From positions 11,640 to 75,639 of the forward strand of contig CAVTCL010000003.1 in NCBI GenBank assembly GCA_963733175.1: a DNA stretch of 64,000 nucleotides, given 5' to 3'. Source of the stretch: an uncultured Actinomycetota bacterium (GTDB lineage: Bacteria > Actinomycetota > CALGFH01). How positions within the stretch are numbered: the first letter of the stretch is position 1; the number at the start of each line of letters is the position of its first letter. Positions 1 to 64,000 of the stretch are shown here, in pieces. The notes under the pieces were generated by a model. The model was not told the origin of the DNA. It saw nothing but the letters and a program-made list of their open reading frames with translations, and searched no databases. The position numbers and the translations under genes were made by a program.

Positions 1-689
1 AAGGTGATCAGGTCGACCCCCGGGTCCTCGGTCAGGGCCTGGCCGGCCTCGCCCGGCCCGAACCCCTGGACGACGTTGAGCGTCCCCGGCGGCAGGCCGG
101 CCTGGCCGGCCAGCAGGCCGAGGCGGTGGCAGGACGCCGGCGACTGCTCGGCCGGCTTGAGCACGACGGTGTTGCCGAAGGCCAGGGCGGGGGCGACCTT
201 CCAGCTGGCCAGCATGAGGGGGAAGTTCCAGGGCGAGATGGCCGCGGCCACGCCGACCGGCTCGTGCCGGGTGTAGACGTGGTGGCCGGTCGGCGAGGGC
301 AGCGCCTCGTCGGTGGCCAGGGCGGCGTAGTCGGCGAAGAAGCGGAAGTTCAGGGCCGCCCGGTGGGCGTCGTTGTCGCGGGCCTGGCGGATCGGCTTGC
401 CCATGTCGGTCGAGTCCAGCCGGCCGAGGGCGCCGGCCTGCTCCTCGATCAGGTCGGCCAGCCGGTGCAGGGCCGCCCCGCGCTCGGCCGGGGCCATCCG
501 CGGCCAGGGCCCGGCGTCGAAGGCGCGCCGGGCGGCGGCAACGGCCGCCGCCGCGTCCTCGGCCGACCCGCGGGCCACCCGGGCCCAGGCCGCCTCGGTG
601 GCCGGGTTGACCGACTCGAAGGTGCGGCCGTCGGCCGCCGGCCGCTCCTCCCCGTCGATCAGGTGCGGGATGTCGACCAGCTCGCTCAT
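1..689 (-). CDS. NAD-dependent aldehyde dehydrogenase, 2-hydroxymuconic/2-aminomuconic semialdehyde dehydrogenase type; C-terminus lies beyond the window start
   Basis: Minus-strand translation begins MSELVDIPHLIDGEERPAADGRTFESVNPATE...GKPIRQARDND...ISPWNFPLML..FGNTVVLKPAEQSP, the classic ALDH N-terminal half; ATG at 689 overlaps the stop of the upstream HAD gene (ATGA). Confidence 0.85.
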   Translation of the reverse strand, partial: MSELVDIPHLIDGEERPAADGRTFESVNPATEAAWARVARGSAEDAAAAVAAARRAFDAGPWPRMAPAERGAALHRLADLIEEQAGALGRLDSTDMGKPIRQARDNDAHRAALNFRFFADYAALATDEALPSPTGHHVYTRHEPVGVAAAISPWNFPLMLASWKVAPALAFGNTVVLKPAEQSPASCHRLGLLAGQAGLPPGTLNVVQGFGPGEAGQALTEDPGVDLIT

Positions 690-1345
690 GGGGTCCCTCC
701 GTCGTCGGACGCCAGGCCGAGGGCGTGGCGGACCTTCCGGTAGCTGTCGTCGGGCCGGGTGACGTCGAACCAGACGGCCGCCATGCCGGCGGCGGCGGCG
801 CCGGCGGCGTTGGCCGGCTGGTCGTCGACGAACACCGCCTGGTCGGGGGCGACCCCGAGGCGGTCAAGGACCAGCCGGTAGGCGGCCGGCTCCGGCTTGC
901 GGGTCCCGTGCCGGGAGGCGTCGACCACGCAGCCGACCTCGGCCAGGACCCGGATCCTGTCGATCCATGCCTGGTCGTGGAAGTCGTAGAGGTCGTTGGT
1001 GAGCACCGCCGTCTCCAGGCCGCGCCGCCGGGCGGCGGCGACCAGGTCGCGGGCCTGGGGGCGGACCAGCTCGGCCTCGGGCCCGTCGAACAGCCGGGCC
1101 ATCATGGCCGGGACCCCGTCGGTGCCCGAGACCGCCGCCACCTCGGCGGCCCGGGCCGCCCAGTAGTCCCGCTCGCCCAGCTCCCCCGCCTGCATGGCCC
1201 GCCACAGCGGGTCGGCGGCCGGGTCGAACGGCCCCCGCCAGGCGAAGGTGCCCGGCGGCACCCGCAGCGACCGCTCCATGGCGGCCACCCGCTCGAACGG
1301 GGTCACCAGCACCGGCCCGCCGAAGTCGAGCACCACCGCCTTCAC
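686..1345 (-). CDS. HAD-superfamily hydrolase, paralog 1
   Basis: VKAVVLDFGGPV...FVDDQPANAAGAAAAGMAAVWF; DxG at the N-terminus and a C-terminal DD motif; GTG start overlaps the Rieske ferredoxin stop (GTGA). Confidence 0.7.
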   Translation of the reverse strand: MKAVVLDFGGPVLVTPFERVAAMERSLRVPPGTFAWRGPFDPAADPLWRAMQAGELGERDYWAARAAEVAAVSGTDGVPAMMARLFDGPEAELVRPQARDLVAAARRRGLETAVLTNDLYDFHDQAWIDRIRVLAEVGCVVDASRHGTRKPEPAAYRLVLDRLGVAPDQAVFVDDQPANAAGAAAAGMAAVWFDVTRPDDSYRKVRHALGLASDDGGTP

Positions 1346-1719
1346 CGGTCGCCGCCCCGGGCCGGGATCCCCTCGCGGGCGTGGTCGAGGAGGAGCTCGC
1401 GCCAGGAGCGGGGCGGCGGGGCGGGCGGGACCGTGACCCGGACCTCGCCGTCGACCACCCGGACCGGGTAGCTGGCCACCGCCAGGCCCGGCTGGCCGAG
1501 CCGCCGGCCGCTGCGGACGTCGTAGCGCCACCAGTGCAGCGGGCAGACCAGCACCTCGCCGTCCAGGTAGCCGCAGGCCAGGGACCCGCCGCGGTGCAGG
1601 CAGGTGTCGTCGAGGGCGAACAGCTCCCCGCCGGCGTTGCCGACGGCCACCCGCCGCCCGGCCGCCTCCAGCAGCCGCACCGACCCGGCGGGGAGCTCCT
1701 CGACCCGTCCCGCCGCCAC
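1342..1719 (-). CDS. Rieske [2Fe-2S] ferredoxin
   Basis: CLHRGGSLACG...CPLHWW Rieske cluster motifs (CXH / CXXH); about 125 aa. Confidence 0.75.
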   Translation of the reverse strand: MAAGRVEELPAGSVRLLEAAGRRVAVGNAGGELFALDDTCLHRGGSLACGYLDGEVLVCPLHWWRYDVRSGRRLGQPGLAVASYPVRVVDGEVRVTVPPAPPPRSWRELLLDHAREGIPARGGDR

Positions 1720-1744
1720 CTCGACCGGCTCCGGCGAGGTCCGG

Positions 1745-1969
1745 TCATGCGTCGCCCTCGGACGGGCCGGGGTCGACCGGGCCCCTGGCCACCGAGTAGG
1801 GGACGCCGCCGATGCCCCACAGGTCCGGGTCGACCTCGTTGACCAGCACCCGGACCCGGTCGATGGGCGTGTCCAGGGTGCGGGCGACGACCTGCGACAC
1901 CTCCTCGACCAGCCGGATCAGCACCGCCTTGTCGCGGCCGCGGACCAGGTCGATGCGGACGAGGGGCAT
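1745..1969 (-). CDS. 4-oxalocrotonate tautomerase family protein
   Basis: MPLVRIDLVRGRDKAVLIRLVEEVSQVVARTL; N-terminal Pro-1 after Met; about 74 aa. Confidence 0.8.
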   Translation of the reverse strand: MPLVRIDLVRGRDKAVLIRLVEEVSQVVARTLDTPIDRVRVLVNEVDPDLWGIGGVPYSVARGPVDPGPSEGDA

Positions 1970-1988
1970 GGGTCCTCCTTGGGTCGGG

Positions 1989-2777
1989 TCAGCGGACGGC
2001 CAGCTCCACGGTCCCCAGCCGGCCCAGGCGGGCCACGACCACGTCGCCTGGCGCCACCGGCACCGCCTCGGTGAGCCCGCCCGACAGGACCACGTCCCCG
2101 GCGGCCAGGCCGCGCCCCCGGCGGTGGAGGGCCCGGACCAGCCAGGCCACGGCCGCGGCGGGGTGGCCGAGGGAGGCCGCCCCGGCGGCGGTCGCCCTGA
2201 CCTGCCCGCCCAGCTCCAGGACGCAGCCGACCAGGCGCAGGTCGATGCCGTCGACGGCCTGGCGGACACCCCCGAGGACCAGGCGGGCGGCCGAGGCGTT
2301 GTCGGCGACCACGTCGGGCAGGGTGAAGGCGTAGCCGGCGTAGCGGGAGTCGATCACCTCGATCGCCGGGGCCACGGCGGCGGTGGCGGCCAGCACCTGG
2401 GCGGCCCCGACGCGCTCCCCGGCCAGGTCGGTGCCGAGCAGGAAGGCGATCTCGGGCTCGACCCGGGGCTGGATGAGCCGGCCGGTGTCCAGCGGCTCGC
2501 CGACGTCGAGCAGCATGGCGTCGGTCAGCTCGCCGTAGAGCGGCTCGGCCACCCCCATCTGGGCCTGCTTGGCCCGGCTGGTCAGCCCGATCTTGTAGCC
2601 GGCCGGGCGCTCCCCCGCCGCCACCAGCAGCCGCACCCCGGCCTCCTGGACGGCGTAGGCCCCCTCGAGGTCGAGCCCGGGATGCTCGGCGGTCAGGCCG
2701 GTCCCGGCGGTGCGGCCTTCCCGCAGCCCGGCCAGCTGCCGGGCCAGGGCCTCCGGGTCGACGCCGGGGTGGCTCAC
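1989..2777 (-). CDS. 2-keto-4-pentenoate hydratase / 4-oxalocrotonate decarboxylase (MhpD fold), copy A
   Basis: 262 aa; [24 protein letters not shown]... typical MhpD/XylI/XylJ family; GTG start overlaps the aldolase stop (GTGA). Confidence 0.8.
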
Positions 2778-3817
2778 GCCGGCTGCTCCCGCGCGGCCGG
2801 CTGGCCCGCCGGGGTTGCCTTGCGGGCCAGCTCCAGGGCGACGTCGAGGATCATGTCCTCCTGGCCGCCGACGATGCGGCGGCGGCCGAGCTCGAGCACG
2901 ATCTCGCCGACGTCGACCCCGTAGCGGGCCGCGGCCCGCTGGGCGTGGAGCAGGAACGACCCGTACACCCCGGCGTAGCCGAGCAGCAGGCCGGCCCGGT
3001 CGATCACCCCCATCTCGGGCCGCAGCGGGCGCACCAGGTCCTCGGCCACCCCCATCGCCTCCAGCGGGTCGACCCCGGTGGTCAGGCCCAGCTTGTCGCA
3101 GGTGGCCACCAGCACCTCGGTCGGGCAGTTGCCGGCGCCGGCGCCGAGGCCGGCGCAGCAGCCGTCGAGCTGGTCGGCGCCCACCTCCAGGGCGGCCAGC
3201 GAGTTGGCCACGGCCAGCGACAGGTTGTTGTGGGCGTGGTGGCCGACCTGGCAGCCGAGCCCCTCGGCGAGCGTCCCCACCCGGGCCCGGGCGTCGGCGG
3301 TGGTCATGGCCCCGGCCGAGTCGACCACGTACACGCAGTCGGCCCCGTAGGACTCCATCAGCCGGGCCTGCTCCAGCAGCGCCGCGGGCTCGGCCATGTG
3401 GGCCATCATCAGGAACCCGACCGCCTCCATGCCGAGCCGCTTGGCCAGGCGGATGTGCTGGGCGGAGATGTCGGCCTCGGTGCAGTGGGTGGCGATCCGG
3501 GCCACCTGGACGCCGCGGTCGGCCATGTCGCGCAGGTCGTCGGCGACGCCGATCCCGGGCAGCAGCAGCACCGCGATCCGGGCGGTGGTGGCGGCGGCGA
3601 CCGCGGCCGAGACCAGGTCGCGCTCGTCGGTGCCGGAGAAGCCGTAGTTGAACGAGGAGCCGCCCAGCCCGTCGCCGTGGCTGACCTCGATCACCGGCAC
3701 CCCGGCGGCGTCCAGGCCGCGCACGATCGAGGTCACCTGCTCGGTGGTGTAGCGGTGCGACAGGGCGTGGGAGCCGTCGCGCAGGGTCGAGTCGGTCAGC
3801 CGGAAGGCGGCGCTCAT
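2774..3817 (-). CDS. 4-hydroxy-2-oxovalerate aldolase
   Basis: [19 protein letters not shown]...[45 protein letters not shown], the DmpG/MhpE/BphI signature; ATG overlaps the acetaldehyde dehydrogenase stop (ATGA). Confidence 0.9.
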
Positions 3818-4728
3818 ACCGGCACCTCCCGGTCGGCCCGCGCCTCGGCGATGGCCTCGCCGACCCGGACGGCGGCCGAGGTCATGATGTCGAGGTTGCC
3901 GGCGTACGGGGGCAGGTAGTCGCCGGCGCCCTCGACCTCCAGGAGGGCCACCACCCGGGCGGCGGCCGGCCCGCCCGGGGTCGCGTACGGCCCCTCCTCG
4001 AACACCGGTGGGCGCTTGAGCCGGTAGCCGGGCACGTACCTGGCGACCCGGGCCACCATGTCCTCGACCGCCTCGGCGACCGCCGCCTCGTCGTAGCCGT
4101 CGGGCAGGGCGCAGAACACGGTGTTGCGCATCAGGATCGGCGGGTCGGCGGGGTTGAGGATGATGATCGCCTTGCCGTGGCCGGCCCCGCCGACCTCCTC
4201 CAGGGAGCGGGCGGTGGTCCGGGTGAACTCGTCGATGTTCTGTCGGGTGCCCGGCCCGGCCGAGCGCGAGGCGACGGTGGAGACGATCTCGGCGTACGGC
4301 ACCGGGCTGGCCGAGGCCACCGCGGCCACGATCGGCGCCGTGGCCTGGCCGCCGCAGGTGATCAGGTTCATGTTCGGCGCGTCCAGGTGCTCGGTCAGGT
4401 TGACGCCTGGCACGACCGGCGGGCCCAGCCTGGCCGGGGTCAGGTCGACGGCGGTGATGCCGGCGGCGGCCAGCCGGGGCGCGTTGGCGGCGTGCACCCG
4501 GGCGCTGGTCGCCTCGAAGGCCAGGTCGATCTCGCCGGCATGGTCCTCGACCCAGTCGATCCCGGAGGCGGTCGCCTCCACGCCCAGCTCCCGGGCCCGG
4601 GCCAGGCCGTCGGACGCCGGGTCGATGCCGACCAGGGCCCGCAGCTCCAGCGACGGCGAGCGCAGCAGCTTGTGCACCAGGTCGGTGCCGATGTTGCCGG
4701 ACCCGATGACCACGCACGACAGCGTCAC
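3814..4728 (-). CDS. acetaldehyde dehydrogenase (acetylating), DmpF/MhpF type
   Basis: [17 protein letters not shown]...[16 protein letters not shown]; 304 aa; GTG start overlaps the hydratase copy B stop (GTGA). Confidence 0.9.
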
Positions 4729-5429
4729 GAGCTTCCTCCCCGGTGGACGACCAGGCCGACCGGGCCCAGCCAGTCGAACTCGGCCCGGAACACGTCGCCG
4801 TCGGCCAGCGGGACGGCGGCGTGGAGGGCGCCGGTCATGACCACGTGGCCGGCCTCCAGCGTCGCCCCGAGCGGGTGCAGGGTGTTGGCCAGCCAGGCGA
4901 CCGCGTGCAGCGGGTCGCCGAGGGCGGCCGCGCCGGCGCCGGTGCCGACCAGCTCGCCGTTGCGGGTGACGGCCACCCCGGCCAGCCCCGGGTCGACCTG
5001 GTCGAGGGGGACCAGGCGGCTGGACAGGGCGATGGCGGAGCTGGAGGCGAGGTCGGCGATGGTGTCGGCCAGCCGGATGCGCCAGTCGGCGATCCGGGAG
5101 TCGATGATCTCCATGGCGGCCACCGCCCCGGCGGCCGCCCGGCGGACGTCCAGGGCGGTGCAGTGGGGGCCGGCCAGCGGGGCCGCCAGGACGATGGCGA
5201 TCTCGGCCTCGACCTTGGGCTGGATCAGCCGGTCGAGGTCGACCCGGACGCCGTCGGGATGGACCCCGCCGGCCAGCACCGGGCCGTAGTCGGGCTCGTC
5301 GATGCCGAGCTGCTCCTGCATGGCCCGGCTGGTCAGGCCGAGCTTGTAGCCGACGACCTCGCCCTGGCCGTCGGCCTGGAGCAGCTCGACCAGGCGGCGC
5401 TGGACGGCGTAGGCCTCGGCGGCGGTCAT
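4725..5429 (-). CDS. 2-keto-4-pentenoate hydratase / 4-oxalocrotonate decarboxylase (MhpD fold), copy B
   Basis: [17 protein letters not shown]...[26 protein letters not shown]; 234 aa. Confidence 0.8.
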
Positions 5430-5528
5430 CTCCGGCCGCTCCGCCGGTCAGCGGCGGGACCGGGACCCGGTCGCGCCGGGCCCGGTACAGGGCCTGGGCA
5501 AGGTCCTCCACGGGCACCCCGGGCGCGG

Positions 5529-6329
5529 TCACGAGGCCCCTCGCACCCTGGAGCGCCAGCCGAGCTGGTCGGAGATGGCGTCGGCGGCCTCCATGACCGA
5601 GGCCCGGAAGAAGCGGCGCAGGGTGTCGCCGTTGACCCGCATCACCGGGCCGGCCACGCTGACGGCGGCGATCACCTCGCCGCGGGCGTTGCGGACCGGG
5701 GCGGCGACGCTGGCCACGCCGACCTCGCTCTCGCCGATGTTCTCGGCCCAGCCCTGGGCCCGGACCCGGTCCAGCTCGGCCCGGAGCTGGTCGAGGACCC
5801 AGATGGTGGCGTCGGTCTTGCGCTCGGGCCGCCACCCCTCCAGCAGCGCCGCCAGGCGCCGCTCCGGGATGTTGGCCAGCAGCACCTTGCCGGTGCTGGT
5901 GCAGTGGGCCCAGTTGCGGTGGCCGACCCGGCCGAAGAGCCGCAGCGTGTGCGGGCTCTCCAGGCGCTCGACGTAGACCACCTCGCGGCCGTCCAGCACC
6001 GCCACCTGGACCGTCTCCTTGGTGGCGTTGCGCAGCTCCTCGAGCACGGTGGTGGCGGCGTCGTGCAGGACCCGGTGCACCGACACCCTGGCCCCCAGCT
6101 CCCACATCATCAGCCCCAGCCGGTAGGTGCCGGTGGCCGGGTCGTGCTCCAGGATCCGCTCGGCGGTCAGGGTGGCCAGCAGCCGGTGCACGGTCGACTT
6201 GCCCAGCCCCAGCCGCCGGGCCAGCTCGGTCACCCCCAGCGACCCGTCGGCCGTGCCGAACTCCTTGAGCAGCCGCGCCGCGTTCTGCACCGACGTGAGC
6301 GTCGCCCCGTCCCGCCGCGCGCGATTCAC
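5529..6329 (-). CDS. IclR-family transcriptional regulator
   Basis: N-terminal helix-turn-helix [24 protein letters not shown] plus a C-terminal IclR effector domain; GTG start; 266 aa. Confidence 0.8.
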
Positions 6330-7084
6330 CCTGACCCACCTGGTTCTGGGGCCCCTGAACGGGAGGGTAGCCCACTCGGGTGGGAGGTGCCCTCGGTTGT
6401 CCCCAGGGCCTTGACCAGGGCGGCCCGGATGGCGGCGGGGTCGGTGGCGGCGGCGACGGCCTGGTCGCCGGGGGCGAGCTCGCGGGCCAGGAGGGCCTGG
6501 GCGCGGACCAGGCCGGCGGTGGTGGCCCCGGCGAGCTCGTCGACCAGCTCCTGGCGGCCCGGGGCGCGGGCCCGGATCGTCTCCAGCTCGCGGGCGGCGG
6601 TGGCGTGGGCGCTGGCCAGGCCGGTGCCGGCGTGGGTGGCGTGGTGCGGGGTGAGCTGGGAGCCGGGCTCGACCACCAGGTGGTACAGGTAGGTCCCGAC
6701 CCCGAGCACGCGGCGGACCTCCTCGGGGGCGGGCCCGTCGGTCTCGGCGACCAGGCCGAGCACGGGCAGCACCACCGGGTCGAAGAAGCGCAGCCGCCAG
6801 GCGAGCCCGTCGGCCTCCCCGGCCACCTCGACCTCCTGGCCGGCCGGGGCCGGGAACCGCTCGCCGGTCCCGATCACGTGCAGGTTGCGGGCCCCGGCGG
6901 CGGCCACCGTCAGCCGCGAGGCCGCCAGCAGCGGCAGCCGGGCCTGCTCGGCCGGTGGCAGCAGCCGGGCCTGGGCCAGGTAGGCCTCGTGCACGGCGGC
7001 CACGAAGTCGGCCATGGCCTGGCGCATCTGCTCCGGGCCGGCCGTCGCGGCCGGCGCCTGGGGCGGGAGGTCTGGCTGGGGCAT
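6326..7084 (-). CDS. hypothetical protein
   Basis: ORF from [36 protein letters not shown]; no domain recognised; sits between the IclR gene and the divergent catechol 2,3-dioxygenase promoter; the start choice is uncertain. Confidence 0.4.
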
Positions 7085-7187
7085 GGTCTGGCGACCATAG
7101 CCCACGTTCCTCCATGCGGGAAGGGACGCTATCCCGCGGAGCGGGACGCCCGTACCTTCTTCCAAGCCGCCCGGACAAGGAGCGCGC

Positions 7188-8100
7188 ATGGGGATCCTCC
7201 GCCTGTCGCACGTGGACGTGCGCGTGCCCGACCTCGACCTCGCCAGCGCCTACTACACCGAGGTCATGGGCCTGCTCGAGGTCGAGCGGACGGCCACCGA
7301 GGTGTTCCTCAAGTGCTGGGACGAGACCGACCACCACTCGGTCAAGCTGAGCTACGCCCCCCGGGTCGGCCTGGACCTGATCAGCTTCAAGGTCGAGGCC
7401 GACGAGGACCTGGCCGACCCTGGAGTCGCGGGTCGAGCGCTACGGCTTCCCGGTGCGCCGGGTCTCCCGCGGCGAGTCGGTCGGCCAGGGCGAGTCGATC
7501 CGCTTCGAGACCCCGTCGGGCCAGATGATGGAGCTGGTCCGCGAGGTCGAGCGGGTCGGCGGGCTGCTGCCCAAGCTCAACCCGCCCCCGTTCCCGCCCC
7601 AGGACCTGCGCGGCATCGCCCCGCCCCGCATCGACCACGTCCTGGTCACCGCCGAGGAGGTCGGCGAGGCCACCCGCTTCTACATGGAGGTGCTGGGGTT
7701 CCGGCTGACCGAGCAGCTGCTGGACGGCAACGGCCACCAGATCGGCGTCTGGATGGAGCGGTCCCACTCCCCCCACGACCTGGCCGTGGTCACCGGGGCC
7801 AACGGCGGGCTGCACCACTTCGCGTTCTGGCTGGACGACTGGGACCACGTGCGCAAGGCGGCCGACATCCTGGCCTACAACGGCGTCCAGATCGACGTCG
7901 GCCCGACCCGCCACGGCATCACCCGCGGCAACACCATCTACTTCTTCGACCCCCTGGGGACCCGCAACGAGGTGTTCACCGGCGGCTACCGGCCCGACCC
8001 GGACTTCCCCACCATCACCTGGACCGAGGACAACATCGGCCGGGCGATCTTCTACTACGAGGGCGACCTGAACGAGCGGTTCATGAAGGTCCACACCTGA
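7188..8100 (+). CDS. catechol 2,3-dioxygenase (extradiol, vicinal oxygen chelate), copy 1, with an apparent +1 frameshift
   Basis: MGILRLSHVDVRVPDLDLASAYYTEVMGLLE... continues in another frame from about 7420 (..GESIRFETPSGQMMELVREVERVGGLLP...HHFAFWLDDWDHV...); an extra C in gaccctggag at 7417-7420 relative to copy 2. Confidence 0.75.
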
Positions 8101-8101
8101 G

Positions 8102-9013
8102 ATGGGGATCCTGCGCCTGTCGCACGTCGAGGTCCGGGTGCCGGACCTGGAGCTGGCCACCGCCTACTACACCGAGGTGCTGGGGCTGCTGGAGACGGGC
8201 CGGGACGCCGAGCGGGTGTTCCTCAAGTGCTGGGACGAGCACGAGCACCACTCGGTGATCCTGCGCTATGCCGCCACCTACGGCCTGGAGCACATGGGCT
8301 TCAAGGTCGAGCACCCCGACGACCTGGAGCACTTCGAGCAGCGGGTCGAGAAGGACGGCGGCCAGGTGACCCGCCACGCCCGCGGCGAGCTCGCCCCCGG
8401 GCACGGCGAGGCCATCCGCTTCCAGACCCCGACCGGGCACCGCTGCGAGCTGGTCTGGGGGATGGAGAAGGTCGGCAACCTCCTCCCCCGCACCAACCCG
8501 CCGCCGCGGCCGCTGGGGCTGGTCGGGATCGCCCCGCCGCGCCTCGACCACATCTTCGTCACCGCCGAGGACGTCGACGAGGGGACCCGGTTCTTCCGCG
8601 AGGTGCTGGGGTTCCGGCTGACCGAGCAGATCCTGGCCGACGACGGCCACCAGCTCGCCACCTGGCTGGAGGTCTCCCACACCCCCCACGACATCGCCCT
8701 GGTCACCGGGCCCAACGGGGGCCTGCACCACTTCGCCTTCTGGCTCGACGACTGGAACGAGGTCCGCACCGCCGCCGACACCCTGGCCTACCACGGGGTG
8801 CCGATCGACGTCGGCCCGACCCGCCATGGGGCCACCCGCGGGTTCGCCGTCTACTTCTTCGACGCCGCCGGCAACCGCAACGAGGTGTTCACCGGCGGCT
8901 ACTGGGTCGACCCCGACCACGAGCCCGTCACCTGGACCGAGGCCGAGATGGGGCGGGCCATCTTCTACTACGAGGGCGCCGTCAACCAGCGGTTCCTGAC
9001 CGTGCACAGCTGA
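8102..9013 (+). CDS. catechol 2,3-dioxygenase, copy 2 (intact)
   Basis: 303 aa MGILRLSHVEVRVPDLELATAYYTEVLGLLE...LHHFAFWLDDWNEV...; full-length XylE/DmpB-type; tandem to copy 1. Confidence 0.9.
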   Translation: MGILRLSHVEVRVPDLELATAYYTEVLGLLETGRDAERVFLKCWDEHEHHSVILRYAATYGLEHMGFKVEHPDDLEHFEQRVEKDGGQVTRHARGELAPGHGEAIRFQTPTGHRCELVWGMEKVGNLLPRTNPPPRPLGLVGIAPPRLDHIFVTAEDVDEGTRFFREVLGFRLTEQILADDGHQLATWLEVSHTPHDIALVTGPNGGLHHFAFWLDDWNEVRTAADTLAYHGVPIDVGPTRHGATRGFAVYFFDAAGNRNEVFTGGYWVDPDHEPVTWTEAEMGRAIFYYEGAVNQRFLTVHS

Positions 9014-9340
9014 CAGGGAGGGGAGGCGAGATGGCCGAGGACCCGCCGCTGCCGCGGACCGAGCGGCCCGACGCGCCCCTGTACCTGGCCAGCTACCTGC
9101 GGCGGCGGGCCAGGGCGGCCGCTCCCGAGCCCGGCGGCGAGCCGGCACCGGCCGAGGCCGGGGCCGACGCGGCCACGCCGCTGTACCTGCGCCGGTTCCG
9201 GGAGCGGCGGGCCGACCCGGACGCCCCCGACGCCCCCCCGCCGGTCTGGAACGGCGAGCCGCTGGAGGTGACCAGGGCCTGGGCCGAGATCACCCGGACC
9301 AAGGAGATCGTCCCCGAGACCGGGCGCCGGCGCCTTCCGG

Positions 9341-10099
9341 GTGGCCGCCCAGGTCCACATCATCCGCCACGGCGAGACCCAGGGGTACTCGACCGAGAGC
9401 GGCCTCACCCCCCTCGGCGGCTGGCAGGCCCACCGGCGCGGCTTCGACCTGTCCAAGGGCATCCGCGACGGCGAGCAGGTCCGGATCGTCTGCGCCGACA
9501 CCAACCGGGCCCGCCAGACGGCCGAGCACCTCCACCGGGGCCTGCTCGACGGCCTCGACCTGTGGCGCCGCGACGCCAAGGTGGCCGAGCCGCGGCCCAT
9601 GGCCGAGTTCCGCAACTTCCAGGTCGCCACCCCCGACGGCCTGCGCGACGTGACCAGCGCCTTCCGCATGTACCACGCGCTGGCCGAGCGGTACGAGCGG
9701 GTCGCCCTCGGGGACCGGCCGATGTGGCTGGTCGAGGTGGACCGGTTCTGGAACGTCCAGCAGGGCGGGGCCGACCCCATCCACCACTGGATGACCATCC
9801 CCATGCTCCACTTCGAGCCGCCGGCGAGCTGCGTGCGCCGCTTCTGGGCCGGCTTCCAGCGCCTGGTCGACGAGGCCCCCGGGGCCCGGATCCTCTGCGC
9901 CACCCACTCCGGCCCCATCCGCGCGTTCGCCGCCTGGGCGGTCGGCTACGATCCCGGCGAGCCCTACAACACCGAGGAAGTGCTGGTGAAGCTGAAGGAG
10001 GGCGGCGGCGAGGCCCTGGTCGCCTACCGCAACCGGGTCCAGGAGGTCCAGGTCCCGCCCACCGGCGAGCGGCCCGACTGGTGGGAGGGCATCCGGTGA
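9341..10099 (+). CDS. histidine phosphatase family protein (phosphoglycerate mutase-like)
   Basis: VAAQVHIIRHGETQGYSTESGLTPLGGWQAH...CATHSGPIRAF; RHG catalytic motif; GTG start; stop overlaps the next gene (GTGA). Confidence 0.75.
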   Translation: MAAQVHIIRHGETQGYSTESGLTPLGGWQAHRRGFDLSKGIRDGEQVRIVCADTNRARQTAEHLHRGLLDGLDLWRRDAKVAEPRPMAEFRNFQVATPDGLRDVTSAFRMYHALAERYERVALGDRPMWLVEVDRFWNVQQGGADPIHHWMTIPMLHFEPPASCVRRFWAGFQRLVDEAPGARILCATHSGPIRAFAAWAVGYDPGEPYNTEEVLVKLKEGGGEALVAYRNRVQEVQVPPTGERPDWWEGIR

Positions 10100-11185
10100 G
10101 CTTCGTGCGCTGGCTGGACGGCTACGACCCGGCCGAGCGGGCCCGCCTGGGGGGCAAGAACGCCAGCCTGGGGGAGCTGCTGGCGGCCGGGCTGCCGGTG
10201 CCGCCCGGGTTCGCGGTCACCGTCGACGCCTACCACACCGTCCGCGGCCACCCCGAGGTCCGCCGGGCCGTCACCGGGCTGCTGGGCGAGGTCGACCTGG
10301 CCGACCCGGCCGCCCTGGAGGAGCTGAGCGCCGCCATCCGCCGCCGCATCGAGGAGGTCCCCCTGCACGACGGCGTGGCCGCCGAGGTCCGCGCCGCCTA
10401 CCAGGAGCTGTGCGAGCGCTGCGCCGGCGAGGCGGTGCCGGTGGCGGTGCGCTCCTCGGCCACCTCCGAGGACCTGCCCGACGCCAGCTTCGCCGGCGAG
10501 CACGACACCTACCTGTGGGTCCGCGGCCCCGACGACGTGCTCGCCCACCTCACCCGCTGCTGGTCGAGCCTGTTCACCGCCAGGGCGATCGCCTACCGGC
10601 GCGAGCGGGGCTACGACCACGACGTGGTCGCCATGTCGGTCGGGGTCCAGAAGATGGTCCGCCCCACCGCCTCGGGGGTGGCCTTCACCCTCAACCCCCG
10701 CGACGGCGACCGCTCCCAGGTCGCGGTCGAGTCCGCCTGGGGCTTCGGCGAGGGCATCGTGTCCGGCGAGGTCACCCCCGACAGCTTCCTGGTCGACAAG
10801 GTCCTTGGCGAGATCGTGCAGCGCACCATCTCCGACAAGGCGGTCGAGTACCGGCTGGGCGACGGCGACCGGGTCGAGCGGGCGCCGGTCGACCAGGACC
10901 AGGCGGACCGCCCCCAGCCTCACCGACGACCAGGTCAAGGCGGTGGCCCGCCTGGCCCGCCAGGCCGAGCGGCACTACCGCCGCCCCCAGGACGTGGAGT
11001 GGGCGCTGGACGGCGACCTGCCCGCCGGGCAGGCCGTGACCCTGCTCCAGGCCCGGCCGGAGACGGTCTGGAGCCGCAAGGCGGCCACGCCGGTCGCCAC
11101 CGCCGCCGACCCGATGGCCAGCATCGTGGCCACCCTCGTGTCGCCGCTGCACGCACGTGAAGCTTCGGACCAGCCCGGGCCCTGA
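10096..11185 (+). CDS. PEP-utilising enzyme N-terminal ATP/nucleotide-binding domain protein (PPDK_N; phenylphosphate synthase PpsB-like), copy 1, apparent frameshift
   Basis: VSFVRWLDGYDPAERARLGGKNASLGELL...VRSSATSEDLPDASFAGEHDTYLWV...MSVGVQKMVRPTASGVAFTLNP; the C-terminal ..LTDDQVKAVARLARQAERHYRRPQDVEWALDG...LLQARPETVWS is in another frame from about 10911 (C5 run). Confidence 0.75.
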
Positions 11186-11213
11186 CCCGGGCATCGACGG
11201 AAAGGACACGGCC

Positions 11214-13032
11214 ATGGCGGACCGGTTCCCGAGCCCCTTCGAGATCGAGACCCCGGCGGGGGCCGAGGGGTGGCAGGAGCTGTACACCTACTCGCTGCCG
11301 TTCTCGACCGACCGGCGCGAGTACGAGGACTCGATGTTCTGGTTCCAGGACGGGGTCCACTGGCCGGCGGTCATGAGCCCCTGGGACGCCACCTTCTACG
11401 AGTTCGCCCTGGCCTCGCTGTCGCAGTACAACACCCGCCACTACCTGATCCCGCCGGCCCTCGGGGTCGACTTCCGGGTGCTCAACGGCTACGCCTACCT
11501 GTCCCCGGTCGGGGTCGCCGACCCGGCCGAGATCGAGGCCAGGGTCCCCCACTTCCTGGAGCGGGCCGGCTTCTACTTCCAGAACTGGGCGACGCTGTAC
11601 GAGCAGTGGATGGGCAAGATCCGCGGGCTGATCGGCGAGATGGAGGCGCTCAGCTTCGAGCCGCTGCCCGACAAGGAGGACCTGGCCGTGGTCACCGAGG
11701 GCCGCGGCATGGGCTCGGGGTTCGAGCTCCAGCGCAGCTACCACCGGCTGGTCGACCTGGCCCTGCAGCTGTGGCAGTACCACTTCGAGTTCCTCAACCT
11801 CGGCTACGCCGCCTACCTGGACTTCTTCGGCTTCTGCAAGCAGGCCTTCCCCAGCATCCCCGACCTGGCCATCGCCAAGATGGTCGCCGGGGTCGAGGTC
11901 GACCTGTTCCAGCCCGACGAGGAGCTGAAGAAGCTGGCCCGCCTGGCCGTCGACTCCGGCGTCGGCGACGCCTTCGACCGGCCCTCGGCCGCCGAGGTGA
12001 TCGAGGCCCTGCGGGCCAGCGACGCCGGGCAGGCGTGGCTGTCGCAGTGGGAGGCGTCGGCCCAGCCGTGGTTCAACTTCTCGGCCGGCAGCGGCTTCTA
12101 CCACACCGACGAGGTGTGGCTGGAGCACCTGGAGATCCCGTTCGGGTTCGTGCGCGACTACATCGCCAAGCTCCGCGACGGGGTCGACATCAGCCGTCCC
12201 ATCGACGCCATCCGGGCCGAGCGCGACCGGATCGTCGGCGAGTACGGCGAGCTGCTGGCCACCGACGAGGACCGGGCCGCCTTCGAGCAGAAGCTCGGCC
12301 TGGCCCGGGTGGTGTTCCCCTATGTCGAGAACCACAACTTCTACGTCGAGCACTGGAGCCACTCGGTGCTGTGGCGCAAGATGCGCCAGCTCGGCGGCGT
12401 CCTGGCCAAGGAGGGCTTCTTCGGCGGCGAGGACGACATCTTCCTGCTCAAGCGGGACGAGGTCCCCGAGGCGCTGTGGGACTACTACAGCGCCTGGGCG
12501 GTCGGGACCCAGCCGCGCGGCCCGGCCTACTGGGGCCGGGAGCTGGAGCGGCGCCGGGGCATCCTGACCGCGCTGCGGTCCTGGTCGCCCCCGCCCGCCC
12601 TCGGCCGGCCGCCCGAGGTCGTGACCGAGCCGTTCACCATCATGCTCTGGGGCATCACCGGCGAGAGCGTCAAGCAGTGGCTGGGGGCCGGCGACGGCGC
12701 CGGCGACGGCACCCTCAAGGGCTTCGCCGCCTCCCCGGGGGTGGCCGAGGGGCCGGCCCGGGTGATCTTCTCGGCCGACCAGATCGGCGAGATCCAGGCG
12801 GGCGAGATCCTGGTCGCCCCCCTGACCGCGCCCGAGCTGGGCGCCCATCTTCGGCAAGATCGGGGCCACCGTGACCGACGTCGGCGGGATGATGGCCCAT
12901 GCCGCCATCGTCTGCCGCGAGTACGGGCTGCCGGCGGTGACCGGCACCGCCTTCGGGACCAAGACGATCAAGACCGGCCAGCGCATCCGCGTGGACGGCA
13001 ACCAGGGCACCGTCACCATCCTGGAACCGTAA
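11214..13032 (+). CDS. PEP-utilising enzyme with C-terminal mobile (swivel His) domain (PpsA-like), copy 1, apparent frameshift
   Basis: MADRFPSPFEIETPAGAEGWQELYTYSLPF...; C-terminal GFAASPGVAEGPARVIF...EILVAPLTAPE then a frame change at about 12845 to ..IFGKIGATVTDVGGMMAHAAIVCREYGLPAVTGT...VDGNQGTVTILEP; good Shine-Dalgarno (gaaagga) 8 nt upstream. Confidence 0.8.
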
Positions 13033-13044
13033 GGAGGCCGTTGC

Positions 13045-14295
13045 ATGCTGACCGCCGAGCAGAACGCCGAGCTGACCCGGGTCGGGCCGGGGACGCCCAT
13101 GGGCGAGCTCCTGCGCCGCTACTGGTACCCGGTGGCCTTCACCCGCCAGCTCGAGGAGTTCCCGGTGAAGCGGGTGCGGCTGCTCGGCGAGGACTGGGCC
13201 CTGTACAAGACCCCGGACGGGTCCTACGGGGTGGTCGAGGAGCACTGCCCCCACCGGCGGGCGTCGCTGGCCTACGGGGTGGTCGAGCCCGAGGGCCTGC
13301 GCTGCGGCTACCACGGCTGGCTGTTCGGCCGCGACGGGACCTGCCTGGACCAGCCGGCCGAGCTCGACAAGACCTCGTTCAAGGACCGGGTCCGGGCCCG
13401 GGCGGGCCGGGCCCAGGAGCTGGGCGGCATGGTCTGGGTGTACGTGGGCCCGGAGCCGGCGCCGCTGCTGCCCCGCTACGACGTGTACGTGATGGACGGG
13501 GTGCGCGACTTCGGCCACGCCCTGCTGCCCTGCAACTGGCTGCAGATCATGGAGAACGCCGTCGACCCCCACCATGTCGAGTGGCTGCACGGCCGCTACT
13601 TCGAGTTCCTCGGCAACCGGATGGGGTTCGAGGCCCCCAAGTCGTTCCAGCGCCGCCACGTCAAGGTCGCCTTCGACGAGTTCGACCACGGCATCATCAA
13701 GCGCCGGCTGCTGGAGGGCCACAGCGAGGACGACGACGACTGGGCCATCGGCCACCCGATGGTGTTCCCCTACTGCATGCGGGTCGGGGGCGCCGGCATC
13801 GAGCAGATGCAGATCCGGGTGCCGGTCGACGACACCACCACCTGGTTCGTGCTCTACACGGTCCACGCCCCCGAGGGGGCACCTGCCCCCGACCAGGCCG
13901 CCATCCCCGACTACGAGCTGCCCTGGCGCGACGAGCAGGGCAACCACATCGTCGACTACGTCGAGGGCCAGGACATCATGGCCTGGGTCACCCAGGGCCC
14001 GATCACCGACCGGACGGTCGAGCACCTCGGCAAGTCGGACGTGGGCATCGCCATGCTCCGCAAGCAGTTCAAGCAGCAGCTGGCCGCGGTGGCGGCCGGC
14101 CGCGACCCGATCGCCGTGGTCCGCGACCCGGCGGCCAACGCCCGCATCGACCTGCCGTGCGAGAAGAACAAGTTCGGCGCCGGAGCCGACTTCGCCCTCC
14201 AGTGGATGAACCTCGGCTTCACCCGGTACTCGCCGCAGCTCCAGGACCTGCTGCGCCTCCACACCGAGGCGGCCGAGGTCCGGGCCGATGCCTGA
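13045..14295 (+). CDS. Rieske non-heme iron aromatic-ring-hydroxylating oxygenase, alpha subunit
   Basis: CPHRRASLAYG...CGYHGW Rieske motif plus a mononuclear-iron domain (..NAVDPHHVEWLHG..); 416 aa; aaggagg Shine-Dalgarno; no beta subunit or reductase nearby. Confidence 0.85.
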   Translation: MLTAEQNAELTRVGPGTPMGELLRRYWYPVAFTRQLEEFPVKRVRLLGEDWALYKTPDGSYGVVEEHCPHRRASLAYGVVEPEGLRCGYHGWLFGRDGTCLDQPAELDKTSFKDRVRARAGRAQELGGMVWVYVGPEPAPLLPRYDVYVMDGVRDFGHALLPCNWLQIMENAVDPHHVEWLHGRYFEFLGNRMGFEAPKSFQRRHVKVAFDEFDHGIIKRRLLEGHSEDDDDWAIGHPMVFPYCMRVGGAGIEQMQIRVPVDDTTTWFVLYTVHAPEGAPAPDQAAIPDYELPWRDEQGNHIVDYVEGQDIMAWVTQGPITDRTVEHLGKSDVGIAMLRKQFKQQLAAVAAGRDPIAVVRDPAANARIDLPCEKNKFGAGADFALQWMNLGFTRYSPQLQDLLRLHTEAAEVRADA

Positions 14296-14551
14296 GGCGG
14301 ACCTGCTGCCGGAGGACCCGCACCCCCTGCCGCCGCCCACCGCCTGGTTCGCCCGCGACGCCGAGCGCCACCTGCTGGACGCCCCCCGCCACTGCCCCCG
14401 CTGCGGCGCCGCCATCGGCGGTCCCGACGGCCTGGTGGTCGAGTACTGGGCGGCCGACGACCGCGTCTTCTACTGCTGGTGCCGCTCCTGCGACTGGACC
14501 GGCACCGTGGTCCAGGTCGACCGCCACATCGGCCACGAGGCGGCCGACTAG
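14288..14551 (+). CDS. small zinc-ribbon-like hypothetical protein
   Basis: 87 aa with CPRCGAA...CWCRSC (two CxxC pairs); ATG overlaps the oxygenase stop (ATGCCTGA). Confidence 0.4.
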   Translation: MPEADLLPEDPHPLPPPTAWFARDAERHLLDAPRHCPRCGAAIGGPDGLVVEYWAADDRVFYCWCRSCDWTGTVVQVDRHIGHEAAD

Positions 14552-14809
14552 GGAGCGGGTCGGGTATCCGGGTTGAGGGGACTTGGATGGCCGGCGTCGG
14601 GTAGGGCCGGGGGCCGTCGGGTCCGGTGCGGGTGGAGCTGGGCAGCGGTCGGGTCGGGACTGGCACGGTCGGGCCCCATGCAGTTGCCTGGCACGGGGGT
14701 TGGCCTCGACCCGGCGGGCACGCTGCGACGACCCGGCTCGGTGGGAGAAGTTGTCCCCAGATGTGGTTGTGGTGCTTGCCTTGGAGTGAGGGGCTGATAG
14801 GTTGCTCCC

Positions 14810-16157
14810 ATGGACTCGAACACACATTCGACCAGCCAGCCGACCGGGACACCAGCGGGGTTGTCGGCGCTGGTCGCCGAGCTCCAAGAGCTGGCCGACC
14901 AGGACCCGGACCGGCTGGCCGACGGCGCCCGGGCCGAGCGGGTCATGGTGTTGCGACAGCTGGTCGAGCGCCTGGAAGGCCACTGGCTGGCCGAACTGGC
15001 CGCCTGGACGCCCGCGGGGCCGCCGGCGCCGAGCAGGGCGTCCAGGCCGGCTCCACCGCCGGCTGGCTGCGCCACCGGCTGCGCATGAGCGCCGGCACCG
15101 CCGCCAGCTTGCGTCCGGACCGCCCGGGCGCTGTACCGCGGCCCCCTGACCCGGCACCGGCCAGGCCCTGGCCGACGGGGAGCCATCTCCCCGGCCCACG
15201 CCCAGGTGCTGGCCGCCGGCACCCAGGATCTGCCCGACCAGGTCACCGCCGAGGCCGAACCGGTCCTGCTGGAGGCGGCCCGGCGGCTGGACCCACCCCG
15301 GCTGCGACGAGCCATCGCCCACCTGCGCCTGGTGGCCGACCCCGACGGCGCCGACGCACCAGGCCGAACGGCGCCACAGCAGCGGGGGCTGTGGCTGTCG
15401 CCGACCTGGGAGGGCATGGTCGCCGTCAACGGGCTGCTGGACCCCGAGGCCGGCCAGACCCTGCTGGCCGCCCTGGAGCCGTTGGCCCGCCCCACCAACG
15501 CCGACGACACCCGCAGCGGGTGGCCAGCGCCGGGCCGATGCCCTCACCGAGCTGGCCCGCCGCACCCTGGAAGCCGGCCAGCTCCCCCAGAGCGGTGGGG
15601 TCCGGCCCCAGCTGCTGGTGACCGTGGACCTGGACAGCCTCCTCGGCCACCCCGGACTGGGCTGGGCGGGGAGGCCGGCGGGCCCTGGCCGCTGGACCCC
15701 GAGACCTGCCGGCGGCTGGCCTGCGACGGCGCCGTCACCCGGGTGCTGGTCACCCGCCACCGGACCCACCACCACCAGGACCCCGGCGGCGATGGGCAGC
15801 CTGGCCGGCCGGCTCCAGGCGGCGGCGACCCGGCTCCCCCCGGCCCTTGGCGGCGCCCCCACCCAACCGCTGGAGGTCGGCCGCACCAGCCGGGTCGTCA
15901 CCGCCGCCCAACGGGCCGCCCTGGTCGTCCGCGACGGCGGCTGTGCGGTGCCCGGCTGCGACCGGCCCCCGGCCTGGTGCGAAGCCCACCATCTCCGCCA
16001 CTGGCTCCATGGCGGCCCCACCGACCTGGCCAACCTGGCCTTGCTGTGCCGGGCCCACCATCGCGCGGTCCACGAGGGCGGCTGGCGGCTCACCCGCGGC
16101 CCGGACGGCCGGCTGGCCGCCACCCCACCGCATCGAAAACACCGTGCCGCGGCCTGA
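14810..16157 (+). pseudogene. HNH endonuclease / DUF222 (13E12-repeat family) gene disrupted by several frameshifts
   Basis: Pieces are spread over three frames: ..LVAELQELADQDPDRLADGARAERVMVLRQLVERLEGHWLAELAAW / LDARGAAGAEQG..AGWLRHRLRMSAGTAASL / ..ISPAHAQVLAAGTQDLPDQVTAEAEPVLLEAARRLDPPRLRRAIAHLRLVADPDG / ..VRDGGCAVPGCDRPPAWCEAHHLRHWLHGGPTDLANLALLCRAHHRAVHEGGWRL (HNH motif). Confidence 0.65.
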
Positions 16158-16215
16158 CCCGGCGACCCGACAACCGCACCTGACCCGCGACCCCGCCCAT
16201 GACCGAACTCCGGCC

Positions 16216-16920
16216 CTAGCGGGGGTCGCGCCGGAGTCGCCGGCGGGTGACGAACACGTACTCCCGGCTGTCGTCGGCGAACGGCTCGCGGGCGAAGCCG
16301 CCGTACAGCGCCTCCAGCTCCAGGCCGGCGATGTCGATGAGCCCGAGCCACTCGTTCCTGGTCGCCCACCACAGCGAACTCCTCGCGCCGTCGTCGCGGA
16401 CGATGTCGACCCGGTTGTCCCCGACCGCGTAGCGGATCGTGTGCGGTACCGGCTCGTCCTGGTGCTCGCCGTCCAGGCGGGCCGCGATCCGGTGGTCGAA
16501 GGCGAAGGCGTTCCAGGCGAACCGCCCGCCCGGCCGGAGGCAGGCGGCGACCCGCTCGAAGGTGCGGCGGCGGTCGGCCCAGGTCGGCAGGTGCAGGAGC
16601 GCCCGGAACGGGCAGTAGATCAGCGCCGCCGGCTCGTCCAGGGCGAGGTCGCGCATGTCGCCCTCGCGCAGGTCGAGCTCCACGCCCGCCTCGGCCGCGC
16701 GGGCCCGGGCCTGGGCGAGCATCGCCGGCGAGGAGTCGATGCCGATGACCCGCCGGCCGGTCGCCTGCGCGACCGGGATCGCGACCCGCCCGTTCCCGAT
16801 CGCCAGCTCGACCAGCGGCCCGTCCGCCTCGCGGGCCAGCTCGACGTAGAAGCCGACGTCGGCCGTCATGTGCGCCGACCATTCCTCGTAGTGGTTCGCG
16901 AACGCCTCGTCCCAGCTCAT
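16216..16920 (-). CDS. class I SAM-dependent methyltransferase
   Basis: ..VLELAIGNGRVAIPVA...IGIDSSPAML... Rossmann motif I; 234 aa. Confidence 0.7.
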   Translation of the reverse strand: MSWDEAFANHYEEWSAHMTADVGFYVELAREADGPLVELAIGNGRVAIPVAQATGRRVIGIDSSPAMLAQARARAAEAGVELDLREGDMRDLALDEPAALIYCPFRALLHLPTWADRRRTFERVAACLRPGGRFAWNAFAFDHRIAARLDGEHQDEPVPHTIRYAVGDNRVDIVRDDGARSSLWWATRNEWLGLIDIAGLELEALYGGFAREPFADDSREYVFVTRRRLRRDPR

Positions 16921-17012
16921 CGGCCCATGTTCCCATGCGCGACCGGCGGGCGGTCGCGGCGGGCGCCGCACCCGTTGACTGGTGACGGGGCGAGGGGCAG
17001 ATTACGGCCGAC

Positions 17013-18421
17013 ATGGCGGTCATCGATCCAGGTGCCCTGCGCGCGCTCCGGCGTCGGTTCGGAGGGCGGGTCCTGGGTCCCGACGACCCCGGGTATCGCG
17101 ACGCGCGCCGCGTCTGGAACGCGATGGTGGACCGGCGTCCGGCGGTCATCGCCAGGTGCGGCAGCCGGGAGGACGTGGTCGCGGCCATCTCCTTCGCCCG
17201 CCAGACCGGGCTCGAGGTGGCGGTGCGCAGCGGCGGTCACAGCGTCTCGGGCCACTCCTCCACCGACGGCGGCATCGTCATCGACTTGACCGAGATGCGC
17301 ACCGTCACGGTGGACCCCGAGGCGCGCGTCGCCAGGGTGGACGGGGGTGCGCTCCTGTGCCACCTGGACGCCGGGACCCAGCGGTTCGGGCTGGCCACCA
17401 CCGGGGGATGGTGTCCCACACCGGCGTCGGCGGGCTGACCCTCGGCGGCGGGTACGGCTACCTGTCCCGGCGGTTCGGGCTGGCCTGCGACAACCTGCTC
17501 GCCGCCGAGGTGGTGCTGGCCGACGGGACGGTCACCGTGGCCAGCGACTCCAGCGAGCCCGACCTGTTCTGGGGGCTCCGGGGCGGCGGGGGCAACTTCG
17601 GGGTCGTCACCCGCTTCGAGTTCCGCCTGCACCCCGTCGGGCCGGCCGTCTTCTCCGCCGACCTCACCTTCGCGGCCGACGACGGCCCGGCGGTCCTGCG
17701 CGCCTTCCGCGACCTCGCCCTCGGGCGGCAGGACATCGTCAGCGGCGCCTACGCCGGCGCGGTGTCCCGGTCCTGGGCCGGGTTCGACGACCTGGTCGGG
17801 CGGCCGATCGTGAGCGTGGACTTCACGGTGACGGGGCCGGACCCCGGCGAGGGCGCGGCCGTCGTGGCGTCGCTGCGGAGCGTCGCCACCCCGCTCGCCG
17901 AGACCGTCGAGTCCCTGTCCTATGTCGAGCTCCAGTCCGCCGCCGGGGCGTCCTGGCGGCCGGGCACGTCGCGCTGCTACTGGAAGTCCTCGGTCTTCTC
18001 CGAGCTCCCCGACGGGCTGCTGGACGCCTTCGTCGAGCGTGGGGTGGCGTCGGCCGCCGTCTCCGAGGGCTGCGGCCTGGAGCTGGTCGCCGCCTTCGGT
18101 GGCGCCGTCTCGGAGGTGGGAGAGGACGACACCGCGTTCAGCCACCGCCACGCCCAGGTCGACTTCCTCGCCCTCGGGCGGTGGGACGACCCGGCCGACG
18201 ACGAGCTCCACATCGAGCTGTGCCGCCGGAACTGGGCGGCGCTGGCCCGGTTCTCCGACGCCGGCGTGTACGTCAACAACCTGGGGCAGGAGGACCGGGT
18301 GCGCGAGGCCTACGGCGAGGCGAAGTACCGGCGGCTGGTCGCCCTCAAGGACCGGTTCGACCCGGACAACCTGTTCCACCTCAACGCGAACATCCGGCCG
18401 TCCGCGGGCGCTCGCGGCTAG
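17013..18421 (+). CDS. FAD-binding oxidoreductase (VAO/PCMH / BBE-like), copy 1, apparent frameshift
   Basis: ..VIARCGSREDVVAAISFARQTGLEVAVRSGGHSVSGHS.. then a frame change at the G5 run (about 17405) to ..VSHTGVGGLTLGGGYGYLSRRFGLACDNLLAAEVVLADG...GGGGNFGVVTRFEF...; C-terminal BBE-like domain. Confidence 0.75.
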
Positions 18422-18924
18422 CGTCGGCGGTCGCGCCGGACCACCAGCTCCAGCTCGACCGCGAACCCGAGCGGGAGGGCGGCCACCCCGACCGCCGAGC
18501 GGGCATGGCGGCCGCGGTCGCCGAACAGCTCCACCAGCAGGGCCGAGGCGCCGTCGACCACGGCCGGGACGGCGGTGAAGCCGGGGGTGCAGGCGACGAA
18601 GCCGACCAGCTTGACGACCTGGCCCACCTGGTCCAGGTCGCCGAGGGCGTCGCGGGTCTGGGCGAGCAGGTTCAGCGCGCAGTCGCGGGCGGCCTTCTGG
18701 CCCTGCTCGACGGTGAGGTCGGCCCCGAGGCGGCCGACCCAGCCGTCGGCGCCCTGGCCGGACAGGAACAGCAGGTCGCCGGCTGACACCCAGCCCTCGT
18801 ACAGCCCGGCCCTTGGCCGCAGCGCCGGCAGCTCCAGGCCCAGCTCGGCCAGCCGCCGTTCCGGGCCGGGTCCCTCCGGTGGCCGGCCGCGGGGTGGGAC
18901 GGCGAACACCCGGCCCGGGCTCAT
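18418..18924 (-). CDS. RidA/YjgF/TdcF-family protein (enamine/imine deaminase); candidate 2-aminomuconate deaminase
   Basis: 168 aa ..LVGFVACTPGFTAVPAVVDGASALLVELFGDRGRHARSAVGVAALPLG..; the RidA fold. Confidence 0.7.
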   Translation of the reverse strand: MSPGRVFAVPPRGRPPEGPGPERRLAELGLELPALRPRAGLYEGWVSAGDLLFLSGQGADGWVGRLGADLTVEQGQKAARDCALNLLAQTRDALGDLDQVGQVVKLVGFVACTPGFTAVPAVVDGASALLVELFGDRGRHARSAVGVAALPLGFAVELELVVRRDRRR

Positions 18925-19526
18925 CGGACGCTGAACACCCGGCCGGGCCCGGGCGGCGGCGGGTCGGGGTCGAGCCCGAGACGGGCGAGCAGGGCGGCGA
19001 TCGAGCCGGCGGGGTCGCGGACCTCGAACAGCAGCGTCTGCATCCCGACGGCGGCGGCACCTTCCAGGTTGACCGCCAGGTCGTCCACGAACAGGCAGCG
19101 CCCGGGGGCCTCGCCGATCTCGGCCGCGGCCAGCCGGAACGCCTCCGGGTCGGGCTTGAGCACCCCCAGGCGGGCCGCCTCCACCACCTGGTCGAACCCG
19201 CCCAGCTCCGGGAACCGCCCCGGCCAGTCAGGCCCGAACCAGTGCGCCATGTCGTTGGTGAACGCCACCAGCCGGACCCGCCCGGCCAGCGCATCCACCG
19301 CCGCCCGGACCTCGCCCCGCACCCGCGAGCAGGCCCGCCACAGCGCCCCCACGTCCAGGTCGGGCCGCCGCTCGCCCAGCCGGGCCCAGTAGTCCCGCTC
19401 GGCCAGCTCCCCCCGCTCCACGGCCGCGTACTCGGCCTCCCCCCGGAACGGCCCCCCGGGAAACCCCGCCACCGCCACCGACTCGAACAGGGTCGGGATC
19501 ACCACCCCACCCATGTCCAGCAGCAC
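18921..19526 (-). CDS. HAD-superfamily hydrolase, paralog 2
   Basis: VLLDMGGVVIPTLFE...CLFVDDLAVNLEGAAAVGMQTLLF; similar to the HAD genes at 686 and 30605; the start (GTG vs ATG 19514) is uncertain. Confidence 0.65.
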   Translation of the reverse strand: MLLDMGGVVIPTLFESVAVAGFPGGPFRGEAEYAAVERGELAERDYWARLGERRPDLDVGALWRACSRVRGEVRAAVDALAGRVRLVAFTNDMAHWFGPDWPGRFPELGGFDQVVEAARLGVLKPDPEAFRLAAAEIGEAPGRCLFVDDLAVNLEGAAAVGMQTLLFEVRDPAGSIAALLARLGLDPDPPPPGPGRVFSVR

Positions 19527-19924
19527 CGCCGCCGGCGCCCGCCCCGCCCTCCCGGCCCGGCCCCCGGCCCTGGCCCCGGCGGCCCGCCACAGCGCCCGCC
19601 GCCGCCGCACCGCCCAGTCGTCCAGGTCCACCGGAGCCCCAGCCCGCGCGGCCCCGGGGTCGACCGCGCAGAGGTCACCCGAGGGTGCACCTGGGGGCCA
19701 TGCACCCAGAAGGTGCACCCACCGCTCCTCGGATTGCCGCCGCTACCCCCCCAAGGGGGAGCGTAGACGACCCCGGATCTGGGTCCGGGTGCTCGTCCAC
19801 AGCCCCCTGGGGTCCTGGCGACCCCGGACCCGGGTCCCGTTGCCTGTCCACGGGCCCATCGGGTCCCCGGGTTCTCCTGGGCCCTCCGGGTCCCTCGGCA
19901 GCGACCATCGATCCGGTCCGCGGC

Positions 19925-21754
19925 CTACCCGAGCACCGTGACGACGCCTTCGCTGCCGTCGACCCGGATGCGCTGGCCGGTCTTGATGGTGGCGACCGCC
20001 TTGCCGGTGCCGATCACCGCCGGGAGGCCGTACTCGCGGCAGATGATGGCGGTGTGGCTCATGATCCCGCCGACGTCGGAGACGGTGGCGGCGATCCGGG
20101 AGAACACCGGCGACCACGACGGCGAGGTGGCCGGGCAGACCAGGATCTCGCCCTCCTGGACCTGGTCCAGCTCGGTGACGTGGCGCACGACCCGGGCCGG
20201 GCCCTCGACCACCCCGGGCGACCCGGCCACCCCGCGCAGGGTCGCCTGGCCGTCGCCGTCGCCCTCGCCTTCCCGGAGCCATTCGCCGACCGTGTCGGTG
20301 GTGATGCCCCAGAGCATGACCGTGAACGGCTCGCTCACCTCGGCCGGCGGCGGCCCGAGGGCGGGGACGGCGTCGGCCGCCGACAGCGCCGCGTGGATGC
20401 GGCGCCGCTCGGTCACGATCGGCCGCCAGTAGTCGGCCCCCCGGGCCCTGCTCCCCACCGACCAGGCGGCCACGGCGTCGTACAGCGCCTCCATGACCTC
20501 GTAGCGGCGCAGGAAGAACATGTCCTCGGGGTCGTCGAAGATGCCCATGGCCTGGAGGGCCCGCGACAGCTCCTTGGACTTGCCCCAGAAGGTGGCCCAC
20601 AGCCAGTGCTCGATGTAGAGCACGTGCTCCTCGATGTAGACGAACACCTTGCGGGCCAGGGCGACCATCTCGTCGAAGGCGGCCTGGTCGCCTTCGGCCA
20701 GCAGCGCCCGGTACTCGGCGGTGATCCGGTCGCGCTCGGCCAGGACCTGCTCGGTCGGGCGGTCGAGGGCCTCGCCGGCCCGCAGCCGGCGCACGTACTC
20801 CTTGACCGAGGCCAGCGGGATGCCGGGGTCGTCCAGCCAGGTGTCGTAGTAGTGGTAGCCGCCCGGGTGCCCGGGGTCGGTGTTGAACAGGAACCACGGG
20901 TCCGAGGTCCGCTCCCAGTCGGCCACCCACTCGCGGCCGCCCTCGCTCCCCTTGAGCTCCTCGAACAGCGAGCCCGGGTCGCCGGCGCCAAGGACGGCCT
21001 CGCCGACCCCGAGGCGCTCGGCCTCCTTGGCCAGGCGCTTGAGCTCGTCGTCGGGCCGGTACAGGTCGACGTGGAGGCCGCCCACCATGCGCGAGATCGA
21101 CTGGTCGGTGATGTCACCGAACGCCTGCTTGGCGAACATGAAGAAGGTCAGGTAGGCGGCGTAGCCGACGTTGAGCAGCTCGAAGTGGTACTGGTAGGTC
21201 TTGTACATGGTCAGGACGAGGTTGGAGAAGTCCTCGATCATCCGGTACCCGGACGAGTAGCCGACGTGGTCGAAGACCACCGACTCGTCCTCCAGCTCGG
21301 GCAGGGGCTCGAACCGGATCGCCTTGATCTCCTCCAGGTGGGCGGTGACCTTGTCCTTCCACTCGGCGTAGATCTGGTCCCAGTGCTCGTAGTAGTGGCC
21401 GCCGCGGCGGCCGAACAGCTCGGCCCGCGCGGGCACGCTCTCGGGCGGCGCCGGGACCGGGGTCACGTACAGGTAGCCGTTGAGGATCCGCTGGTCCACC
21501 CCGAAGGCGGGCGGCATGGCGAAGATGCGGGTGTTGAACGCCCCCAGGGCCTGCCACCAGCACTCGCACTGGATCTCGTCGTAGGGGTGGAGCACGCCCG
21601 GGTGGTGCAGCCGGTCCTGGAACCAGAACCGCTGCTCGTCCAGGTCGCGGCGGTCGTCGCCGAACAGGTGGTACCAGTTGTACATCTGCTCCCAGCCCTC
21701 GGCCCCCTCGGGCGTCGGCACCTCGAACGGGCTGGGGAAGCGGTCCTGGCTCAA
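19925..21754 (-). CDS. PEP-utilising enzyme with mobile (swivel His) domain (PpsA-like), copy 2 (intact)
   Basis: 609 aa (M/L)SQDRFPSPFEVPTPEGAEGWEQMYNWYHLF...GVAGSPGVVEGPARVV...EILVCPATSPSWSPVFSRIAATVSDVGGIMSHTAIICREYGLPAVIGTG; TTG start overlaps the BMC vertex gene stop (TTGA). Confidence 0.85.
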   Translation of the reverse strand: MSQDRFPSPFEVPTPEGAEGWEQMYNWYHLFGDDRRDLDEQRFWFQDRLHHPGVLHPYDEIQCECWWQALGAFNTRIFAMPPAFGVDQRILNGYLYVTPVPAPPESVPARAELFGRRGGHYYEHWDQIYAEWKDKVTAHLEEIKAIRFEPLPELEDESVVFDHVGYSSGYRMIEDFSNLVLTMYKTYQYHFELLNVGYAAYLTFFMFAKQAFGDITDQSISRMVGGLHVDLYRPDDELKRLAKEAERLGVGEAVLGAGDPGSLFEELKGSEGGREWVADWERTSDPWFLFNTDPGHPGGYHYYDTWLDDPGIPLASVKEYVRRLRAGEALDRPTEQVLAERDRITAEYRALLAEGDQAAFDEMVALARKVFVYIEEHVLYIEHWLWATFWGKSKELSRALQAMGIFDDPEDMFFLRRYEVMEALYDAVAAWSVGSRARGADYWRPIVTERRRIHAALSAADAVPALGPPPAEVSEPFTVMLWGITTDTVGEWLREGEGDGDGQATLRGVAGSPGVVEGPARVVRHVTELDQVQEGEILVCPATSPSWSPVFSRIAATVSDVGGIMSHTAIICREYGLPAVIGTGKAVATIKTGQRIRVDGSEGVVTVLG

Positions 21755-22059
21755 GGGCTGGTCCTTTCCGCTCGGCGTTCCGCTCGGCGGGGCTTGGGGG
21801 AGGTGGGCGGGGTCGGGAGCCGGTCGGCGCCCGCGACCAGGGCGACCACGGCCGCGTCGACGGCCGCCCCGCCGGTGGCGGTCTGGGCGGCGTCGTCGGT
21901 GACGACCAGCACGGTGTTGCCGGCGGCCACGTCGACCAGGTCGACGGCCACGTGCGCGGCCGAGGTGGACAGGTCCCGGACCAGCACCATGCGGCGGCCG
22001 TCCAGGTCGGGCACCTGGCGCTCGGACCAGACCCGGCCGAGGACCTCGGCCAGCAGCAT
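21751..22059 (-). CDS. bacterial microcompartment vertex protein (BMC-P, EutN/CcmL/PduN family)
   Basis: 102 aa MLLAEVLGRVWSERQVPDLDGRRMVLVRDL...GNTVLVVTDDAAQTATGGAAVDAAVVALV matches the PF03319 pattern (V.G.vw..r...l.g..l.lv...G..vl...g.a....vDaavv); ATG overlaps the BMC-H stop (ATGA). Confidence 0.8.
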   Translation of the reverse strand: MLLAEVLGRVWSERQVPDLDGRRMVLVRDLSTSAAHVAVDLVDVAAGNTVLVVTDDAAQTATGGAAVDAAVVALVAGADRLPTPPTSPKPRRAERRAERTSP

Positions 22060-22397
22060 CAGGCGCTCCCGCGGGACTTCTTGCCGGACTCGATCGCCCG
22101 GCCCGAGAGCTGCTCGGCGGTGCCGTTGGCCAGCAGCGCCGAGGCGACCTCGTGCGGCTTGGGGTAGATCTGGGCCGAGCGCAGGTCGCCGTAGCGGCGG
22201 ACCGCCTCGGCGCCGGCGTCCATGGCCTGGCGGACGGCGGCGATGCTGCCCTGGATGGCGGCGGCGAAGTAGCCGCTGGACACCCGCTCGACGGCGACGC
22301 ACTCCACGTCGGCGGTCTTCATCATGGCTTCGATCCCGGCCGTGAGCCCGACCACCCCGCGGGTCTCGAACAGGCCGATGGCACGCTCCGACGGCAT
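22059..22397 (-). CDS. bacterial microcompartment shell protein, BMC-H (PF00936), copy 1, with a C-terminal tail
   Basis: MPSERAIGLFETRGVVGLTAGIEAMMKTADVECVAVERVSSGYFAAAIQGSIAAVRQAMDAGAEAV then about 35 aa of tail; aggagg Shine-Dalgarno. Confidence 0.85.
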   Translation of the reverse strand: MPSERAIGLFETRGVVGLTAGIEAMMKTADVECVAVERVSSGYFAAAIQGSIAAVRQAMDAGAEAVRRYGDLRSAQIYPKPHEVASALLANGTAEQLSGRAIESGKKSRGSA

Positions 22398-22406
22398 CTG
22401 GGCCTC

Positions 22407-22700
22407 CTATCCGTCCAGCAGCCGCGGGTTGCCGGCGATGGCCGCGACCGGCCGGCTCGGGCTGGCGAAGATGATCGACTTGACCTTGCCCCGGGAGACG
22501 GCCCTGGCCGTCTCCTCCCCGATCTCCACCGCCTCCTCGACGGTGGCCAGGTCGCCCCCGAGGGCGACCGCGACCAGTCCCCCGCCCAGGCGCATCACCC
22601 CGTTCACCCGCACCTCGGTCGCCTTCACCATCGCGTCGATGGCGTCGAAGATGGGGACGAACCCTTCGGCCTCGATGAACCCGGCCGCCTCGTTGGCCAT
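22407..22700 (-). CDS. bacterial microcompartment shell protein, BMC-H, copy 2
   Basis: MANEAAGFIEAEGFVPIFDAIDAMVKATEVRVNGVMRLGGGLVAVALGGDLATVEEAVEIGEETARAV; ggagg Shine-Dalgarno. Confidence 0.85.
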   Translation of the reverse strand: MANEAAGFIEAEGFVPIFDAIDAMVKATEVRVNGVMRLGGGLVAVALGGDLATVEEAVEIGEETARAVSRGKVKSIIFASPSRPVAAIAGNPRLLDG

Positions 22701-22723
22701 GCCGCTCCTCCCTCTCGTGCGTG

Positions 22724-23549
22724 TCAGGTGCCGTCCAGCCAGGTGACCACGGCCGCCCCGGTCCCCCAGACCGGGCCGTACTCGAGCACCCGGGCCTGGC
22801 CGTCGCAGGCGCCGCTGCCGGCCAGGAAGGCCAGCGCCCGGAACTGGCTGTCCGCCTGCGCCTCGCGGGCGTACTGCTCGCGCAGGGCCAGCGACCTCGT
22901 CGGTCCGGCCGGCGGCGAGCAGGTCGAGCACGCGGCGGTTCCAGGCGTCGTGGCCGGCGTCCTCGAAGCGGTCCTCGGCCGGCTCGATCCAGCGCTGGAT
23001 GAGGCCCGAGGACAGGCCCGAGATGGCCACGAAGGCGACCCGCCGGCCGAGCTCGCCGGCCGCCCGGGCCGCCGCCTCGGCGATCCGGCCGAGGTCGCCG
23101 GCGGCGGCGTACAGGTTGCAGGAGACCAGCGCGATCGGGCGCGAGCGGTCGGGGTCGACCAGCCGGCCGGCGACCACCGTGCCGGTGTCGACCGGGAAGC
23201 CGTCGTAGCGGGTGCGCCTGGCCTGGAAGCCCATGTCCTCGGCCTGGCAGGCCCAGGCCTCGGCCAGCTCCACGTCGACCCGGAGGTCGTAGTCGAGGGT
23301 GCCGTAGTCGTAGGCGTACCAGTTCTCGTCGACGTGGTGGCCGCGGGGGTTGGGGTCGACCTGGAACTGGTGGCCGAGCACGGTGAACCACTGGGTCGAG
23401 AGGACCACGAACGCGTCCGGGCCGGCCGCCAGGAGGTCCCGGCCGGCCTGCCGGGCCGCGTCGGCCAGCAGCTTCCAGCTCGGCGCCGGCTCGGCCGCCA
23501 GCAGGTGCGGCATCCCCGGGACGAGGGCCGCCCCGACGACCGCCTTCAT
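22724..23549 (-). CDS. LigB-type (class III) extradiol ring-cleavage dioxygenase subunit, copy 2 (AmnA/AmnB-like), apparent frameshift near the 3' end
   Basis: MKAVVGAALVPGMPHLLAAEPAPS...VVLSTQWF...HQFQVDPNPRGHHVDENWYAYDYGTLDYDLRVDVELAEAWA...; the C-terminal ..LALREQYAREAQADSQFRALAFLAGSGACDGQARVLEYGPVWGTGAAVVTWLDGT* is found in another frame from about 22895. Confidence 0.75.
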
Positions 23550-23562
23550 CGGGCACCCCGCT

Positions 23563-24528
23563 CACGAACGGGCTCCGGTCATCGGGGCGGGGCCGGCCGG
23601 CGTCGTCGGGGCCGGGGGCCCAGCCCGGCGGGGCGGGATGGGCCAGGGCCGGGCTGGCCGGGTCCCATTCGATCACCGCGTTGCCGGTGCCGATGATGGT
23701 CCCGTAGCCGAGCACGTCCCCCGGGATCTCCGGCCAGCCGAGGGCCGACAGCAGCCACGACAGGCTGCCCGCCTTGACCTCGGCCGCGGTGGCCTCGATG
23801 TGGCGGGGCAGGAACGCCCGCAGCTCCCGGGTCCTGCCCGCCCGGACCAGGGTGAGGAGATCCATGTCCCAGCGGTACTGGTGGTCGTCGTAGGGGTGCT
23901 CGGCGGCCATGTCCTCCGGCACCTCCGGCTCCCGGTCCCAGTGGAGGTGGGAAAGCGAGTTCGACCCGGCCAGCACGGCCCGCCGCCCGGTCTGCTCGAC
24001 GGCCCGGCGGGTGGCCGCGCCGAGGCGTTCCATCTGCTCCAGGTCGGCGTCGGAGTAGAAGTAGGGGTTGTTGTTGGCCGACAGCGACACCACCGGGACG
24101 TCCCAGTCCGGGTTGAGCAGGTGCAGGGCGCCGATGGTGGCGTAGTCGACCCGCACCCCCGGGTTGGTCATCTTGCGGGTGACCAGGCCGGCGTCGGCGG
24201 CGCAGTCGGCGATCGCCTCGGCCAGCTCGACGTCGGTGCGGAAGTCGTACCGGTAGCGCAGCAGGTGCGGGAAGATCGGCTCGACCGACAGGCCGCGGGG
24301 GTTGGGCACGCAGTTCACGTGGTGGCCGACCATGGTGATCCAGTGGGGGGCGTGGACCACGATCACGTCGGGCCGGTGCCGCTCCCGCAGCCGCCGCCTG
24401 GCCTCCTGATAGGCCCAGCGCAGCAGCTCCCAGCCACCCCGGGAGCGGGGCTCGTTCTGGGGCGGGTTCTCGGCGTAGATCAGATGCGGCGGGTGCGGCG
24501 CCAGGTACCCGGCCACGATCCCCGGCAT
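23563..24528 (-). CDS. LigB-type (class III) extradiol ring-cleavage dioxygenase subunit, copy 1 (AmnB/AmnA-like); 3' end uncertain
   Basis: MPGIVAGYLAPHPPHLIYAENPPQNEP...VVHAPHWITMVGHHVNCVPNPRGLSVEPIFPHLLRYRYDF...GYGTIIGTGNAVIEWD; no stop in this frame, while the +1 frame has a TGA at 23563-23565, 14 nt before the next ATG, so an indel near 23570-23660 is likely. Confidence 0.7.
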
Positions 24529-24679
24529 GCGGTCGTCGCCGTCCGGGCCCGGTCCGGCCGCCGGGACGGCCGCCGGAGGCTGGGCCGTCCGCGGCGCCCG
24601 CCGCCGGTCCCCCACGGTGACGTGGAAGACACGCGACATGCCCGGACGCTAGCCACCGGCTCGCCCGTTGCCTACGCTT

Positions 24680-24700
24680 GTGTCCGGTATCACCGGACAC
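24680..24700. promoter_or_regulatory. perfect inverted repeat GTGTCCGGT-atc-ACCGGACAC in the divergent IclR / dioxygenase-BMC promoter region; candidate operator
   Basis: 9-bp arms are exact reverse complements with a 3-bp spacer, 18 nt upstream of the IclR ATG (24718) and about 150 nt upstream of the dioxygenase ATG (24528). Confidence 0.55.
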
Positions 24701-24717
24701 CTGGCGGTAGGGCTGGG

Positions 24718-25479
24718 ATGACGAACAACGTCGCCCGGGTGGGCTCGGTCACCAAGGCGGCGCGGGTGCTGCAGGCGTTCACGCCGTTGGTGACCTTGCT
24801 CAGTGTGCGGCAGGTGGCCGAGCGGACCGGGATCCCGCGGAGCACCGCGCATGCGCTGTGCGTGACCCTGTGCGATGCCGGGCTGCTGGAGGAGGCGGCG
24901 GGCCGGGGATACCGGCTGGGGCCGGCCCTGGTCGGGCTCGGCGGGCAGGTGATCGAGCGGACCGGGCTGGTCGACGCCGCCGAGGGGGTGCTGGACCGCC
25001 TGGGTCCCGGGGACGGGCTCGAGATCCACCTGGGCCAGCTCGTCGGGGGGTGGGTCGTGTACCTGGACCGGGCCAGCGGGCCGGTGCGGGCGCCGATGCA
25101 CAACCGGGTCGGGCTGCGGGCCCCGGCCCACCTGACCGGGTGCGGCAAGGCCGCCCTGGCGCTGCTGCCGCCGGCCGAGGTGGCGGCCCGGGTCGAGGCG
25201 GTGTGCGCGGCCGAGTCGCGCCAGCTCCCCGACCTGCGCGCCCTGGCCGGGGAGCTGGCCGCCGCCCGGCGGGCCGGGTTCGTGGTCAGCGACACCTTCC
25301 AGGCCGGCCGCACCTCGGTGGCCGCCCCCGTCCCCGACCCGGCCGGCCAGCCGGCCGGCGGCATCTCGGTCGCCGGCCCGACCCCGCTGCTGGCCGGCGC
25401 CCGCCTCGACCGGATCCGGGACCAGGTGGTGGCGGCGGCCAGCCTGATCGGCCAGCGCCTGGCCGGCCCCGGCCGCTGA
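24718..25479 (+). CDS. IclR-family transcriptional regulator, divergent from the BMC/dioxygenase operon
   Basis: MTNNVARVGSVTKAARVLQAF...LSVRQVAERTGIPRSTAHALCVTLCDAGLL (helix-turn-helix) plus an effector domain; 253 aa. Confidence 0.8.
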   Translation: MTNNVARVGSVTKAARVLQAFTPLVTLLSVRQVAERTGIPRSTAHALCVTLCDAGLLEEAAGRGYRLGPALVGLGGQVIERTGLVDAAEGVLDRLGPGDGLEIHLGQLVGGWVVYLDRASGPVRAPMHNRVGLRAPAHLTGCGKAALALLPPAEVAARVEAVCAAESRQLPDLRALAGELAAARRAGFVVSDTFQAGRTSVAAPVPDPAGQPAGGISVAGPTPLLAGARLDRIRDQVVAAASLIGQRLAGPGR

Positions 25480-25503
25480 GCGGCCAGGGCATCCGCACGT
25501 CCG

Positions 25504-26656
25504 TCAGGCCCGGTCCGGGGACGGGGACCTGACGGCCCCGGCGATCTGGCCGGCGATCCGCTCGGCGTCCCGGCCGACCCCGCCGAGCAGCGAGGAGGTG
25601 AACCCGCTCAGGAACCACAGGCCGATGAAGTACAGGCCGGGCTGGGACGCGACCACGCCGCGGTCGTGCCGCGGGAGGCCGTCCTGGTCGAAGACCGGCA
25701 GGTCGACCCAGCCGAAGTCGGGCCGCGACCCGGTGCACCAGATGAGGTTGGCCACCTCCATGACGCGGCCGTCCTCCAGCACCGGGAGGCCGTCGCGCAC
25801 CCCGACCGTCCGCGGCACCCGCTCGACCCCGGCGGCGGCCAGCTCCTTGGGCCGCACCCGCTCCAGCGGCGCGGGGGTGATGCAGGGCCTTGGGCCGGAC
25901 CTTGCGGCCGACGGGGGTGTCGACGGTCAGCACGCGCGAGGCGAACCACCAGAACGGCGGGGTGAGCAGCCGGTCCCAGCGGCCGCCGGCGCGCACCGGG
26001 ATGTGGCCGGTGTCGGGGCCCGACAGCCAGGTCGGGTGGGCGCGCGAGACCTCCCAGGCGATCTCGGCCCCGGAGTTGCCGGCCCCCACCACCAGCACCC
26101 CGCCGGGCGCGCAGCTGGGAGGGGTTCCGGTAGCGGCTGGTGTCGAGCTGGACGATGCCCGGGTCGAGCTCGGCGGCGAAGGCGGGCACCCGGGGGCGCT
26201 GGTAGGCGCCGCTGGCCACCACCACCTGGTCGGCCTCCCAGCGGCGGTCGCCGGCCGCCACCAGGAAGCGGCCGCGCTGCCCAGGCGAGCCGGTCGACGC
26301 GGACGCCGTGGCGCACCGGGAGCTCGAACCGGGCGGCGTAGGCCTCCAGGTAGTCGGCGACCTCGTCCCTGGTCGGGGAACGACCAGGCCGGCGCGGGGA
26401 AGGGCAGGCCGGGCAGCCCCGAGTAGCGCGCCGGGGTGAACAGGCGCAGCGAGTCCCAGCGCCGCCGCCAGGCGTCCCCGGTCCGCTGGTCGGCGTCGAG
26501 GATCACGAACGGCCGGTCCCGCCTGGCCAGGTGGTAGCCGACGGCCAGGCCGGCCTGCCCGCCGCCGACGATCACGGTCTCGATCCGCTCCCCCGCCCGG
26601 CGGGGCCCTGGCCGGGCCGCAGGCACGTCCTGCTGGTTGCCCATGGCCGCCTCCAT
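25504..26656 (-). CDS. FAD/NAD(P)-binding flavin-containing monooxygenase (CzcO/TrkA-C-like), multiple apparent frameshifts
   Basis: ..ETVIVGGGQAGLAVGYHLARRDRPFVILDADQRTGDAWRRRWDSLRLFTPARYSGLPGLPFP.. / ..FLVAAGDRRWEADQVVVASGAYQRPRVPAFAAELDPGIVQLDTSRYRNPSQL.. / GVLVVGAGNSGAEIAWEVSR.. / ..ELAAAGVERVPRTVGVRDGLPVLEDGRVMEVANLIWCTGSRPDFGWVDLPVFDQDGLPRHDRGVV..PGLYFIGL are spread over three or more frames. Confidence 0.7.
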
Positions 26657-27540
26657 CAGGACGCTCCCGAGCGCGGCCCGCAGCGCCTGCAGGAACGCCT
26701 CGGGCTGCTCGACGGCGGGGTCGTCGGCGGCCCGCTCGACCACGTGCAGGGGCCAGCCGTAGCGGGCGCTGGCCGCCTCGGCGAGGCCGAGCCGCACCTG
26801 CCGGTCGTGGCGCCCCCAGATCAGGGTGGTGGGGGCGGCGATCCGGGCCAGCTCGGCCGGCGGGATCGCCGGCACCCCGAGCTGCGGCATCAGGTGCTTG
26901 AGGGCCTTGTTCACCCCGGGCGCGCGGGCCCGGTCGAGCGCGTACGCCTCCACCAGCTCGCCGCGCTCCCCCAGCCGCTCGCGCAGCCCGTCGAGGTCGA
27001 AGACGCACTGGCGGAACAGCCGCTCCTGGGTGCCCTCGGTCGGGCGGGCGGCGTAGGCGACCATGGCCAGGGCGTAGCGCGGCGTCGGCCAGAACCGGCC
27101 GAGGCCATAGGTGTCGACCAGCACCAGCCGGCCGAGCCGGTCCGGGTGGTCGATGGCGAAGCGGGCGGCGATCGCGCCGCCGAGCAGGTGGCCCGACCAG
27201 CGCCGGCGGCGACGGGCAGGTGCGCTCGACCAGCTCGCCCAGCCAGGCGAGTCACCCCCGCGGTGTCCAGCGGCGCGCCGGCGAGTCCCGAGGCGCCGTG
27301 GCCGGGCAGGTCGGGGGCGATCACCCGGTGGGTCCGGACCAGCTCGGGGATCACCTGCAGCCAGCAGGCGGCGAACTCCCCGGGGCCGTGCAGCAGCACG
27401 ACCGGCGGGCCGTCGCCGCCCTCCAGCACCGCGGTCGGGTGGCCGGCCAGGGTCAGCCGTCGCTCGCGCACGGGAGCGCCGGCGAGCAGGCGTTCGCGGA
27501 TGCCCTCCCCGGCCCGCTGGCGGGCCTGCAACCTCGGCAT
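26656..27540 (-). CDS. alpha/beta-fold hydrolase, apparent frameshifts
   Basis: ..PVVLLHGPGEFAACWLQVIPELVRTHRVIAPDLPGHGASG.. then ..GHLLGGAIAARFAIDHPDRLGRLVLVD... then ..IWGRHDRQV..; GxSxG-like HLLGG nucleophile elbow; two indels at about 27215-27270; the stop is implied by a TGA/ATG junction at 26654-26658. Confidence 0.65.
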
Positions 27541-27679
27541 CGGAACTGGTCATGGCGGACTCCTCCTGGTCGTTCGGTGACCCTGCCCGGCCAGGATGGG
27601 ACCGGACGGGCGGGCCACGCATCGGCCGAACCCGCCAGCTCGACCGGACGGCCGGCATGGGTGATTGCCGCCAGGACGC

Positions 27680-29325
27680 TCAGATGAGGCCGTGCTGGTA
27701 GGCGTGGGCGGTGGCCGCGGCCCGCGAGGAGACGCCCAGCTTGGCGAGGATGTTGCTCATGTGCCGGTCCACGGTCCGCTCGCTGACGAACAGGTCGGCG
27801 GCGATGGCCCTGTTGGTCTCGCCGGCCGCCACCAGGCGCAGCACCTCCAGCTCGCGCGGGGTCAGCCCGCCCGCCCCGGCGGCCGCCCCACCGGAGAGCG
27901 CCTCCACCCGGGCCAGGTCGGGGGCGGCCGCCAGCTCGCGGAAGACCAGGCGGGCGGCCGCCAGCTCCAGCTCGGCGCAGTCCCGGTCTCCCAGCTCCCG
28001 GCAGGCCAGCCCGATCAGGGCCCTGACCCGCCCCGCCTCGTACGGCACCTCCAGCTCCTGCCAGGCCGTCCAGGCGGCGGCGCAGGGCGCCCAGCGCGGC
28101 CCGCGGGTCGCCCTGGGCGAGCAGGACCGCCCCGTTGGCGTGGGCGGCCACCGCGGTCAGGTAGGGCGCGCCGAGGTCGTCGGCGAGCCGGGTCAGCTCG
28201 TCGGCGGCGGCGCCGCGCCGCCTCCACCTCGCCGGCGGCCAGCAGGATCTCGACCTGCGCCGGGAGCAGCCGTGAGCGGGACACGCGGTCGGCCGCCTCG
28301 TCCACCACCCGGCGGATCGCGGCCGCGGCGGTGTCGACCTGGCCCTGGGCCAGCCGCAGCAGGGCCAGGCCGGGCTGGGGGTCGCGGCCCCACTGGCTGG
28401 CCTGGCGGTAGGCCTCCTCGGCTCTGGCGAACTCGCCGCGCAGCCGGTGGAGCTCGCCCTGCTGGTAGTAGGCCAGCCCGGCCGCCGGATGGCCAGGCGG
28501 GTCCGAGAGCCGCTCGGCGGCCCGCTCGGCCTCCTCCATGGCGTCCGGCCAGGCGCCGTGGAGGGCCATGATCTCGGAGCGGTGGACCAGGCACTGGCCC
28601 CGGAAGGGGACCAGCTCCGGCTGGGCGGCGCACCAGCGGGTCAGCGCCGCCGTCCACTGCTGGGCCCGGCCCAGGTCGTAGATCTCCTGGCAGGCTTCGA
28701 TCACGGCGCAGTAGACGATCCCGGCCACCATCGGCGACACCTCGTCGGCCTCGACGGCGACCATGGCCTCGTCCAACAGGGCCACGCCCGCCACCGTCTC
28801 CCCCTCCAGCAGCCGCGCCCCGCCCAGGCCGAGGCGACCCAGCGCCATCAGGTCCGGGTCGCCGAAGCGGGCGCCGATCCTGGCCACCTGGTCGAAGTCG
28901 GCCCCGGCGGCCGTGGCGTCGCCCTCGACCAGGGCCTGGAGCGCCCCCGGGAACAGCAGGTAGCCCCGCTCGACGCAGTCGAGCTGGCCGTCGTCGAGCA
29001 GCCGGCGGGCCCGGGCCATCCAGCCCCCACCCCGGGCATGGTCGCCCCGGTTGAGGTACGCGTAGGCCAGCCAGAACGCGCCCCGCACGGCGCGCTCCAC
29101 CTCGCCCCGGTGCAGGAACGCGTGATGGGCGCGCGTCCCGAACTCGGCGCCGTCGTCGTCCCGGCCCACCAGGTAGGCGGCGGTGGCCAGCAGCTCCAGG
29201 TCCTCCGGGCCCAGCGGGGCCTGGCGGTCGGCGGCCGACAGCTGGGCGAAGGCTCCCGCCCATGCCCGCCGCGCGAAGGCCCGCCGACCCTCCTCGAGAG
29301 CATCAGCGCCTGCCATTTCCGGCAC
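27680..29325 (-). CDS. LuxR-family transcriptional regulator (N-terminal helical/TPR-like region plus C-terminal LuxR helix-turn-helix), apparent frameshifts
   Basis: The C-terminus [45 protein letters not shown] is the canonical LuxR helix-turn-helix; the N-terminal [33 protein letters not shown]...[15 protein letters not shown] is typical of actinobacterial LuxR regulators; three frames are used between 27700 and 28150. Confidence 0.7.
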
Positions 29326-29370
29326 CTTACCGGTCCGGCCGGCCGGCGGACAGCCCCGGGGCCGCCCTCG

Positions 29371-29850
29371 TCAGCGGCCCGGGTCGACCGGGGTCCGCTG
29401 GTCGGGGACGGCGGTCGGGTCGAGGACCCAGTGCTGGCTGACGGTGGCCCGGTAGAGGCGGTACAGGGAGGGCGCCAGGACGTCGGCGGGGGTCTTGCTG
29501 CGGGCCCCGGCGCGCAGGCCGGCCTCGCCCGGGTAGACCTGGAGGCCGCGCTCCAGGTCGGGGCCGGACAGCTCGGCGGCCGTGGCCGCCATGTAGACGG
29601 CCTGGCCGGTGCCGACGGGGGCCTGGGAGTCGAACACGACGATGCTGAGCTCGGGTCGGGCGGCCAGGTTCCGCGAGTGGGTCGCCTCCGGGGAGGAGAT
29701 CCAGTAGAGGTCGCGGTAGTCGTCGGCGGCGAAGAACACCGGCGACACCCAGGGGTTGCCGGCGGCGTCGGCGGTGCCGAGGGTCATGTAGTGGTTGGCG
29801 TCGAGGATGGCCCTGGCGACGGCGTCCAGGTCGGGCTGCTGCTGGGTCAC
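29371..29850 (-). CDS. pyridoxamine 5'-phosphate oxidase (PPOX)-family protein, possibly F420/FMN-binding
   Basis: 159 aa ..AILDANHYMTLGTADAAGNPWVSPVFFAADD.. split-barrel motif; GTG start with ggagg Shine-Dalgarno; overlaps the esterase stop (GTGA). Confidence 0.65.
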   Translation of the reverse strand: MTQQQPDLDAVARAILDANHYMTLGTADAAGNPWVSPVFFAADDYRDLYWISSPEATHSRNLAARPELSIVVFDSQAPVGTGQAVYMAATAAELSGPDLERGLQVYPGEAGLRAGARSKTPADVLAPSLYRLYRATVSQHWVLDPTAVPDQRTPVDPGR

Positions 29851-30608
29851 GTGAACCTCCCGAGTCGGCGGGTGACCTCGGCCCAGGCGGGCGAGGCGGG
29901 GTCGATCACGGCCATGTGGTCGACGCCGGCCAGCTCGACCAGCTCGACGGGGTCGCCGGCGGCGGCCGCGGCCGCGGCGTGGGCCCGGCTCTGCTCCACC
30001 GGCACCCGGTCGTCGGCGTCGCCGTGGACCAGGAGCTGGGCGACGCCCAGGGGCAGCCGGGCCAGGGGGGAGGCGAGCCGGTAGCGCTCGGGGTCCTGGT
30101 CAGGGGTGGCGCCGAGGAACTCGGCGACGGCGCCCTCCCCGATGCCGCCGGCCGCTCCGGCGTGCAGGTCGCACACGCCGGCCAGGCTCACCACCAGGCG
30201 CGGGGCGACCAGCGGCCCCGCCCCGGGGGCGCCGGCCGGCAGCCCCGCCCGGGCGGCCGACCACAGCGCGAGGTGGCCGCCGGCCGAGTGCCCGGCCACG
30301 ACCAGCCGGTCCAGGTCCAGCGGTTCCCGCCCGGCCAGCCGGGCCAGATGGTCCAGGCCGGCGGCCACGTCCTCGCAGGTGCCCGGCCAGCCGCCGCCGG
30401 GCTGGCCGACCCGCCGGTACTCCAGGTTCCAGGCCGCGAACCCCCGGCCGGCCAGGTCGGCGGCGAGCGGCCGCATCAGCTCCAGGGTCCGCTGGGCCCG
30501 CCAGAACCCGCCGTGCAGCAGCACCACCACCGGCCAGGGCCCGTCGCCGGCGGGCCGCCACAGCTCCCCGAACCGGTCCGCCCCCGGACCGTAGGCCTCG
30601 ACCGTCAC
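29847..30608 (-). CDS. alpha/beta hydrolase (esterase/lipase, BD-FAE type)
   Basis: ..VVVLLHGGFWRAQ...VVAGHSAGGHLALW...HGDADDRVPV; oxyanion HGG, GHSAG nucleophile and Asp/His; GTG start overlaps the HAD stop (GTGA). Confidence 0.75.
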   Translation of the reverse strand: MTVEAYGPGADRFGELWRPAGDGPWPVVVLLHGGFWRAQRTLELMRPLAADLAGRGFAAWNLEYRRVGQPGGGWPGTCEDVAAGLDHLARLAGREPLDLDRLVVAGHSAGGHLALWSAARAGLPAGAPGAGPLVAPRLVVSLAGVCDLHAGAAGGIGEGAVAEFLGATPDQDPERYRLASPLARLPLGVAQLLVHGDADDRVPVEQSRAHAAAAAAAGDPVELVELAGVDHMAVIDPASPAWAEVTRRLGRFT

Positions 30609-31258
30609 AGCCCGAGCCGGCGCCGGACCCGGGCGAAGGACCCGGCCGGGTCGGCGATGTCGAAGTGGACCCCGGACATGCCGGCGGCGGTGGCGCCGGC
30701 CACGTTGGCCGGGTCGTCGTCGACGAACACGATCGCCGGCGGGTCCAGGCCCATCGCCGCCGCGGCCTGGTCGTAGGCCCGAGGGTCGGGCTTGGCCACG
30801 CCGGTCTCGCTCTCGTCCAGGAGCACGTCGAAGGAGCTGAGGAAGTCGCTGCGCTCGACCACCTCCCGGCTCAGGAACGCCACCAGCTTGCTGGTGAGCA
30901 GGCCGGTGCGCCGCCCGGCGGCGCGGGCGTCGGCGACCAGGGCACGACCCTCCGGCCGCACGGCCAGCCCGGCCGGCGTCTCGAACATCGCCCTGGTCAC
31001 CTCCGGCCAGCTCACGGGCCGGCCGAGCAGCGCGCTGATCTCGGCCGCCCGCCGGTCGAAGTAGCCGGCGGAGGCCAGCTCGCCGGCCCGGACCGAGCGC
31101 CACAGCGGGTCGGTGGCCGGGTCGAGCGGGCCCCGCCAGGGCAGGGTCCCTGGCGGCCAGCCGTTGCGGGCCTCGAACTCCTCCAGCAGCTCCCACGGGG
31201 TGGGGAGCAGGACCCCGCCCACGTCGAGCAGGACCCCCTTGCCGTCGGCACCCGCCAT
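30605..31258 (-). CDS. HAD-superfamily hydrolase, paralog 3
   Basis: MAGADGKGVLLDVGGVLLPTPWE...IVFVDDDPANVAGATAAGMSGVHF; 217 aa. Confidence 0.7.
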   Translation of the reverse strand: MAGADGKGVLLDVGGVLLPTPWELLEEFEARNGWPPGTLPWRGPLDPATDPLWRSVRAGELASAGYFDRRAAEISALLGRPVSWPEVTRAMFETPAGLAVRPEGRALVADARAAGRRTGLLTSKLVAFLSREVVERSDFLSSFDVLLDESETGVAKPDPRAYDQAAAAMGLDPPAIVFVDDDPANVAGATAAGMSGVHFDIADPAGSFARVRRRLGL

Positions 31259-32299
31259 TCAGCCGGGCCCGGCCTGGCCGGGTGCGCCGGGTCGGCCCAG
31301 GTAGGCGAGCATCCGGTCCATGGCCGAGGTCCCAGGGGGGACAACGGCCTGGCGGGGCCGGCGGCTCCACACCGTCTCCGGCCGGGCCTGGAGCAGCCAC
31401 AGCTCGCGCCCGCCCGCCGCTCCGGGGGCCGCGCCCGCCGCCGTCGTTCCCGGTGCGGCCGGCGGCCCGACCGCCCACTCGACGTCCTGGGGCACGCCCA
31501 GCGCCTGCTCGACGCGCTTGCCCAGCCTGGCCAGCTCGGCCACCTCGGCGTCGTCCAGGCACGGCCGCGCCCGGTCGGCGGCCGGCACCTCGACCCGGGC
31601 GACCCGCCCGGCGGCCGGGTCGAACCGGTAGGCGAACGCCTTCTCGCCGACCGAGCGGGAGCGCAGCTCCAGGGTGACCTTGTCGACGGCGAACCGGTCG
31701 GGGGTGACCTCCCCCTCGACCACCGCGGTGCCGAGCCCGTAGGCGGCCTCGATGGTGACCTGGGAGCGGTCGCCGGTCAGCGGGTCGAGGGTGAGCAGCA
31801 CCCCGGCGGCCTCGGCCGGGACCATGGCCTGGACGACCACGCCCATGGCGACCTCGTCGTCACCGATGCCCAGCCGGGCCCGGTAGGCGACCGCGCGGTC
31901 GGTGAACAGGCTCGCCCAGCAGCGGGCGACGTTGGCCAGCACGGCATCGGCGCCCCGGACCCACAGGTAGGTGTCCTGCTGGCCGGCGAAGGAGGCCTCG
32001 GCGGTGTCCTCGGCGGTGGCGCTGGAGCGGACCGCCACCGGCGGGTCCCGGTCCCCGGCCCGGCCGAGGCGCCGGTAGGCGGCGACGAGCTCGGCGGCCA
32101 GGCGGTCGCCGACCGTCGCCGGCCGGCCGCCGGCGGCCAGCGCCTCCCGGTAGGCGGCGGTGGTGACGGCGAACCCGGGCGGCACCCGGTGGCCCTGGCG
32201 GACCAGGTGGCCGAGCCCGACCGCCTTCCCCCCGACCAGCGGCGCGGCGTCGGCGCCGCACGCCTCCAGCGGGAGGACATGGCTGGCCGGGTCGCGCAC
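31259..32299 (-). CDS. PEP-utilising enzyme N-terminal ATP-binding domain protein (PPDK_N; PpsB-like), copy 2 (intact)
   Basis: 346 aa ..GGKAVGLGHLVRQGHRVPPGFAVTTAAY...VAVRSSATAEDTAEASFAGQQDTYLWV...MGVVVQAMVPAEAAGVLLTLDP...LDDAEVAELARLGKRVEQALGVPQDVEWAV...LWLLQARPETVWS; GTG start with ggagg Shine-Dalgarno. Confidence 0.85.
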   Translation of the reverse strand: MRDPASHVLPLEACGADAAPLVGGKAVGLGHLVRQGHRVPPGFAVTTAAYREALAAGGRPATVGDRLAAELVAAYRRLGRAGDRDPPVAVRSSATAEDTAEASFAGQQDTYLWVRGADAVLANVARCWASLFTDRAVAYRARLGIGDDEVAMGVVVQAMVPAEAAGVLLTLDPLTGDRSQVTIEAAYGLGTAVVEGEVTPDRFAVDKVTLELRSRSVGEKAFAYRFDPAAGRVARVEVPAADRARPCLDDAEVAELARLGKRVEQALGVPQDVEWAVGPPAAPGTTAAGAAPGAAGGRELWLLQARPETVWSRRPRQAVVPPGTSAMDRMLAYLGRPGAPGQAGPG

Positions 32300-32369
32300 C
32301 TGGGCACCTCCAGAGTTCGGGCGGCACCCTCACCGTAACAGCCCCAGGGCGTCGTGGCTGGCGCGGCGC

Positions 32370-33269
32370 CTAGCCCTTGACCGCGCCCATGGTGAAGCCG
32401 GAGATGAAGCGGTCCAGGAACAGGTTGAACACCAGGGCGATCGGGACCGCGACCAGGATCGCCGCCGCCTGCAGCGACTGCCAGAAGAACACGTCGCCGC
32501 GGATCAGCTCGGTGGGGACGCCGGTGGAGACGACCTTCTCGGTGGTGGGTGAGACAAAGGCCAGGGCGTAGATGAACTCGCTGGCGGTGAGGGTGAAGGC
32601 GAACACCACCACGGCCACGATGCCGGGGAAGGCCAGCGGGAGGACGACCCGGACGAACGCGGCCAGGCGGCTGTAGCCGTCGACCATGGCCTGCTCCTCG
32701 ACGTCCCTGGGGATGGCCTTGAGGAACCCGATCAGCAGCCAGATCGAGACCGGGATGGTGATGGTCGGGTAGACCAGCACCAGCGACCAGGTGGAGTCCT
32801 GCAGGCCGGTGGCCACGACCAGCCGCGACAGCGACAGGAACAGCAGGGTCGGCGGGACCAGGTAGACGAAGAAGATGGCGATGGCCATCGGGCCCGACCA
32901 GGGCCGGTCCAGCCGGGCCAGCGAGTAGGCGGCGGGCAGCCCCAGCACCAGGGTGATGGCCACCACCAGCAGCCCCACCCACAGGGTGTTCCAGATGAAG
33001 GTGAGGAAGGCGGTGTCGCGCAGCAGGTACAGCAGGTGGTCGGGGGTGGCGGCCAGGTTGAAGAAGAACGGGCTGTTCTCGGGGTTGTAGAGGTCGCGGT
33101 TCTGCTTGAACGCGGTGACCAGGCTCCACAGGAACGGGGCGGCGCAGATGAAGGCGGCCAGCACCGCCGCCACGTAGAGGCCGACCCGGGCCATGACATG
33201 GCGGCGCCGGTAGTGCCGCCGCAGCCGCTCGGCCGCGACGCCCTTGGGCACCTCGGCGGTGGCGACCAC
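32370..33269 (-). CDS. carbohydrate ABC transporter permease (MalG-like)
   Basis: 299 aa, six predicted TM segments, EAA-like loop ..IPRDVEEQAMVDGYSRLAAFVRVVLP. Confidence 0.85.
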   Translation of the reverse strand: MVATAEVPKGVAAERLRRHYRRRHVMARVGLYVAAVLAAFICAAPFLWSLVTAFKQNRDLYNPENSPFFFNLAATPDHLLYLLRDTAFLTFIWNTLWVGLLVVAITLVLGLPAAYSLARLDRPWSGPMAIAIFFVYLVPPTLLFLSLSRLVVATGLQDSTWSLVLVYPTITIPVSIWLLIGFLKAIPRDVEEQAMVDGYSRLAAFVRVVLPLAFPGIVAVVVFAFTLTASEFIYALAFVSPTTEKVVSTGVPTELIRGDVFFWQSLQAAAILVAVPIALVFNLFLDRFISGFTMGAVKG

Positions 33270-34205
33270 CTACAGCACCTCCATGCGCCGGACCGCCCGC
33301 AGGATGGCGATGGCCGCGGCCAGCAGCAGCGGGAACAGGAACAGCGCCACCGCCGCCCCCTGGGCGACGTCGCCGCCCTCGATGCCGCGGATGAACGCCC
33401 AGCTGGCCAGCACCTGGGTGGAGTTGGTGGGGCCGCCGCGGGTGAGCACGTACACCACCGTCATGTCGGTGAAGGTCAGGATGGCCCCGAACAGGGCCGC
33501 GACCGCGACCACGGGCAGGGTCAGGGGGATGGTCACCTCGAGCATGCGCCGCCAGAAGCCGGCCCCGTCGACCCGGGCCGCCTCCTCGATGTCCTTGGGG
33601 ATGGCGACCAGGCCGGCCAGGATGATGACCGCCGACAGCGGGACCAGCCGCCACACGTGGACGGCGATCACCGACGCCATGGCCAGGTGCGGCCGGCCCA
33701 GCCAGTAGACGTTGCTGTCGATCAGGCCCAGGTTGCGCAGCACCCAGTCGATCGGGCTGAAGACCGAGTCCAGCATCCACAGCCAGGCCACCGCCGACAG
33801 GGCCACCGGGGTCGTCCAGGGCAGCAGGACCAGGAACCGGACCAGCCACTTGCCGCGGAAGTCGGCCACCAGGATGTTGGCCAGGACCTTGCCGAGGACC
33901 ACGATCAGGGCCATCGAGACCACGGTGAAGACGAAGGTGTTGCGCAGCGAGCGCCAGAACACCGGGTCGTCGAGGGCGCGCTGGAAGGTCTGCAGGCCGG
34001 CCCACTGGAAGCTGGGGTCGCCGGCGGTCACGTCGCTGAAGGCGAACCCGATGGCCAGGAAGAACGGCACCGCCACGAGCGCGACCACGTACAGGATCGA
34101 CGGCAGCAGGAACCAGATCGCCATCTGGCGCTCGTTGTCGGCGAAGTGCCGGGCCGGCCTCCTCCCGGCGCGGACGCCGGGGCGCTCGGTGGTGGCCGCG
34201 TCCAT
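33270..34205 (-). CDS. carbohydrate ABC transporter permease (MalF-like)
   Basis: 311 aa, ..IPKDIEEAARVDGAGFWRRMLEVTIPL.. EAA motif. Confidence 0.85.
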   Translation of the reverse strand: MDAATTERPGVRAGRRPARHFADNERQMAIWFLLPSILYVVALVAVPFFLAIGFAFSDVTAGDPSFQWAGLQTFQRALDDPVFWRSLRNTFVFTVVSMALIVVLGKVLANILVADFRGKWLVRFLVLLPWTTPVALSAVAWLWMLDSVFSPIDWVLRNLGLIDSNVYWLGRPHLAMASVIAVHVWRLVPLSAVIILAGLVAIPKDIEEAARVDGAGFWRRMLEVTIPLTLPVVAVAALFGAILTFTDMTVVYVLTRGGPTNSTQVLASWAFIRGIEGGDVAQGAAVALFLFPLLLAAAIAILRAVRRMEVL

Positions 34206-34209
34206 GGCC

Positions 34210-35253
34210 TCAGCCCCCGACCGGGACGGGGTCGGCCCGGTGCCCGCTTTCGGCGTCGAAGAACCGCAGCCGGTCGGGGTGCACGGCGAACTCGTACGTC
34301 TCGCCGGCGGCGATCGGGGTCGCGACCGTGGCCGGCAGCCGGGCGATGACCCGGGTCTCCTCGCCGATGCGCGTGGCCGTGCCGTACACGTGCCGGTCGC
34401 CGGAGAGGTACTCGATCCGGTCCACCTTGAACGGCACCAGCGTTCGCTCGGGCCCTCCGACGTGCTCGGCCGGCAGCAGGTGCTCGGGGCGGAACCCGAC
34501 GAAGCGGCCGTCGCGGGGCACCAGGTTCATCGGCGGGGAGCCGATGAAGGTGGCCACGAAGGTGTCGGCCGGGTCGTCGTAGACCTCGACCGGCCGGCCG
34601 AGCTGGCGCACGCGGCCGTGGTCCATGACCGCGATCCGGTCGCCCAGGCCCATGGCCTCGGCCTGGTCGTGGGTCACGTAGATGGTGGTCGTCCCGACCC
34701 GCTGCTGGAAGCGCTTGAGCTCGTCGCGGGCGCTGGTGCGCAGCTTGGCGTCCAGGTTGGAGAGCGGCTCGTCCAGCAGGAACACGTGGGGCTCGCGGAC
34801 CATCGCCCGGGCCAGGGCGACCCGCTGGCGCTCGCCGCCCGACAGCTGGCGGGGCCGGCGGTCCAGCAGCTGGTCGATGCCGAGCAGCTCGGCCGCCCAG
34901 CGGGCCTTGCGGACCTGCTCGTCCTTGTCCATCCGCTCGGCCTTGAGCGGGAAGACGATGTTCTGGAGGACGTTCTTGTGCGGGTACAGGGCGTAGCTCT
35001 GGAAGACCATGGCGATCTTGCGGGCCCGCGGCGGCAGGTCGTTGACGACCTGCCCGTCGATGCGGACCTCCCCCTCGCTCGGCTGCTCCAGCCCGGCGAT
35101 GGTGCGCAGCAGGGTGGTCTTGCCGCACCCCGAGGGGCCGAGGAGGACGAGGTACTCGCCCTCCTCGGTGGCCAGGTCGATGCCGTCCACGGCGTGGACC
35201 CGCCCGCCCTCGAACTGCTTGACGAGCCCCCGGACCTCGACGACCTTTGTCAC
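34210..35253 (-). CDS. ABC transporter ATP-binding protein (MalK/UgpC-like)
   Basis: Walker A GPSGCGKTT, signature LSGGERQRVALARA, Walker B FLLDEPLSNLD; 347 aa with a C-terminal TOBE-like domain. Confidence 0.9.
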   Translation of the reverse strand: MTKVVEVRGLVKQFEGGRVHAVDGIDLATEEGEYLVLLGPSGCGKTTLLRTIAGLEQPSEGEVRIDGQVVNDLPPRARKIAMVFQSYALYPHKNVLQNIVFPLKAERMDKDEQVRKARWAAELLGIDQLLDRRPRQLSGGERQRVALARAMVREPHVFLLDEPLSNLDAKLRTSARDELKRFQQRVGTTTIYVTHDQAEAMGLGDRIAVMDHGRVRQLGRPVEVYDDPADTFVATFIGSPPMNLVPRDGRFVGFRPEHLLPAEHVGGPERTLVPFKVDRIEYLSGDRHVYGTATRIGEETRVIARLPATVATPIAAGETYEFAVHPDRLRFFDAESGHRADPVPVGG

Positions 35254-35266
35254 GGCCGGCCGCCGA

Positions 35267-36707
35267 TCACGTGCCGCCGACCAGGCCGCGCTTGCGCCAC
35301 TTCTCGAAGATCGGCTTGATCTGGGCCTCGGCCTGGGCCACGGCCTCCTTGGGCGAGGCCTCGCCGCGGGCCGCGCTGGCGAACATGTTCGGGATCACGA
35401 AGGTCCCGAACACCTCGCCGATGGCGGTGTTGGACGGCCCCGGGTAGCCGATGTTGGTGCTCCAGTCGGTGGCGTCCTTGAGGAAGGCCAGCTTGTCGGC
35501 CGGGTTGGCCCCGTAGGGGTCCTTGGCCAGCCAGCCGTCGAGCTGGGGCACCCGCTCGGCCCAGGCCGGGAAGTCGTACAGCTTGGAGTGCCAGGTGGCC
35601 GAGGCGAAGTTCTCGGTGTAGTAGAGCAGGAACTCCTTGGCCGCGTCGGCGTTGGCCGCGTGCTTGGGGATGATCCAGTTGTAGAGCACGTGCTGGGCGG
35701 CGCGGGCGTCGGCGGGCCCGCGCAGCGCCGGGACGAAGCCGACGTCGTTGGCCACGTCGGGGTTGGCCCCCTGGGCGGTCCGCCAGGCCGAGATCGAGTT
35801 GAGGATGTAGGAGAGCTTGCCCGGCGACCAGGCCCTGGTTGTTGGAGGCGGCGTTCCAGGAGAAGACCTCGTCGGTCATGGCCTGCTTGAACAGCTTGGT
35901 CATGAACTCGACGGCGGCCACGGTCTCCTCGGAGTTGATCACCACCTGCTCGTTCTCGTCCTGGACCGAGGCGCCGTAGGACCACATCAGGGCCCGGCCG
36001 GCCATGTTGGAGTCGATCTCCTGGGACATGCCGATGCCGAGCTGGGTCCCCTTGCTCTTCTTGATCTCGGCGCCGCCCTGCAGGAGCTCGTCCCAGGTGG
36101 TGGGGCCCTTGGGCAGGCCCACAGCCGTCCACAGCGAGGTCCGGTAGTCGCCGGGGTCGGGCACCCAGCCAGGCGAGTAGGAGTAGAAGCGGCCGGTGGC
36201 CGGGTTGAAGCTGGACTGCTTGCTCAGCTCCAGCTGCTGGCCCCAGCGCTTGGTGGCCTCGTCGGTGATGTCCTTGAGGTCGAGGACGCTGGGCTCGAAC
36301 TGCGACAGCGGGGCGATGTACTGGATCACGTCATGACCCTGGCCGGCCTGGATCTCGGCCGCGATCCGGGTCGGGATCTGGGCGTTGTCGATGTGGTCGA
36401 CGGTCACGTTGACCCCGACCTTCTTGCCCCAGTCCTGGGCGAAGGGACGGAACCACTGGTCGTGGCTGGGCACGAAGTGGCTCCAGAGCAGGATCTTGAG
36501 GTCACCCGAGAGCTTGGTCCTCGGCTCGGTGAAGCTGACCGACGGCGCCTGGCCGGCCGCCTCCTCTCCGCCGCCGGGGCCGCCGCCGCCCGGTTCGCTG
36601 GTGCAGGCGGCGATGGCCGCCCCCATGCCCGCGACCCCCACCGCCCGCAGGAACTGTCGTCGGTCGGGTGTCCACAACGAGTGTGATCGGGATCCGCTGT
36701 CGGCCAT
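35267..36707 (-). CDS. ABC transporter substrate-binding lipoprotein (sugar), apparent frameshift
   Basis: RRQFLRAVGVAGMGAAIAAC Tat/lipobox signal; the frame changes at about 35820 (extra base in gcccggc); the C-terminal ..ANDVGFVPALRGP...AVAQAEAQIKPIFEKW is in a second frame. Confidence 0.75.
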
Positions 36708-36788
36708 GTGGGAGCCTCCCTTGACCCACCCAAGGGCGTCGTTCGCGCCCCGACGTCCAAAGGGCCGCTTTACCCAGGTTCAGCGCGC

Positions 36789-37865
36789 TTATGCCTCGGA
36801 GTTCGGTTCCCAGGTCCCGGCGGGGATGGCCGGCGGCAGGACCAGCACGCTCAGGCCGAGGCCGCTGAGCGACGCCATGCCGAGCACGCCGGCCCACAGC
36901 TCCGGCGGCCAGGCGATCCCGTAGGCGAGGGCGTAGGCGGCCATCCAGGCGCCCCAGAGCAGCACCGGGGCCAGGGCGGCGACGGCCCGGAACGCGCCAG
37001 GGCGGTCGGGGCCGGGCCGCAGCCGGGCGATCAGGAGGTCGGTGGCCAGCCCGCCGGCCAGCATGGCCGGGACCAGCGCCCCCAGGACGAACTCGCGCAG
37101 CGAGGTGAGCCCGACCGCGCCGACGCCGGCCAGCAGGGTCACGGTGCCGAAGGGCAGCCGCCAGCGGCGGGCCAGCAGCAGCACCGGCGCGACCACGATC
37201 AGGTTGGTGACCAGCACGCTGGCCACCCCGACGATGGTGGTGAGGAGCCCGGCCGGGCCGTCGGCCTCGGCCATGGACGGGGCGCGGCTGACGAACGCCG
37301 ACAGGTACTGGAAGAAGAACAGCACCACGGCGGTGGTCAGGGCGGTCGCCCACAGGGCGGGCAGCAGGGACCGGGCCGGGGAGCGGGCGGGCAGGTCGGG
37401 CGACGACCAGGCCGAGCGGACCGGGCTGGTCACCATCAGCAGGCCGCCGCCGAGCAGCAGCAGGTGGGAGGGGCTGAGCAGCGCGGCCACGCCCGTCTCG
37501 ACCCCGAACATGGTGTGCCAGGCGCCGTCGGCGACCCCGCCGGCCACGAACAGCACCACCCCGACCAGCCCGAGGCCGTAGCCGGCCGGCACCAGGGCGG
37601 GGTCGAAGCGGCCGCGCTGGTGGCGGGCGACGAGCCGGGCCAGCACCACCGTCGAGACCGCGAAGCCCAGGTAGAACACGGCGTGCCAGGGACTGAAGAA
37701 GGTCTCGAGGCCGGGCTGGTTGAGGTGCGCCCAGCCGTCGAGGAACAGCCCCCCGACCACCCAGGTGCCGAGCAGGGCCGCGGCCAGGTCGTCGCCCCAG
37801 CCGGCCCGCGGCCGCCCGGGGGTGGTGGCCGCGCCCGCCGGCGGGGTCGTCCTGACGCTCGCCAT
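36789..37865 (-). CDS. integral membrane protein, function unknown
   Basis: About 359 aa, ten or more hydrophobic segments; no catalytic motif recognised. Confidence 0.5.
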   Translation of the reverse strand: MASVRTTPPAGAATTPGRPRAGWGDDLAAALLGTWVVGGLFLDGWAHLNQPGLETFFSPWHAVFYLGFAVSTVVLARLVARHQRGRFDPALVPAGYGLGLVGVVLFVAGGVADGAWHTMFGVETGVAALLSPSHLLLLGGGLLMVTSPVRSAWSSPDLPARSPARSLLPALWATALTTAVVLFFFQYLSAFVSRAPSMAEADGPAGLLTTIVGVASVLVTNLIVVAPVLLLARRWRLPFGTVTLLAGVGAVGLTSLREFVLGALVPAMLAGGLATDLLIARLRPGPDRPGAFRAVAALAPVLLWGAWMAAYALAYGIAWPPELWAGVLGMASLSGLGLSVLVLPPAIPAGTWEPNSEA

Positions 37866-38261
37866 GGGTCGCCTCCTGCTGTTGCCCGCTCCCAGCATTG
37901 ATGCGCGCCCGGGGCCGGACGGTCAACCGGTGGGGGTGGCGGGTCGGATTCCGGCGTGGCCGGGATCAGGAGGCGAGGACGTGGCGGTTGCGGCCCTCGG
38001 CCTTGGACGGTCAAGATGCCTCCTCGAGGCTGTGGGCCAGGCCGTTGCCGCGGGTCAGGGCGTAGACGGCGATCCCGACGACATGCAGCCACAGCAGCCA
38101 GACGATCCCGCGGTGGCGGCGCGCCCAGACCTCGGGCGTGAGGAGCTGGCCGGAGGGCAGCAGTCCCCTGCGGGTCCGTCCCACCTTGGCCGCGGCACCG
38201 GTGATCCCGCTCATGCCACCATGTCGGCAACTTCCAGGCCGACCTTAGCCGCGGGGGCACG

Positions 38262-38729
38262 ATGGCCAAGCGCAGCGCGGGGATCCTGCTCTACCGGCGA
38301 CGGGGCGATGGCGTGGAGCTGCTGCTGGTGCATCCGGGCGGGCCGTTGTGGGCCAGGAGGGACGCCGGCGCCTGGTCGATCCCCAAGGGCGAGTACGGCG
38401 ACGGCGAGGACCCGCTGGCGGTCGCCCTGCGGGAGTTCGAGGAGGAGACGGGCCACCGCCTCCCGGAGGGTGGGCTGGTGGCGCTGGGCGAGGTCCGCCA
38501 GCGCGGCGGCAAGGTCGTCAGCGCCTGGGCCGCGGCCGGCGACGTCGACCCGGACGCGATCACCAGCAACACCTTCACCCTGGAGTGGCCGCCCCGCTCC
38601 GGGACCCGGCGGGAGTTCCCCGAGGTCGACCGGGCCGGCTGGTTCGACCCGGCCACGGCCAGGGAGAAGCTGCTGGCCGCCCAGGCCGAGCTGGTCGACC
38701 GGCTCCTGGCCGTCCTCGGCGAGGGCTGA
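38262..38729 (+). CDS. NUDIX hydrolase
   Basis: Nudix box GEYGDGEDPLAVALREFEEETG (GX5EX7REUXEEXGU); 155 aa. Confidence 0.85.
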   Translation: MAKRSAGILLYRRRGDGVELLLVHPGGPLWARRDAGAWSIPKGEYGDGEDPLAVALREFEEETGHRLPEGGLVALGEVRQRGGKVVSAWAAAGDVDPDAITSNTFTLEWPPRSGTRREFPEVDRAGWFDPATAREKLLAAQAELVDRLLAVLGEG

Positions 38730-39204
38730 GCCGTCAGAGGTTGAGTCCGCGGCCTGGCATCGGCGCCGCGGACCAGCGGCGCCAGCGGGTCCCCCGGCGC
38801 GGGCCCGCTGCGTAGGTCCGCACCACCGGCCCGCGTCGTCCGCCACGACCAGGAGACACACCACGATCGCGCCGGGTCGCCGCCCCGCAACGTAGTCGAC
38901 TCCGACCCCGGCGGTCGGCCGGGGTCGGCCGCCTCGGCCGGCGCGACCGAGGCCGTCCCGGACGCGGTGCAGCGCGGCAACGGTCCCCCGAGCCCACCGG
39001 ATGGGCGGCCTTGCGCCCAGCGGTGTGCGCCTGCCACCGCTCGACGTCGGCTCCCCTGCCGGTGATCGGCACCTGGCCGCCCCACGCCTGAGCGATGCAG
39101 GCAGGTACGGGGGGTGGTACGACGCCCGCGCACCCCGACCCGGTGATCGGCTACGCTCCGGACCACCGGGAGCGAGAGGGTTCGCACGGCGGCGGGAGGA
39201 TGCA

Positions 39205-39645
39205 ATGGACGAGGTGACGGTCGGGCTCGCGGCCCTTGAGCGGATGCCCCTGTTCGCGGGGCTCGACCGCGAGCACCTCGAGGCCGTCCTGGCGGTGGGA
39301 CGCCGGGCGTCGTACGAGGCCGGGCAGGCGATCGTGGAGCGGGGCGACCCGGGCGACGCCATGTACATCGTGCTCGGCGGGGCCGCCGAGGTGGACGTGG
39401 GCGGCCGCTTCCACCGGCTGGAGCGGGGCGACTTCTTCGGCGAGATGGCCGTGCTGGCGGGTAGGCCGCGGGAGGCGACCGTCCGGGCGGTCGAGCCGCT
39501 GGAGGCGCTGCGGATCCCGGCCGACGAGTTCCAGGCGTTCCTGGCCGGCAACCCCCAGGTCGCCGTGGGCATGCTCAAGAGCCTGGTCGAGCGCCTCCGG
39601 GAGGTGCAGGACCGGCTCGACACCTGGATCGGCGGGGTCTGGTAG
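39205..39645 (+). CDS. cyclic-nucleotide-binding domain protein
   Basis: ..LFAGLDREHLEAVLAVGRRASYEAGQAIVERGDPGDAMYIVLGGAAEV....GDFFGEMAVLAGRPREATVRAVEP; cNMP-binding PF00027; gggagga Shine-Dalgarno. Confidence 0.8.
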   Translation: MDEVTVGLAALERMPLFAGLDREHLEAVLAVGRRASYEAGQAIVERGDPGDAMYIVLGGAAEVDVGGRFHRLERGDFFGEMAVLAGRPREATVRAVEPLEALRIPADEFQAFLAGNPQVAVGMLKSLVERLREVQDRLDTWIGGVW

Positions 39646-39654
39646 CGGCCGGCG

Positions 39655-41461
39655 TCACTTGGCGTCGGCGTAGCAGTCGACCACGGCCACGCTCAGGGGG
39701 AACCGGACGGTGGTGTCGCCGAACACCAGGCGGCGGCTCTCCTCGGCGGCGTCGCCCACCGCGGCCGCCACCCGGTCGGCGTCCTGGCGCTGGCAGTGCA
39801 CCACCACCTCGTCGTGCTGGAAGAACACCAGGTGCGGACCGGTGGGCCGGTCGGGCGGGCCGAGCCCCTCGGGCCGGTCGGCCAGGCGGCGGCGGACGGC
39901 GGCCAGCAGCACCAGCGCCCAGTCGGCGGCGCTTGCCTGGACCACGAAGTTCCGGGTGAACCGCCCCCGGTCCCTGGCCGCCCGCCGCCGCGCCCCGGCC
40001 TCGGCATCGGCCTCGGCGGCGGGCTCGGGCGCGGCTGGCCTGGAGGTGGCGGTCAGCCAGGCGGTGGAGGGGGGTGGGCAGGTCCTGCCCAGGCGCGAGC
40101 GGACCAGGGCGCCCTCCTCGCCGGCCCTGGCCGCCGCCTCCACGTAGCCGACGGCGGCCGGGAAGCGCCGCCGCAGCACCGTCATCAGGGAGCCGACGTC
40201 GCCGCCGTACATGGCGGCCAGCAGGGCGGTCTTGGCCCGCGCCCGGTCGCCCGCGAAGGCGTCGGCGGCCAGGGCGGCGTAGAGGTCGCCGCCGGCCGCC
40301 GCCCGGGCCAGCCCGTCGTCGCCGGACAGGGCGGCCAGCACCCGCGGCTCGAGCTGGCTGGCGTCGGCGACCACGAAGGTCCAGCCCGGGTCGGCCACCA
40401 CCGCCCGGCGCAGGGCGTGGGGGATCTGGAGGGCGCCGCCGCCGCGCGTCGCCCAGCGGCCCGACACGACCCCGCCGGGCACGTACTCGGGCCGGAACCG
40501 GCCGCCCGCGACCCAGGCGTCCAGCCAGGTCCAGCCGTGGGCGGCGTGCAGCCGCGACAGCTCCTTGTAGGCCAGCAGCAGCGGCACGGCCGGGTGGTCG
40601 ACGGCGCGCAGGACATGGGACCGGGTCGAGGGCAGCGGCGTCCCGGCGTTGGCGAAGGCCCGCAGCACCTGGGCGGGCGAGTCGGGGTTGAGCGGCTGGC
40701 CGCCGAAGGCGGCGCCGATCTGGGCGGCCAGCTCGCCCAGCCGCCGCGGCGCGGTCCCGGCCCGGGGCCGGGGTCCGAGCAGCTCGCTGAGGATGGCGTC
40801 GTGCACCTCCGGCCGCCAGGGCAGCCCGGCCGCCCCCATCTCCCCCGCGGCCAGCGCCCCCGCCGACTCGGCCGCCACCAGCAGCTCAAGCCCCCGACGC
40901 TCCGGGGGACCGCCCGGCGGTCCCCCGGACCCTCCGGACTCTCCGGGGGACCACCCCGGCGGTCCCCCGGACCCCCCCGGGCCAGGCGGCGTTGCTGGTC
41001 GGCGTGGACGGCCACCACCCCCTCCAGCAGCTCGGCGGGGTCGGGCAGCCCGAGCAGGTGGTGGTCGAACAGGGCCGGCTGGCCGGCCGCCGGGCCCCAG
41101 CCGTCGGGGGCCGGCCGCCGGAGCCCCTGGCGGTGTCGTCGGGGACCGGCAGGCCGCGCAGGCGGGCCCAGGCGGCCGGGAACGAGCGCGGCTCGCCCCA
41201 GCGGCCGTCGGCGGCCAGGAGGATCCCCTCGGCCAGGGCCAGGTCGTGGCAGCGCTCGACCCGGACCCCGGCCCGCAGCAGCCCCGGGTACACCTCGGCG
41301 GTCGCCGCCCAGACCCAGCGTGGCCGCCCCGCCCGCTCCCGCTCGGCCACGGCCGCGGCCAGGTCCCGGACCGGCTCCGGCGGCCCCTGGGGCGTGCCGT
41401 CGTCGGCGACGGCCTGCAGCAGTCCCCCACCGTCCGCATCCACCACCACGGCGACCCGCAT
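39655..41461 (-). CDS. family-A (PolA-like) DNA polymerase domain protein with a degenerate N-terminal exonuclease-like region, apparent frameshifts
   Basis: C-terminal ..RARAKTALLAAMYGG.. (motif B-like) and ..VFFQHDEVVVHC.. (motif C); the N-terminal MRVAVVVDADGGGLLQAV... is in another frame; a Gly/Pro-rich repeat linker is encoded by a 41-bp tandem repeat. Confidence 0.65.
40902..40985. repeat. about 41-bp imperfect tandem direct repeat (2 copies) inside the polymerase-like coding region
   Basis: ccgggggaccgcccggcggtcccccggaccctccggactct / ccgggggaccaccccggcggtcccccggacccccccgggcc; encodes the ..GGPPGWSPGESGGSGGPPGGPP.. linker. Confidence 0.5.
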
Positions 41462-41493
41462 CGCGCCAGTCTGCCCGGACCCAGCGACAGCGG

Positions 41494-41709
41494 TCAGCGC
41501 TTGAGGATGACGAGCACCTGGCCGGGGACGATCTCGTCGGGGTCGGGGACGATGTCGCGGTTGAGCCGGGCGATCTCGGGCCAGCGGTTGGCGTCGCCCA
41601 GCTTCTTGGCGGCGATCCCCGACAGGGTGTCGCCCTTCTTGACCTTGTAGAGTCCGGTCGGCGGCTTGATCGGCGCGGCCCCGGGCCAGGGCCTCGTGGC
41701 CGAGGACAT
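41494..41709 (-). CDS. LysM domain protein
   Basis: ..LYKVKKGDTLSGIAAKKLGDANRWPEIARLNRDIVPDPDEIVPGQVLVI; LysM PF01476. Confidence 0.7.
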   Translation of the reverse strand: MSSATRPWPGAAPIKPPTGLYKVKKGDTLSGIAAKKLGDANRWPEIARLNRDIVPDPDEIVPGQVLVILKR

Positions 41710-41887
41710 GGCGGTTGTCCAGGTCGATCAGGGGCTGGAAGACCGGCTGCACGGCCCGCTCGTCCAGGACCCGGCGGAAGTCCTCCACCGTCGTCGGGGA
41801 GGGGTGGGAGACTCCAGGCGTCGTCATGGTGGTCTGATCGACCACCGGCGAGCCGAGGTTGAGCGACCCGACCACAAGGAGCGCGCG

Positions 41888-42662
41888 ATGAGCTTCGTCA
41901 CCGAGCAACCAGCCGGACGGCACCCCGACCTGGATCGACCTCGGCGTCCCCGACCTGGAGCGGGCGATGGCCTTCTACGGGGCCGTGTTCGGCTGGGAGT
42001 TCGAGGTCGGGACGCCCGAGACGATGCGCTACACCCAGTGCCTGCTGGGCGGGCGGCGGGTGGCGGGCCTGGCCGAGAACCCCGACCCGTCGGCCACCGC
42101 GTTCTGGTGGACCGTGTACCTGGCCACCGCCGACTGCGAGGCCACCGCCCGGCGGGTCACCGACGCCGGCGGCACCATCGTCATGGACCCGATGCAGGTC
42201 ATGGACCAGGGCAGCATGGCGATCGCCAAGGACCCCGTCGGGGCCCAGTTCGGCCTCTGGCAGGGCGGCGCCCACATCGGCTGCGAGGTCGTGAACGAGC
42301 CCGGTTCGCTGCTCCGCAACGACCTGGTCACCTCCGACCCCGAGCCCGCCCGGGCGTTCTACGCGGCCGTGTTCGACTTCACCCTCGACGGCAACCCGGA
42401 CCTGCCCGACTTCGACTTCACCTTCCTGCGCCGGCCCGACGGCCACGAGATCGGCGGGATCATGGGCGTCCCCGGCGTGCCGTCGGGCTGGACGACCCTG
42501 TTCGAGGTCGCCGACGCCGACGAGGCGGTCGCCAAGGCCGCCGAGGCCGGGGGCACCGCCGGCACCCCCGAGGACTTCGTCTACGGCCGCATGGCGACCA
42601 TCACCGACCCCTTCGGGGCCGAGTTCTCGGTGGGCTCCCGCCCGGCGGCTCAGCGGGGCTGA
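41888..42662 (+). CDS. VOC-family (glyoxalase/bleomycin-resistance/dioxygenase fold) protein, apparent frameshift
   Basis: MSFVTEQPAGRHP then a frame change (C4 run at about 41925) to ..TWIDLGVPDLERAMAFYGAVFGWEFEV...; two tandem VOC modules. Confidence 0.7.
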
Positions 42663-43799
42663 GCGTCCCGGGCGACCAGGAACCAGGTGACCAGCTCGCC
42701 CTTGCCCTTGACCTGGACCGGTCCCCGCCGCTCGAAGCGGTAGCCGTCCCGCAGCCGCCGGTAGGTCCGCTCGGTCACCTGGATGCAGCCGACCACCCCG
42801 CGCGACTCCATGCGGCTGGCCGTGTTCACGGTGTCGCCCCACAGGTCGTAGCTGAACTTGGTGGTGCCGATCACCCCGGCCACCACCGGGCCGGTGTCGA
42901 TGCCGATGCGCACGGCCAGGGGCTGGCCGGCCGGGTCGAGGTGGCGGGGGACCTCCTCGCGCACGGCCAGGGCCATCTCGGCCACCGCCTCGGCATGGTC
43001 GGGCCGGGGCTCGGGCAGCCCACCGACGGCCATGTAGGCATCCCCGATGGTCTTGATCTTCTCCAGCCCGTGGCGCTCGGCCAGCCGGTCGAGGGCCGAG
43101 AACAGGCCGTCGAGGACCTGCACCACCTGCTCCGGCGTGGTCTCCTGGCTGCGCCGGGTGAAGTCCACCAGGTCGGCGAAGAGCACGGTGACCTCCGGAG
43201 AACCCGTCGGCGATGACCGCCTCGCCCTGCTTGAGCCGGGCCGCGATCGGGGACGGCAGGACGTTCAGCAGCAGCCGCTCGGAGCGGTGCTGCTCGGCCA
43301 GCAGCAGGCGGCGGCCGCGCACCGCCTCCCCGAACAGCAGCACGGCGGCGAACATGGCGGCGCTCTGCATGGTCCCGCTGACCAGCGGCGCCAGCGGCTC
43401 GTCCCCCTCCCAGAGCTGGTAGAGGAGGTAGACGAGCGGCGCGAGCACGAACCAGACGACGATCGCCAGGGTCCAGCGCCGGTAGCCGGCGATCCAGGCG
43501 GTGGCCACCGCCACCGACAGCGGCACCGCGGGGAGGATGCCGGGATAGTTGGTCAGGCCGTAGAGCTGGAGGGCCGCCGCCGAGGCCAGCAGCACGGCCA
43601 GGGGCCAGCGCCGCCGGAACAGCACCAGGGCGGCGACGGTCAGCCCCAGGGTGTAGGCGCCGGGGGCGCGCCCGTCGCCGCGGGTCGAGGCCACGTCGAT
43701 CGCGGCCGTCACCGCCACGGCAAGGGCCAGGGCCAGCCCCGCGTCCACCACCGGCGCGGGCACCTGGCGCAGCCGCGACCACCAGGATGTCCCAGCCAT
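42650..43799 (-). CDS. membrane-anchored class III adenylate/guanylate cyclase, apparent frameshift
   Basis: The N-terminus has about six TM helices; C-terminal ..VTVLFADLVDFTRRSQ...KTIGDAYMAVGG...IGIDTGPVVAGVIG..WGDTVNTASRMES catalytic motifs; frame change at about 43195. Confidence 0.8.
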
Positions 43800-43850
43800 C
43801 TTCCCCGGTACGGTACCCCCGATGGGCGCGGCGGAGCCCGGGGCGGCGCC

Positions 43851-44741
43851 CTACAGCAGCGGGTAGGGGTCCCAGGCCGGGCCGGGGGCTGGGGCGCCCT
43901 CCTCGACCACGACGGCCTCGATCAGGCCGTAGGGGCGGTCGTCGGCGTGGAAGACCTCGTTGTCATTGGCCAGCCCGAAGGGCGACAGGTCGACCACGAA
44001 GTGGTGCTTGTTCGGCATCGACATGCGCACCTCGACCACCTCGGGGCGGGTGGTGATGGCCGCGGTGGCCATGGCGTACAGGCTCTGCTGGAGCGACAGG
44101 CTGTGGGTGGTGGCGAAGGCCTCCAGCATGAGCTGGCGGGTGTCGGCGAAGGACTTGGCCCAGTCGACGTCCAGGGTGCCGTGGCGCCACTGGGCGGTGA
44201 CCGCGGTGGCCAGGATGCGGTCGGTGGTCTCCTTGAGGGTGGTGTAGCGGTCCTTGATGTAGCCGGTGAACTCCGACCCGGTCGACTTGAGGACCACCAG
44301 GTCGCCGAGGCCGGAGACGACCCAGGCCCGGCCCTCCTCGGCCACCACCGTTGCCGTGCGCCGCTCGGCGCTGGACCGCAGGAAGGCGTGGTCGTGGGGG
44401 GCGCCGCCGACCTCGATCCTGGCCCACGGGTACTCCTCCAGGTGCACCCGGGCCCGGGTGATGGTCTCGAAGTCGTCCACGAAGTGGCGGGCCAGCCGCA
44501 GCCCGAACTCCTCGATCTCACCGACCGGCGCCTCCTTGGCGAAGGCGTAGACGGTGTTCTTCTGGGTGTCGGTCGGGACCACGTTGGCGTTGTCGCCGGT
44601 CAGGTGCACGTCGGCCATGTCGCCGGACAGGGTGACGCCGACGTTGAGGTCCTTGAGCTCGTGGCGGTCGCCGTCCCTGGTGACGCGGACCATGCGCGTC
44701 TCCGCCTTGCCATACTGGTTGTGTCCGAGCGCGACGGCCAT
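43851..44741 (-). CDS. urate oxidase (uricase)
   Basis: 296 aa MAVALGHNQYGKAETRMVRV...T8-barrel uricase signature ..VLKSTGSEFTGYIKDRYTTL.. Confidence 0.85.
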   Translation of the reverse strand: MAVALGHNQYGKAETRMVRVTRDGDRHELKDLNVGVTLSGDMADVHLTGDNANVVPTDTQKNTVYAFAKEAPVGEIEEFGLRLARHFVDDFETITRARVHLEEYPWARIEVGGAPHDHAFLRSSAERRTATVVAEEGRAWVVSGLGDLVVLKSTGSEFTGYIKDRYTTLKETTDRILATAVTAQWRHGTLDVDWAKSFADTRQLMLEAFATTHSLSLQQSLYAMATAAITTRPEVVEVRMSMPNKHHFVVDLSPFGLANDNEVFHADDRPYGLIEAVVVEEGAPAPGPAWDPYPLL

Positions 44742-44825
44742 CCCGTTCCCCTCCGTTCTCGTCTTCCACAGGGCGAGAAGGGTATTCTGTCATACGGGAG
44801 AAGGCCGGCCTAGGGTACTGTTCAT

Positions 44826-50804
<5,979 letters not shown>

Positions 50805-50808
<4 letters not shown>

Positions 50809-51728
50809 CCCTTGGTCGCGCCCAGGGTCAGGCCGGCCACGAACTGCTTCTGGAGCAGGAAGAACACCACCAGGACGGGGATGGCGACGACGACCGACCC
50901 GGCCGAGAGCAGGTTGTAGTCGGTGAAGAACTGGCCCCGGAGGTTGGTGAGGGAGCTGGTGATGGGGAACTTGTCGCCGGACTGCATCAGCACCGTGGCC
51001 CAGTAGAACTCGTTGTAGATCCAGGTCACCTGGAGGGTGGCCAGCGCGGCCAGGGCCGGCCGGCACAGGGGCAGGGTGATGCGGAAGAACTGGGTGGGGA
51101 CGCCGGCCCCGTCGACCCGGGCCGCCTCGAACATCTCGTGCGGCAGGGCCTTCATGTAGTTGCTGAGCACGAAGGTGCAGAAGCCCGTCTGGAAGGCGAC
51201 GTTGACCAGGATCAGCCCCCAGAAGCTGTCCAGCAGCTGCCCCGAGTCGCTCATCCACAGCGGCAGCGGGACCTCGCGGTAGAGCCGGAACAGCGGGATC
51301 AGCAGCGCCTGCTGGGGCAGCAGGTTGGCCGCGGTGAACAGCCCGAGCAGGACCAGGTTGAACCGGAAGCTGAAGCGGGCCACCACGAAGGCCACGCAGG
51401 AGGCGAGGAACAGCGTGATCAGCACCGCGGGCACGGTGATGATACAGCGAGTTGAGGAAGTGGCGGGTGAACTCGCCCTGCTCCCAGGCGTTCAGGTAGT
51501 TCTGGAAGGTGAACCCGCCCAGGGACACGTAGCCGTTGCTCCGAGGTGTAGTCGTAGTCGCGGAAGGAGTTGAGCACCGCCCACACCACCGGGAACAGCC
51601 AGGCCAGGGCGGTCAGCGATGAGGAAGACGTGAGCACGACCCGCCCGGCGGCGAGGCGGCCGCCGCCTGGCCTCGGCGGCGGTCGCTCCGGGTCGCGTGG
51701 CGCCGCGGGTGACGGTGGCGCTGGTCAT
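50805..51728 (-). CDS. carbohydrate ABC transporter permease (MalG-like), about three apparent frameshifts
   Basis: The C-terminal 209 aa are intact (..EAARVDGAGVPTQFFRITLP.. EAA loop); N-terminal pieces (MTSATVTRGA.. / ..LTALAWLFPVVWAVLNSFRDYDYTSE / GYVSLGGFTFQNYLNAWEQGEFTRHFLNSL) lie in three frames. Confidence 0.7.
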
Positions 51729-52664
51729 CGCCGCTCCCCCCGCATGACGGTGGACAGGAAGATGGTGATGAACACCAGCGAGATCACCAGCATGATGGTG
51801 GCCAGCGCCGAGCCGAAGCCGATCCGGCTCGCCTCGCCGACGACGTTGGCGGTGACCAGGGTCGAGATCAGCTCCAGGCCGTTGGTGCCCTTGTTGATCA
51901 CCCAGACGATGTCGAAGGCCCGCAGCGCCTCGATCACCGTGACCACGAGGACGATGATGTTGATGGGGCGCATCACCGGGAACACGACCGAGAAGAAGGT
52001 CCTGGCCTGGCTGGCGCCGTCCACCGCGGCCGCCTCCCGCAGCGAGGGGTCGACGCCCTTCAGCCCGGCCAGGTACAGCAGCATGATGTAGCCGGCGTGC
52101 TTCCAGCCGGCGGCCACCAGCACCGCCCAGAGGTTGACGTTGGAGTCGCCGTACCAGTCGATCTGGGTGCCGAGCACGGCGTTGAGCAGCCCCTGGTCGC
52201 GCGAGTAGATGAGCTGCCAGATGAACCCGACCAGGGCCAGCGACAGCACCACCGGCAGGAAGAGCGCCGTCTGGTAGAAGCGGGTCCCGCGCAGCTCCCG
52301 GTCCAGCAGCACGGCCAGGAAGATCCCGAGCAGGGTGGGGATGACGAACAGGAACACCAGCCAGATCAGGTTGTGCTGGAGGGCCGGCTCGAACGGCGGG
52401 TAGATGGTGAAGACGTTGACGTAGTTCTCGGTCCCGATCCACTCGATGGTGTCCAGGCCGCCGACGCCGGTCCAGCTGGCGAACGACAGCACCACCGAGG
52501 CGATCGCGGGCAGCCAGACCAGGCCCACGACCAGGGCCGTGGGGATGGCCACCATCAGGACCAGGAAGATCCGGTCGGTGCCGGTCGCCTGGACGCGGCG
52601 GCCGCGCCGCGGCCGGGCCGGCGGCGCGGCGCCGCCTCGGCGGGCGCGGCCGGGACGGTCGGCA
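51725..52664 (-). CDS. carbohydrate ABC transporter permease (MalF-like), apparent frameshift near the 5' end
   Basis: 276 aa core with ..LREAAAVDGASQARTFFSVVFPV.. EAA loop; the N-terminus MTDLPTVPAAPAEAAP.. is in another frame; ggaaggagg Shine-Dalgarno; ATGA overlap with the downstream permease. Confidence 0.75.
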
Positions 52665-52693
52665 GGTCGGTCATCGGCGCCTCCTTCCCGGTC

Positions 52694-54039
52694 TCAGGAG
52701 GTGAAGATCGACTTCTTCTGGCTCTCCAGGCTCTTGGTCAGGCCGTCGACGTCGTCGGGGTTCTTGAGGAAGGTCTGGAGGCCGGGGATCATGACCGTCG
52801 AGGCGAAGTCGGGCCGGGTGTCGCGGTCCAGGAACTGGGCGATCGACTCGGCCGAGCCGATGAACTCGACCGCCTTCTTCTGCAGCCCGGTGTAGGCGCT
52901 GGTGTCGGCCTCGCTGCTGGCCCCGATGACGGTGGGGTCGGCCTTGAGGAGCGATGTTCTCGGCCTCGGCGGTGCCGAGGTACTTGAGGAGCTGCCTTGG
53001 CGCCCTCCTCGTTCTTGGGCTCGGCGCGCATCATGAAGCCGTCGATCGGGGCCTCGATCGCGCCCGTGCCGATGGCCGGGTCGATCTCGGGGAAGGCGAA
53101 GAAGTCGAGGTCGTCCTGCTCGGCGCCTCTCGGGGAACTGCTGGCCGACGAACATGCCCAGCAGGTACATGCCCGACTCCTTCTTCTGCAGCGACTGGGC
53201 CGCCTCCTGCCACTCGCGCCCCAGGGCGTCCTCCTGGTGGTAGGGCAGCAGCCCCCGCCAGGTGTCGAACACCTTCTTGACCTGCGGCGAGTCCCAGGCC
53301 TCCTTGCCGGCCATCAGGTCGACGTGGAACTGGTAGCCGTTGATGCGCAGGTTGAGCTGGTCGAAGGTGCCCATCGCCGGCCAGCCGTCCTTGTCGGCGA
53401 AGGCGATCGGGACCAGGCCGTCCTTCTGCATCTGCTTGGACAGGGTGACCAGCTCGTCGAGGGTCGTCGGGGGGCTCGTAGCCCTTCTCCTCCCAGACCG
53501 ACTTGCGGTAGAACAGCGCCCACGGGTAGGTGGTCAGGGGCACGAAGTACTGCTTGCCGTCGTCGCCGGTGGAGGCCTGCCTTCAGCGCCTCGCTCATGC
53601 CGGAGATGCCGCCCCAGACGTCGCTGATGTCGCCGGCCAGGCCCTGGGCGGCGAAGAACCGCATCCGGTAGCCGGCGAACCAGGTGAACACGTCGTCGGG
53701 GTTGCCCTGCAGGTAGTTGTTGATGTTCTCCTGGAAGGTCTCGTGGTCGACGGTGTTGACCTTCACGGTCAGCCCCGAGGCCGCCAGCATGTCGGCGTAG
53801 GCCTTCTTGGGCACCTCGTCGGACTGGTTGGAGCCGAAGGTCACCTCCTGGGAGGCGCTGCCGCCACCACCGCCGCCGTCGTCGCCGCCACCGCAGGCCG
53901 CGAGCAGGCTGGAGAGCGACAGGGCCGCCCCGGCGCCCAGGGTGCCCTTGAGGAAGCCGCGACGGCTGAGGCCGGCCGCCGCCACCGACGGCGGGATGAG
54001 ACGGGCCAGGTACTCGGACTCCGACCGGGGACGGGACAT
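52694..54039 (-). CDS. ABC transporter substrate-binding lipoprotein (sugar), multiple apparent frameshifts
   Basis: MSRPRSESEYLARLIPPSVAAAGLSRRGFLKGTLGAGAALSLSSLLAACGG.. Tat/lipobox; the mature-domain pieces lie in three frames (ORFs 53314.., 53031.., 52694..). Confidence 0.7.
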
Positions 54040-54047
54040 GTCGCCTC

Positions 54048-54923
54048 CTAGCGTGGCGCTCGGGCGCCGTGGTCGTGGACCGGGGACGGTGGTGCGGTCG
54101 TTCGGGCCTCGCCGGCGTACTCCACCTGGCAGCCGGCGGCGGCGATCTCGGCCACCACCTCGGGGTCGGCGGTGGGGTCGGTGATCAGAAGGCTCACCTC
54201 CTCGATGTCGCACACCTTGGCCAGCTCGACCTCGCCGATCTTGGAGCCGTCGGCGACGATCACCCGGCGCCGGGCGGCCAGCAGCATGGCACGTTTGACC
54301 TCCGCCTCGGGCAGGTTGACGTTGGTGATCCCGACCTCGGGGTCGACGCCGTTGCAGCCGACGAAGGCCACCGCGGCGTGCAGGCGCTCCAGCAGGGTCG
54401 TGCCCAGCGGGTTGACCAGCGAGTGCTGGAGGGGGCGCAGGGTGCCGCCGGTGACCACCACGCTGATGCGGGGGGTGGCCCGCTCCAGCTCGAGGGCGAT
54501 GTTCAGCCCGTTGGTGACGACGGTGACGTCGTGCAGCTCGGTCCGGAGCACCAGCGCGCGGGCGATGGCGGTGGTGGTCGTGCCCACGTCCAGGATCACG
54601 GTGTCGCCGGCGGCGATCATCCCGGCGGCGTGCACACCGATGCTGGACTTCTGCAGCGGCGCCTCCCACTGCGACGATTCGAAGGGCCGCTCCCCCAGCA
54701 GCCCCGACGGCGGCACCGCCCCGCCGCGGACCCGCCGGACCCGCGCCCTGGCCTCCAGCGCGGTCAGGTCGGCCCGGACCGTGACCGCCGACACCCCGAA
54801 CCGGCCGGCCAGGTCGGTGACCCGCGCGAACCCCTCGTCCCAGATGATCCCGGCCATGCGCGCCTGGCGCACCTCCGCGAGCGGGTTCAGCTCGGAGACG
54901 CCATCGCCTGGCCGGTCGCCCAC
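54048..54923 (-). CDS. DeoR/GlpR-family transcriptional regulator
   Basis: N-terminal helix-turn-helix ..FARVTDLAGRFGVSAVTVRADLTALEA.. plus a C-terminal DeoR sugar-phosphate-binding domain (..VADGSKIGEVELAKV..). Confidence 0.8.
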   Translation of the reverse strand: MGDRPGDGVSELNPLAEVRQARMAGIIWDEGFARVTDLAGRFGVSAVTVRADLTALEARARVRRVRGGAVPPSGLLGERPFESSQWEAPLQKSSIGVHAAGMIAAGDTVILDVGTTTTAIARALVLRTELHDVTVVTNGLNIALELERATPRISVVVTGGTLRPLQHSLVNPLGTTLLERLHAAVAFVGCNGVDPEVGITNVNLPEAEVKRAMLLAARRRVIVADGSKIGEVELAKVCDIEEVSLLITDPTADPEVVAEIAAAGCQVEYAGEARTTAPPSPVHDHGARAPR

Positions 54924-55030
54924 CTCTGCCCTCCCACCGGGGACAGTCCACCTGTCCGCCCATTGCGAACGCTTACGCGAGGTATGTCAAGTCTTCGCTG
55001 TCGTTCGCATTCCGCAAGTGCGGTGGCGGG

Positions 55031-56434
55031 TCAGGCGGGCCCGGGGGCCGGGGGGATGTTCTGGTTGCGGCGGAACAGGTTGCCCGGGTCGTAGCGGCGC
55101 TTGACCTCGACCAGCCGGTCCCAGGTGGGGCCGGGGTAGGCCTCGCGGACCCGCTCGGGCCCCTCGTCGCTGAGGAAGTTGACGTAGACGCCGGGGCGGC
55201 TGTCCCGGCGCAGCGCCGCCGCGAAGCCGTCGGCCCAGGCATGGTGGACGGGCCGGTCGGCGGCGTGCTCGTAGATGCAGCCGACCGCGGCCATGAACCT
55301 CCGGTCGCGGTGGGCGAAGGCGGTCGCCTCGGCCGGCACCCGGGCCATGGCCCCGCCGAGCACCCGCAGCTGGGCCACGGCCATGGGGGCGGTCGAGGCC
55401 CGCAGGTGCTCGACCACGGCCTCGGCGGCGGCGCGGTCGAAGCGGTCCAGGAACAGCGACCGGGCCGACTCCTCGACCACCTCGATCTCCTCGGCGGGCT
55501 CGAACAGGCCGGCGTACGGCATGGGCTGGACCATGTCGGCGATCGGCTCGGCCAGGGCCCGGAACGGGGCCAGCGCCCGCTCCCCGGCCTCGGCCTCGCC
55601 GGCATAGGCCAGCAGGGCCATCACCACCAGCTGGCCGTGGGCCTGCTCCGGCACGGACGGCATCGGCGGGGCGACCATGACGTTGGCGATGCCCGACAGC
55701 TCCTCGGGCGCCGCCTCGGCCGCGGCCACCAGCCCCTCGATCACCTCGGGGCTGCCCGGCAGCAGCAGCATCCCGCCCACGATCGAGGGCAGCTCGTGCA
55801 GCCGGAACCTGAGCCGGGTGGCCACCCCGAAGTTCCCCCCACCACCCCGGATCGCCCAGAACAGCTCCGGGTGCTGGTCGTCATCGACCGCCAGGACCTG
55901 GCCGTCGGCGGTCACCAGCTCGGCCGCGAGCAGGCTGTCGATGGTCAGCCCGTGCTTGCGGACCAGGAACCCGATCCCGCCGCCCAGGGTGAGCCCGCCG
56001 ATCCCGACCGAGCCGGTGTCGCCGAACCCGGTGGCCAGCCCGTGGGCGCCGACGGCGGCGGTGTAGGCGCCGGCGGTCAGCCCGCCCTGGGCCCAGGCGG
56101 TGCGTCCCTCCAGGTCGATGTCCAGGGCCGTCATCGCCGACAGGTCGAGCACGATCCCACCCTCGCTGGTGCTGTGCCCGGCCAGGCTGTGGCCGCCGCC
56201 GCGCACCGCCAGCTCCACCCCGGTGTCGGCGGCCAGCGCCACGACCCGCGCCACCTCGGTCGGCGTCTGGACGGCCGCACCACGGCCGCCGGCCGCCGGT
56301 CGAACTTGCCGTAGAAGACCTTGCGGGCCTGGTCGTAGCCGGGGTCGCCGGGGGCGACCACCCGCCCGTCGAAGCGGTCGCGGAGCCGGGGGATCGAGAT
56401 GGAGGTGGTGGACGAGAAGGACAAGAGAGCACTC
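55031..56434 (-). CDS. FAD-binding oxidoreductase (VAO/PCMH / BBE-like), copy 2, apparent frameshift
   Basis: ..VVALAADTGVELAVRGGGHSLAGHSTSEGGIVLDLS...GGLTLGGGIGFLVRKHGLTIDSLLAAELVTADG..GGGGNFGVATRLRF..; the N-terminal ..IPRLRDRFDGRVVAPGDPGYDQARKVFYGKFDRRPAAVV is in another frame; putative TTG start. Confidence 0.7.
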   Translation of the reverse strand, partial: ECSLVLLVHHLHLDPPAPRPLRRAGGRPRRPRLRPGPQGLLRQVRPAAGGRGAAVQTPTEVARVVALAADTGVELAVRGGGHSLAGHSTSEGGIVLDLSAMTALDIDLEGRTAWAQGGLTAGAYTAAVGAHGLATGFGDTGSVGIGGLTLGGGIGFLVRKHGLTIDSLLAAELVTADGQVLAVDDDQHPELFWAIRGGGGNFGVATRLRFRLHELPSIVGGMLLLPGSPEVIEGLVAAAEAAPEELSGIANVMVAPPMPSVPEQAHGQLVVMALLAYAGEAEAGERALAPFRALAEPIADMVQPMPYAGLFEPAEEIEVVEESARSLFLDRFDRAAAEAVVEHLRASTAPMAVAQLRVLGGAMARVPAEATAFAHRDRRFMAAVGCIYEHAADRPVHHAWADGFAAALRRDSRPGVYVNFLSDEGPERVREAYPGPTWDRLVEVKRRYDPGNLFRRNQNIPPAPGPA

Positions 56435-56552
56435 CCTGTTGCGCGTGGCTCGCTGATCTCCAACAGAAAACGGTACCCGCCCCCCACGACAGCCGCGCCC
56501 GCTCCGCCGCCGACGGTTAGGATCGGGCCGAACTCAGCCAACGTCGCATCCT

Positions 56553-57595
56553 GTGACCGGCTGGGCGGTTGACGACGACCACGACGGGCCGATCACCGTC
56601 GCGCTGTACCTCGACGGGCGGTTCTGGCGGCGGGTCACCGCCGACCTGGAACGGCCCGACCTGGAGGGCCAGGGAGCGGGGCGGCACGGGTTCTCGGTCC
56701 CCCACGCCCTGGAACCCGCCAGCAGGTCACGGCGCTGGCGCTCGGGGTGCGCTCGGACGGCTCCCGCGAACGGCACCACGTGCCGCTGGCCGGATCGCCG
56801 GGCACCACCCCGGACGGCTACCTGGCTCCGGGCGTGGTCCACCTGGCGACCACCGACCCGAGCGGGCCGTTCGCCATCAACGTGGTCACCGTCGACCTGG
56901 CCGCCTCCTCGAAGATCGACGTCGCCCTGGCCCTTGACGTGCTCCCGGGCCAGGAGACGACCTCGTCGATGGCCAGGCGCCGGGGGGCGACGGTGGCCGT
57001 CAACGGCGACTACGTCCACCCGACCGGCGCCCCCGACCTGGCCGCGCTCGAGCCGGGCGACCAGGTCACCGTGGCCTGGTCCTTCGCCGCCTGGCCGGGG
57101 ATCCTCGAGACCAGCGGCGGCAACCCCACCCTGGTCCGGAACGGCCGGGTCCTGAGCGGCAACGTCGACGGGACCACCCCCTTCCACCGCCGCAACCCCC
57201 GGACCGCCGTCGGGGCCACCGCCGACGGGCGGCTGCTGATCGTGACCGTCGACGGCCGCCAGCCCGGCCACAGCGTCGGCATGAGCCTGCGGGAGCTGGC
57301 CGAGTTGTTCGTGCGCCTTGGCGCCCGGTCGGCCATCAACCTGGACGGCGGCGGGTCGACCACCATGGTGATCGACGGCACGATCGTCAACCGGATCTCC
57401 GACCCGCAGGAGCGTCGGGTGCCGACGGCCCTGCTGGTCATGCGTGCGCCCGCTCCAGCGGTCCCGCCGGTCGAGGCCGCCCTGGCCCCCGAGGCGGAGG
57501 CGGCCGGCCAGCGGGCCGATCTCGACGCAGCCGCCGCCGACCCGGGCTCGACCGGGGGGCTGCTCCGGTGGCTGGCCGCGCGGGACCCCGGCTGA
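56553..57595 (+). CDS. phosphodiester glycosidase family protein (NAGPA / PF09992-like), apparent frameshifts
   Basis: ..GATVAVNGDYVHPTGAP...GRQPGHSVGMSLRELAELFVRLGARSAINLDGGGSTTMV..; the N-terminal part is in another frame. Confidence 0.6.
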
Positions 57596-57610
57596 CCCCG
57601 GGCCGCCGGG

Positions 57611-58477
57611 TCAGCCGGGGCCGGCGAGGAAGGCGAGCAGCTCGGCGGCCAGGGCGTCGGGGGCTTCCTCGGCCATGTGGTGGCCGGAGGGGAAGGGGCG
57701 GCCACGCAGGTCGGCCGCCCAGGGACGCCAGACGCCGAGGACGTCGCCGTACAGGTCGGGCAGGTCGTCGCCGGTGGCCCACAGGACCAGGGTGGGGCAG
57801 GCGACCTGGCGGCCGGCGCGCCGGTCCTCGTCGTCGTGGCGGCGGTCGGGACCGAGGCCGGCCCGGTAGTCCTCCATCATGGCGTGGACGGTGGCCGGGT
57901 CGTGGATGGCCCGCCGGTAGTCGGCGTAGGCCTCCTCCCCCATGGCCTCCGGCCCAAAGGCGTACCAGCCCTCGGGGTCGGCGCTGATCACCCGCTCGGC
58001 CCGCTTGGCCGTCTGGCCGTAGAAGAACCAGTGCCACCAGCTGGCGGCGAAGCGGGCGTCGCAGCGGGCCAGCGCCTCCCCGATGGGGACGGCGTCCAGC
58101 ACGGCCAGGGCGGTCACCGCCGACGGATGGTCGAGCGCGGTCCGCAGGGCCACGTACGCGCCGCGGTCGTGGCCGACCACGGCGAAGCGCCGGTGCCCGA
58201 GGGCGCCCATGAGGGCCAGGCAGTCGGCGGCCATGGCCCGCTTGGCGTAGGGCTCGTGGCCGGGGGTGGTCGGCGGCTTGGACGACTCGCCGTAGCCCCG
58301 CAGGTCGGGGCAGACCACGGTGTGCGACCGGGCCAGCAGCGGCGCCACCCGGTGCCAGGTGGCGTGGGTCCGCGGGTGGCCGTGCAGCAGCAGCACGGCC
58401 GGCCCGGCCCCGCCGTGGCGGACCCGCAGGACCGCCTCGCCCACGTCGACCCGCTCCAGGGTGAAGCCGTCGAACAC
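57611..58477 (-). CDS. alpha/beta hydrolase (haloalkane/fluoroacetate dehalogenase / epoxide hydrolase-like)
   Basis: 288 aa ..VLLLHGHPRTHATWHRVAPLL...VVGHDRGAYVAL...; HGxP oxyanion, GHDRG nucleophile elbow (Asp nucleophile), C-terminal His. Confidence 0.8.
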   Translation of the reverse strand: MFDGFTLERVDVGEAVLRVRHGGAGPAVLLLHGHPRTHATWHRVAPLLARSHTVVCPDLRGYGESSKPPTTPGHEPYAKRAMAADCLALMGALGHRRFAVVGHDRGAYVALRTALDHPSAVTALAVLDAVPIGEALARCDARFAASWWHWFFYGQTAKRAERVISADPEGWYAFGPEAMGEEAYADYRRAIHDPATVHAMMEDYRAGLGPDRRHDDEDRRAGRQVACPTLVLWATGDDLPDLYGDVLGVWRPWAADLRGRPFPSGHHMAEEAPDALAAELLAFLAGPG

Positions 58478-58486
58478 CGGGCCTCC

Positions 58487-58918
58487 TCAGCCGACGGGGC
58501 GGGAGTTGACGCGGAACTCGGCCGGGGTGGTGCCGTCGCCGTCCTCCAGGCCCCAGCTGACGATGTGGGTGGGGCGGATGCGGAGGAACTCCTCGGCGAA
58601 GTTGGGGAAGCGCGGGTTGATGGTGCCGCCGCCGCTGGCCAGGGCCTCGGCCCGACCGCGGACCTCGAGCGCCCGGGCCCGGCGGGGGTCGCGCAGGACG
58701 TCGTCGAGCAGGAGGGTCACCTTCGGGTTGCGGCGGGCGTCCCGCCACTTCTTGGACTTGCCGAAGTTCACCCCGCCGACGTCGATCGCGTCCTCCTCGG
58801 CGTTGAAGGTGAAGGTCAGCGGGACCAGGTGCGGCTGGCCGTCAGGGCCGACGGTGGCCAGCCGGGCCAGGCCCTGGCTGTTGAGGTAGTCGATCTCGGT
58901 CGGCGTGAAGGCGCTCAT
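58487..58918 (-). CDS. PPOX-class (F420/FMN-dependent split-barrel) family protein
   Basis: 143 aa MSAFTPTEIDYLNSQGLARLATVGPDGQPHLVPLTFTF.. Confidence 0.7.
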   Translation of the reverse strand: MSAFTPTEIDYLNSQGLARLATVGPDGQPHLVPLTFTFNAEEDAIDVGGVNFGKSKKWRDARRNPKVTLLLDDVLRDPRRARALEVRGRAEALASGGGTINPRFPNFAEEFLRIRPTHIVSWGLEDGDGTTPAEFRVNSRPVG

Positions 58919-59033
58919 CGGGCTCCTCTCGTTCGGTTCCCGGTAGCCTACGACCGGGGCGGCGGCGGAGGAGGAGGGCGGCCGCCGGGAGGCCGGGGGC
59001 GAAGCCGTAGCCGGCGCCGTAGCCCGACCACGC

Positions 59034-59729
59034 TCAACCGCGGGTGAGGGCGAGGAGGAACTCGATCTCGCCGCTGTCCTCGGTGGTGACCGGGCCGAAG
59101 CTCGGGCTGGCGATGCCGTAGTCGGCGAAGGTGACGGGGATCGAGCCGCTGGCCTGGACGGTGTCGCCGCTTCGCTGGACGGTGACGTCGACCGTCACCT
59201 GCCTGGTGGTGCCGTGCAGGGTGAGCGCGCCGGTGGCGCTGGCCGTGACCGTCCCGCCGTCGGCGGGGAGCGACGCCAGGGTGATCGGCTCGGCCAGCTC
59301 GAAGGTGGCGGTCGGGTAGCTGGCGGTCTCCATGATGCGGCCCTGGAACTGGCTGTCGCGCCGCTCCTCGTCGCTGGTCACCTGGGTCAGGTCGACGGTG
59401 AAGGAGCCGCTGGAGACCTCGCTGCCGGACAGGGTGAGCTCGCCGGTGACGGCGCTGGTGCGGCCGACGGCCTCGGTGTCCTGGCCGAACAGGACCTCCT
59501 TGACCCGGTAGCCGGCCTGCGAGCCGGTGGCCGCGGTCCAGGTGCCGTCCAGCGGGGCCGCGGCGTCGGCCGTGGCCCCGCCGGTGGTCGCCGTCGCCGC
59601 CAGCCGTTCGGGGGCGTCACCCTGGAGGTAGTTGATGTAGACGAACGGCCCGCCGACGGCCAGCACCACCGCCACCACGGCGGCCGCCACCAGCATGCGC
59701 CTTGGGCCCCTGGACCTTGACTGCTGCAC
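59034..59729 (-). CDS. YceI-like domain protein with an N-terminal membrane anchor
   Basis: Basic N-terminus plus a TM helix LVAAAVVAVVLAVGGPFVYI, then a YceI lipid/polyisoprenoid-binding domain (..TWTAATGSQAGYRVKEVLFG...ALTLHGTTRQVTVDVTV..); GTG start with gggagga Shine-Dalgarno. Confidence 0.7.
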   Translation of the reverse strand: MQQSRSRGPRRMLVAAAVVAVVLAVGGPFVYINYLQGDAPERLAATATTGGATADAAAPLDGTWTAATGSQAGYRVKEVLFGQDTEAVGRTSAVTGELTLSGSEVSSGSFTVDLTQVTSDEERRDSQFQGRIMETASYPTATFELAEPITLASLPADGGTVTASATGALTLHGTTRQVTVDVTVQRSGDTVQASGSIPVTFADYGIASPSFGPVTTEDSGEIEFLLALTRG

Positions 59730-59954
59730 GACATCCTCCCTGTCACTGGCTGAGATGGGGCAAGTGTGGGCGCCCAACCTTGGAGTTCCCTGAAAGAACC
59801 CTGTGAGGGTGGTGGACGGCCGCCCGGTCGCGGCCGGGAAGATAGGGAACGGGCGGCCCGAAGATAGGGACCCCCTCCGGATGTGGCCCGGTGGGGGCTG
59901 TTCGACACTCCTGGCCAGCCGGACCTTCCGGCGCGCACACGACAGGAGGCGAGC

Positions 59955-60227
59955 ATGCCCCGTTACGTGGTCGAGCGCACCTTCGCCGACGGCCTGCGGA
60001 TCCCGGCCGACGAGCAGGGCGCCAAGGCCTGCATGGCCGTGGTCGAGGTCAACGCCAGCGAAGGCGTCACCTGGGTCCACTCCTACGTCACCGACGACCG
60101 GAACAAGACCTTCTGCGTCTACGACGGCCCCAACCCCGAGGCGATCCGCGGCGCCGCCGAGCGCAACGGCCTGCCCGTCGACCGGATCTCCGAGGTGCGG
60201 GTCCTCGACCCGTACTTCCACCGTTGA
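59955..60227 (+). CDS. DUF4242-domain protein
   Basis: MPRYVVERTFADGLRIPADEQGAKACMAVVEVNASEGVTWVHSYVTDD..; aggagg Shine-Dalgarno. Confidence 0.65.
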   Translation: MPRYVVERTFADGLRIPADEQGAKACMAVVEVNASEGVTWVHSYVTDDRNKTFCVYDGPNPEAIRGAAERNGLPVDRISEVRVLDPYFHR

Positions 60228-60241
60228 GCAGAGGAGGAACG

Positions 60242-60895
60242 ATGCGACGGATCCTGATCGCCACGCTCGGCGTGGCGCTGCTCACCGGCACCGTGCTGGC
60301 GGTCCGGGGCGCGGCCGCCGGTCCCGCGGCGCCGCCGGCCCAGGCCGCCGAGGCGGCGGCCGCGGCGGGCCACCAGCACCCGGCGGCCGCGACCAGCGGC
60401 GGGGGCGGCAAGGGGCTGGCCAACCAGCTCGCCAAGGCCCGCCTGGCCACCGCCAGGTACGCCACCAGCCTGAAGGCCGCCAAGGCCGACGGCTACGGGA
60501 TCATCACCCGCATGATCCCCGACATGGGCTACCACTTCCTCAACCCGACCATCCAGGGCTTCGACGTCACCAAGCCGCACATCCTGGTCTACGAGCGCCG
60601 CGGCGGCGCCTGGACCCTCGGCGCCCTCGAGTGGGTGTTCCCCTCGACGCCGACCACCCCGCCGCTGCCCGGGGCGACCTACGGCTCCTTCGGCGCCGCC
60701 TGCCACTACAAGGACGGCACCTTCGTGTTCGCGTCCGCCCAGGACCAGTGCGCCAGGCGCAGCCCCCAGACCGGCGCCGCCTTCAATTTCTGGCACCCGG
60801 ACCTGGTGACCCTGCACGTGTGGCTCTGGTACCACAACCCCGACGGCCTCTACAGCGGCACCAACCCCCTGGTCCAACCCTTCAACCGGGGGTAG
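60242..60895 (+). CDS. secreted hypothetical protein
   Basis: Signal peptide MRRILIATLGVALLTGTVLAVRGAAA; gaggagga Shine-Dalgarno; no known domain recognised. Confidence 0.55.
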   Translation: MRRILIATLGVALLTGTVLAVRGAAAGPAAPPAQAAEAAAAAGHQHPAAATSGGGGKGLANQLAKARLATARYATSLKAAKADGYGIITRMIPDMGYHFLNPTIQGFDVTKPHILVYERRGGAWTLGALEWVFPSTPTTPPLPGATYGSFGAACHYKDGTFVFASAQDQCARRSPQTGAAFNFWHPDLVTLHVWLWYHNPDGLYSGTNPLVQPFNRG

Positions 60896-61015
60896 GCACA
60901 GCGGGTCGCGCCGGCGGCGACCAACCGGTCGGCCTCGGCGTCGACCCGCTCCCGGCGGTCGCCATGGCCCGAGCCTACATGGCCGGTGTGTCAGCCCGGG
61001 TTACCCTGATGGGCC

Positions 61016-61903
61016 ATGCGCGTCTTCCTGGTCGACGGCACCTACGAGCTGTTCCGCCACTACTACGGGGTGCCGCCGCACCGCACCGCCGAGGGTGCCG
61101 AGGTGGCGGCCACCCGCGGGGTCCTCTGGTCGGTGCTGCGCCTGGTCGAGCAGGGCGTGACCCACCTGGGGGTGGCCACCGACCACGTCATCGAGTCGTT
61201 CCGCAACGACCTGTGGCCGAGCTACAAGTCGTCGGCCGGGCTCGACCCCCGGCTGCTGGGCCAGTTCGGGCTGCTGGAGGTGGCCCTCGAGGCCATGGGG
61301 GTGGTCGTGTGGCCGATGGTCGAGCTGGAGGCCGACGACGCCCTGGCCAGCGCGGCCGCCGTCGCCGACGACGACCCCAGGGTCGAGCAGGTGGTGATCT
61401 GCACCCCCGACAAGGACCTCGGCCAGTGCGTCCGCGGCGGCCGGGTGGTCCAGCTCGACCGGCGCAACCAGGTCGTCTACGACGAGGCCAGGGTGACGGC
61501 GAAGTTCGGCGTCGGCCCCCCGTCGATCCCCGACTACCTGGCCCTGGTCGGCGACTCGGCCGACGGCTTCCCCGGCCTGCCCGGGTGGGGGGCCAAGTCG
61601 GCCGCCACCGTGCTCGCCCACTACCACCACATCGAGCAGATCCCCGACACCCCGGGCCAGTGGGCGGTGGCGGTCCGCGGCCGGCCCGCCCTGGCCGCCA
61701 CCCTGCGGGAGCTGCGCCGCGACGCCATGCTGTTCAAGGACCTGGCCACCCTCCGGGTCGACCGCTCCCTGCTCGCCGACGTCGACGAGCTGCGCTGGAC
61801 CGGCCCCACCCCGGTGTTCGCCGACGTGTGCGAGCGCATCGACGCCCGCTCCCTGGCCACCCAGGCGGCCAGGGTCGCCGGTCAGCGGGTACGCCCGGAT
61901 TGA
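61016..61903 (+). CDS. 5'-3' exonuclease family protein (FEN/PIN plus H3TH)
   Basis: MRVFLVDGTYELFRHYY...EADDALASAA...ICTPDKDLGQCV...GDSADGFPGLPGWGAKSAATVLAHY; canonical 5'-3' exo motifs. Confidence 0.85.
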   Translation: MRVFLVDGTYELFRHYYGVPPHRTAEGAEVAATRGVLWSVLRLVEQGVTHLGVATDHVIESFRNDLWPSYKSSAGLDPRLLGQFGLLEVALEAMGVVVWPMVELEADDALASAAAVADDDPRVEQVVICTPDKDLGQCVRGGRVVQLDRRNQVVYDEARVTAKFGVGPPSIPDYLALVGDSADGFPGLPGWGAKSAATVLAHYHHIEQIPDTPGQWAVAVRGRPALAATLRELRRDAMLFKDLATLRVDRSLLADVDELRWTGPTPVFADVCERIDARSLATQAARVAGQRVRPD

Positions 61904-61935
61904 CAGGGCGCCGACCGTCGGTGCAGCGTGCCATC

Positions 61936-63528
61936 ATGCAAAGCAGGCAGCAGCGGCCCCTGCCGGGCCTGGCCGGCGCCGACCAGTTCCGGCTGCTGGT
62001 CGAGGCCGTCAAGGATTACGCGATCTTCCTGCTCGACCCCGACGGCCGGGTGGTCAGCTGGAACGCGGGCGCGGAACGGATCAAGGGGTACACGGCCGAC
62101 GAGATCCTCGGCCAGGAGTTCACCCAGTTCTACGAGCCGGACGACGTCGCCGCCGGCCTCCCGGCCACCATGCTCGCCCGGGCGGCCAAGGAGGGCCGCG
62201 CCCAGGATCGGGGCTGGCGGGTCGGCAAGGACGGCCGCCGCTTCTACGCCCAGGTCACCATCACCGCCCTGTTCGACGCCCAGGGCCGGCTCATCGGGTA
62301 CGCCAAGATCACCCAGGACGTGACCGCCGAGCTGGAGGCCGAGCAGGCCCGCCGCGAACGGGAGTACCAGCTCGCCGAGGCCCAGCGGGTCGCCAAGCTG
62401 GGCAGCTTCGAATGGGCGCTGGCCAGCGGCCAGGTGACCTGGAGCGCGGAGCTGTGCCGGATCCTCGGCCTCGACCCCGAGGCGTGCCGGGGCACCATCG
62501 ACGGGCTGCTGCACCGGATCCACCCCGACGACCGCCCGGAGGCGGCCGCGACCCTGCGCCGGGCGGCCACCGACGGGACCTCGTTCCGCATGCAGGCCCG
62601 GATCCTGCGGCCCACCGGCGAGCAGCGGGTCCTGTCCGGCTGGGGCGACGTCACCCGCGACGAGCAGGGCCGGCCGTCACGGATGCTCGGGGTCTGCCAG
62701 GACGTCACCGACTGGCGCCAGCGCGAGGAGCAGCTCGTCGACGCCCAGGCCCAGGCCGAGCTGTCGCGGCGGCTGCAGAGCGGGCTGCTGCCCAGCCTGT
62801 CGCTGCCCGACCCGGCGCTGGAGCTGCGCACCCGGTACCGGCCGGGGCACGAGCGGGCGCTGCTGGGCGCGGACTTCTTCGACGCCCTGCCGCTGGCCGA
62901 CGGCACCGTCGCCCTGCTGATCGGCGACGTCGCCGGGCATGGCCCGGCCGAGGCCGCGGTCGGGGTCGCGCTGCGGTCCGCCTGGCGCGCGCTGGTGCTG
63001 ACCGGCCACGAGCCCGACGACCTGCTCGACGGGCTGGACAAGGTGCTGGTCTGCAACCGTCAGTCGGAGGAGCTGTTCGCCACCGTCTGCTGCTGCTGGG
63101 TCGGCCCCGGCCACGACCGGATCACCGTCGCCCTGGCCGGCCATCCCCCGCCGCTGCTCGCCCGGGCCGGCCGGGTGGAGGTGGTCGAGGTCCCGGGCGG
63201 GCCCGCCCTCGGCATCCTCGACCAGCCCCACCCCTGGGAGGCGGGCGTGCTCGAGGTCAGCGACGGCTGGACCCTGCTGTGCTACACCGACGGGCTGGTC
63301 GAGGGCCGCGGCGCGCCCGGCGCGGTGGAGCGGTTCGGGATCGAGGCCCTGGTCGAGCAGGCCACCGGGCTGCTGGCGGGCGCCGCCGGGCTCGACGACG
63401 TGCTCGACCGGCTGCTCGACGTCGTCCACGAGGCCAACGGCGGCGACCTGTCGGACGACGTCGCCATCCTCTGCCTGTCCCGGGCCACCGCCGATCCCCC
63501 GACCCCGGAGCGCCCCCCGGATGCCTGA
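61936..63528 (+). CDS. PAS-domain sensor with a PP2C (SpoIIE/RsbU-type) serine phosphatase domain
   Basis: Two PAS modules (..FRLLVEAVKDYAIFLLDPDGRVVSWNAGAERIKGYTADEILGQ.. and ..AQRVAKLGSFEWALASGQVTWSAELCRILG..) then a PP2C domain (..ALLIGDVAGHGPAEAAVGV...LLCYTDGLVEGRG..). Confidence 0.85.
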   Translation: MQSRQQRPLPGLAGADQFRLLVEAVKDYAIFLLDPDGRVVSWNAGAERIKGYTADEILGQEFTQFYEPDDVAAGLPATMLARAAKEGRAQDRGWRVGKDGRRFYAQVTITALFDAQGRLIGYAKITQDVTAELEAEQARREREYQLAEAQRVAKLGSFEWALASGQVTWSAELCRILGLDPEACRGTIDGLLHRIHPDDRPEAAATLRRAATDGTSFRMQARILRPTGEQRVLSGWGDVTRDEQGRPSRMLGVCQDVTDWRQREEQLVDAQAQAELSRRLQSGLLPSLSLPDPALELRTRYRPGHERALLGADFFDALPLADGTVALLIGDVAGHGPAEAAVGVALRSAWRALVLTGHEPDDLLDGLDKVLVCNRQSEELFATVCCCWVGPGHDRITVALAGHPPPLLARAGRVEVVEVPGGPALGILDQPHPWEAGVLEVSDGWTLLCYTDGLVEGRGAPGAVERFGIEALVEQATGLLAGAAGLDDVLDRLLDVVHEANGGDLSDDVAILCLSRATADPPTPERPPDA

Positions 63529-64000
63529 CCCGCCGACCCGCTCCATGCGACGGCCGGAGGCCGCCCGGATCGCGCTCCCCCGCAGCCCGTCCAGCGTCGC
63601 CGCGGCCCGCCGCTTCATCGAGGCCAGGGCCGCGGCCTGGTCGTTCCCGGAGCGGGCCAGCGAGCAGCTCGTCCTGATCGGCTCGGAGCTGGTCACCAAC
63701 GCCGTGCTGCACGCCCGGACCGAGCTCACCCTCACCCTGGAGCTCCGCGAGGACCGGGTCCGCATCAGCGTCAAGGACCGGTCGCAGGCCCCGGCGACCC
63801 TGCGCCACTACCGGACCGACGCCCTCACCGGCCGGGGCCTCGGGGTGGTGGCCGCCCTCAGCGACACCTGGGGGGTCAGCGCGGCCGCCGACGGCAAGGT
63901 CGTCTGGGCGGAGCTGGGCGCCAACGGCGACGAGCCGACGGCCCCCCGGCCGCCCGACCTGCGCGACGCCCCCTCCACCCCGTCGACCGGCACCCCCGGG
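63521..64000 (+). CDS. anti-sigma regulatory factor (RsbW-like Ser/Thr kinase, HATPase_c); 3' end beyond the window
   Basis: ..QLVLIGSELVTNAVLHARTELTLTLELREDRVRISVKDRS...GRGLGVVAALSDTWGV.. ATP-binding N and G boxes; ATG overlaps the phosphatase stop (ATGCCTGA). Confidence 0.75.
   Translation, partial: MPDPPTRSMRRPEAARIALPRSPSSVAAARRFIEARAAAWSFPERASEQLVLIGSELVTNAVLHARTELTLTLELREDRVRISVKDRSQAPATLRHYRTDALTGRGLGVVAALSDTWGVSAAADGKVVWAELGANGDEPTAPRPPDLRDAPSTPSTGTPG

Follow-up and report, generated by a model that had tools for sequence, protein, structure and literature searches.

The 64,000-nucleotide stretch of DNA analyzed here (the window) carries a further example of the ARO (aromatics) type of bacterial microcompartment (BMC) locus, already catalogued in 2021 and partly characterized in 2023. 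Based on sequence comparisons, we consider it likely that this ARO locus follows the catalogued type II layout and that its frame breaks are assembly errors. The 2021 catalog assigned ARO type I to the Micromonosporales and type II to the Pseudonocardiales, the latter solely as a locus diagram (Sutter 2021; PMC8217296). Doron, Sutter and Kerfeld subsequently solved the structure of the ARO dioxygenase of Micromonospora rosaria and assayed this enzyme jointly with the aldehyde dehydrogenase, using 2-aminophenol and catechol as substrates (Doron 2023; PMC10470539). The first-pass annotation recognized the ARO-type aromatic metabolosome, a claim borne out by the shell trio, the LigB pair, the extension of the beta subunit, the IclR regulator and synteny. 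Its description of such systems as uncharacterized and at most bioinformatically catalogued is outdated (Sutter 2021; Doron 2023). The host, an uncultured organism, is actinobacterial by composition (about 75% GC across the window) and neighbours: the closest loci are in MAGs labelled Actinomycetes or actinobacterium, and their H_lipstickred shell proteins are 99% identical to that of the window.

Shell genes, regulator and locus layout

Three small genes on the reverse strand encode the shell proteins: a BMC-H protein of the H_lipstickred type, the marker hexamer of ARO loci (22407..22700; PF00936, E 2e-15); a BMC-H protein of the H_cerulean type with a YPKPH edge motif (22059..22397; PF00936, E 2e-19); and a BMC-P vertex protein (21751..22059; PF03319, E 5e-14, 53 bits, the cut-off being 25). 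The window has no BMC-T gene, in agreement with the minimal shell of two BMC-H and one BMC-P described previously. All three proteins exceed the Pfam gathering cut-offs, with scores 2-3 times the cut-off, and the PDB searches gave dozens of shell-protein matches. H_lipstickred matched CcmK, CsoS1 and HO-5815, H_cerulean matched EutM, PduA and HO-5815, and BMC-P weakly matched CcmL; no ARO shell structure was found in these PDB searches. The possibility that the three are unrelated small proteins is refuted by the Pfam and PDB matches and has a negligible probability, the more so as 80 genomes retain the shell genes in synteny. The assignment to the two hexamer types rests on the PKPH motif and on identity to the H_lipstickred proteins of catalogued ARO genera. 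The H_lipstickred protein of the window lacks PKPH, has FASPSRPV in place of PRPH and is 68-77% identical to ARO-locus proteins of Pseudonocardia, Micromonospora (including M. rosaria), Actinomadura and others. An identical copy of the H_cerulean protein occurs on 7 metagenome contigs, and BMC-P is syntenic across all related loci compared. The claim that the cluster is translationally coupled holds in part: genes overlap by 1 to 4 nt at the H_cerulean/BMC-P junction, as they do between BMC-P and the next gene and between the downstream HAD and RidA genes, but short gaps separate alpha from H_lipstickred (23 nt) and H_lipstickred from H_cerulean (9 nt).

Divergent from the shell operon is a gene on the forward strand for an IclR-type regulator (IclR1, 24718..25479; PF09339 and PF01614), whose position is kept in more than 60 related loci. 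The 78-nt region between IclR1 and the dioxygenase beta gene contains a perfect palindrome, TGTCCGGTATCACCGGACA (24681..24699), present in a single copy within the window. Of 73 related loci, 24 have the pattern TGTCCnG-N5-CnGGACA upstream of beta, an enrichment of about 36-fold relative to the locus background, and the palindrome is a candidate IclR1 operator. We found no discussion of a conserved palindrome between IclR and the operon in the ARO literature (Sutter 2021; Doron 2023).

The gene order IclR, divergent from beta, alpha, H_lipstickred, H_cerulean and BMC-P, is common to about 70 related loci. This core, the minimal shell and the lower meta-cleavage genes are shared with the type I locus of M. 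rosaria (PDB 7TXY), as are the MSRVF peptide of the beta subunit and a beta sequence about 76% identical (tblastn, locus L034). In type I, the aldehyde dehydrogenase (AldDh), the whole lower pathway and HyuB follow the shell genes. By contrast, genes for a dikinase subunit, a HAD hydrolase and RidA come after the shell genes of the window, whereas AldDh and the lower pathway belong to another operon with its own IclR, at a distance of 17-21 kb. In the neighbourhood comparison proposed in the first-pass annotation, the locus resembled the type II layout, with the shell, dikinase, HAD and RidA block found in Pseudonocardia, Actinomycetospora, Kibdelosporangium, Amycolatopsis and Euzebya. The lineage of the window (the window and the related loci L001 and L007-L009) differs from other type II loci in four respects. 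The gene for the stand-alone ATP-grasp (PPDK_N) subunit has moved 7 kb, to a position upstream of IclR1 (31259..32299), rather than lying between BMC-P and the dikinase as in most type II loci, so that BMC-P is followed directly by the PpsA-like, HAD and RidA genes. RidA has gained a beta-type N-terminal peptide, the beta subunit is extended by about 30 aa at its C-terminus, and a second operon with a dikinase and a Rieske oxygenase adjoins the locus.

The ring-cleavage dioxygenase and its N-terminal peptide

Directly upstream of the shell genes, as reported in the first-pass annotation, are two reverse-strand genes of the LigB family, one for an AmnB-like, catalytic beta subunit (23562..24639; PF02900, E 1.5e-27) and one for an AmnA-like alpha subunit (22724..23549; PF02900, E 5e-10). 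The earlier delimitation of the pair to 22724..24528 needs correction, for the beta gene begins at 24639 and both reading frames are broken. We place the beta start at the ATG at 24639 rather than at the internal methionine at 24528; the protein then opens with MSRVFHVTVGDRRR, an ARO N-terminal peptide that aligns to 7TXY_B. Beta matches this chain of the M. rosaria ARO 2-aminophenol 1,6-dioxygenase from residue 1 (E 1e-157), with 7TXY_A also matched. It additionally matches the non-BMC AmnB structures 3VSG and 8IHG. These represent the non-encapsulated 2-aminophenol systems AmnAB(CDEFGH)/CnbC of Pseudomonas and Comamonas (PDB 3VSG/3VSH and 8IHG), which have a homologous LigB-type dioxygenase (E 6e-112 between beta and 3VSG_B) and analogous downstream chemistry but lack shell genes and the beta N-terminal peptide.

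The peptide (24598..24639, reverse strand) was identified by motif score as a candidate encapsulation peptide and is followed by a Pro/Ala-rich linker. ARO beta subunits are recognized by an N-terminal extension of 30-35 residues absent from non-BMC homologs; that of the window is 37 aa long, opens with MSRVFHVTVG and aligns with residues 1-33 of 7TXY_B, where the first 29 residues are disordered (PMC10470539). The alignment to 3VSG_B starts only at residue 41 of the window protein, the extension being absent from this non-BMC homolog. The motif M[SA][RKS]VF[RHQ].. was found at 12 bits or more on the beta subunits of 66 related loci. Furthermore, an MSRVFxVP peptide opens non-homologous proteins of ARO loci, including the RidA protein of the window. 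Among the 120 closest cluster representatives, 66 conserve the RidA version (MSPGRVFAVPP), ahead of a variable linker, and more distant homologs lack it. From its distribution, MSRVFxVP looks like a shared targeting peptide; its presence on non-homologous proteins is a point for which we found no discussion in Sutter 2021 or Doron 2023.

Each of the two dioxygenase genes is interrupted by the insertion of a single base. In beta this is a C at about 23587, mapped against the related loci L001, L002, L003 and L007-L009, which abolishes the stop codon, where close relatives terminate with ...RPRPMTGARS. In alpha a T inserted at about 22893 shifts the frame, such that the C-terminal 55 aa (LALREQYAREAQ...WLDGT) are encoded in another frame and the shifted ORF reads into the first BMC-H gene to form a 380-aa ORF (22407..23549). 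The first-pass annotation overlooked these breaks, as well as the kinase gene with which the shell genes are joined at the BMC-P end. About 16 frame breaks are spread over the window, roughly one per 4 kb, and include window-specific single-base insertions at 10901 and 12832 in unrelated genes (measured against L009 and L001). Because such breaks are scattered across the whole window, those in alpha and beta are most likely single-base assembly errors.

The alpha insertion has a second reading. It is shared with L001, an independent contig about 3.5% divergent, and could therefore be a real inherited mutation; it is absent from L002, L003 and L007-L009. If both frameshifts were real, the locus would be a decaying remnant that no longer makes the enzyme or the compartment. 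The disruption of both dioxygenase subunits would fit such decay, as would an alpha insertion present in the window and in the 96.5%-identical L001 and absent from four short-read assemblies. Yet comparable breaks occur in unrelated genes (at least 4 in an FMO, and others in LuxR, solute-binding protein, PPDK_N, PpsA2 and BBE oxidase genes), and L001 is itself full of single-base indels. Moreover, the broken genes keep a GC3 of 0.92-0.97 and have accumulated no stop codons, and the genes are intact in close relatives. Decay of the locus is, on these grounds, improbable, and we favour assembly errors.

A putative dikinase and phosphatase block after the shell genes

The gene that follows BMC-P (19925..21754, reverse strand) codes for the predicted substrate-binding and phosphohistidine (swivel) subunit of a two-component small-molecule dikinase of the PpsA/HpeH/CreH kind (C-terminal PF00391; NCBIfam PRK08296). 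Its AF2 model (pLDDT 87) has rifampin phosphotransferase (RPH) as top fold match (TMq 0.6, about 610 columns), and its invariant GGxMSH motif places the histidine at position 567 of 609. Thus, the protein has the features used to define these subunits: about 600 aa, an RPH-like substrate domain, a C-terminal swivel and a catalytic histidine fewer than 50 residues from the C-terminus. A stand-alone PPDK_N subunit (31259..32299, reverse strand; PF01326, E 6e-91), with HpeI (9GOJ, E 1e-60) as best PDB match, is the probable partner. The window encodes one other stand-alone PPDK_N protein (10096..11185), and each of its two dikinase paralogs is 43-44% identical to the clade of the other.

The same two-part organization, with an ATP-grasp subunit of about 350 aa and a larger partner of about 600 aa, is found in HpeHI (Rhodococcus), CreHI (Corynebacterium), PpsAB (Thauera) and AcvAB (Sphingobium), which resemble the window proteins by fold, motif and domain split, the larger subunit having an RPH-like substrate domain, a C-terminal swivel and the catalytic histidine in GGxxSH. 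In the Cre pathway, the intermediates are later dephosphorylated. This is also true of the Hpe pathway, which, like the window, has phosphatase genes nearby and on which our dikinase assignment also draws (PMC12167813). Unlike the window genes, the characterized systems have no microcompartment link, and our literature search retrieved no paper combining phenylphosphate synthase with a microcompartment. Downstream of the dikinase is an HAD-IA hydrolase (18921..19718, reverse strand; PF00702, with HAD-IA and YihX-like NCBIfam matches), probably a phosphatase, with an N-terminal extension (…C.V.P…VD..W..RRRR.L.R…) conserved across type II loci. Another HAD hydrolase (30605..31258) and an alpha/beta hydrolase (29847..30608), both identified with Pfam, form a reverse-strand block (29847..31258) co-oriented with the PPDK_N gene; in the related locus L001, this block adjoins IclR1.

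PPDK_N, PpsA-like and HAD genes, usually with RidA, come after the shell genes in 39 of 80 species-level ARO loci, which range over Pseudonocardiales, Euzebya and Thermoleophilia MAGs, an arrangement for which we found no discussion in the ARO literature (Sutter 2021; Doron 2023). The dikinase start codon overlaps the BMC-P stop codon, and an Actinoplanes locus keeps the block next to shell genes like those of the two hexamers even though tryptophan 2,3-dioxygenase replaces LigB. This argues against the block being a mere neighbour, such as a kinase of the resistance type or one used in scavenging, that is functionally unconnected to the compartment. Such a reading would nonetheless be compatible with the dikinase lacking an N-terminal peptide, with the antibiotic kinases (such as RPH) that belong to its family and with an Anaerolineaceae homolog, 65% identical, found in a phosphonate-type context without BMC genes. 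We regard it as rather unlikely and tentatively favour a dikinase block that works with the compartment.

Candidate substrates and proposed pathway

RidA (18418..18924, reverse strand; PF14588 and PF01042, Rid-family PDB matches) is, from its context, a candidate 2-aminomuconate deaminase. The first-pass annotation had correctly placed this gene and the adjacent HAD gene in the cluster, together with catechol 2,3-dioxygenases, of which two such-like genes (7201..9013) open a second aromatic operon on the forward strand (7201..14551; Pfam). Besides these two dioxygenases, which are of the type I extradiol class, the operon encodes a His-phosphatase, PPDK_N and a second dikinase subunit (with frame breaks at about 10901 and 12832, respectively), a Rieske oxygenase and DUF7837. 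An ABC importer is encoded on the reverse strand at 32370..36800 (Pfam); it consists of two permeases, an ATPase and a solute-binding protein that has a TAT signal and whose frame is broken at about 35817.

Behind a second IclR is a satellite lower-pathway operon (3..7084, reverse strand; Pfam) with genes for a hydratase, DmpF, DmpG, 4-oxalocrotonate decarboxylase, a tautomerase, a Rieske ferredoxin, a HAD protein and an aldehyde dehydrogenase. It includes the complete lower meta-cleavage operon noted earlier (1745..5429), whose acylating acetaldehyde dehydrogenase gene (3814..4728) and the shell genes are about 17 kb apart. An aldehyde dehydrogenase is reported in all ARO loci (Doron 2023; PMC10470539). 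The only Aldedh gene (pfam00171) that we saw in the window (3..689) is in this operon, cut by the window edge; its product shares 60-72% identity with AldDh proteins encoded close to type II loci and 44-49% with those of type I. Its distance of 21 kb from the shell genes runs counter to our preferred explanation.

The M. rosaria enzyme cleaves both 2-aminophenol and catechol but favours the amino substrate, and M. rosaria fails to grow on 2-aminophenol (PMC10470539). A catechol-type substrate (the 'catechol subtype' of Doron 2023), or the handling of both, would accommodate the 4-oxalocrotonate tautomerase gene (1745..1969) and the two catechol-2,3-dioxygenase-like genes of the cluster. However, the tautomerase gene is in the satellite operon, under a different IclR, and the main operon holds the RidA-family gene, a possible deaminase with a beta-type peptide. 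We view the catechol alternative as a possible but less probable one.

The operon divergent from IclR1 contains the genes for the alpha and beta dioxygenase subunits, H_lipstickred, H_cerulean, the pentamer, the phosphohistidine subunit of the dikinase, HAD and RidA, a layout that points to control by the IclR regulator, probably via the palindrome at 24681..24699. The rationale for encapsulation and the enzymology are taken from Doron 2023 (PMC10470539). By homology to the M. rosaria system, the MSRVF peptide at the N-terminus of beta would target the dioxygenase into a small shell, where it would open a 2-aminophenol- or catechol-type ring to a reactive muconic semialdehyde. The non-acylating aldehyde dehydrogenase would then oxidize the semialdehyde before it cyclizes to picolinate or escapes. 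RidA, with its beta-type peptide, may deaminate the resulting 2-aminomuconate, and the leftmost (satellite) operon of the window would convert the product to pyruvate and acetyl-CoA. More tentatively, the parallel with CreHI, HpeHI and PpsAB suggests that the dikinases and phosphatases encoded in the same 38-kb region, together with the Rieske oxygenase and the ABC importer, may supply the ring-cleavage substrate via phosphorylated phenolic intermediates.

An aromatics microcompartment locus, probably of type II

The locus is a genuine bacterial microcompartment (BMC) locus of the aromatics (ARO) type, a kind already known. Its shell proteins are encoded on the minus strand by three adjacent genes: a pentameric BMC-P protein (21751..22059; EutN_CcmL, PF03319, E 5e-14) and two hexameric BMC-H proteins (PF00936), one of the H_cerulean type (22059..22397, E 2e-19) with a YPKPH edge motif and one of the H_lipstickred type (22407..22700, E 2e-15) with FASPSRPV at that position. 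Thus, the two BMC-H proteins and the EutN/CcmL-type vertex protein proposed in the first-pass annotation were recovered by profile search, all three well above the Pfam cut-offs. Sequence searches of the PDB matched both hexamers to dozens of solved shell proteins (EutM, PduA, HO-5815, CcmK and CsoS1) and the pentamer weakly to CcmL; the searches with all three proteins returned no ARO shell protein. The Pfam and PDB sequence matches together with synteny settle the identity of the shell proteins. GC content is approximately 75% across the entire window.

Pfam also supports the other gene calls made around the shell genes: a LigB-family pair directly upstream, RidA (18418..18924) and HAD (18921..19718) genes in the same cluster, two type I extradiol dioxygenases (7201..9013) and, at the left end, a lower meta-cleavage operon with a hydratase, an acylating acetaldehyde dehydrogenase (3814..4728), an aldolase, a decarboxylase and a tautomerase. 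The assignment to the ARO type is likewise correct, as the dioxygenase, the IclR regulator and the core gene order match those of ARO BMCs. This type was named in a 2021 catalog (PMC8217296). The statement that ARO compartments are at most catalogued is out of date, however, because the dioxygenase has since been characterised (Doron, Sutter and Kerfeld, 2023; PMC10470539). Its crystal structure was solved, it acts on 2-aminophenol and catechol, and a coupled aldehyde dehydrogenase keeps picolinate from forming, though Micromonospora rosaria does not grow on 2-aminophenol (PMC10470539).

One genome per species was scanned with a multiple alignment of proteins homologous to H_lipstickred, which gave 80 loci; their layouts were read by tblastn with the window's proteins. 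Nearly all have the same core, in which an IclR gene (24718..25479 in the window, identified by Pfam) diverges from the genes for the dioxygenase beta and alpha subunits, the H_lipstickred and H_cerulean hexamers and BMC-P. In 32 loci, mostly from Micromonospora, the shell genes are followed by an aldehyde dehydrogenase and the lower pathway, which is the published model. In 39 others (Pseudonocardia, Actinomycetospora, Kibdelosporangium, Amycolatopsis, and Solirubrobacteraceae and Thermoleophilaceae MAGs) they are followed by a stand-alone ATP-grasp subunit (PPDK_N), a protein of about 608 amino acids with a C-terminal PEP-utilizers swivel domain, a HAD protein and usually RidA. A separate look-up found the same dikinase/HAD layout in Euzebya. 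In the catalog supplement, types I (Micromonosporales) and II (Pseudonocardiales) are distinguished solely through a diagram (PMC8217296).

The window locus is probably type II, with lineage-specific differences common to its closest MAGs (L001 and L007–L009). PPDK_N usually follows BMC-P in type II loci, whereas in the window it lies upstream (31259..32299), with the ABC importer genes before it and the genes for a HAD protein and an alpha/beta hydrolase after it. The gene for the aldehyde dehydrogenase belongs to a satellite operon, at a distance of 21 kb, and is truncated by the window boundary. Neither HyuA nor HyuB, the type I accessories, was found among the window genes scanned with Pfam.

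Four MAG contigs of 63–69% GC labelled Rhizobacter, Rhodospirillaceae, Verticiella and Eremiobacterota (L061, L067, L070 and L073) carry a complete ARO-like core: beta with a SRVFHL-type peptide, alpha, H_lipstickred (56–63%), H_cerulean and BMC-P. These cores are at odds with a distribution exclusively in Actinobacteria and could reflect binning error or horizontal transfer.

Relative to the related contig L001, a hydrolase gene (29847..30608) and the IclR gene of the window are separated by an additional block of about 4.4 kb with many frame breaks; in L001 the equivalent hydrolase gene abuts the IclR gene and the block is absent. The block (25480..29850), either an insertion or a rearrangement, holds genes for a flavin monooxygenase, an alpha/beta hydrolase, a LuxR-type regulator (broken near 28050) and a PNPOx-like protein. 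The interval 14552..18417, between RidA and a second dikinase operon, holds an HNH-endonuclease/DUF222-like remnant with several frame breaks (14860..16100, plus strand), a methyltransferase gene and a BBE-type FAD oxidase gene. In MAG L009, by contrast, the RidA-end operon and the second dikinase operon are directly convergent. The right half of the window (38–64 kb), where genes for sugar hydrolases, transporters and regulators lie together with DNA-polymerase fragments, is not part of the system.

Start sites and frame breaks in the dioxygenase genes

The start of beta, first annotated at 24528, is in fact an ATG at 24639, which gives the N-terminus MSRVFHVTVGDRRR. This extension is kept in relatives and aligns with residues 1–33 of the M. 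rosaria protein. Furthermore, beta matches the M. rosaria ARO 2-aminophenol 1,6-dioxygenase (PDB 7TXY chain B, E 1e-157) from residue 1, whereas its alignments with the non-compartment enzymes 3VSG_B (E 6e-112) and 8IHG_A (E 1.5e-107) begin only at residue 41.

Both LigB genes are present where they had been placed (22724..24528), but neither is an intact ORF in the window sequence. In beta, an extra C inside a C-run near 23587 abolishes the stop codon, so that the frame reads through to 21751, whereas the proteins of relatives end in RPRPMTGARS. In alpha, an extra T near 22893 shifts the frame and leaves the last 55 residues (LALREQYAREAQ...WLDGT, then stop) in another one. The shifted alpha frame happens to join the first BMC-H gene in frame, yielding a 380-amino acid ORF (22407..23549). 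We considered a real fusion of alpha and BMC-H and rejected it: the 66-residue 'linker' is alpha sequence read out of frame, another frame still encodes the true C-terminus of alpha intact, and the insertion is missing from four short-read relatives. The ORF is, therefore, regarded as an artefact.

Frame-state segmentation identified about 16 frame breaks without stop codons over the 64 kb, or about one per 4 kb; where relatives allowed a comparison, most breaks were single-base insertions. Visual inspection showed at least four breaks in the flavin monooxygenase gene (25504..26900) and one each in the genes for the LuxR regulator, an alpha/beta hydrolase, a solute-binding protein, one PPDK_N, the second dikinase and the BBE oxidase. 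Both dioxygenase genes are intact on short-read contigs 95–98% identical to the window, and an identical H_cerulean protein is present on seven metagenome contigs. The simplest reading is that the window comes from an indel-prone, unpolished-looking long-read assembly and that the breaks in the signature enzyme are probably assembly errors. The alpha insertion recurs on the independent contig L001 (96.5% identical and likewise indel-rich) and may for this reason be a real mutation. Decay specific to the locus was judged less likely than assembly error, because the breaks are spread across all 64 kb. The unpolished look of the assembly calls for care with any claim of gene integrity made from the window.

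The beta subunits of the window lineage (the window, L002, L003 and L007–L009) also carry a Pro-rich C-terminal tail of about 30 residues, DPASPA.AHPAPPGWAPGPDDA.RPRPMTGARS (23590..23690 in the window). Other ARO beta subunits lack this tail and end shortly past VEW.

Dikinase and HAD genes behind the shell genes

The start of the predicted dikinase gene (19925..21754) overlaps the BMC-P stop codon. NCBIfam PRK08296 models match the protein over its full length, and PEP synthase and rifampin phosphotransferase models match only its last 105 or so residues. The invariant GGxMSH motif places its histidine 42 residues before the C-terminus. The closest solved structure to its AlphaFold model (mean pLDDT 87, pTM 0.88) is rifampin phosphotransferase (about 610 aligned columns, TMq 0.6), a fold relationship likewise reported for HpeH (Dexter et al., 2025; PMC12167813). 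The top PDB match of the upstream PPDK_N protein is 9GOJ, which is HpeI. HpeHI, CreHI and PpsAB are two-component dikinases that phosphorylate a phenolic hydroxyl, and in the Hpe pathway the phosphate is taken off later (Dexter et al., 2025; PMC12167813). The predicted dikinase of the window and its PPDK_N share the architecture of these enzymes. A second dikinase/PPDK_N pair is encoded on the plus strand in the neighbouring operon, which also has genes for a histidine phosphatase and a Rieske oxygenase. The dikinase genes go unmentioned in the ARO paper, which names HyuB as the sole upper-pathway candidate (PMC10470539). A literature search found no paper combining the terms 'phenylphosphate synthase' and 'microcompartment'.

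Related dikinases occur in two other settings. Actinoplanes sp. NPDC023801 (JBFAAI010000031.1, 8266..14053) has a BMC locus in which a dikinase 75% identical to the window's sits between H_lipstickred-like (55%) and H_cerulean-like shell genes, together with PPDK_N and HAD genes. A tryptophan 2,3-dioxygenase (PF03301) replaces the LigB pair, and Trp-synthase-like, PrnB-like and PALP genes flank the locus. A literature search found no paper combining tryptophan dioxygenase and bacterial microcompartment. In an Anaerolineaceae MAG (7790..12987), a dikinase sharing 65% identity with that of the window has a PPDK_N partner and no BMC genes around it. Its neighbours, a CTP-transferase/PEP-mutase fusion and a glycerophosphotransferase-like gene, form a phosphonate-type context, which indicates that the dikinase clade is not restricted to aromatic catabolism.

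The HAD protein (18921..19718) has a YihX-like motif I (DMGGV, with Gly at D+2). It shares with its type II orthologs a conserved N-terminal stretch of about 50 residues (C-x-x-P ... VDPxxWxxRRRRxLRR) before the catalytic core, which is absent from the window's two other HAD paralogs.

Predicted cargo sorting, regulation and feeding of the compartment

The N-terminus of beta has the motif M[SA][RKS]VF[RHQ][VLA][PTS].G. With the motif turned into a position-specific matrix, beta subunits in 66 related loci reach at least 12 bits; over 85,572 start-anchored positions the null peaked at 6.3 bits. When about 1.6 Mb was scanned in six frames with a strict pattern, only beta and the window-lineage RidA had the motif close to an ORF start. 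By matrix, several non-beta proteins in ARO loci score 12.9–18 bits; these are members of the M24/creatinase family in Streptosporangium, Microtetraspora and Nocardioides (two in the last) and an MBL-fold protein in two Streptomyces. An Actinocorallia M24 protein has the motif by relaxed pattern scan, with a matrix score below 12. Pfam confirmed the M24 and MBL families, whose enzyme domains begin only past 50–100 residues of Pro/Ala-rich linker. The peptide-bearing proteins, found in related loci L024 (12605..13972), L025 (13680..15086), L049 (4729..5991 and 13688..15112), L072 (13622..14989), L020 (15497..16753) and L023 (15506), carry an M[AS]xVF[RH]VP.G peptide and a Pro-rich linker, as beta does. 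Their sequences make them candidates for additional cargo.

The window RidA begins with MSPGRVFAVPP. The peptide occurs on 66 of the 120 closest RidA cluster representatives, where the linker behind it varies in length, and homologs below about 75% identity start straight at the core without it. The aldehyde dehydrogenase, HyuB, dikinase and shell proteins gave no match to the matrix. The N-terminus of the HAD protein has a different conserved, Arg-rich stretch, for which no tie to the MSRVF motif was found. The catalog found no encapsulation peptides in ARO loci (PMC8217296), and the 2023 paper noted an N-terminal extension on beta only (PMC10470539). A short conserved peptide with a variable linker, shared by unrelated enzymes of one BMC locus type, suggests an encapsulation signal. 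Its presence on four unrelated enzyme families in ARO loci predicts more cargo and provides a testable tag.

The 78-nt region between the IclR and beta genes contains a perfect palindrome, TGTCCGGTATCACCGGACA (24681..24699). Variants of TGTCCnG-N5-CnGGACA occupy the equivalent site in 24 of 73 loci, an approximately 36-fold enrichment over the rest of the loci. By itself the palindrome is not statistically unusual within the window at two or fewer mismatches (1.0 expected), so its weight comes from positional conservation. The IclR regulator may bind here, which makes the palindrome a candidate operator. Scanning 18000..25600 for promoter and terminator consensus sequences returned nothing above shuffles.

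Alongside the observed gene identities, order and junctions, dioxygenase homology and conserved layout, a pathway can be sketched. By extension from the M. rosaria work, a 2-aminophenol- or catechol-type ring would be cleaved inside a small shell and the semialdehyde then rapidly oxidised. Genomic context suggests that RidA acts as a deaminase and is itself cargo, and that the satellite operon (3..7084) may lead to pyruvate and acetyl-CoA. More tentatively, analogy suggests an upper pathway via phosphorylated phenolics that might be formed by the dikinases, phosphatases, Rieske oxygenase and importer; passage of an aryl phosphate across the shell is speculative.

A bolder reading joins these leads, with the dikinase and HAD integral to a type II ARO-like organelle, aryl-phosphate entry, peptide-sorted cargo and a wider family; taken together, we consider it improbable. 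The phenolic substrate would be phosphorylated in the cytosol at the cost of ATP, the anionic aryl phosphate would go through a charged H_lipstickred pore, and the HAD phosphatase would free the reactive aminophenol or catechol only within the shell, beside the dioxygenase. Cargo would be sorted by a short non-helical peptide (xSRVFxVPxG) with a Pro-rich linker, common to beta, RidA, M24/creatinase-like hydrolases and the MBL-fold hydrolase. If true, this would be a form of group translocation with a protein compartment as its destination, the peptide would be a new class of encapsulation signal, and the Actinoplanes combination of shell, dikinase and HAD with tryptophan 2,3-dioxygenase would extend the type to a wider family of 'ring-opening' compartments.

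The window locus is one more example, from an uncultured lineage, of a BMC type that is catalogued and partly characterised. The parts worth passing on are the comparative by-products (dikinase association, shared peptide and operator), and the leads from the dikinase, peptide and palindrome lend themselves to tests in carriers available in culture, among them Actinomycetospora, Pseudonocardia and Euzebya. The conserved palindrome bears on how the ARO operon is regulated. How the compartment is fed and how cargo is targeted without a canonical encapsulation peptide were posed as questions by Doron et al. (2023; PMC10470539). As to the feeding, the dikinase and HAD genes, conserved behind the shell genes in roughly half of the loci at species level, point to phosphorylated phenolic intermediates.

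Follow-up and report, generated by a model that had tools for sequence, protein, structure and literature searches.

The window analysed here, a 64,000-nucleotide stretch of DNA from an uncultured actinobacterium, contains a gene for a PpsA-like protein (PpsA-2) that overlaps the gene for the vertex protein of a microcompartment (BMC) shell. This arrangement raises the question of what reaction the enzyme carries out in a shell operon, and whether it is itself compartment cargo or a shell-associated enzyme, as the earlier note on this DNA had considered possible.

Organization of the locus

The locus is an ARO-type (2-aminophenol/catechol ring-cleavage) microcompartment operon (Table 1), because its two LigB genes, two BMC-H genes, one BMC-P gene and divergent IclR regulator fit the ARO description. 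The described ARO locus (Sutter et al. 2021; Doron, Sutter and Kerfeld 2023) shares with it the placing of the two LigB genes upstream of the shell genes, an N-terminally extended dioxygenase beta subunit, a candidate RidA-type deaminase and an actinobacterial host. The ARO compartment has been called the most unusual of the known BMCs, and its physiological substrate, upper pathway and cargo targeting are all stated in the literature to be unknown. No ARO-type aldehyde dehydrogenase (AldDh; PF00171) was found in the operon or among about 40 other ORFs of the window that were screened; AldDh is present in locus L031 and in the type I loci L076 and L077. Unlike the type I ARO loci, which carry HyuA and HyuB, the locus type of the window has PPDK_N, PpsA-like and HAD genes.

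Table 1. Features of the microcompartment operon and of the related genes elsewhere in the window.
Feature	Coordinates	Strand	Basis or remarks
RidA/YjgF-family protein, candidate 2-aminomuconate deaminase	18418..18924	-	PF14588 and PF01042
HAD-IA phosphatase, predicted (sEH-N/YihX-like)	18921..19718	-	Pfam, NCBIfam, AF2, Foldseek
PpsA-2, HpeH/CreH/PpsA-type subunit of a two-component small-molecule dikinase	19925..21754	-	Pfam, NCBIfam, AF2, Foldseek
BMC-P (EutN/CcmL) vertex protein, 102 aa	21751..22059	-	PF03319, E=5e-14
BMC-H, second hexamer type, 112 aa	22059..22397	-	PF00936, E=2e-19
BMC-H, first hexamer type, 97 aa	22407..22700	-	own ATG and GAGGGAGGAG ribosome-binding site
ARO dioxygenase alpha-like LigB subunit	22724..23549	-	PF02900
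ARO dioxygenase beta (AmnB-like) subunit	23580..24639	-	NCBIfam HpaD_Fe, E=8e-32
Divergent IclR-type regulator	24640..25479 (start approximate)	+	PF09339 and PF01614
HAD2, second HAD-IA hydrolase, adjoining the stand-alone PPDK_N	30605..31258	-	
Stand-alone PPDK_N (ATP-grasp, HpeI-like)	31259..32299	-	PF01326, E=6e-91

Both dioxygenase genes carry window-specific single-nucleotide insertions. In the LigB alpha-like gene the insertion lies near 22893, is not seen in five relatives, and leaves the C-terminus to continue in another frame; in the beta gene it lies near 23583-23592, and the stop codon is lost. That both dioxygenase genes are frameshifted in the window runs counter to the model proposed below; apparent frameshifts also occur elsewhere in the window, beyond these two genes. 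An apparent LigB-BMC fusion protein (ORF 22407-23549) was rejected as an artefact of the insertion near 22893: the BMC-H gene has a start codon and ribosome-binding site of its own, and the two genes are separate in all relatives, where the separate counterparts of the first BMC-H are 98-100% identical to it. The ORF 23579-24700 was likewise discarded as a gene; it is an Arg/Pro/Gly-rich wrong frame, and the frame of the dioxygenase beta subunit starts at 24639. The PpsA-like ORF and its junction with BMC-P are intact despite these indels elsewhere.

The junction between PpsA-2 and BMC-P

Reading of both frames confirmed the TTGA start/stop overlap that had been described at 21751-21754. The EutN/CcmL-type gene (minus strand, 22059-21751) ends in ...AGC CCT TGA, and the PpsA-like ORF (minus strand, 21754-19925; 609 aa) opens with TTG AGC CAG, about 7 nt downstream of a Shine-Dalgarno-like element, GGAAAGGA. 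In nine near-identical contigs (DNA about 93-96% and protein 87-96% identical to the window) the junction reads ATGA (four), GTGA (four) or TTGA (one), the last as in the window, and every variant retains a legal start codon. Because these alternatives occupy the same site, the TTG is the true start of PpsA-2; the alignment of its N-terminus, MSQDRFPSPFE, with homologues from other phyla begins at residue 1-6.

Gene overlap as such is ordinary for this DNA. The HAD and RidA genes share an ATGA at 18921-18924, a single nucleotide, 22059, belongs to both BMC-H and BMC-P, and a further 4-nt overlap is found at 29847-29850. What rises above chance is the conserved synteny with the shell genes. A promoter and terminator scan of 18300-25000 returned nothing exceeding shuffled expectation.

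PpsA-2 is a subunit of a small-molecule dikinase

PpsA-2 consists of an RPH-like substrate-binding domain (approximately residues 1-495) and a phosphohistidine swivel domain (residues 533-603). The latter gives the sole Pfam match of the protein (PF00391, residues 533-603, E=3e-23); neither PF01326 (ATP-grasp) nor PF02896 was found in PpsA-2 by the Pfam search. The swivel motif, S559-D-V-G-G-I-M-S-H567, follows the T/SxxGGxxxH definition (PMC12167813), with His567 as the predicted catalytic residue; like CreH and PpsA, it carries Met and Ser at positions -2 and -1. The NCBIfam family PRK08296.1-5 spans the full protein, at 773.6 bits against a cutoff of 578. The AF2 model (pLDDT 90.1) has rifampin phosphotransferase (RPH) structures as its top Foldseek matches (5FBU/5HV1/5FBT; 605-672 columns, E=8e-18 to 1e-15, TMq 0.57-0.60), and the approximately 500 residues outside the swivel domain are predicted to adopt the fold of the rifampin-binding domain. 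HpeH has likewise been reported to match rifampin phosphotransferase (PMC12167813), and a faint precomputed match to PF27448 ('Rph_4th') occurs in homologues of PpsA-2. The ORF thus encodes the substrate-binding and phosphohistidine-carrier subunit of an RPH-like two-component small-molecule dikinase, a link to HpeH, CreH and PpsA that is based on architecture, fold, motif and NCBIfam family. By analogy with these systems, its substrates would be small molecules and probably phenolic.

The closest known dikinases are HpeHI of Rhodococcus rhodochrous GD02, CreHI of Corynebacterium glutamicum, PpsAB of Thauera aromatica and AcvAB of Sphingobium. These also pair a PPDK_N subunit with a subunit of about 600 aa that is RPH-like and has a C-terminal His swivel domain, share the SxxGGxxMSH motif with PpsA-2, and are encoded in aromatic catabolic clusters in the company of a phosphatase. 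PpsA-2 differs from them in its clade, a separate one that is nearly confined to BMC operons, and in lacking a neighbouring ATP-grasp gene in the window. [quoted passage not shown]

The gene had been labelled PpsA-like and PEP-utilising. The source annotations ('pyruvate, water dikinase') and many database names read it as a genuine PEP synthase or pyruvate, water dikinase, which would supply PEP or handle the pyruvate of meta-cleavage. The swivel domain does resemble that of PEP synthases (E about 1e-18 to 1e-22); however, the likeness to PEP synthase and PPDK does not go beyond about 100 swivel residues (approximately 495-608 in PDB and NCBIfam comparisons), the PEP/pyruvate-binding and ATP-grasp domains are both absent, and the remaining 500 or so residues fold as the rifampin-binding domain of RPH. 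The domain architecture already refutes this reading, and the chance that it is nevertheless correct is negligible.

A kinase/phosphatase module conserved in BMC loci

All PpsA-like homologues of at least 68% identity with visible upstream context lie in BMC loci, which comprise 12 distinct near-identical contigs and 13 more distant loci. The placement of PpsA-2 in the same operon as the shell proteins holds, with synteny kept in homologous BMC loci, and the absence of this gene order from homologous loci, which the earlier note had named as grounds for abandoning the compartment link, is not what is observed. The distant loci have the order shell genes, PPDK_N, PpsA-like, HAD phosphatase. In most of these (L004, L005, L013, L029, L031, L039-L042, L048 and L055) it runs BMC-P, PPDK_N, PpsA, HAD (and RidA), and in L003 and L030 it is BMC-H, BMC-H, PPDK_N, PpsA, HAD, TDO, BMC-P and BMC-H, the tryptophan-dioxygenase (TDO) gene standing in place of the LigB genes. 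The trio is thus common to LigB-dioxygenase (ARO type II) loci and to tryptophan-dioxygenase-type loci, and PpsA-2 belongs to a clade almost confined to BMC operons, in which the PPDK_N, PpsA-like and HAD genes lie beside or between the shell genes. Linkage to BMC genes was never seen for homologues of 50% identity or less; the non-BMC family members are 40-49% identical to PpsA-2. The clade is not strictly specific to BMCs or aromatic compounds, since a 65%-identical homologue on an Anaerolineaceae contig (L032) has PEP-mutase and glycerophosphotransferase neighbours and no BMC genes.

HyuAB, from an ATP-dependent enzyme family, is the apparent counterpart of the kinase/phosphatase module in type I loci, and HyuAB and the PPDK_N/PpsA/HAD genes are mutually exclusive in the loci sampled here. 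The searchable literature gives no link between a dikinase and a BMC, in keeping with the view that PEP-utilising phosphotransferases are not known BMC cargo. No discussion of the kinase/phosphatase module of actinobacterial ARO operons was found in searchable papers; PF00391, PF01326 and PF03301 are absent from the supplementary text of Sutter 2021, as is a tryptophan-dioxygenase-type BMC locus from the searchable text of the BMC catalogue.

Nearly all PpsA-like homologues adjoin a PPDK_N-only gene, whereas in the window and its close clade no ATP-grasp partner is adjacent to PpsA-2. In the wider clade it is PPDK_N, and not the PpsA-like gene, that overlaps BMC-P by 4 nt; the direct abutment of PpsA-2 and BMC-P is therefore derived, and confined to one narrow clade in which the cognate PPDK_N has been lost from its position and PpsA-2 has come to abut BMC-P with an NTGA overlap. 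The window holds two candidate partners, at 32299-31259 and 10147-11080. The first of these, the stand-alone PPDK_N, has 9GOJ as its best PDB match (E=1e-60), keeps its place beside the IclR gene in the close relatives L033 and L043, where it is syntenic with the locus, and is most likely the present-day partner of PpsA-2. The idea that it is a relocated orthologue of the BMC-linked PPDK_N is not supported by a neighbour-joining (NJ) tree, in which it falls outside that clade.

The kinase carries no packaging signal of a known kind

Canonical encapsulation peptides (PduP, PduD, EutC, AldDh) are amphipathic helices of about 18 residues, joined to the N- or C-terminus by a flexible linker, and the earlier note had suggested looking for one in the first 20 or so residues of PpsA-2. 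No such helix is present. Residues 1-20 (MSQDRFPSPFEVPTPEGAEG) include five prolines and are modelled by AF2 as coil packed on the domain, with block pLDDT values of 76 and 96. They align residue for residue with non-BMC homologues; BMC-linked and non-BMC PpsA-like proteins share the same first and last alignment columns, and comparison with the non-BMC loci L007, L009, L011, L032 and L050 revealed no extension of PpsA-2 at either terminus. The protein also lacks the RVF segment described below. Two further candidates were set aside. A C-terminal helix of PPDK_N that follows 'RPETVWS' was considered as an encapsulation peptide, but non-BMC partners (L008, L009, L024, L032) share it. The basic, poorly conserved C-terminal tail of BMC-P was considered as a dock for the kinase, but it is variable or deleted among close, 95%-identical relatives. 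The kinase subunits carry no BMC-specific extension.

These observations make it unlikely that the PpsA-like enzyme is itself encapsulated or shell-associated, either through its N-terminus or by co-translational assembly with BMC-P, and phosphorylates its substrate inside the compartment. Such a role would fit the tight and conserved linkage to the shell genes, the NTGA coupling to BMC-P in ten contigs (window included), the corresponding PPDK_N overlap in the wider clade, and the position of the kinase genes between shell genes in TDO-type loci. It is opposed by termini that are shared with non-BMC homologues and by a PPDK_N helix that is family-wide; moreover, a dikinase inside the shell would require import of ATP and export of AMP and Pi, its ATP-grasp partner is encoded outside the operon in this clade, and BMC-specific termini are found on the neighbouring enzymes instead. 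The kinase is probably cytosolic. The missing tag does not prove this, because the AldDh of ARO compartments also lacks a canonical encapsulation peptide and is yet thought to be encapsulated. Of the earlier proposal of a compartment link, membership of the shell operon and the conserved gene order stand, and the PEP-synthase identity and the N-terminal encapsulation helix fall.

RVF termini on the neighbouring enzymes

The dioxygenase beta subunit, the HAD protein and, in this clade, RidA each carry a terminal RVF on a variable linker. The dioxygenase starts with MSRVFHVTV (RVF at 24633-24625), followed by a linker of about 30 aa; this extension, for which the published prediction is a beta-strand, agrees with the ARO sequences of Doron's data set. 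Of the 66 homologues with an extension, 56 have RVF, and these include type I Micromonospora. The HAD protein ends in a tail that is disordered in the AF2 model and terminates in GRVFSVR (RVF at 18941-18933), a motif seen in 96 of 101 homologues. RidA begins with MSPGRVFAVPP (RVF at 18912-18904), an extension conserved in L001 and L037 and missing in other clades. The likeness among the three proteins is based on 3-6 residues; as a background, C-terminal R[VA][FW] occurs in one non-HAD case among 546 distinct C-termini. In L004, L005 and L040 RVF is missing from both the dioxygenase and the HAD protein, a joint absence that probably goes back to one evolutionary event.

In type I and TDO-type loci RVF occurs on one protein only; no conserved RVF-like tag was found on AldDh, HyuB or RidA in the former, or on TDO, PALP or DUF1611 in the latter. 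The C-terminal 'RPVFHP' of an MR_MLE protein in L030 was rejected as a tag of this kind, as L003 does not conserve the motif.

The RVF segments resemble encapsulation peptides in being terminal, in being attached by a poorly conserved linker, and in occurring only on the BMC-locus versions of the enzymes; unlike them, they are about six residues long and are not predicted to form a helix. If they act in targeting, RVF peptides would represent a novel kind of BMC targeting signal that is not a helix. In the family alignment the HAD protein also shows a Cys near its N-terminus and an Arg-rich helix (residues 35-54) that are specific to the BMC family, and HAD2 has neither terminal extension. These sequence comparisons point to the neighbouring HAD phosphatase, rather than the kinase, as the tagged protein. 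Since its motif I (LLDMGGV) lacks the second Asp, its phosphatase activity is predicted from similarity to YihX and sEH-N only.

A model for phosphorylation and dephosphorylation of the substrate

From what is expected of the family, the PPDK_N partner would pass the beta-phosphate of ATP to His567, and the swivel domain would hand it on to a small substrate bound by the RPH-like domain, most likely a phenolic compound, at a hydroxyl (or amino) group; an aryl phosphate, AMP and Pi would result. We propose that the kinase, outside the shell, would turn a reactive o-aminophenol/catechol-type compound or a precursor into a stable anionic aryl phosphate, and that the RVF-tagged phosphatase, located within the compartment or at it, next to the ring-cleaving dioxygenase, would strip the phosphate off again. 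The HpeHI/HpeD and Cre pathways offer precedents for such kinase-phosphatase logic, and the second dikinase cluster of the window shows it too. Counting against the model are the lack of an adjacent ATP-grasp partner in the window, the BMC-free surroundings of the L032 homologue, the shortness of the RVF similarity and its restriction to one protein in type I and TDO-type loci, and the missing second Asp of HAD motif I.

Phosphorylation might instead serve as a protecting step that takes place wholly in the cytosol: a phenol would be phosphorylated, modified by another enzyme and then dephosphorylated on the way to 2-aminophenol or catechol, with the linkage to the shell genes reflecting co-regulation only. 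Characterised systems work in this way (HpeHI/HpeCBA/HpeD and CreHI/CreD), the upper pathway of ARO is stated by Doron et al. to be unknown, and the second, non-BMC dikinase cluster of the window has exactly this make-up, with His_Phos_1, a Rieske oxygenase and extradiol dioxygenases. The conserved module of the BMC loci, however, has no candidate modifying enzyme between kinase and phosphatase, and the same trio occurs in two types of locus whose ring-opening enzymes differ. Furthermore, the BMC-specific terminal motifs of the HAD protein, which resemble the tag of the dioxygenase, are missing from the non-BMC HAD2. We regard this cytosolic alternative as rather doubtful.

Taken as a whole, we consider this reading probable: PpsA-2 is a dikinase subunit within a module of the ARO operon, it is untagged and its neighbours bear the RVF termini, and the kinase would act outside and the phosphatase inside, or at, the compartment. 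The broader proposition, that ARO-type and related actinobacterial BMCs are fed a phosphorylated pro-substrate, made in the cytosol by the dikinase from a toxic, auto-oxidisable o-aminophenol or catechol (or its precursor), that crosses the shell as an anion and is unmasked beside the dioxygenase by an RVF-recruited HAD protein, is a possibility that we advance tentatively.

Implications for ARO-type microcompartments

The kinase/phosphatase module offers a lead to the function of one ARO subtype and of a second, tryptophan-dioxygenase BMC type, and the six-residue terminal motif common to up to three enzymes of the operon is a candidate targeting signal. If the aryl-phosphate model is true, it would explain how a reactive aminophenol is delivered safely to the compartment, and this 'phosphate masking' would be a new way of gating the entry of substrate into a protein organelle. 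Engineered compartments would also gain from it a portable tag of small size and a principle for gating.

Organization of the operon

Codon-position G+C analysis of the window, which has a G+C content of 74.5%, delineates a run of minus-strand genes from ~24640 to 18418, headed by a divergent regulator gene. Two pfam02900 dioxygenases, two BMC-H (hexamer) genes, one BMC-P (vertex) gene and an IclR regulator characterize the ARO (aromatics) bacterial microcompartment (BMC) loci, which are reported from Actinobacteria only (Sutter et al. 2021; Doron et al. 2023), and the window locus is an ARO locus. Aldehyde dehydrogenase genes were absent from the operon, and none was found among ~40 other window ORFs screened.

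Features of the ARO operon and the second dikinase cluster of the window, and of two TDO-type loci from other genomes (own contig coordinates)
Feature	Position	Strand	Remark
IclR regulator	~24640-25479	+	divergent; heads locus
LigB-type dioxygenase beta subunit	24639 to ~23580	-	
LigB alpha-like subunit	23549-22724	-	
BMC-H, first	22700-22407	-	
BMC-H, second	22397-22059	-	
BMC-P	22059-21751	-	
PpsA-like gene	21754-19925	-	
HAD-IA hydrolase	19718-18921	-	206-nt spacer after PpsA-like gene
RidA/YjgF protein	18924-18418	-	
Catechol-2,3-dioxygenase-like (extradiol) genes, two	7381-8100, 8087-9013	+	
His_Phos_1 phosphatase	9272-10099	+	
PPDK_N	10147-11080	+	frameshifted
PpsA paralogue	11220-13023	+	45% identity; frameshifted
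Rieske/LigXa-like oxygenase	13045-14295	+	
TDO-type locus L030	8266-17686		Actinoplanes sp. NPDC023801
TDO-type locus L003	8308-19007		uncultured Actinomycetota

The EutN/CcmL-type BMC-P gene (PF03319, E=5e-14) ends in the codons AGC CCT TGA and the 609-aa PpsA-like ORF opens with TTG AGC CAG; the TTGA start/stop overlap described in the earlier note is present at 21754-21751. The same junction is found in nine contigs with ~93-96% DNA identity to the window (87-96% in the PpsA-like protein), as ATGA in four, GTGA in four and TTGA in one besides the window, with a GGAAAGGA element ahead in all. Because a start codon is kept at the junction in these nine relatives, and homologues from other phyla align with the N-terminus from the first residues on, the TTG is the genuine start of the gene. 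The overlap is in itself ordinary for this DNA: the HAD and RidA genes share an ATGA at 18921-18924, BMC-H and BMC-P overlap by 1 nt, and a further 4-nt overlap lies at 29847-29850. The spacer between the PpsA-like and HAD genes differs in length among close relatives, and no promoter or terminator consensus was found within it; it contains an imperfect 51-nt tandem repeat at 19768-19866 (1.9 copies, 79% matches).

Single-nucleotide insertions interrupt the LigB alpha-like gene at ~22893 (22890-22895) and the beta gene at ~23583-23592 (23580-23595), and both are absent in all five close relatives compared (~93-94% DNA identity). Because of the latter insertion the beta subunit has no stop codon. 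The former joins the LigB and BMC-H ORFs into a 380-aa 'LigB-BMC fusion' ORF, which we rejected as an artefact, given the absence of the insertion in the five relatives. Other window genes have frame breaks at ~10913-10920, ~12833-12841, 16982-18421 and 25289-27658. This distribution points to error-prone sequence or many recent pseudogenes; we read the breaks as sequencing errors, with recent pseudogenisation of the dioxygenase and other genes as a possible alternative.

The PpsA-like protein as a dikinase subunit

A PEP-synthase identity of the PpsA-like protein does not hold. Pfam assigns it a single domain, the mobile (swivel) domain of PEP utilisers (residues 533-603), and neither an ATP-grasp nor a PEP/pyruvate-binding domain. 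The full-length protein belongs to NCBIfam PRK08296.1-5 (773.6 bits; cutoff 578), a family named only 'hypothetical protein', and PDB sequence matches are confined to the last ~100 residues. The top structural matches of an AlphaFold2 model (pLDDT 90.1, pTM 0.91; 41-sequence input) are to Listeria rifampin phosphotransferase, over ~610 columns (E=8e-18 to 1e-15, TMq up to 0.60), with matches of PEP synthase, PPDK and Enzyme I restricted to the swivel domain. HpeH, which forms the large subunit of the Rhodococcus two-component dikinase HpeHI, gave the same rifampin-phosphotransferase result in published work; the HpeHI relatives CreHI and phenylphosphate synthase PpsAB also catalyze ATP-dependent phenol phosphorylation, yielding AMP and Pi (PMC12167813). 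The diagnostic S/TxxGGxxxH motif is present as S559-DVGGIMS-H567, identical to CreH and PpsA at the reported Met at -2 and Ser at -1 (PMC12167813). A gene for a separate ATP-grasp subunit (PPDK_N only, the HpeI/PpsB equivalent) adjoins the PpsA-like gene in almost every homologous locus; the best PDB match of the window's stand-alone PPDK_N is 9GOJ, a 387-residue stand-alone ATP-grasp protein (E=1e-60). By its domains, modelled fold and motif, and by the adjoining PPDK_N genes of homologous loci, the PpsA-like protein is a small-molecule dikinase subunit and not a PEP synthase. Within this known kind of enzyme the gene represents a new, BMC-linked clade, and the BMC type in which it sits is itself a known one.

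Conservation of the locus

A one-genome-per-species set and a metagenome collection were scanned with the PpsA-like protein; 75 loci from these scans and from first context look-ups were screened with the window proteins, and named homologues were looked up besides. Absence of the gene order from homologous loci, which the earlier note had named as counter-evidence, was not what we observed: as in the window, BMC-P leads directly into the PpsA-like gene in all 12 distinct contigs whose PpsA-like protein is 87-96% identical to that of the window (the close clade: L001, L002, L006 (=L044), L033-L038, L043, L047 and L057). The proposed association of the gene with a BMC is real and conserved.

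Eleven more distant loci (68-77% identity) have the order LigB, LigB, BMC-H, BMC-H, BMC-P, PPDK_N, PpsA-like, HAD (+ RidA), with a 4-nt BMC-P/PPDK_N overlap; the two LigB genes are visible only where contigs reach upstream (L048 and L055, for example, begin inside the shell genes). They derive from Pseudonocardia asaccharolytica (L013), Euzebya tangerina (L029), Amycolatopsis rhabdoformis (L031), the Thermoleophilia-type L004 and L005, and metagenome contigs L039-L042, L048 and L055. The Amycolatopsis locus leads on to a full meta-cleavage pathway. Two further loci (75-76% identity), here called TDO-type, have no LigB genes and consist of BMC-H, BMC-H, PPDK_N, PpsA-like, HAD, tryptophan 2,3-dioxygenase, BMC-P, BMC-H, a PALP enzyme (520-540 aa), DUF1611 and MR_MLE genes; ornithine cyclodeaminase-like genes are also present. 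Type I ARO loci (Micromonospora maris L076, Streptosporangium L077) differ in having HyuA/HyuB instead, without a dikinase.

No homologue of 50% identity or less lay beside shell genes in the loci screened. The closest non-BMC homologue (65% identity), from Anaerolineaceae (L032), likewise has no shell-gene neighbours. Together with its PPDK_N partner it is located between CTP-transferase/PEP-mutase fusion and glycerophosphotransferase genes (L032 7790-12987), neighbours which hint at a substrate range of the PpsA-like clade wider than aromatic catabolism.

A neighbour-joining tree groups the BMC-linked PPDK_N proteins in a separate clade and puts the window's stand-alone PPDK_N outside it. 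By the locus orders and this tree, the PPDK_N/PpsA-like/HAD trio is a core conserved in a group of BMC loci from actinobacteria, and the direct BMC-P/PpsA-like junction is a derived state in which the cognate PPDK_N was lost. The stand-alone PPDK_N gene of the window is followed by a plain HAD-IA gene (30605-32299, minus strand), and a homologous pair lies just past the IclR gene, by ~2 kb, in the two close relatives with long enough contigs (L033 3-978; L043 1-1255). Though not orthologous to the BMC-linked clade, this PPDK_N/HAD pair may act as a replacement partner of the PpsA-like protein.

Terminal peptides of the kinase and its neighbours

The conserved linkage would also fit a kinase that is itself BMC cargo, and an N-terminal encapsulation helix had been proposed. 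Residues 1-20 (MSQDRFPSPFEVPTPEGAEG) contain five prolines, are modelled by AlphaFold2 as coil (block pLDDT 76 and 96), and can be aligned position for position to the N-termini of homologues outside BMC loci (Microbacterium, Ardenticatenia, Ferroglobus, Anaerolineaceae); alignment with non-BMC homologues revealed no N- or C-terminal extension specific to the BMC clade. The PPDK_N C-terminal helix after 'RPETVWS' was considered as a BMC-specific appendage and rejected, as non-BMC partners possess the same helix. Given the aligned PpsA-like termini and the helix common to non-BMC partners, neither kinase subunit carries a BMC-specific appendage. Of the compartment association drawn in the earlier note, the BMC linkage stands; the encapsulation helix, like the PEP-synthase identity, does not.

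The HADs of BMC loci form a tight family with two features missing from other window HADs. The first is a conserved N-terminal Cys with an Arg-rich VDPxxWxVRRRRAxRRAA stretch, modelled as a confident helix (residues 35-54). Within the family alignment (A2; residues 1-54, window 19718-19560) the near-invariant Cys lies ~20 residues ahead of the basic WxVRRRRAxRRAA helix. Both precede the catalytic domain and are absent from the second HAD-IA hydrolase and from a third window HAD (701-1345); this segment could be a second interaction element. The second feature is a Pro-rich disordered C-terminal tail with a nearly invariant R-[VA]-[FW] (window GRVFSVR), present in 96 of the 101 homologues having the tail and doubled in some. 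As background, 546 distinct C-termini were taken from the probable genes of all DNA retrieved; R[VA][FW] falls within the last 12 residues in five of them, and four of the five are HADs.

Similar motifs open two neighbouring proteins. The dioxygenase beta subunit begins MSRVFHVTV, followed by a ~30-residue variable linker. Of the 66 extended beta homologues, 56 open with [SA][RS]VF[HRQ][VLA][PT], among them every type I and type II ARO sequence in Doron's data set; Comamonas AmnB is without it. This extension has already been proposed as an encapsulation determinant (Doron et al.). In the window clade RidA, too, starts with the motif, joined to a linker of Pro and Gly (window MSPGRVFAVPP, L001 MSRGRVFAVPP, L037 MSSRRVFATPL), an N-terminal extension absent in other clades. 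At the HAD/RidA junction (window 18904-18941; L001 ~6240-6300; L037 ~4115-4175) a ~25-nt G-R-V-F-encoding sequence stands in two tandem copies, the first ending the HAD gene (GRVFSVR, stop) and the second, past the ATGA overlap, opening RidA; this looks like a duplication that carried the terminal motif onto the next gene.

In three Thermoleophilia-type loci (L004, L005, L040) the dioxygenase beta has no extension (MPDGVIAGFLAPH) and the HAD tail has lost RVF (GRAVRAARVPRGR and similar), a joint absence that probably reflects one evolutionary event. Shell proteins of these Thermoleophilaceae- and Solirubrobacteraceae-type loci are 60-84% identical to the window's, and their dioxygenases are far more divergent (beta ~55%, alpha 38-41%). 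The RVF termini are suggestive of one short peptide common to these protein ends, whose simplest role would be targeting to the shell or core, albeit a short motif that only one protein carries in type I and TDO-type loci.

A proposed kinase-phosphatase bracket around the compartment

In the dikinase family the ATP beta-phosphate passes via the swivel-domain His to the hydroxyl of a phenol or, in cases such as aniline activation, to an amino group, and a cluster-encoded phosphatase, such as HpeD in the Hpe pathway, later removes it. The BMC-locus HAD is similar to E. coli YihX and to the N-terminal phosphatase of sEH; as in YihX, the second Asp of motif I (LLDMGGV) is missing, which is compatible with good-leaving-group substrates such as aryl phosphates. 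We propose that in the cytosol the untagged dikinase would turn a reactive o-aminophenol/catechol-type compound, or the precursor of one, into a masked aryl-phosphate form, and that the tagged HAD phosphatase would unmask it beside the dioxygenase, at the compartment or within it.

Alternatively, the pair may be an ordinary cytosolic upper-pathway bracket. The window holds a second, non-BMC dikinase cluster (7381-14295, plus strand), similar to the kinase-oxygenase-phosphatase layout of the Cre and Hpe pathways; this cluster shows that the organism employs kinase-phosphatase brackets outside BMCs also. The masking scheme has its firm parts in the dikinase family and fold, the kinase/phosphatase/shell synteny, the untagged kinase and the tags on its neighbours.

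The dikinase and HAD genes go unmentioned in published ARO descriptions; Doron et al. coloured non-pathway genes black and named HyuB as the sole candidate upper-pathway enzyme. Neither PF00391, PF01326 and PF03301 nor the word 'tryptophan' occurs in the searchable supplementary text of the 2021 BMC catalogue, and because of the absence of PF03301 and 'tryptophan' there, the TDO-type locus may be an undescribed type. No paper in the literature searched joins bacterial microcompartment, dikinase and encapsulation peptide, and the dikinase/HAD module, its TDO-type occurrence and the common RVF termini are undescribed in that literature. With the present results, two open questions, what the ARO substrate is and how ARO cargo is targeted, become directly testable.

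Follow-up and report, generated by a model that had tools for sequence, protein, structure and literature searches.

Two-component phenolic dikinases include phenylphosphate synthase (PpsAB) of Thauera aromatica, CreHI of Corynebacterium glutamicum, HpeHI of Rhodococcus rhodochrous GD02, and AcvAB of Sphingobium sp. SYK-6. These systems combine a ~38-kDa protein consisting of an ATP-grasp domain only (beta component) with a ~68-kDa substrate-binding/swivel-His protein (alpha component); they operate in aromatic catabolism and have a HAD-superfamily hydrolase encoded alongside. The alpha components HpeH, CreH, and PpsA are approximately 45% identical in pairwise comparison and carry a T/SxxGGxxxH motif with Met, rather than a regulatory Thr, at position -2 (PMC12167813). 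Precedents for a dikinase acting with a HAD-superfamily phosphatase are AcvAB with AcvF (bioRxiv 10.1101/2022.04.28.489975) and HpeHI with HpeD (PMC9618137). Rifampin phosphotransferase (RPH) contains ATP-grasp, substrate-binding, and swivel His modules in one polypeptide of ~865 aa and acts in antibiotic resistance.

Among metabolosomes, the ARO microcompartment is, to our knowledge, the only one for which a role in aromatic metabolism has been proposed. ARO loci (Sutter et al. 2021, PMC8217296; Doron et al. 2023, PMC10470539) occur in actinobacterial hosts and encode IclR, two LigB-type 2-aminophenol/catechol dioxygenase subunits, two BMC-H proteins, one BMC-P protein, a YjgF/AmnD-like deaminase, and a lower meta-cleavage pathway. 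In type I loci, HyuA/HyuB (hydantoinase/acetophenone-carboxylase-like) is the sole candidate upper-pathway enzyme, and the authors described the true initial substrate and upper pathway as unknown (PMC10470539). In the main texts and the searchable supplementary text of PMC8217296 and PMC10470539, we found no dikinase or PEP-utilizing terms, and the supplementary text also lacked PF00391 and PF01326. CUT1 importers of the MalEFGK/UgpBAEC type combine an SBP_bac_1 lipoprotein, a MalK/UgpC-like TOBE ATPase, and two BPD_transp_1 permeases, with tight gene junctions.

We analyzed a 64,000-nt stretch of DNA (the window); all coordinates are positions in this window, and L-numbers denote related contigs or loci. 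An earlier note had described eight minus-strand genes, from a substrate-binding protein (SBP) to a PNPOx-like protein, and third-position GC periodicity and Pfam matches bore out these genes and their order (Table 1), but not the binding-protein ORF as read or the tightness of junctions throughout. Spacings were 13, 4, and 0 nt in the first block (SBP–ATPase–permease–permease) and 0 nt, a GTGA overlap, and a 4-nt overlap in the second (PPDK_N–HAD–esterase–PNPOx). The reported GTGA or abutting junctions were thus found within the two blocks but not between them, where 70 nt separate permease 2 from the PPDK_N gene. The PNPOx gene is a variable member of the second block, being truncated in L084 and absent from a clade with ~70% identical PPDK_N proteins (the 70% clade). 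Kynurenine-formamidase-like activity was also weighed for the esterase, whose best solved match is merely a generic carboxylesterase.

Table 1. Features of the window, in order of coordinates
Feature	Coordinates	Strand	Remarks
PpsB-1 + PpsA-1	10096–11160 (PpsB-1), 11157 to about 13030 (PpsA-1)	+	Self-contained second pair; one frameshift each
HAD-2, second D-x-G-G HAD hydrolase	18921–19631	-	Directly downstream of PpsA-2
PpsA-2, putative substrate-binding + swivel-His component	19925–21754	-	609 aa; S559-DVGGIMS-H567
BMC-P	21790–22059	-	ARO-type BMC core (21790–24639)
BMC-H	22062–22397	-	BMC core
BMC-H	22410–22700	-	BMC core
LigB dioxygenase beta	22727–23540	-	BMC core; frameshifted
LigB dioxygenase alpha	23584–24639	-	BMC core
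IclR regulator of BMC operon	24718–25479	+	Divergent
PNPOx-like (PPOX class) small flavin/deazaflavin protein	29371–29850	-	PNPOx_N
Esterase, BD-FAE/Abhydrolase_3, hormone-sensitive-lipase-like alpha/beta-hydrolase type	29847–30608	-	Best solved match 9x6a carboxylesterase, E 4e-34
HAD-3, HAD-IA hydrolase	30605–31258	-	Motif I D-x-G-G; candidate aryl-phosphate phosphatase
PpsB-2, putative ATP-grasp component of two-component small-molecule dikinase	31259–32299	-	PPDK_N only (PF01326), E 6e-91
Intergenic gap/apparent deletion junction	32300–32369	-	Sole real intergenic gap among the eight genes
ABC permease 2, last cassette gene	32370–33269	-	BPD_transp_1
ABC permease 1	33270–34205	-	BPD_transp_1
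ABC ATPase, UgpC/MalK type	34210–35253	-	ABC_tran 1.9e-36 + TOBE_2
CUT1-type substrate-binding lipoprotein	35267–36707	-	Tat-like signal; SBP_bac_1 E 7e-25; frameshifted in assembly

The first block (Unit 1, 32370–36707) has the SBP_bac_1 protein, MalK-like ATPase, two BPD_transp_1 permeases, and tight junctions of a CUT1 importer, and forms a self-contained four-gene cassette with a specificity that is probably carbohydrate-like. The SBP weakly resembled sugar/oligosaccharide binders, with Thermotoga MalE3 as its best solved relative (E 2e-13, partial coverage), and the NCBIfam model nearest to the ATPase was UgpC, with a score below the model cut-off. In contrast to the MalEFGK/UgpBAEC type, the ATPase gene lies within the cassette, straight after the SBP gene.

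An SBP gene is present, but the ORF from which the earlier note read it (35250–36707, 485 aa) is a frame chimera. The coding frame changes near 35820–35840, and the window has one extra base at 35820 compared with both L084 and L173; deleting one G yields a 479-aa SBP ending at 35267, which matches the length of intact orthologs. The LuxR, alpha/beta-hydrolase, FMO, and LigB-beta genes of the window are also frameshifted. Because approximately 14 further single-base insertions occur at 22.9–28.3 kb relative to L084 and L085, assembly error is a likelier cause of the SBP frameshift than real pseudogenisation. Were the frameshifts real, the transporter and part of the island would be pseudogenes in a decaying region, and the arrangement would have no present function; the approximately 15 single-base insertions relative to two relatives, their clustering at 25.8–28.3 kb, and L085, which demonstrates that transporter loss can happen, are in line with such decay. 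We nevertheless consider it unlikely, as every indel is a single-base insertion in a sequence of 75% GC, scattered frame breaks also occur in L172 and L085 (similar ENA accession numbers) as assembly error would look, and third-position GC stays at 0.95–1.0 throughout the broken genes and thus gives no hint of relaxed selection.

Neither PpsB-2 nor the 100% identical cluster representative P0001 matched a contig in an exact-sequence look-up, and relatives' loci were found via the HAD protein and its homologs. Comparison with these loci did not bear out the earlier placement of the PPDK_N gene inside a carbohydrate-uptake operon. Close relatives have 0.65–4.8 kb of other genes between the ABC cassette and the PPDK_N gene, compared with 70 nt in the window: an opposite-strand isochorismatase gene in L084 and L002, and HxlR/aminotransferase, an opposite-strand isochorismatase, a 223-aa gene, and Lactamase_B, in that order, in L173/L174. 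L085 retains remnants of two permease genes only, its SBP and ATPase genes having been lost, while in the 70% clade (L086–L088 and L169/L170) Lactamase_B and amidohydrolase genes lie upstream of PPDK_N, with no ABC cassette of the window type there. The cassettes of L175–L178 (SBP 72–76% identical) stop after permease 2; their neighbors are ctaC/trpD/qcr or response-regulator genes, and searches for PpsB and BMC gave no hits there, nor did aromatic genes lie near the cassette. The transporter is therefore independent of the module: the four-gene cassette is widespread among actinomycetes and in the window marks the edge of the aromatic island, and the PPDK_N, HAD, esterase, and PNPOx genes are not conserved as downstream members of its operon in the compared loci. 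Judged from these gene orders, the adjacency of transporter and PpsB-2 module in the window is the apparent end point of a deletion series in relatives. Where PpsB is at least 84% identical (the closest clade), every locus has the transporter at some distance upstream of the module, and a loose functional association may exist in that lineage.

Within the gap, TGTTACGGT at 32340–32332 fits an extended -10 of the form TGn-TAnnnT, and a GGAGG ribosome-binding site (32311–32307) precedes the PpsB-2 GTG start at 32299. A TGTTAC(G/C)GT element was found ~32 nt upstream of the PpsB start in six loci having an intergenic region there, regardless of the upstream gene, a conservation which hints that it may be the promoter of the PpsB module. 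A sigma-70 consensus scan of the gap gave no strict match, and Rfam at gathering thresholds gave no matches in the whole window. Terminator-like hits were all intragenic and their number was not clearly above the shuffled control; since the 70-nt gap contains no recognisable terminator, read-through from the ABC genes is possible in this strain.

The absence of a terminator, the shared strand, and the short distance between permease and PPDK_N would suit a single eight-gene operon, in which the ABC transporter imports a glycosylated or esterified aromatic that the esterase, HAD, and dikinase component process before the BMC pathway, as would the esterase in the module and the transporter upstream of it in the window, L084, L172, and L173. 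Such an operon is highly unlikely, given the genes that intervene between the blocks in relatives (one on the opposite strand, or as many as four), the degradation of the transporter in L085 and its absence from the 70% clade while module and BMC stay together, the standalone orthologous cassettes, and the frameshift in the SBP gene of the window itself. The earlier interpretation consequently holds in part: the link to the aromatic/BMC island stands for the PpsB-2 module, as does a partner supplied in trans, but the functional link of the transporter does not.

Inspection of PpsB-2 (346 aa) supported the PpsB-like ATP-binding protein proposed earlier, with an ATP-grasp domain and no swivel domain; PF01326 was its sole Pfam family, as in beta components (ATP-grasp only, about 38–41 kDa). 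The best solved match was PDB chain 9goj (387 aa, E 1e-60), which we take to be the HpeI structure of PMC12167813, and nucleotide-binding motifs were conserved. Loci of Thauera, Aromatoleum, Geobacter, and Rhodococcus (including Rhodococcus opacus) encode PpsB homologs with 40–49% identity to PpsB-2, and full-length comparison of PpsA-2 with the PpsA homologs adjoining them gave 42–47%; apart from the partial 9goj alignment, these figures refer to homologs in loci and not to the characterised PpsAB, CreHI, HpeHI, or AcvAB proteins. NCBIfam has no PpsB-specific model, and matches of PpsB-2 to its PEP synthase, RPH, and PigC models were far below cut-offs. PpsA-2 contained PF00391 (721–791 of the extended ORF), scored 774 bits against the NCBIfam PRK08296 subfamily, above the cut-off, and its SDVGGIMSH sequence fits the T/SxxGGxxxH motif with Met at -2, as in alpha components (about 70 kDa, with the catalytic His on a C-terminal swivel domain). 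Homologs of PpsA-2 with 70–76% identity occur in the cultured strains Euzebya tangerina, Pseudonocardia asaccharolytica, and Actinomycetospora, whereas no tblastn match among plasmids reached 60% identity.

The most plausible identity of PpsB-2 is thus the ATP-grasp half of a two-component phenolic dikinase akin to PpsAB, CreHI, HpeHI, and AcvAB. Glucan/water-dikinase-like sugar phosphorylation, which would restore a link to sugars, was considered for PpsB-2 and rejected on the grounds of its identity to PpsB-type homologs, its match to the presumed HpeI chain, and its travelling with the BMC and not with the transporter. RPH appeared among the NCBIfam and PDB matches and shares the three modules and, presumably, the dikinase chemistry, but in the window two genes of a catabolic island divide these modules between them. 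The locus shares with the phenolic dikinases the two protein types, a HAD-superfamily hydrolase encoded alongside, and an aromatic catabolism setting. It differs from them in that the alpha gene, in relatives, shares 4 nt with the BMC-P shell gene, the HADs belong to subfamily IA with D-x-G-G and are not NagD-like, and the alpha and beta genes are apart: they are adjacent in 131 of 173 family loci but separated by 9.5 kb in the window and by 4.7–9.2 kb in the BMC-associated clade.

The BMC operon of this actinobacterium has LigB alpha/beta directly upstream of two BMC-H genes and BMC-P, with a divergent IclR; its content (IclR, two LigB subunits, two BMC-H, BMC-P, the 609-aa swivel-His protein, HAD, and YjgF) is of ARO type, an assignment made by gene content and order and not by the shell-protein color clades of Sutter et al. 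Lower meta-cleavage genes (DmpG, DmpF, FAA_hydrolase, and Aldedh) lie elsewhere in the window. No Hyu/hydantoinase family was detected among the window ORFs submitted to Pfam (51–64 kb outside the scan), and, in contrast to type I ARO loci, the part of HyuA/HyuB would be taken here by a dikinase of the PpsA/PpsB type together with HAD hydrolases and an esterase. PPDK_N was located upstream of an ARO-type BMC operon in 8/8 loci whose PpsB shows 69% identity or more and whose downstream flank is long enough (the window, L084, L085, L086, L087, L169, L170, and L172), a count that overstates independence, as the relatives are metagenome contigs, several from one study, of two or three clades only. 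The operon series in these loci was IclR, LigB, LigB, BMC-H, BMC-H, BMC-P, with the PEP-utilizers gene next wherever the contig reaches, and PpsA overlapped BMC-P by 4 nt in L084, L086, L087, and L169. Each BMC-linked relative locus contained exactly one PpsA and one PpsB.

As the earlier note anticipated, the swivel partner of PpsB-2 appears to be encoded elsewhere: PpsA-2 co-occurs with PpsB-2 in every informative relative, and from this co-occurrence we infer that PpsA-2 is the partner. PpsA-1 is less likely because PpsB-1 overlaps it by 4 nt. The PpsB-1/PpsA-1 pair is preceded by a His_Phos_1 gene and followed by a Rieske oxygenase gene, with related gene content in L171. PpsB-2 might instead serve PpsA-1, use both swivel proteins interchangeably, or be a redundant paralog of PpsB-1; HpeH and HpeI gave no evidence of a stable complex (PMC12167813), which makes cross-talk between paralogous pairs conceivable, and PpsB-1 and PpsA-1 are each frameshifted in the assembly. 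These alternatives are nonetheless very improbable, considering that PpsB-1 and PpsA-1 overlap and that L171 and loci like it again have the two genes side by side, that PpsB-2 and PpsB-1 are only 47% identical, and that loci such as L087 and L169 have the BMC-type PpsA and PpsB only, with no second pair on the contig.

We thus regard it as likely that the eight-gene span joins two independent units through a deletion: a CUT1 importer, and an accessory module of the ARO BMC (29371–32299), whose PpsB-2 would form a dikinase with PpsA-2, encoded 9.5 kb downstream right after the BMC-P gene. The substrate class and order of steps are drawn by analogy with PpsAB, CreHI, HpeHI, and AcvAB. PpsB-2 would bind ATP and phosphorylate His567 on the swivel domain of PpsA-2, which would hand the phosphoryl group to a phenolic hydroxyl bound by PpsA-2, so that an aryl phosphate forms and ATP ends as AMP and Pi. 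Phosphorylation would protect or activate the molecule during its processing by other enzymes; the HAD hydrolases beside each component would then strip the phosphate, and the resulting catechol- or 2-aminophenol-type compound would pass to the LigB dioxygenase of the BMC. The HAD hydrolases are candidate aryl-phosphate phosphatases, of uncertain activity because the Asp+2 general acid/base is missing from each of the three HAD paralogs. In the window we identified no enzyme of the kind that uses a phosphorylated intermediate in the Hpe, Acv, and Cre pathways (biotin carboxylase, UbiD-type carboxylase, or P450), and without an enzyme acting on this intermediate, dikinase and phosphatase alone would be a futile cycle.

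What looked like a kinase gene in a sugar-uptake operon is an ordinary adjacency made by deletion. A two-component phenolic dikinase accompanies every ARO-type locus recovered, as do a HAD next to the alpha gene (wherever the contig extends that far) and, upstream, a module encoding an esterase and usually another HAD hydrolase. This linkage points to a phosphorylated phenolic intermediate and provides a lead to the ARO upper pathway, with four small soluble proteins that can be expressed and screened against candidate phenols. It would also carry the recently recognised use of phosphate as a protecting group, known from the Cre, Hpe, and Acv pathways, into a compartmentalised pathway. More speculatively, and with low probability, the ARO BMC of this lineage may be fed via a phosphate-protected route. 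The split dikinase (PpsB-2 cytosolic, PpsA-2 co-translated with the shell vertex protein) would phosphorylate a phenolic precursor, perhaps a hydroxy- or amino-acetophenone; enzymes whose genes lie between PpsB-2 and PpsA-2, the flavin monooxygenase and esterases, would tailor the phosphorylated compound; and the unusual D-x-G-G HADs would free the catechol or 2-aminophenol, which is prone to autoxidation, no earlier than at the shell or within it. In that case, the anionic aryl phosphate would be the species crossing the BMC shell, and the dikinase would have replaced, without being orthologous to it, the HyuAB of type I ARO loci.

Because the window has a G+C content of approximately 75%, at which long spurious ORFs are common, genes were distinguished from spurious ORFs by third-position GC periodicity together with Pfam searches. 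By this periodicity, the coding signal between 29371 and 36707 was confined to minus-strand frames, and Pfam confirmed all eight gene types named in the earlier note: a substrate-binding protein (SBP; SBP_bac_1), an ATPase (ABC_tran with TOBE_2), two BPD_transp_1 permeases, PPDK_N, HAD, a BD-FAE/Abhydrolase_3 esterase, and PNPOx_N. The PPDK_N protein (PpsB-2, 346 aa) contained PPDK_N as its sole Pfam domain (E 6e-91). The features are summarized in the table.

Features of the importer region and its surroundings, listed from the high-coordinate end
Feature	Position	Strand	Remarks
GH2 beta-galactosidase, GH36 alpha-galactosidase, more BPD_transp_1 permeases	45631-52555		second, clearly sugar-directed system; IclR gene and uricase nearby
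tRNA-Ala (GGC), ARAGORN call	50501-50594		94 nt; only a weak ORF there in crude GC3-based gene calls
Multi-pass membrane protein	36789-37865		358 aa; no Pfam or NCBIfam match
SBP ORF	35250-36707	minus	485 aa
Gap between the blocks	32300-32369		70 nt
PpsB-2 (PPDK_N)	31259-32299	minus	beta component, ATP-grasp
HAD-3	30605-31258	minus	HAD-IA
TPR/GerE LuxR-type regulator		minus	downstream of PNPOx
Alpha/beta-hydrolase and small flavin monooxygenase (FMO)	25286-27658	minus	after LuxR gene; FMO of Pyr_redox_3 / Lys_Orn_oxgnase type
IclR regulator		plus	divergent, after FMO
LigB dioxygenase subunits (two)		minus	after IclR
BMC-H (two) and BMC-P		minus	after LigB genes
PpsA-2	19925-21754	minus	609 aa; alpha component, C-terminal PEP-utilizers swivel domain
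HAD-2, then YjgF/RidA-family gene	18921-19631 (HAD-2)	minus	after PpsA-2; HAD-IA
DUF222 and HNH endonuclease ORFs	14626-16183		frame-broken; between first and second aromatic clusters
BMC-independent cluster	5529-14295		long IclR gene, two extradiol dioxygenases, His_Phos_1, PpsB-1, PpsA-1, Rieske oxygenase
Third HAD-IA paralog	686-1345

The earlier note had read these genes as one operon with GTGA or abutting junctions; the observation was real and needed two corrections. The first is that junctions are tight within each of two blocks and not between them: the SBP-ATPase-permease-permease block has spacers of 13, 4, and 0 nt, and the PPDK_N-HAD-esterase-PNPOx block has a 0-nt spacer followed by two 4-nt overlaps. 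The second is that the 485-aa ORF is a frame chimera. Its coding frame switches near 35820-35840 by third-position GC periodicity, and in translation the binding-protein sequence runs on in a second frame to a stop at 35267. Removal of one G from GCCGGGCAAG restored a 479-aa SBP, which is also the length of dozens of intact SBP orthologs, and when aligned with L084 and with L173, two related metagenome loci, the window DNA carries one extra nucleotide at 35820. Comparison with L084 and L085 added approximately 14 further single-base insertions between 22.9 and 28.3 kb, giving approximately 15 in all (22894-28216 plus 35820; L084, L085, and L173 compared), with 12 packed into 2.4 kb (25.8-28.3 kb). 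They break the genes for LigB-beta, the FMO (at least 4), the alpha/beta-hydrolase (2), LuxR (2), and the SBP (1), and PpsB-1 and PpsA-1 show one frame change each. Decay or local pseudogenization seems less likely as the source of these insertions than long-read assembly error, since third-position GC holds near 1.0 across the broken genes.

The surroundings of close PPDK_N relatives were read on metagenome contigs and tabulated by tblastn; the family of stand-alone ATP-grasp proteins to which PpsB-2 belongs is very large (7888 hits). Upstream of PPDK_N, L173/L174 (PpsB approximately 85% identical) have the ABC cassette, HxlR/aminotransferase, an opposite-strand isochorismatase, a 223-aa gene, and a Lactamase_B gene overlapping the PPDK_N start, while L084 and L002 (approximately 87%) have the cassette (its 3' end only in L002) and the opposite-strand isochorismatase. 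The window has the cassette at 70 nt. L085 (84%; 75% to the L084 protein) has two permease-gene remnants only, the SBP and ATPase genes being gone, and shares with the window the junction sequence after the permease stop, save for a 46-nt difference. The 70% clade (L086-L088 and L169/L170, PpsB approximately 70%) has Lactamase_B and amidohydrolase genes and no ABC cassette of the window's type. In L175-L178, where the SBP is 72-76% identical, the cassettes consist of four genes, with the second permease last, and adjoin ctaC, trpD, qcr genes or response regulators, and no PpsB, HAD, esterase, or BMC homolog was found within 10 kb of them. Taken together, this series of relatives and the stand-alone cassettes indicate that transporter and PPDK_N module are separable in both directions, and the reading of a kinase gene lodged within an operon for sugar uptake was not borne out. 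The tight co-linearity in the window is most simply explained by deletion of genes between the transporter and the module, and the transporter itself is of a known, ordinary kind.

The genes upstream of the cassette (the 358-aa membrane protein, NUDIX, a cNMP-binding protein, a family-A DNA polymerase, and others) are unrelated to aromatics, which places the cassette at the border of the aromatic island. The membrane protein is 87-96% conserved in L084, L085, L172, and L173, always directly upstream of the cassette or its remnants. In L177/L178 (10001-14399), the cassette (SBP 72%) lies between PfkB/Fe-S genes and ctaC, ctaF, trpD, ctaE, and qcrCAB; these respiratory-chain and other housekeeping surroundings suggest a housekeeping rather than a catabolic-island role for it. 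The tRNA-Ala call is likely a false positive because of its length.

Whatever gene lies upstream, the window, L084, L002, and L085 share a conserved stretch of 55 nt directly ahead of the GTG start (32299 in the window). It holds TGTTACGGT, which fits an extended -10 element (TGn-TAnnnT), together with a GGAGG ribosome-binding site. L172 and L169/L170 have variants of this -10-like element equally far from the start; it is absent in L173/L174, where PPDK_N overlaps Lactamase_B. This pattern suggests a promoter of the PPDK_N module's own. No terminator was found in the 70-nt gap, so some read-through from the ABC genes is possible in the window strain.

An esterase gene follows PPDK_N in every close locus whose contig extends far enough, the HAD gene after PPDK_N is lacking in L086 and L088 only, and the gene for PNPOx is cut short in L084 and missing from the 70% clade. 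The series IclR-LigB-LigB-BMC-H-BMC-H-BMC-P lies within 0.1 to 6 kb in all eight loci with enough downstream flank (the window, L084, L085, L086, L087, L169, L170, and L172), and in L084, L086, L087, and L169 there is a 4-nt overlap between BMC-P and the gene for the swivel-domain protein. The LuxR-hydrolase-FMO segment is missing from L172 and the 70% clade, so that the module there abuts the IclR gene (with one methyltransferase gene between in L172). The proposed link to the BMC island has support in the case of the four-gene module and not of the transporter. The hydrolase and FMO, also found in L084 and L085, form a pairing that resembles the Baeyer-Villiger monooxygenase plus aryl-ester esterase routes for acetophenones.

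Of 173 loci of the wider family, 131 have the alpha gene next to the beta gene; only in the BMC-associated clade do the two lie 4.7-9.5 kb apart. Since there is a single gene of either kind in every BMC-associated locus, PpsB-2 is taken to pair with PpsA-2. The suggestion of a partner in trans is supported in the case of the four-gene module only. PpsA-1, farther down, is already overlapped (4 nt) by PpsB-1 among genes for a histidine phosphatase, two extradiol dioxygenases, a Rieske oxygenase, and lower meta-cleavage enzymes, and L171 shows the same pairing with related neighbours. This BMC-independent cluster again brings together dikinase, phosphatase, and ring-cleavage genes; the related gene content of L171 is in a different order. 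The DUF222/HNH ORFs, a typical actinobacterial selfish element, hint at a mosaic assembly of the island.

PpsB-2 showed 40-49% identity to matches in loci of Thauera aromatica, Aromatoleum, Geobacter, and Rhodococcus opacus, and PpsA-2 showed 42-47% full-length identity to the PpsA homologs adjoining those PpsB genes. The best solved relative of PpsB-2 was chain 9goj (387 aa, E 1e-60), deposited only under the name 'phosphoenolpyruvate synthase', and the nucleotide-binding stretches VAVRSS..ED, QQDTYLW, QDVEW, and LLQARPET were conserved in the alignment. This chain is presumed to be HpeI, whose structure is described in PMC12167813. That paper groups two-component small-molecule dikinases, which are rifampin phosphotransferase homologs in split form, into a subfamily and describes T/SxxGGxxxH with Met at -2 for HpeH, CreH, and PpsA; the PpsA-2 motif S559-DVGGIMS-H567 fits this pattern. 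The same study reported no evidence that the two components form a stable complex, which fits a partner encoded elsewhere. Judged by sequence, PpsB-2/PpsA-2 is a new member of this recently defined family, with a predicted phosphorylation activity.

Phosphorylation, modification, and dephosphorylation succeed one another in the Cre pathway as they do in the Acv and Hpe pathways. In the latter two, a HAD-superfamily phosphatase (AcvF, HpeD) takes the phosphate off again (bioRxiv 10.1101/2022.04.28.489975; PMC9618137); in the case of Hpe, dephosphorylation follows the action of a carboxylase on the phosphorylated intermediate. A HAD-IA gene after each dikinase gene and a histidine phosphatase ahead of PpsB-1 point to a similar logic here, by which an aryl phosphate would eventually give a catechol- or 2-aminophenol-type substrate of the LigB dioxygenase. 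Two findings weaken this reading: no enzyme needing the phosphorylated form was identified, and motif I is D-x-G-G, not D-x-D, in all three HAD-IA paralogs.

The L-D-x-G-G form of motif I also occurs in every HAD ortholog with a complete N-terminus (L084, L085, L087, L172, and L173); the paralogs are without the Asp+2 general acid/base of canonical HAD phosphatases, and their motifs II-IV look normal. HAD-2 (and L087:10632-11306) has a possible Arg-rich N-terminal extension, RRRR..W.AAGARA, before the catalytic Asp; the L172 gene call begins downstream of this extension. In proteobacterial loci (Betaproteobacteria and Geobacter-type bacteria), a gene for a PNPOx-like protein with 26-36% identity to that of the window recurs at a constant distance from the ppsA/ppsB homologs, lying on the opposite strand approximately 2.2 kb upstream of ppsA (L009, L016, L025, L029, L033, and approximately 25 other loci); it may be an unremarked dikinase accessory or mere shared synteny.

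The gene series from IclR to YjgF/RidA matches the ARO type, a BMC type proposed for aromatics (PMC8217296, PMC10470539). These two papers assign type I loci to Micromonosporales and type II loci to Pseudonocardiales, give HyuB/HyuA as the sole enzyme proposed for the upper pathway, and say that the actual precursor is not known. The terms dikinase, PEP-utilizing, and phenylphosphate are not mentioned in their main texts or in the supplementary text searched, and no paper in the literature collection searched joins 'phenylphosphate synthase' with 'microcompartment'. PpsA-2 homologs with 70-76% identity are present in Pseudonocardia asaccharolytica, Euzebya tangerina, Actinomycetospora, and Actinoplanes, and the first two species belong to the ARO dioxygenase data set of PMC10470539, so the dikinase may already sit unremarked in catalogued loci. 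Dikinase genes split around the microcompartment operon are a new variant, and this arrangement matters as a means of putting the upper pathway of the ARO BMC to the test.
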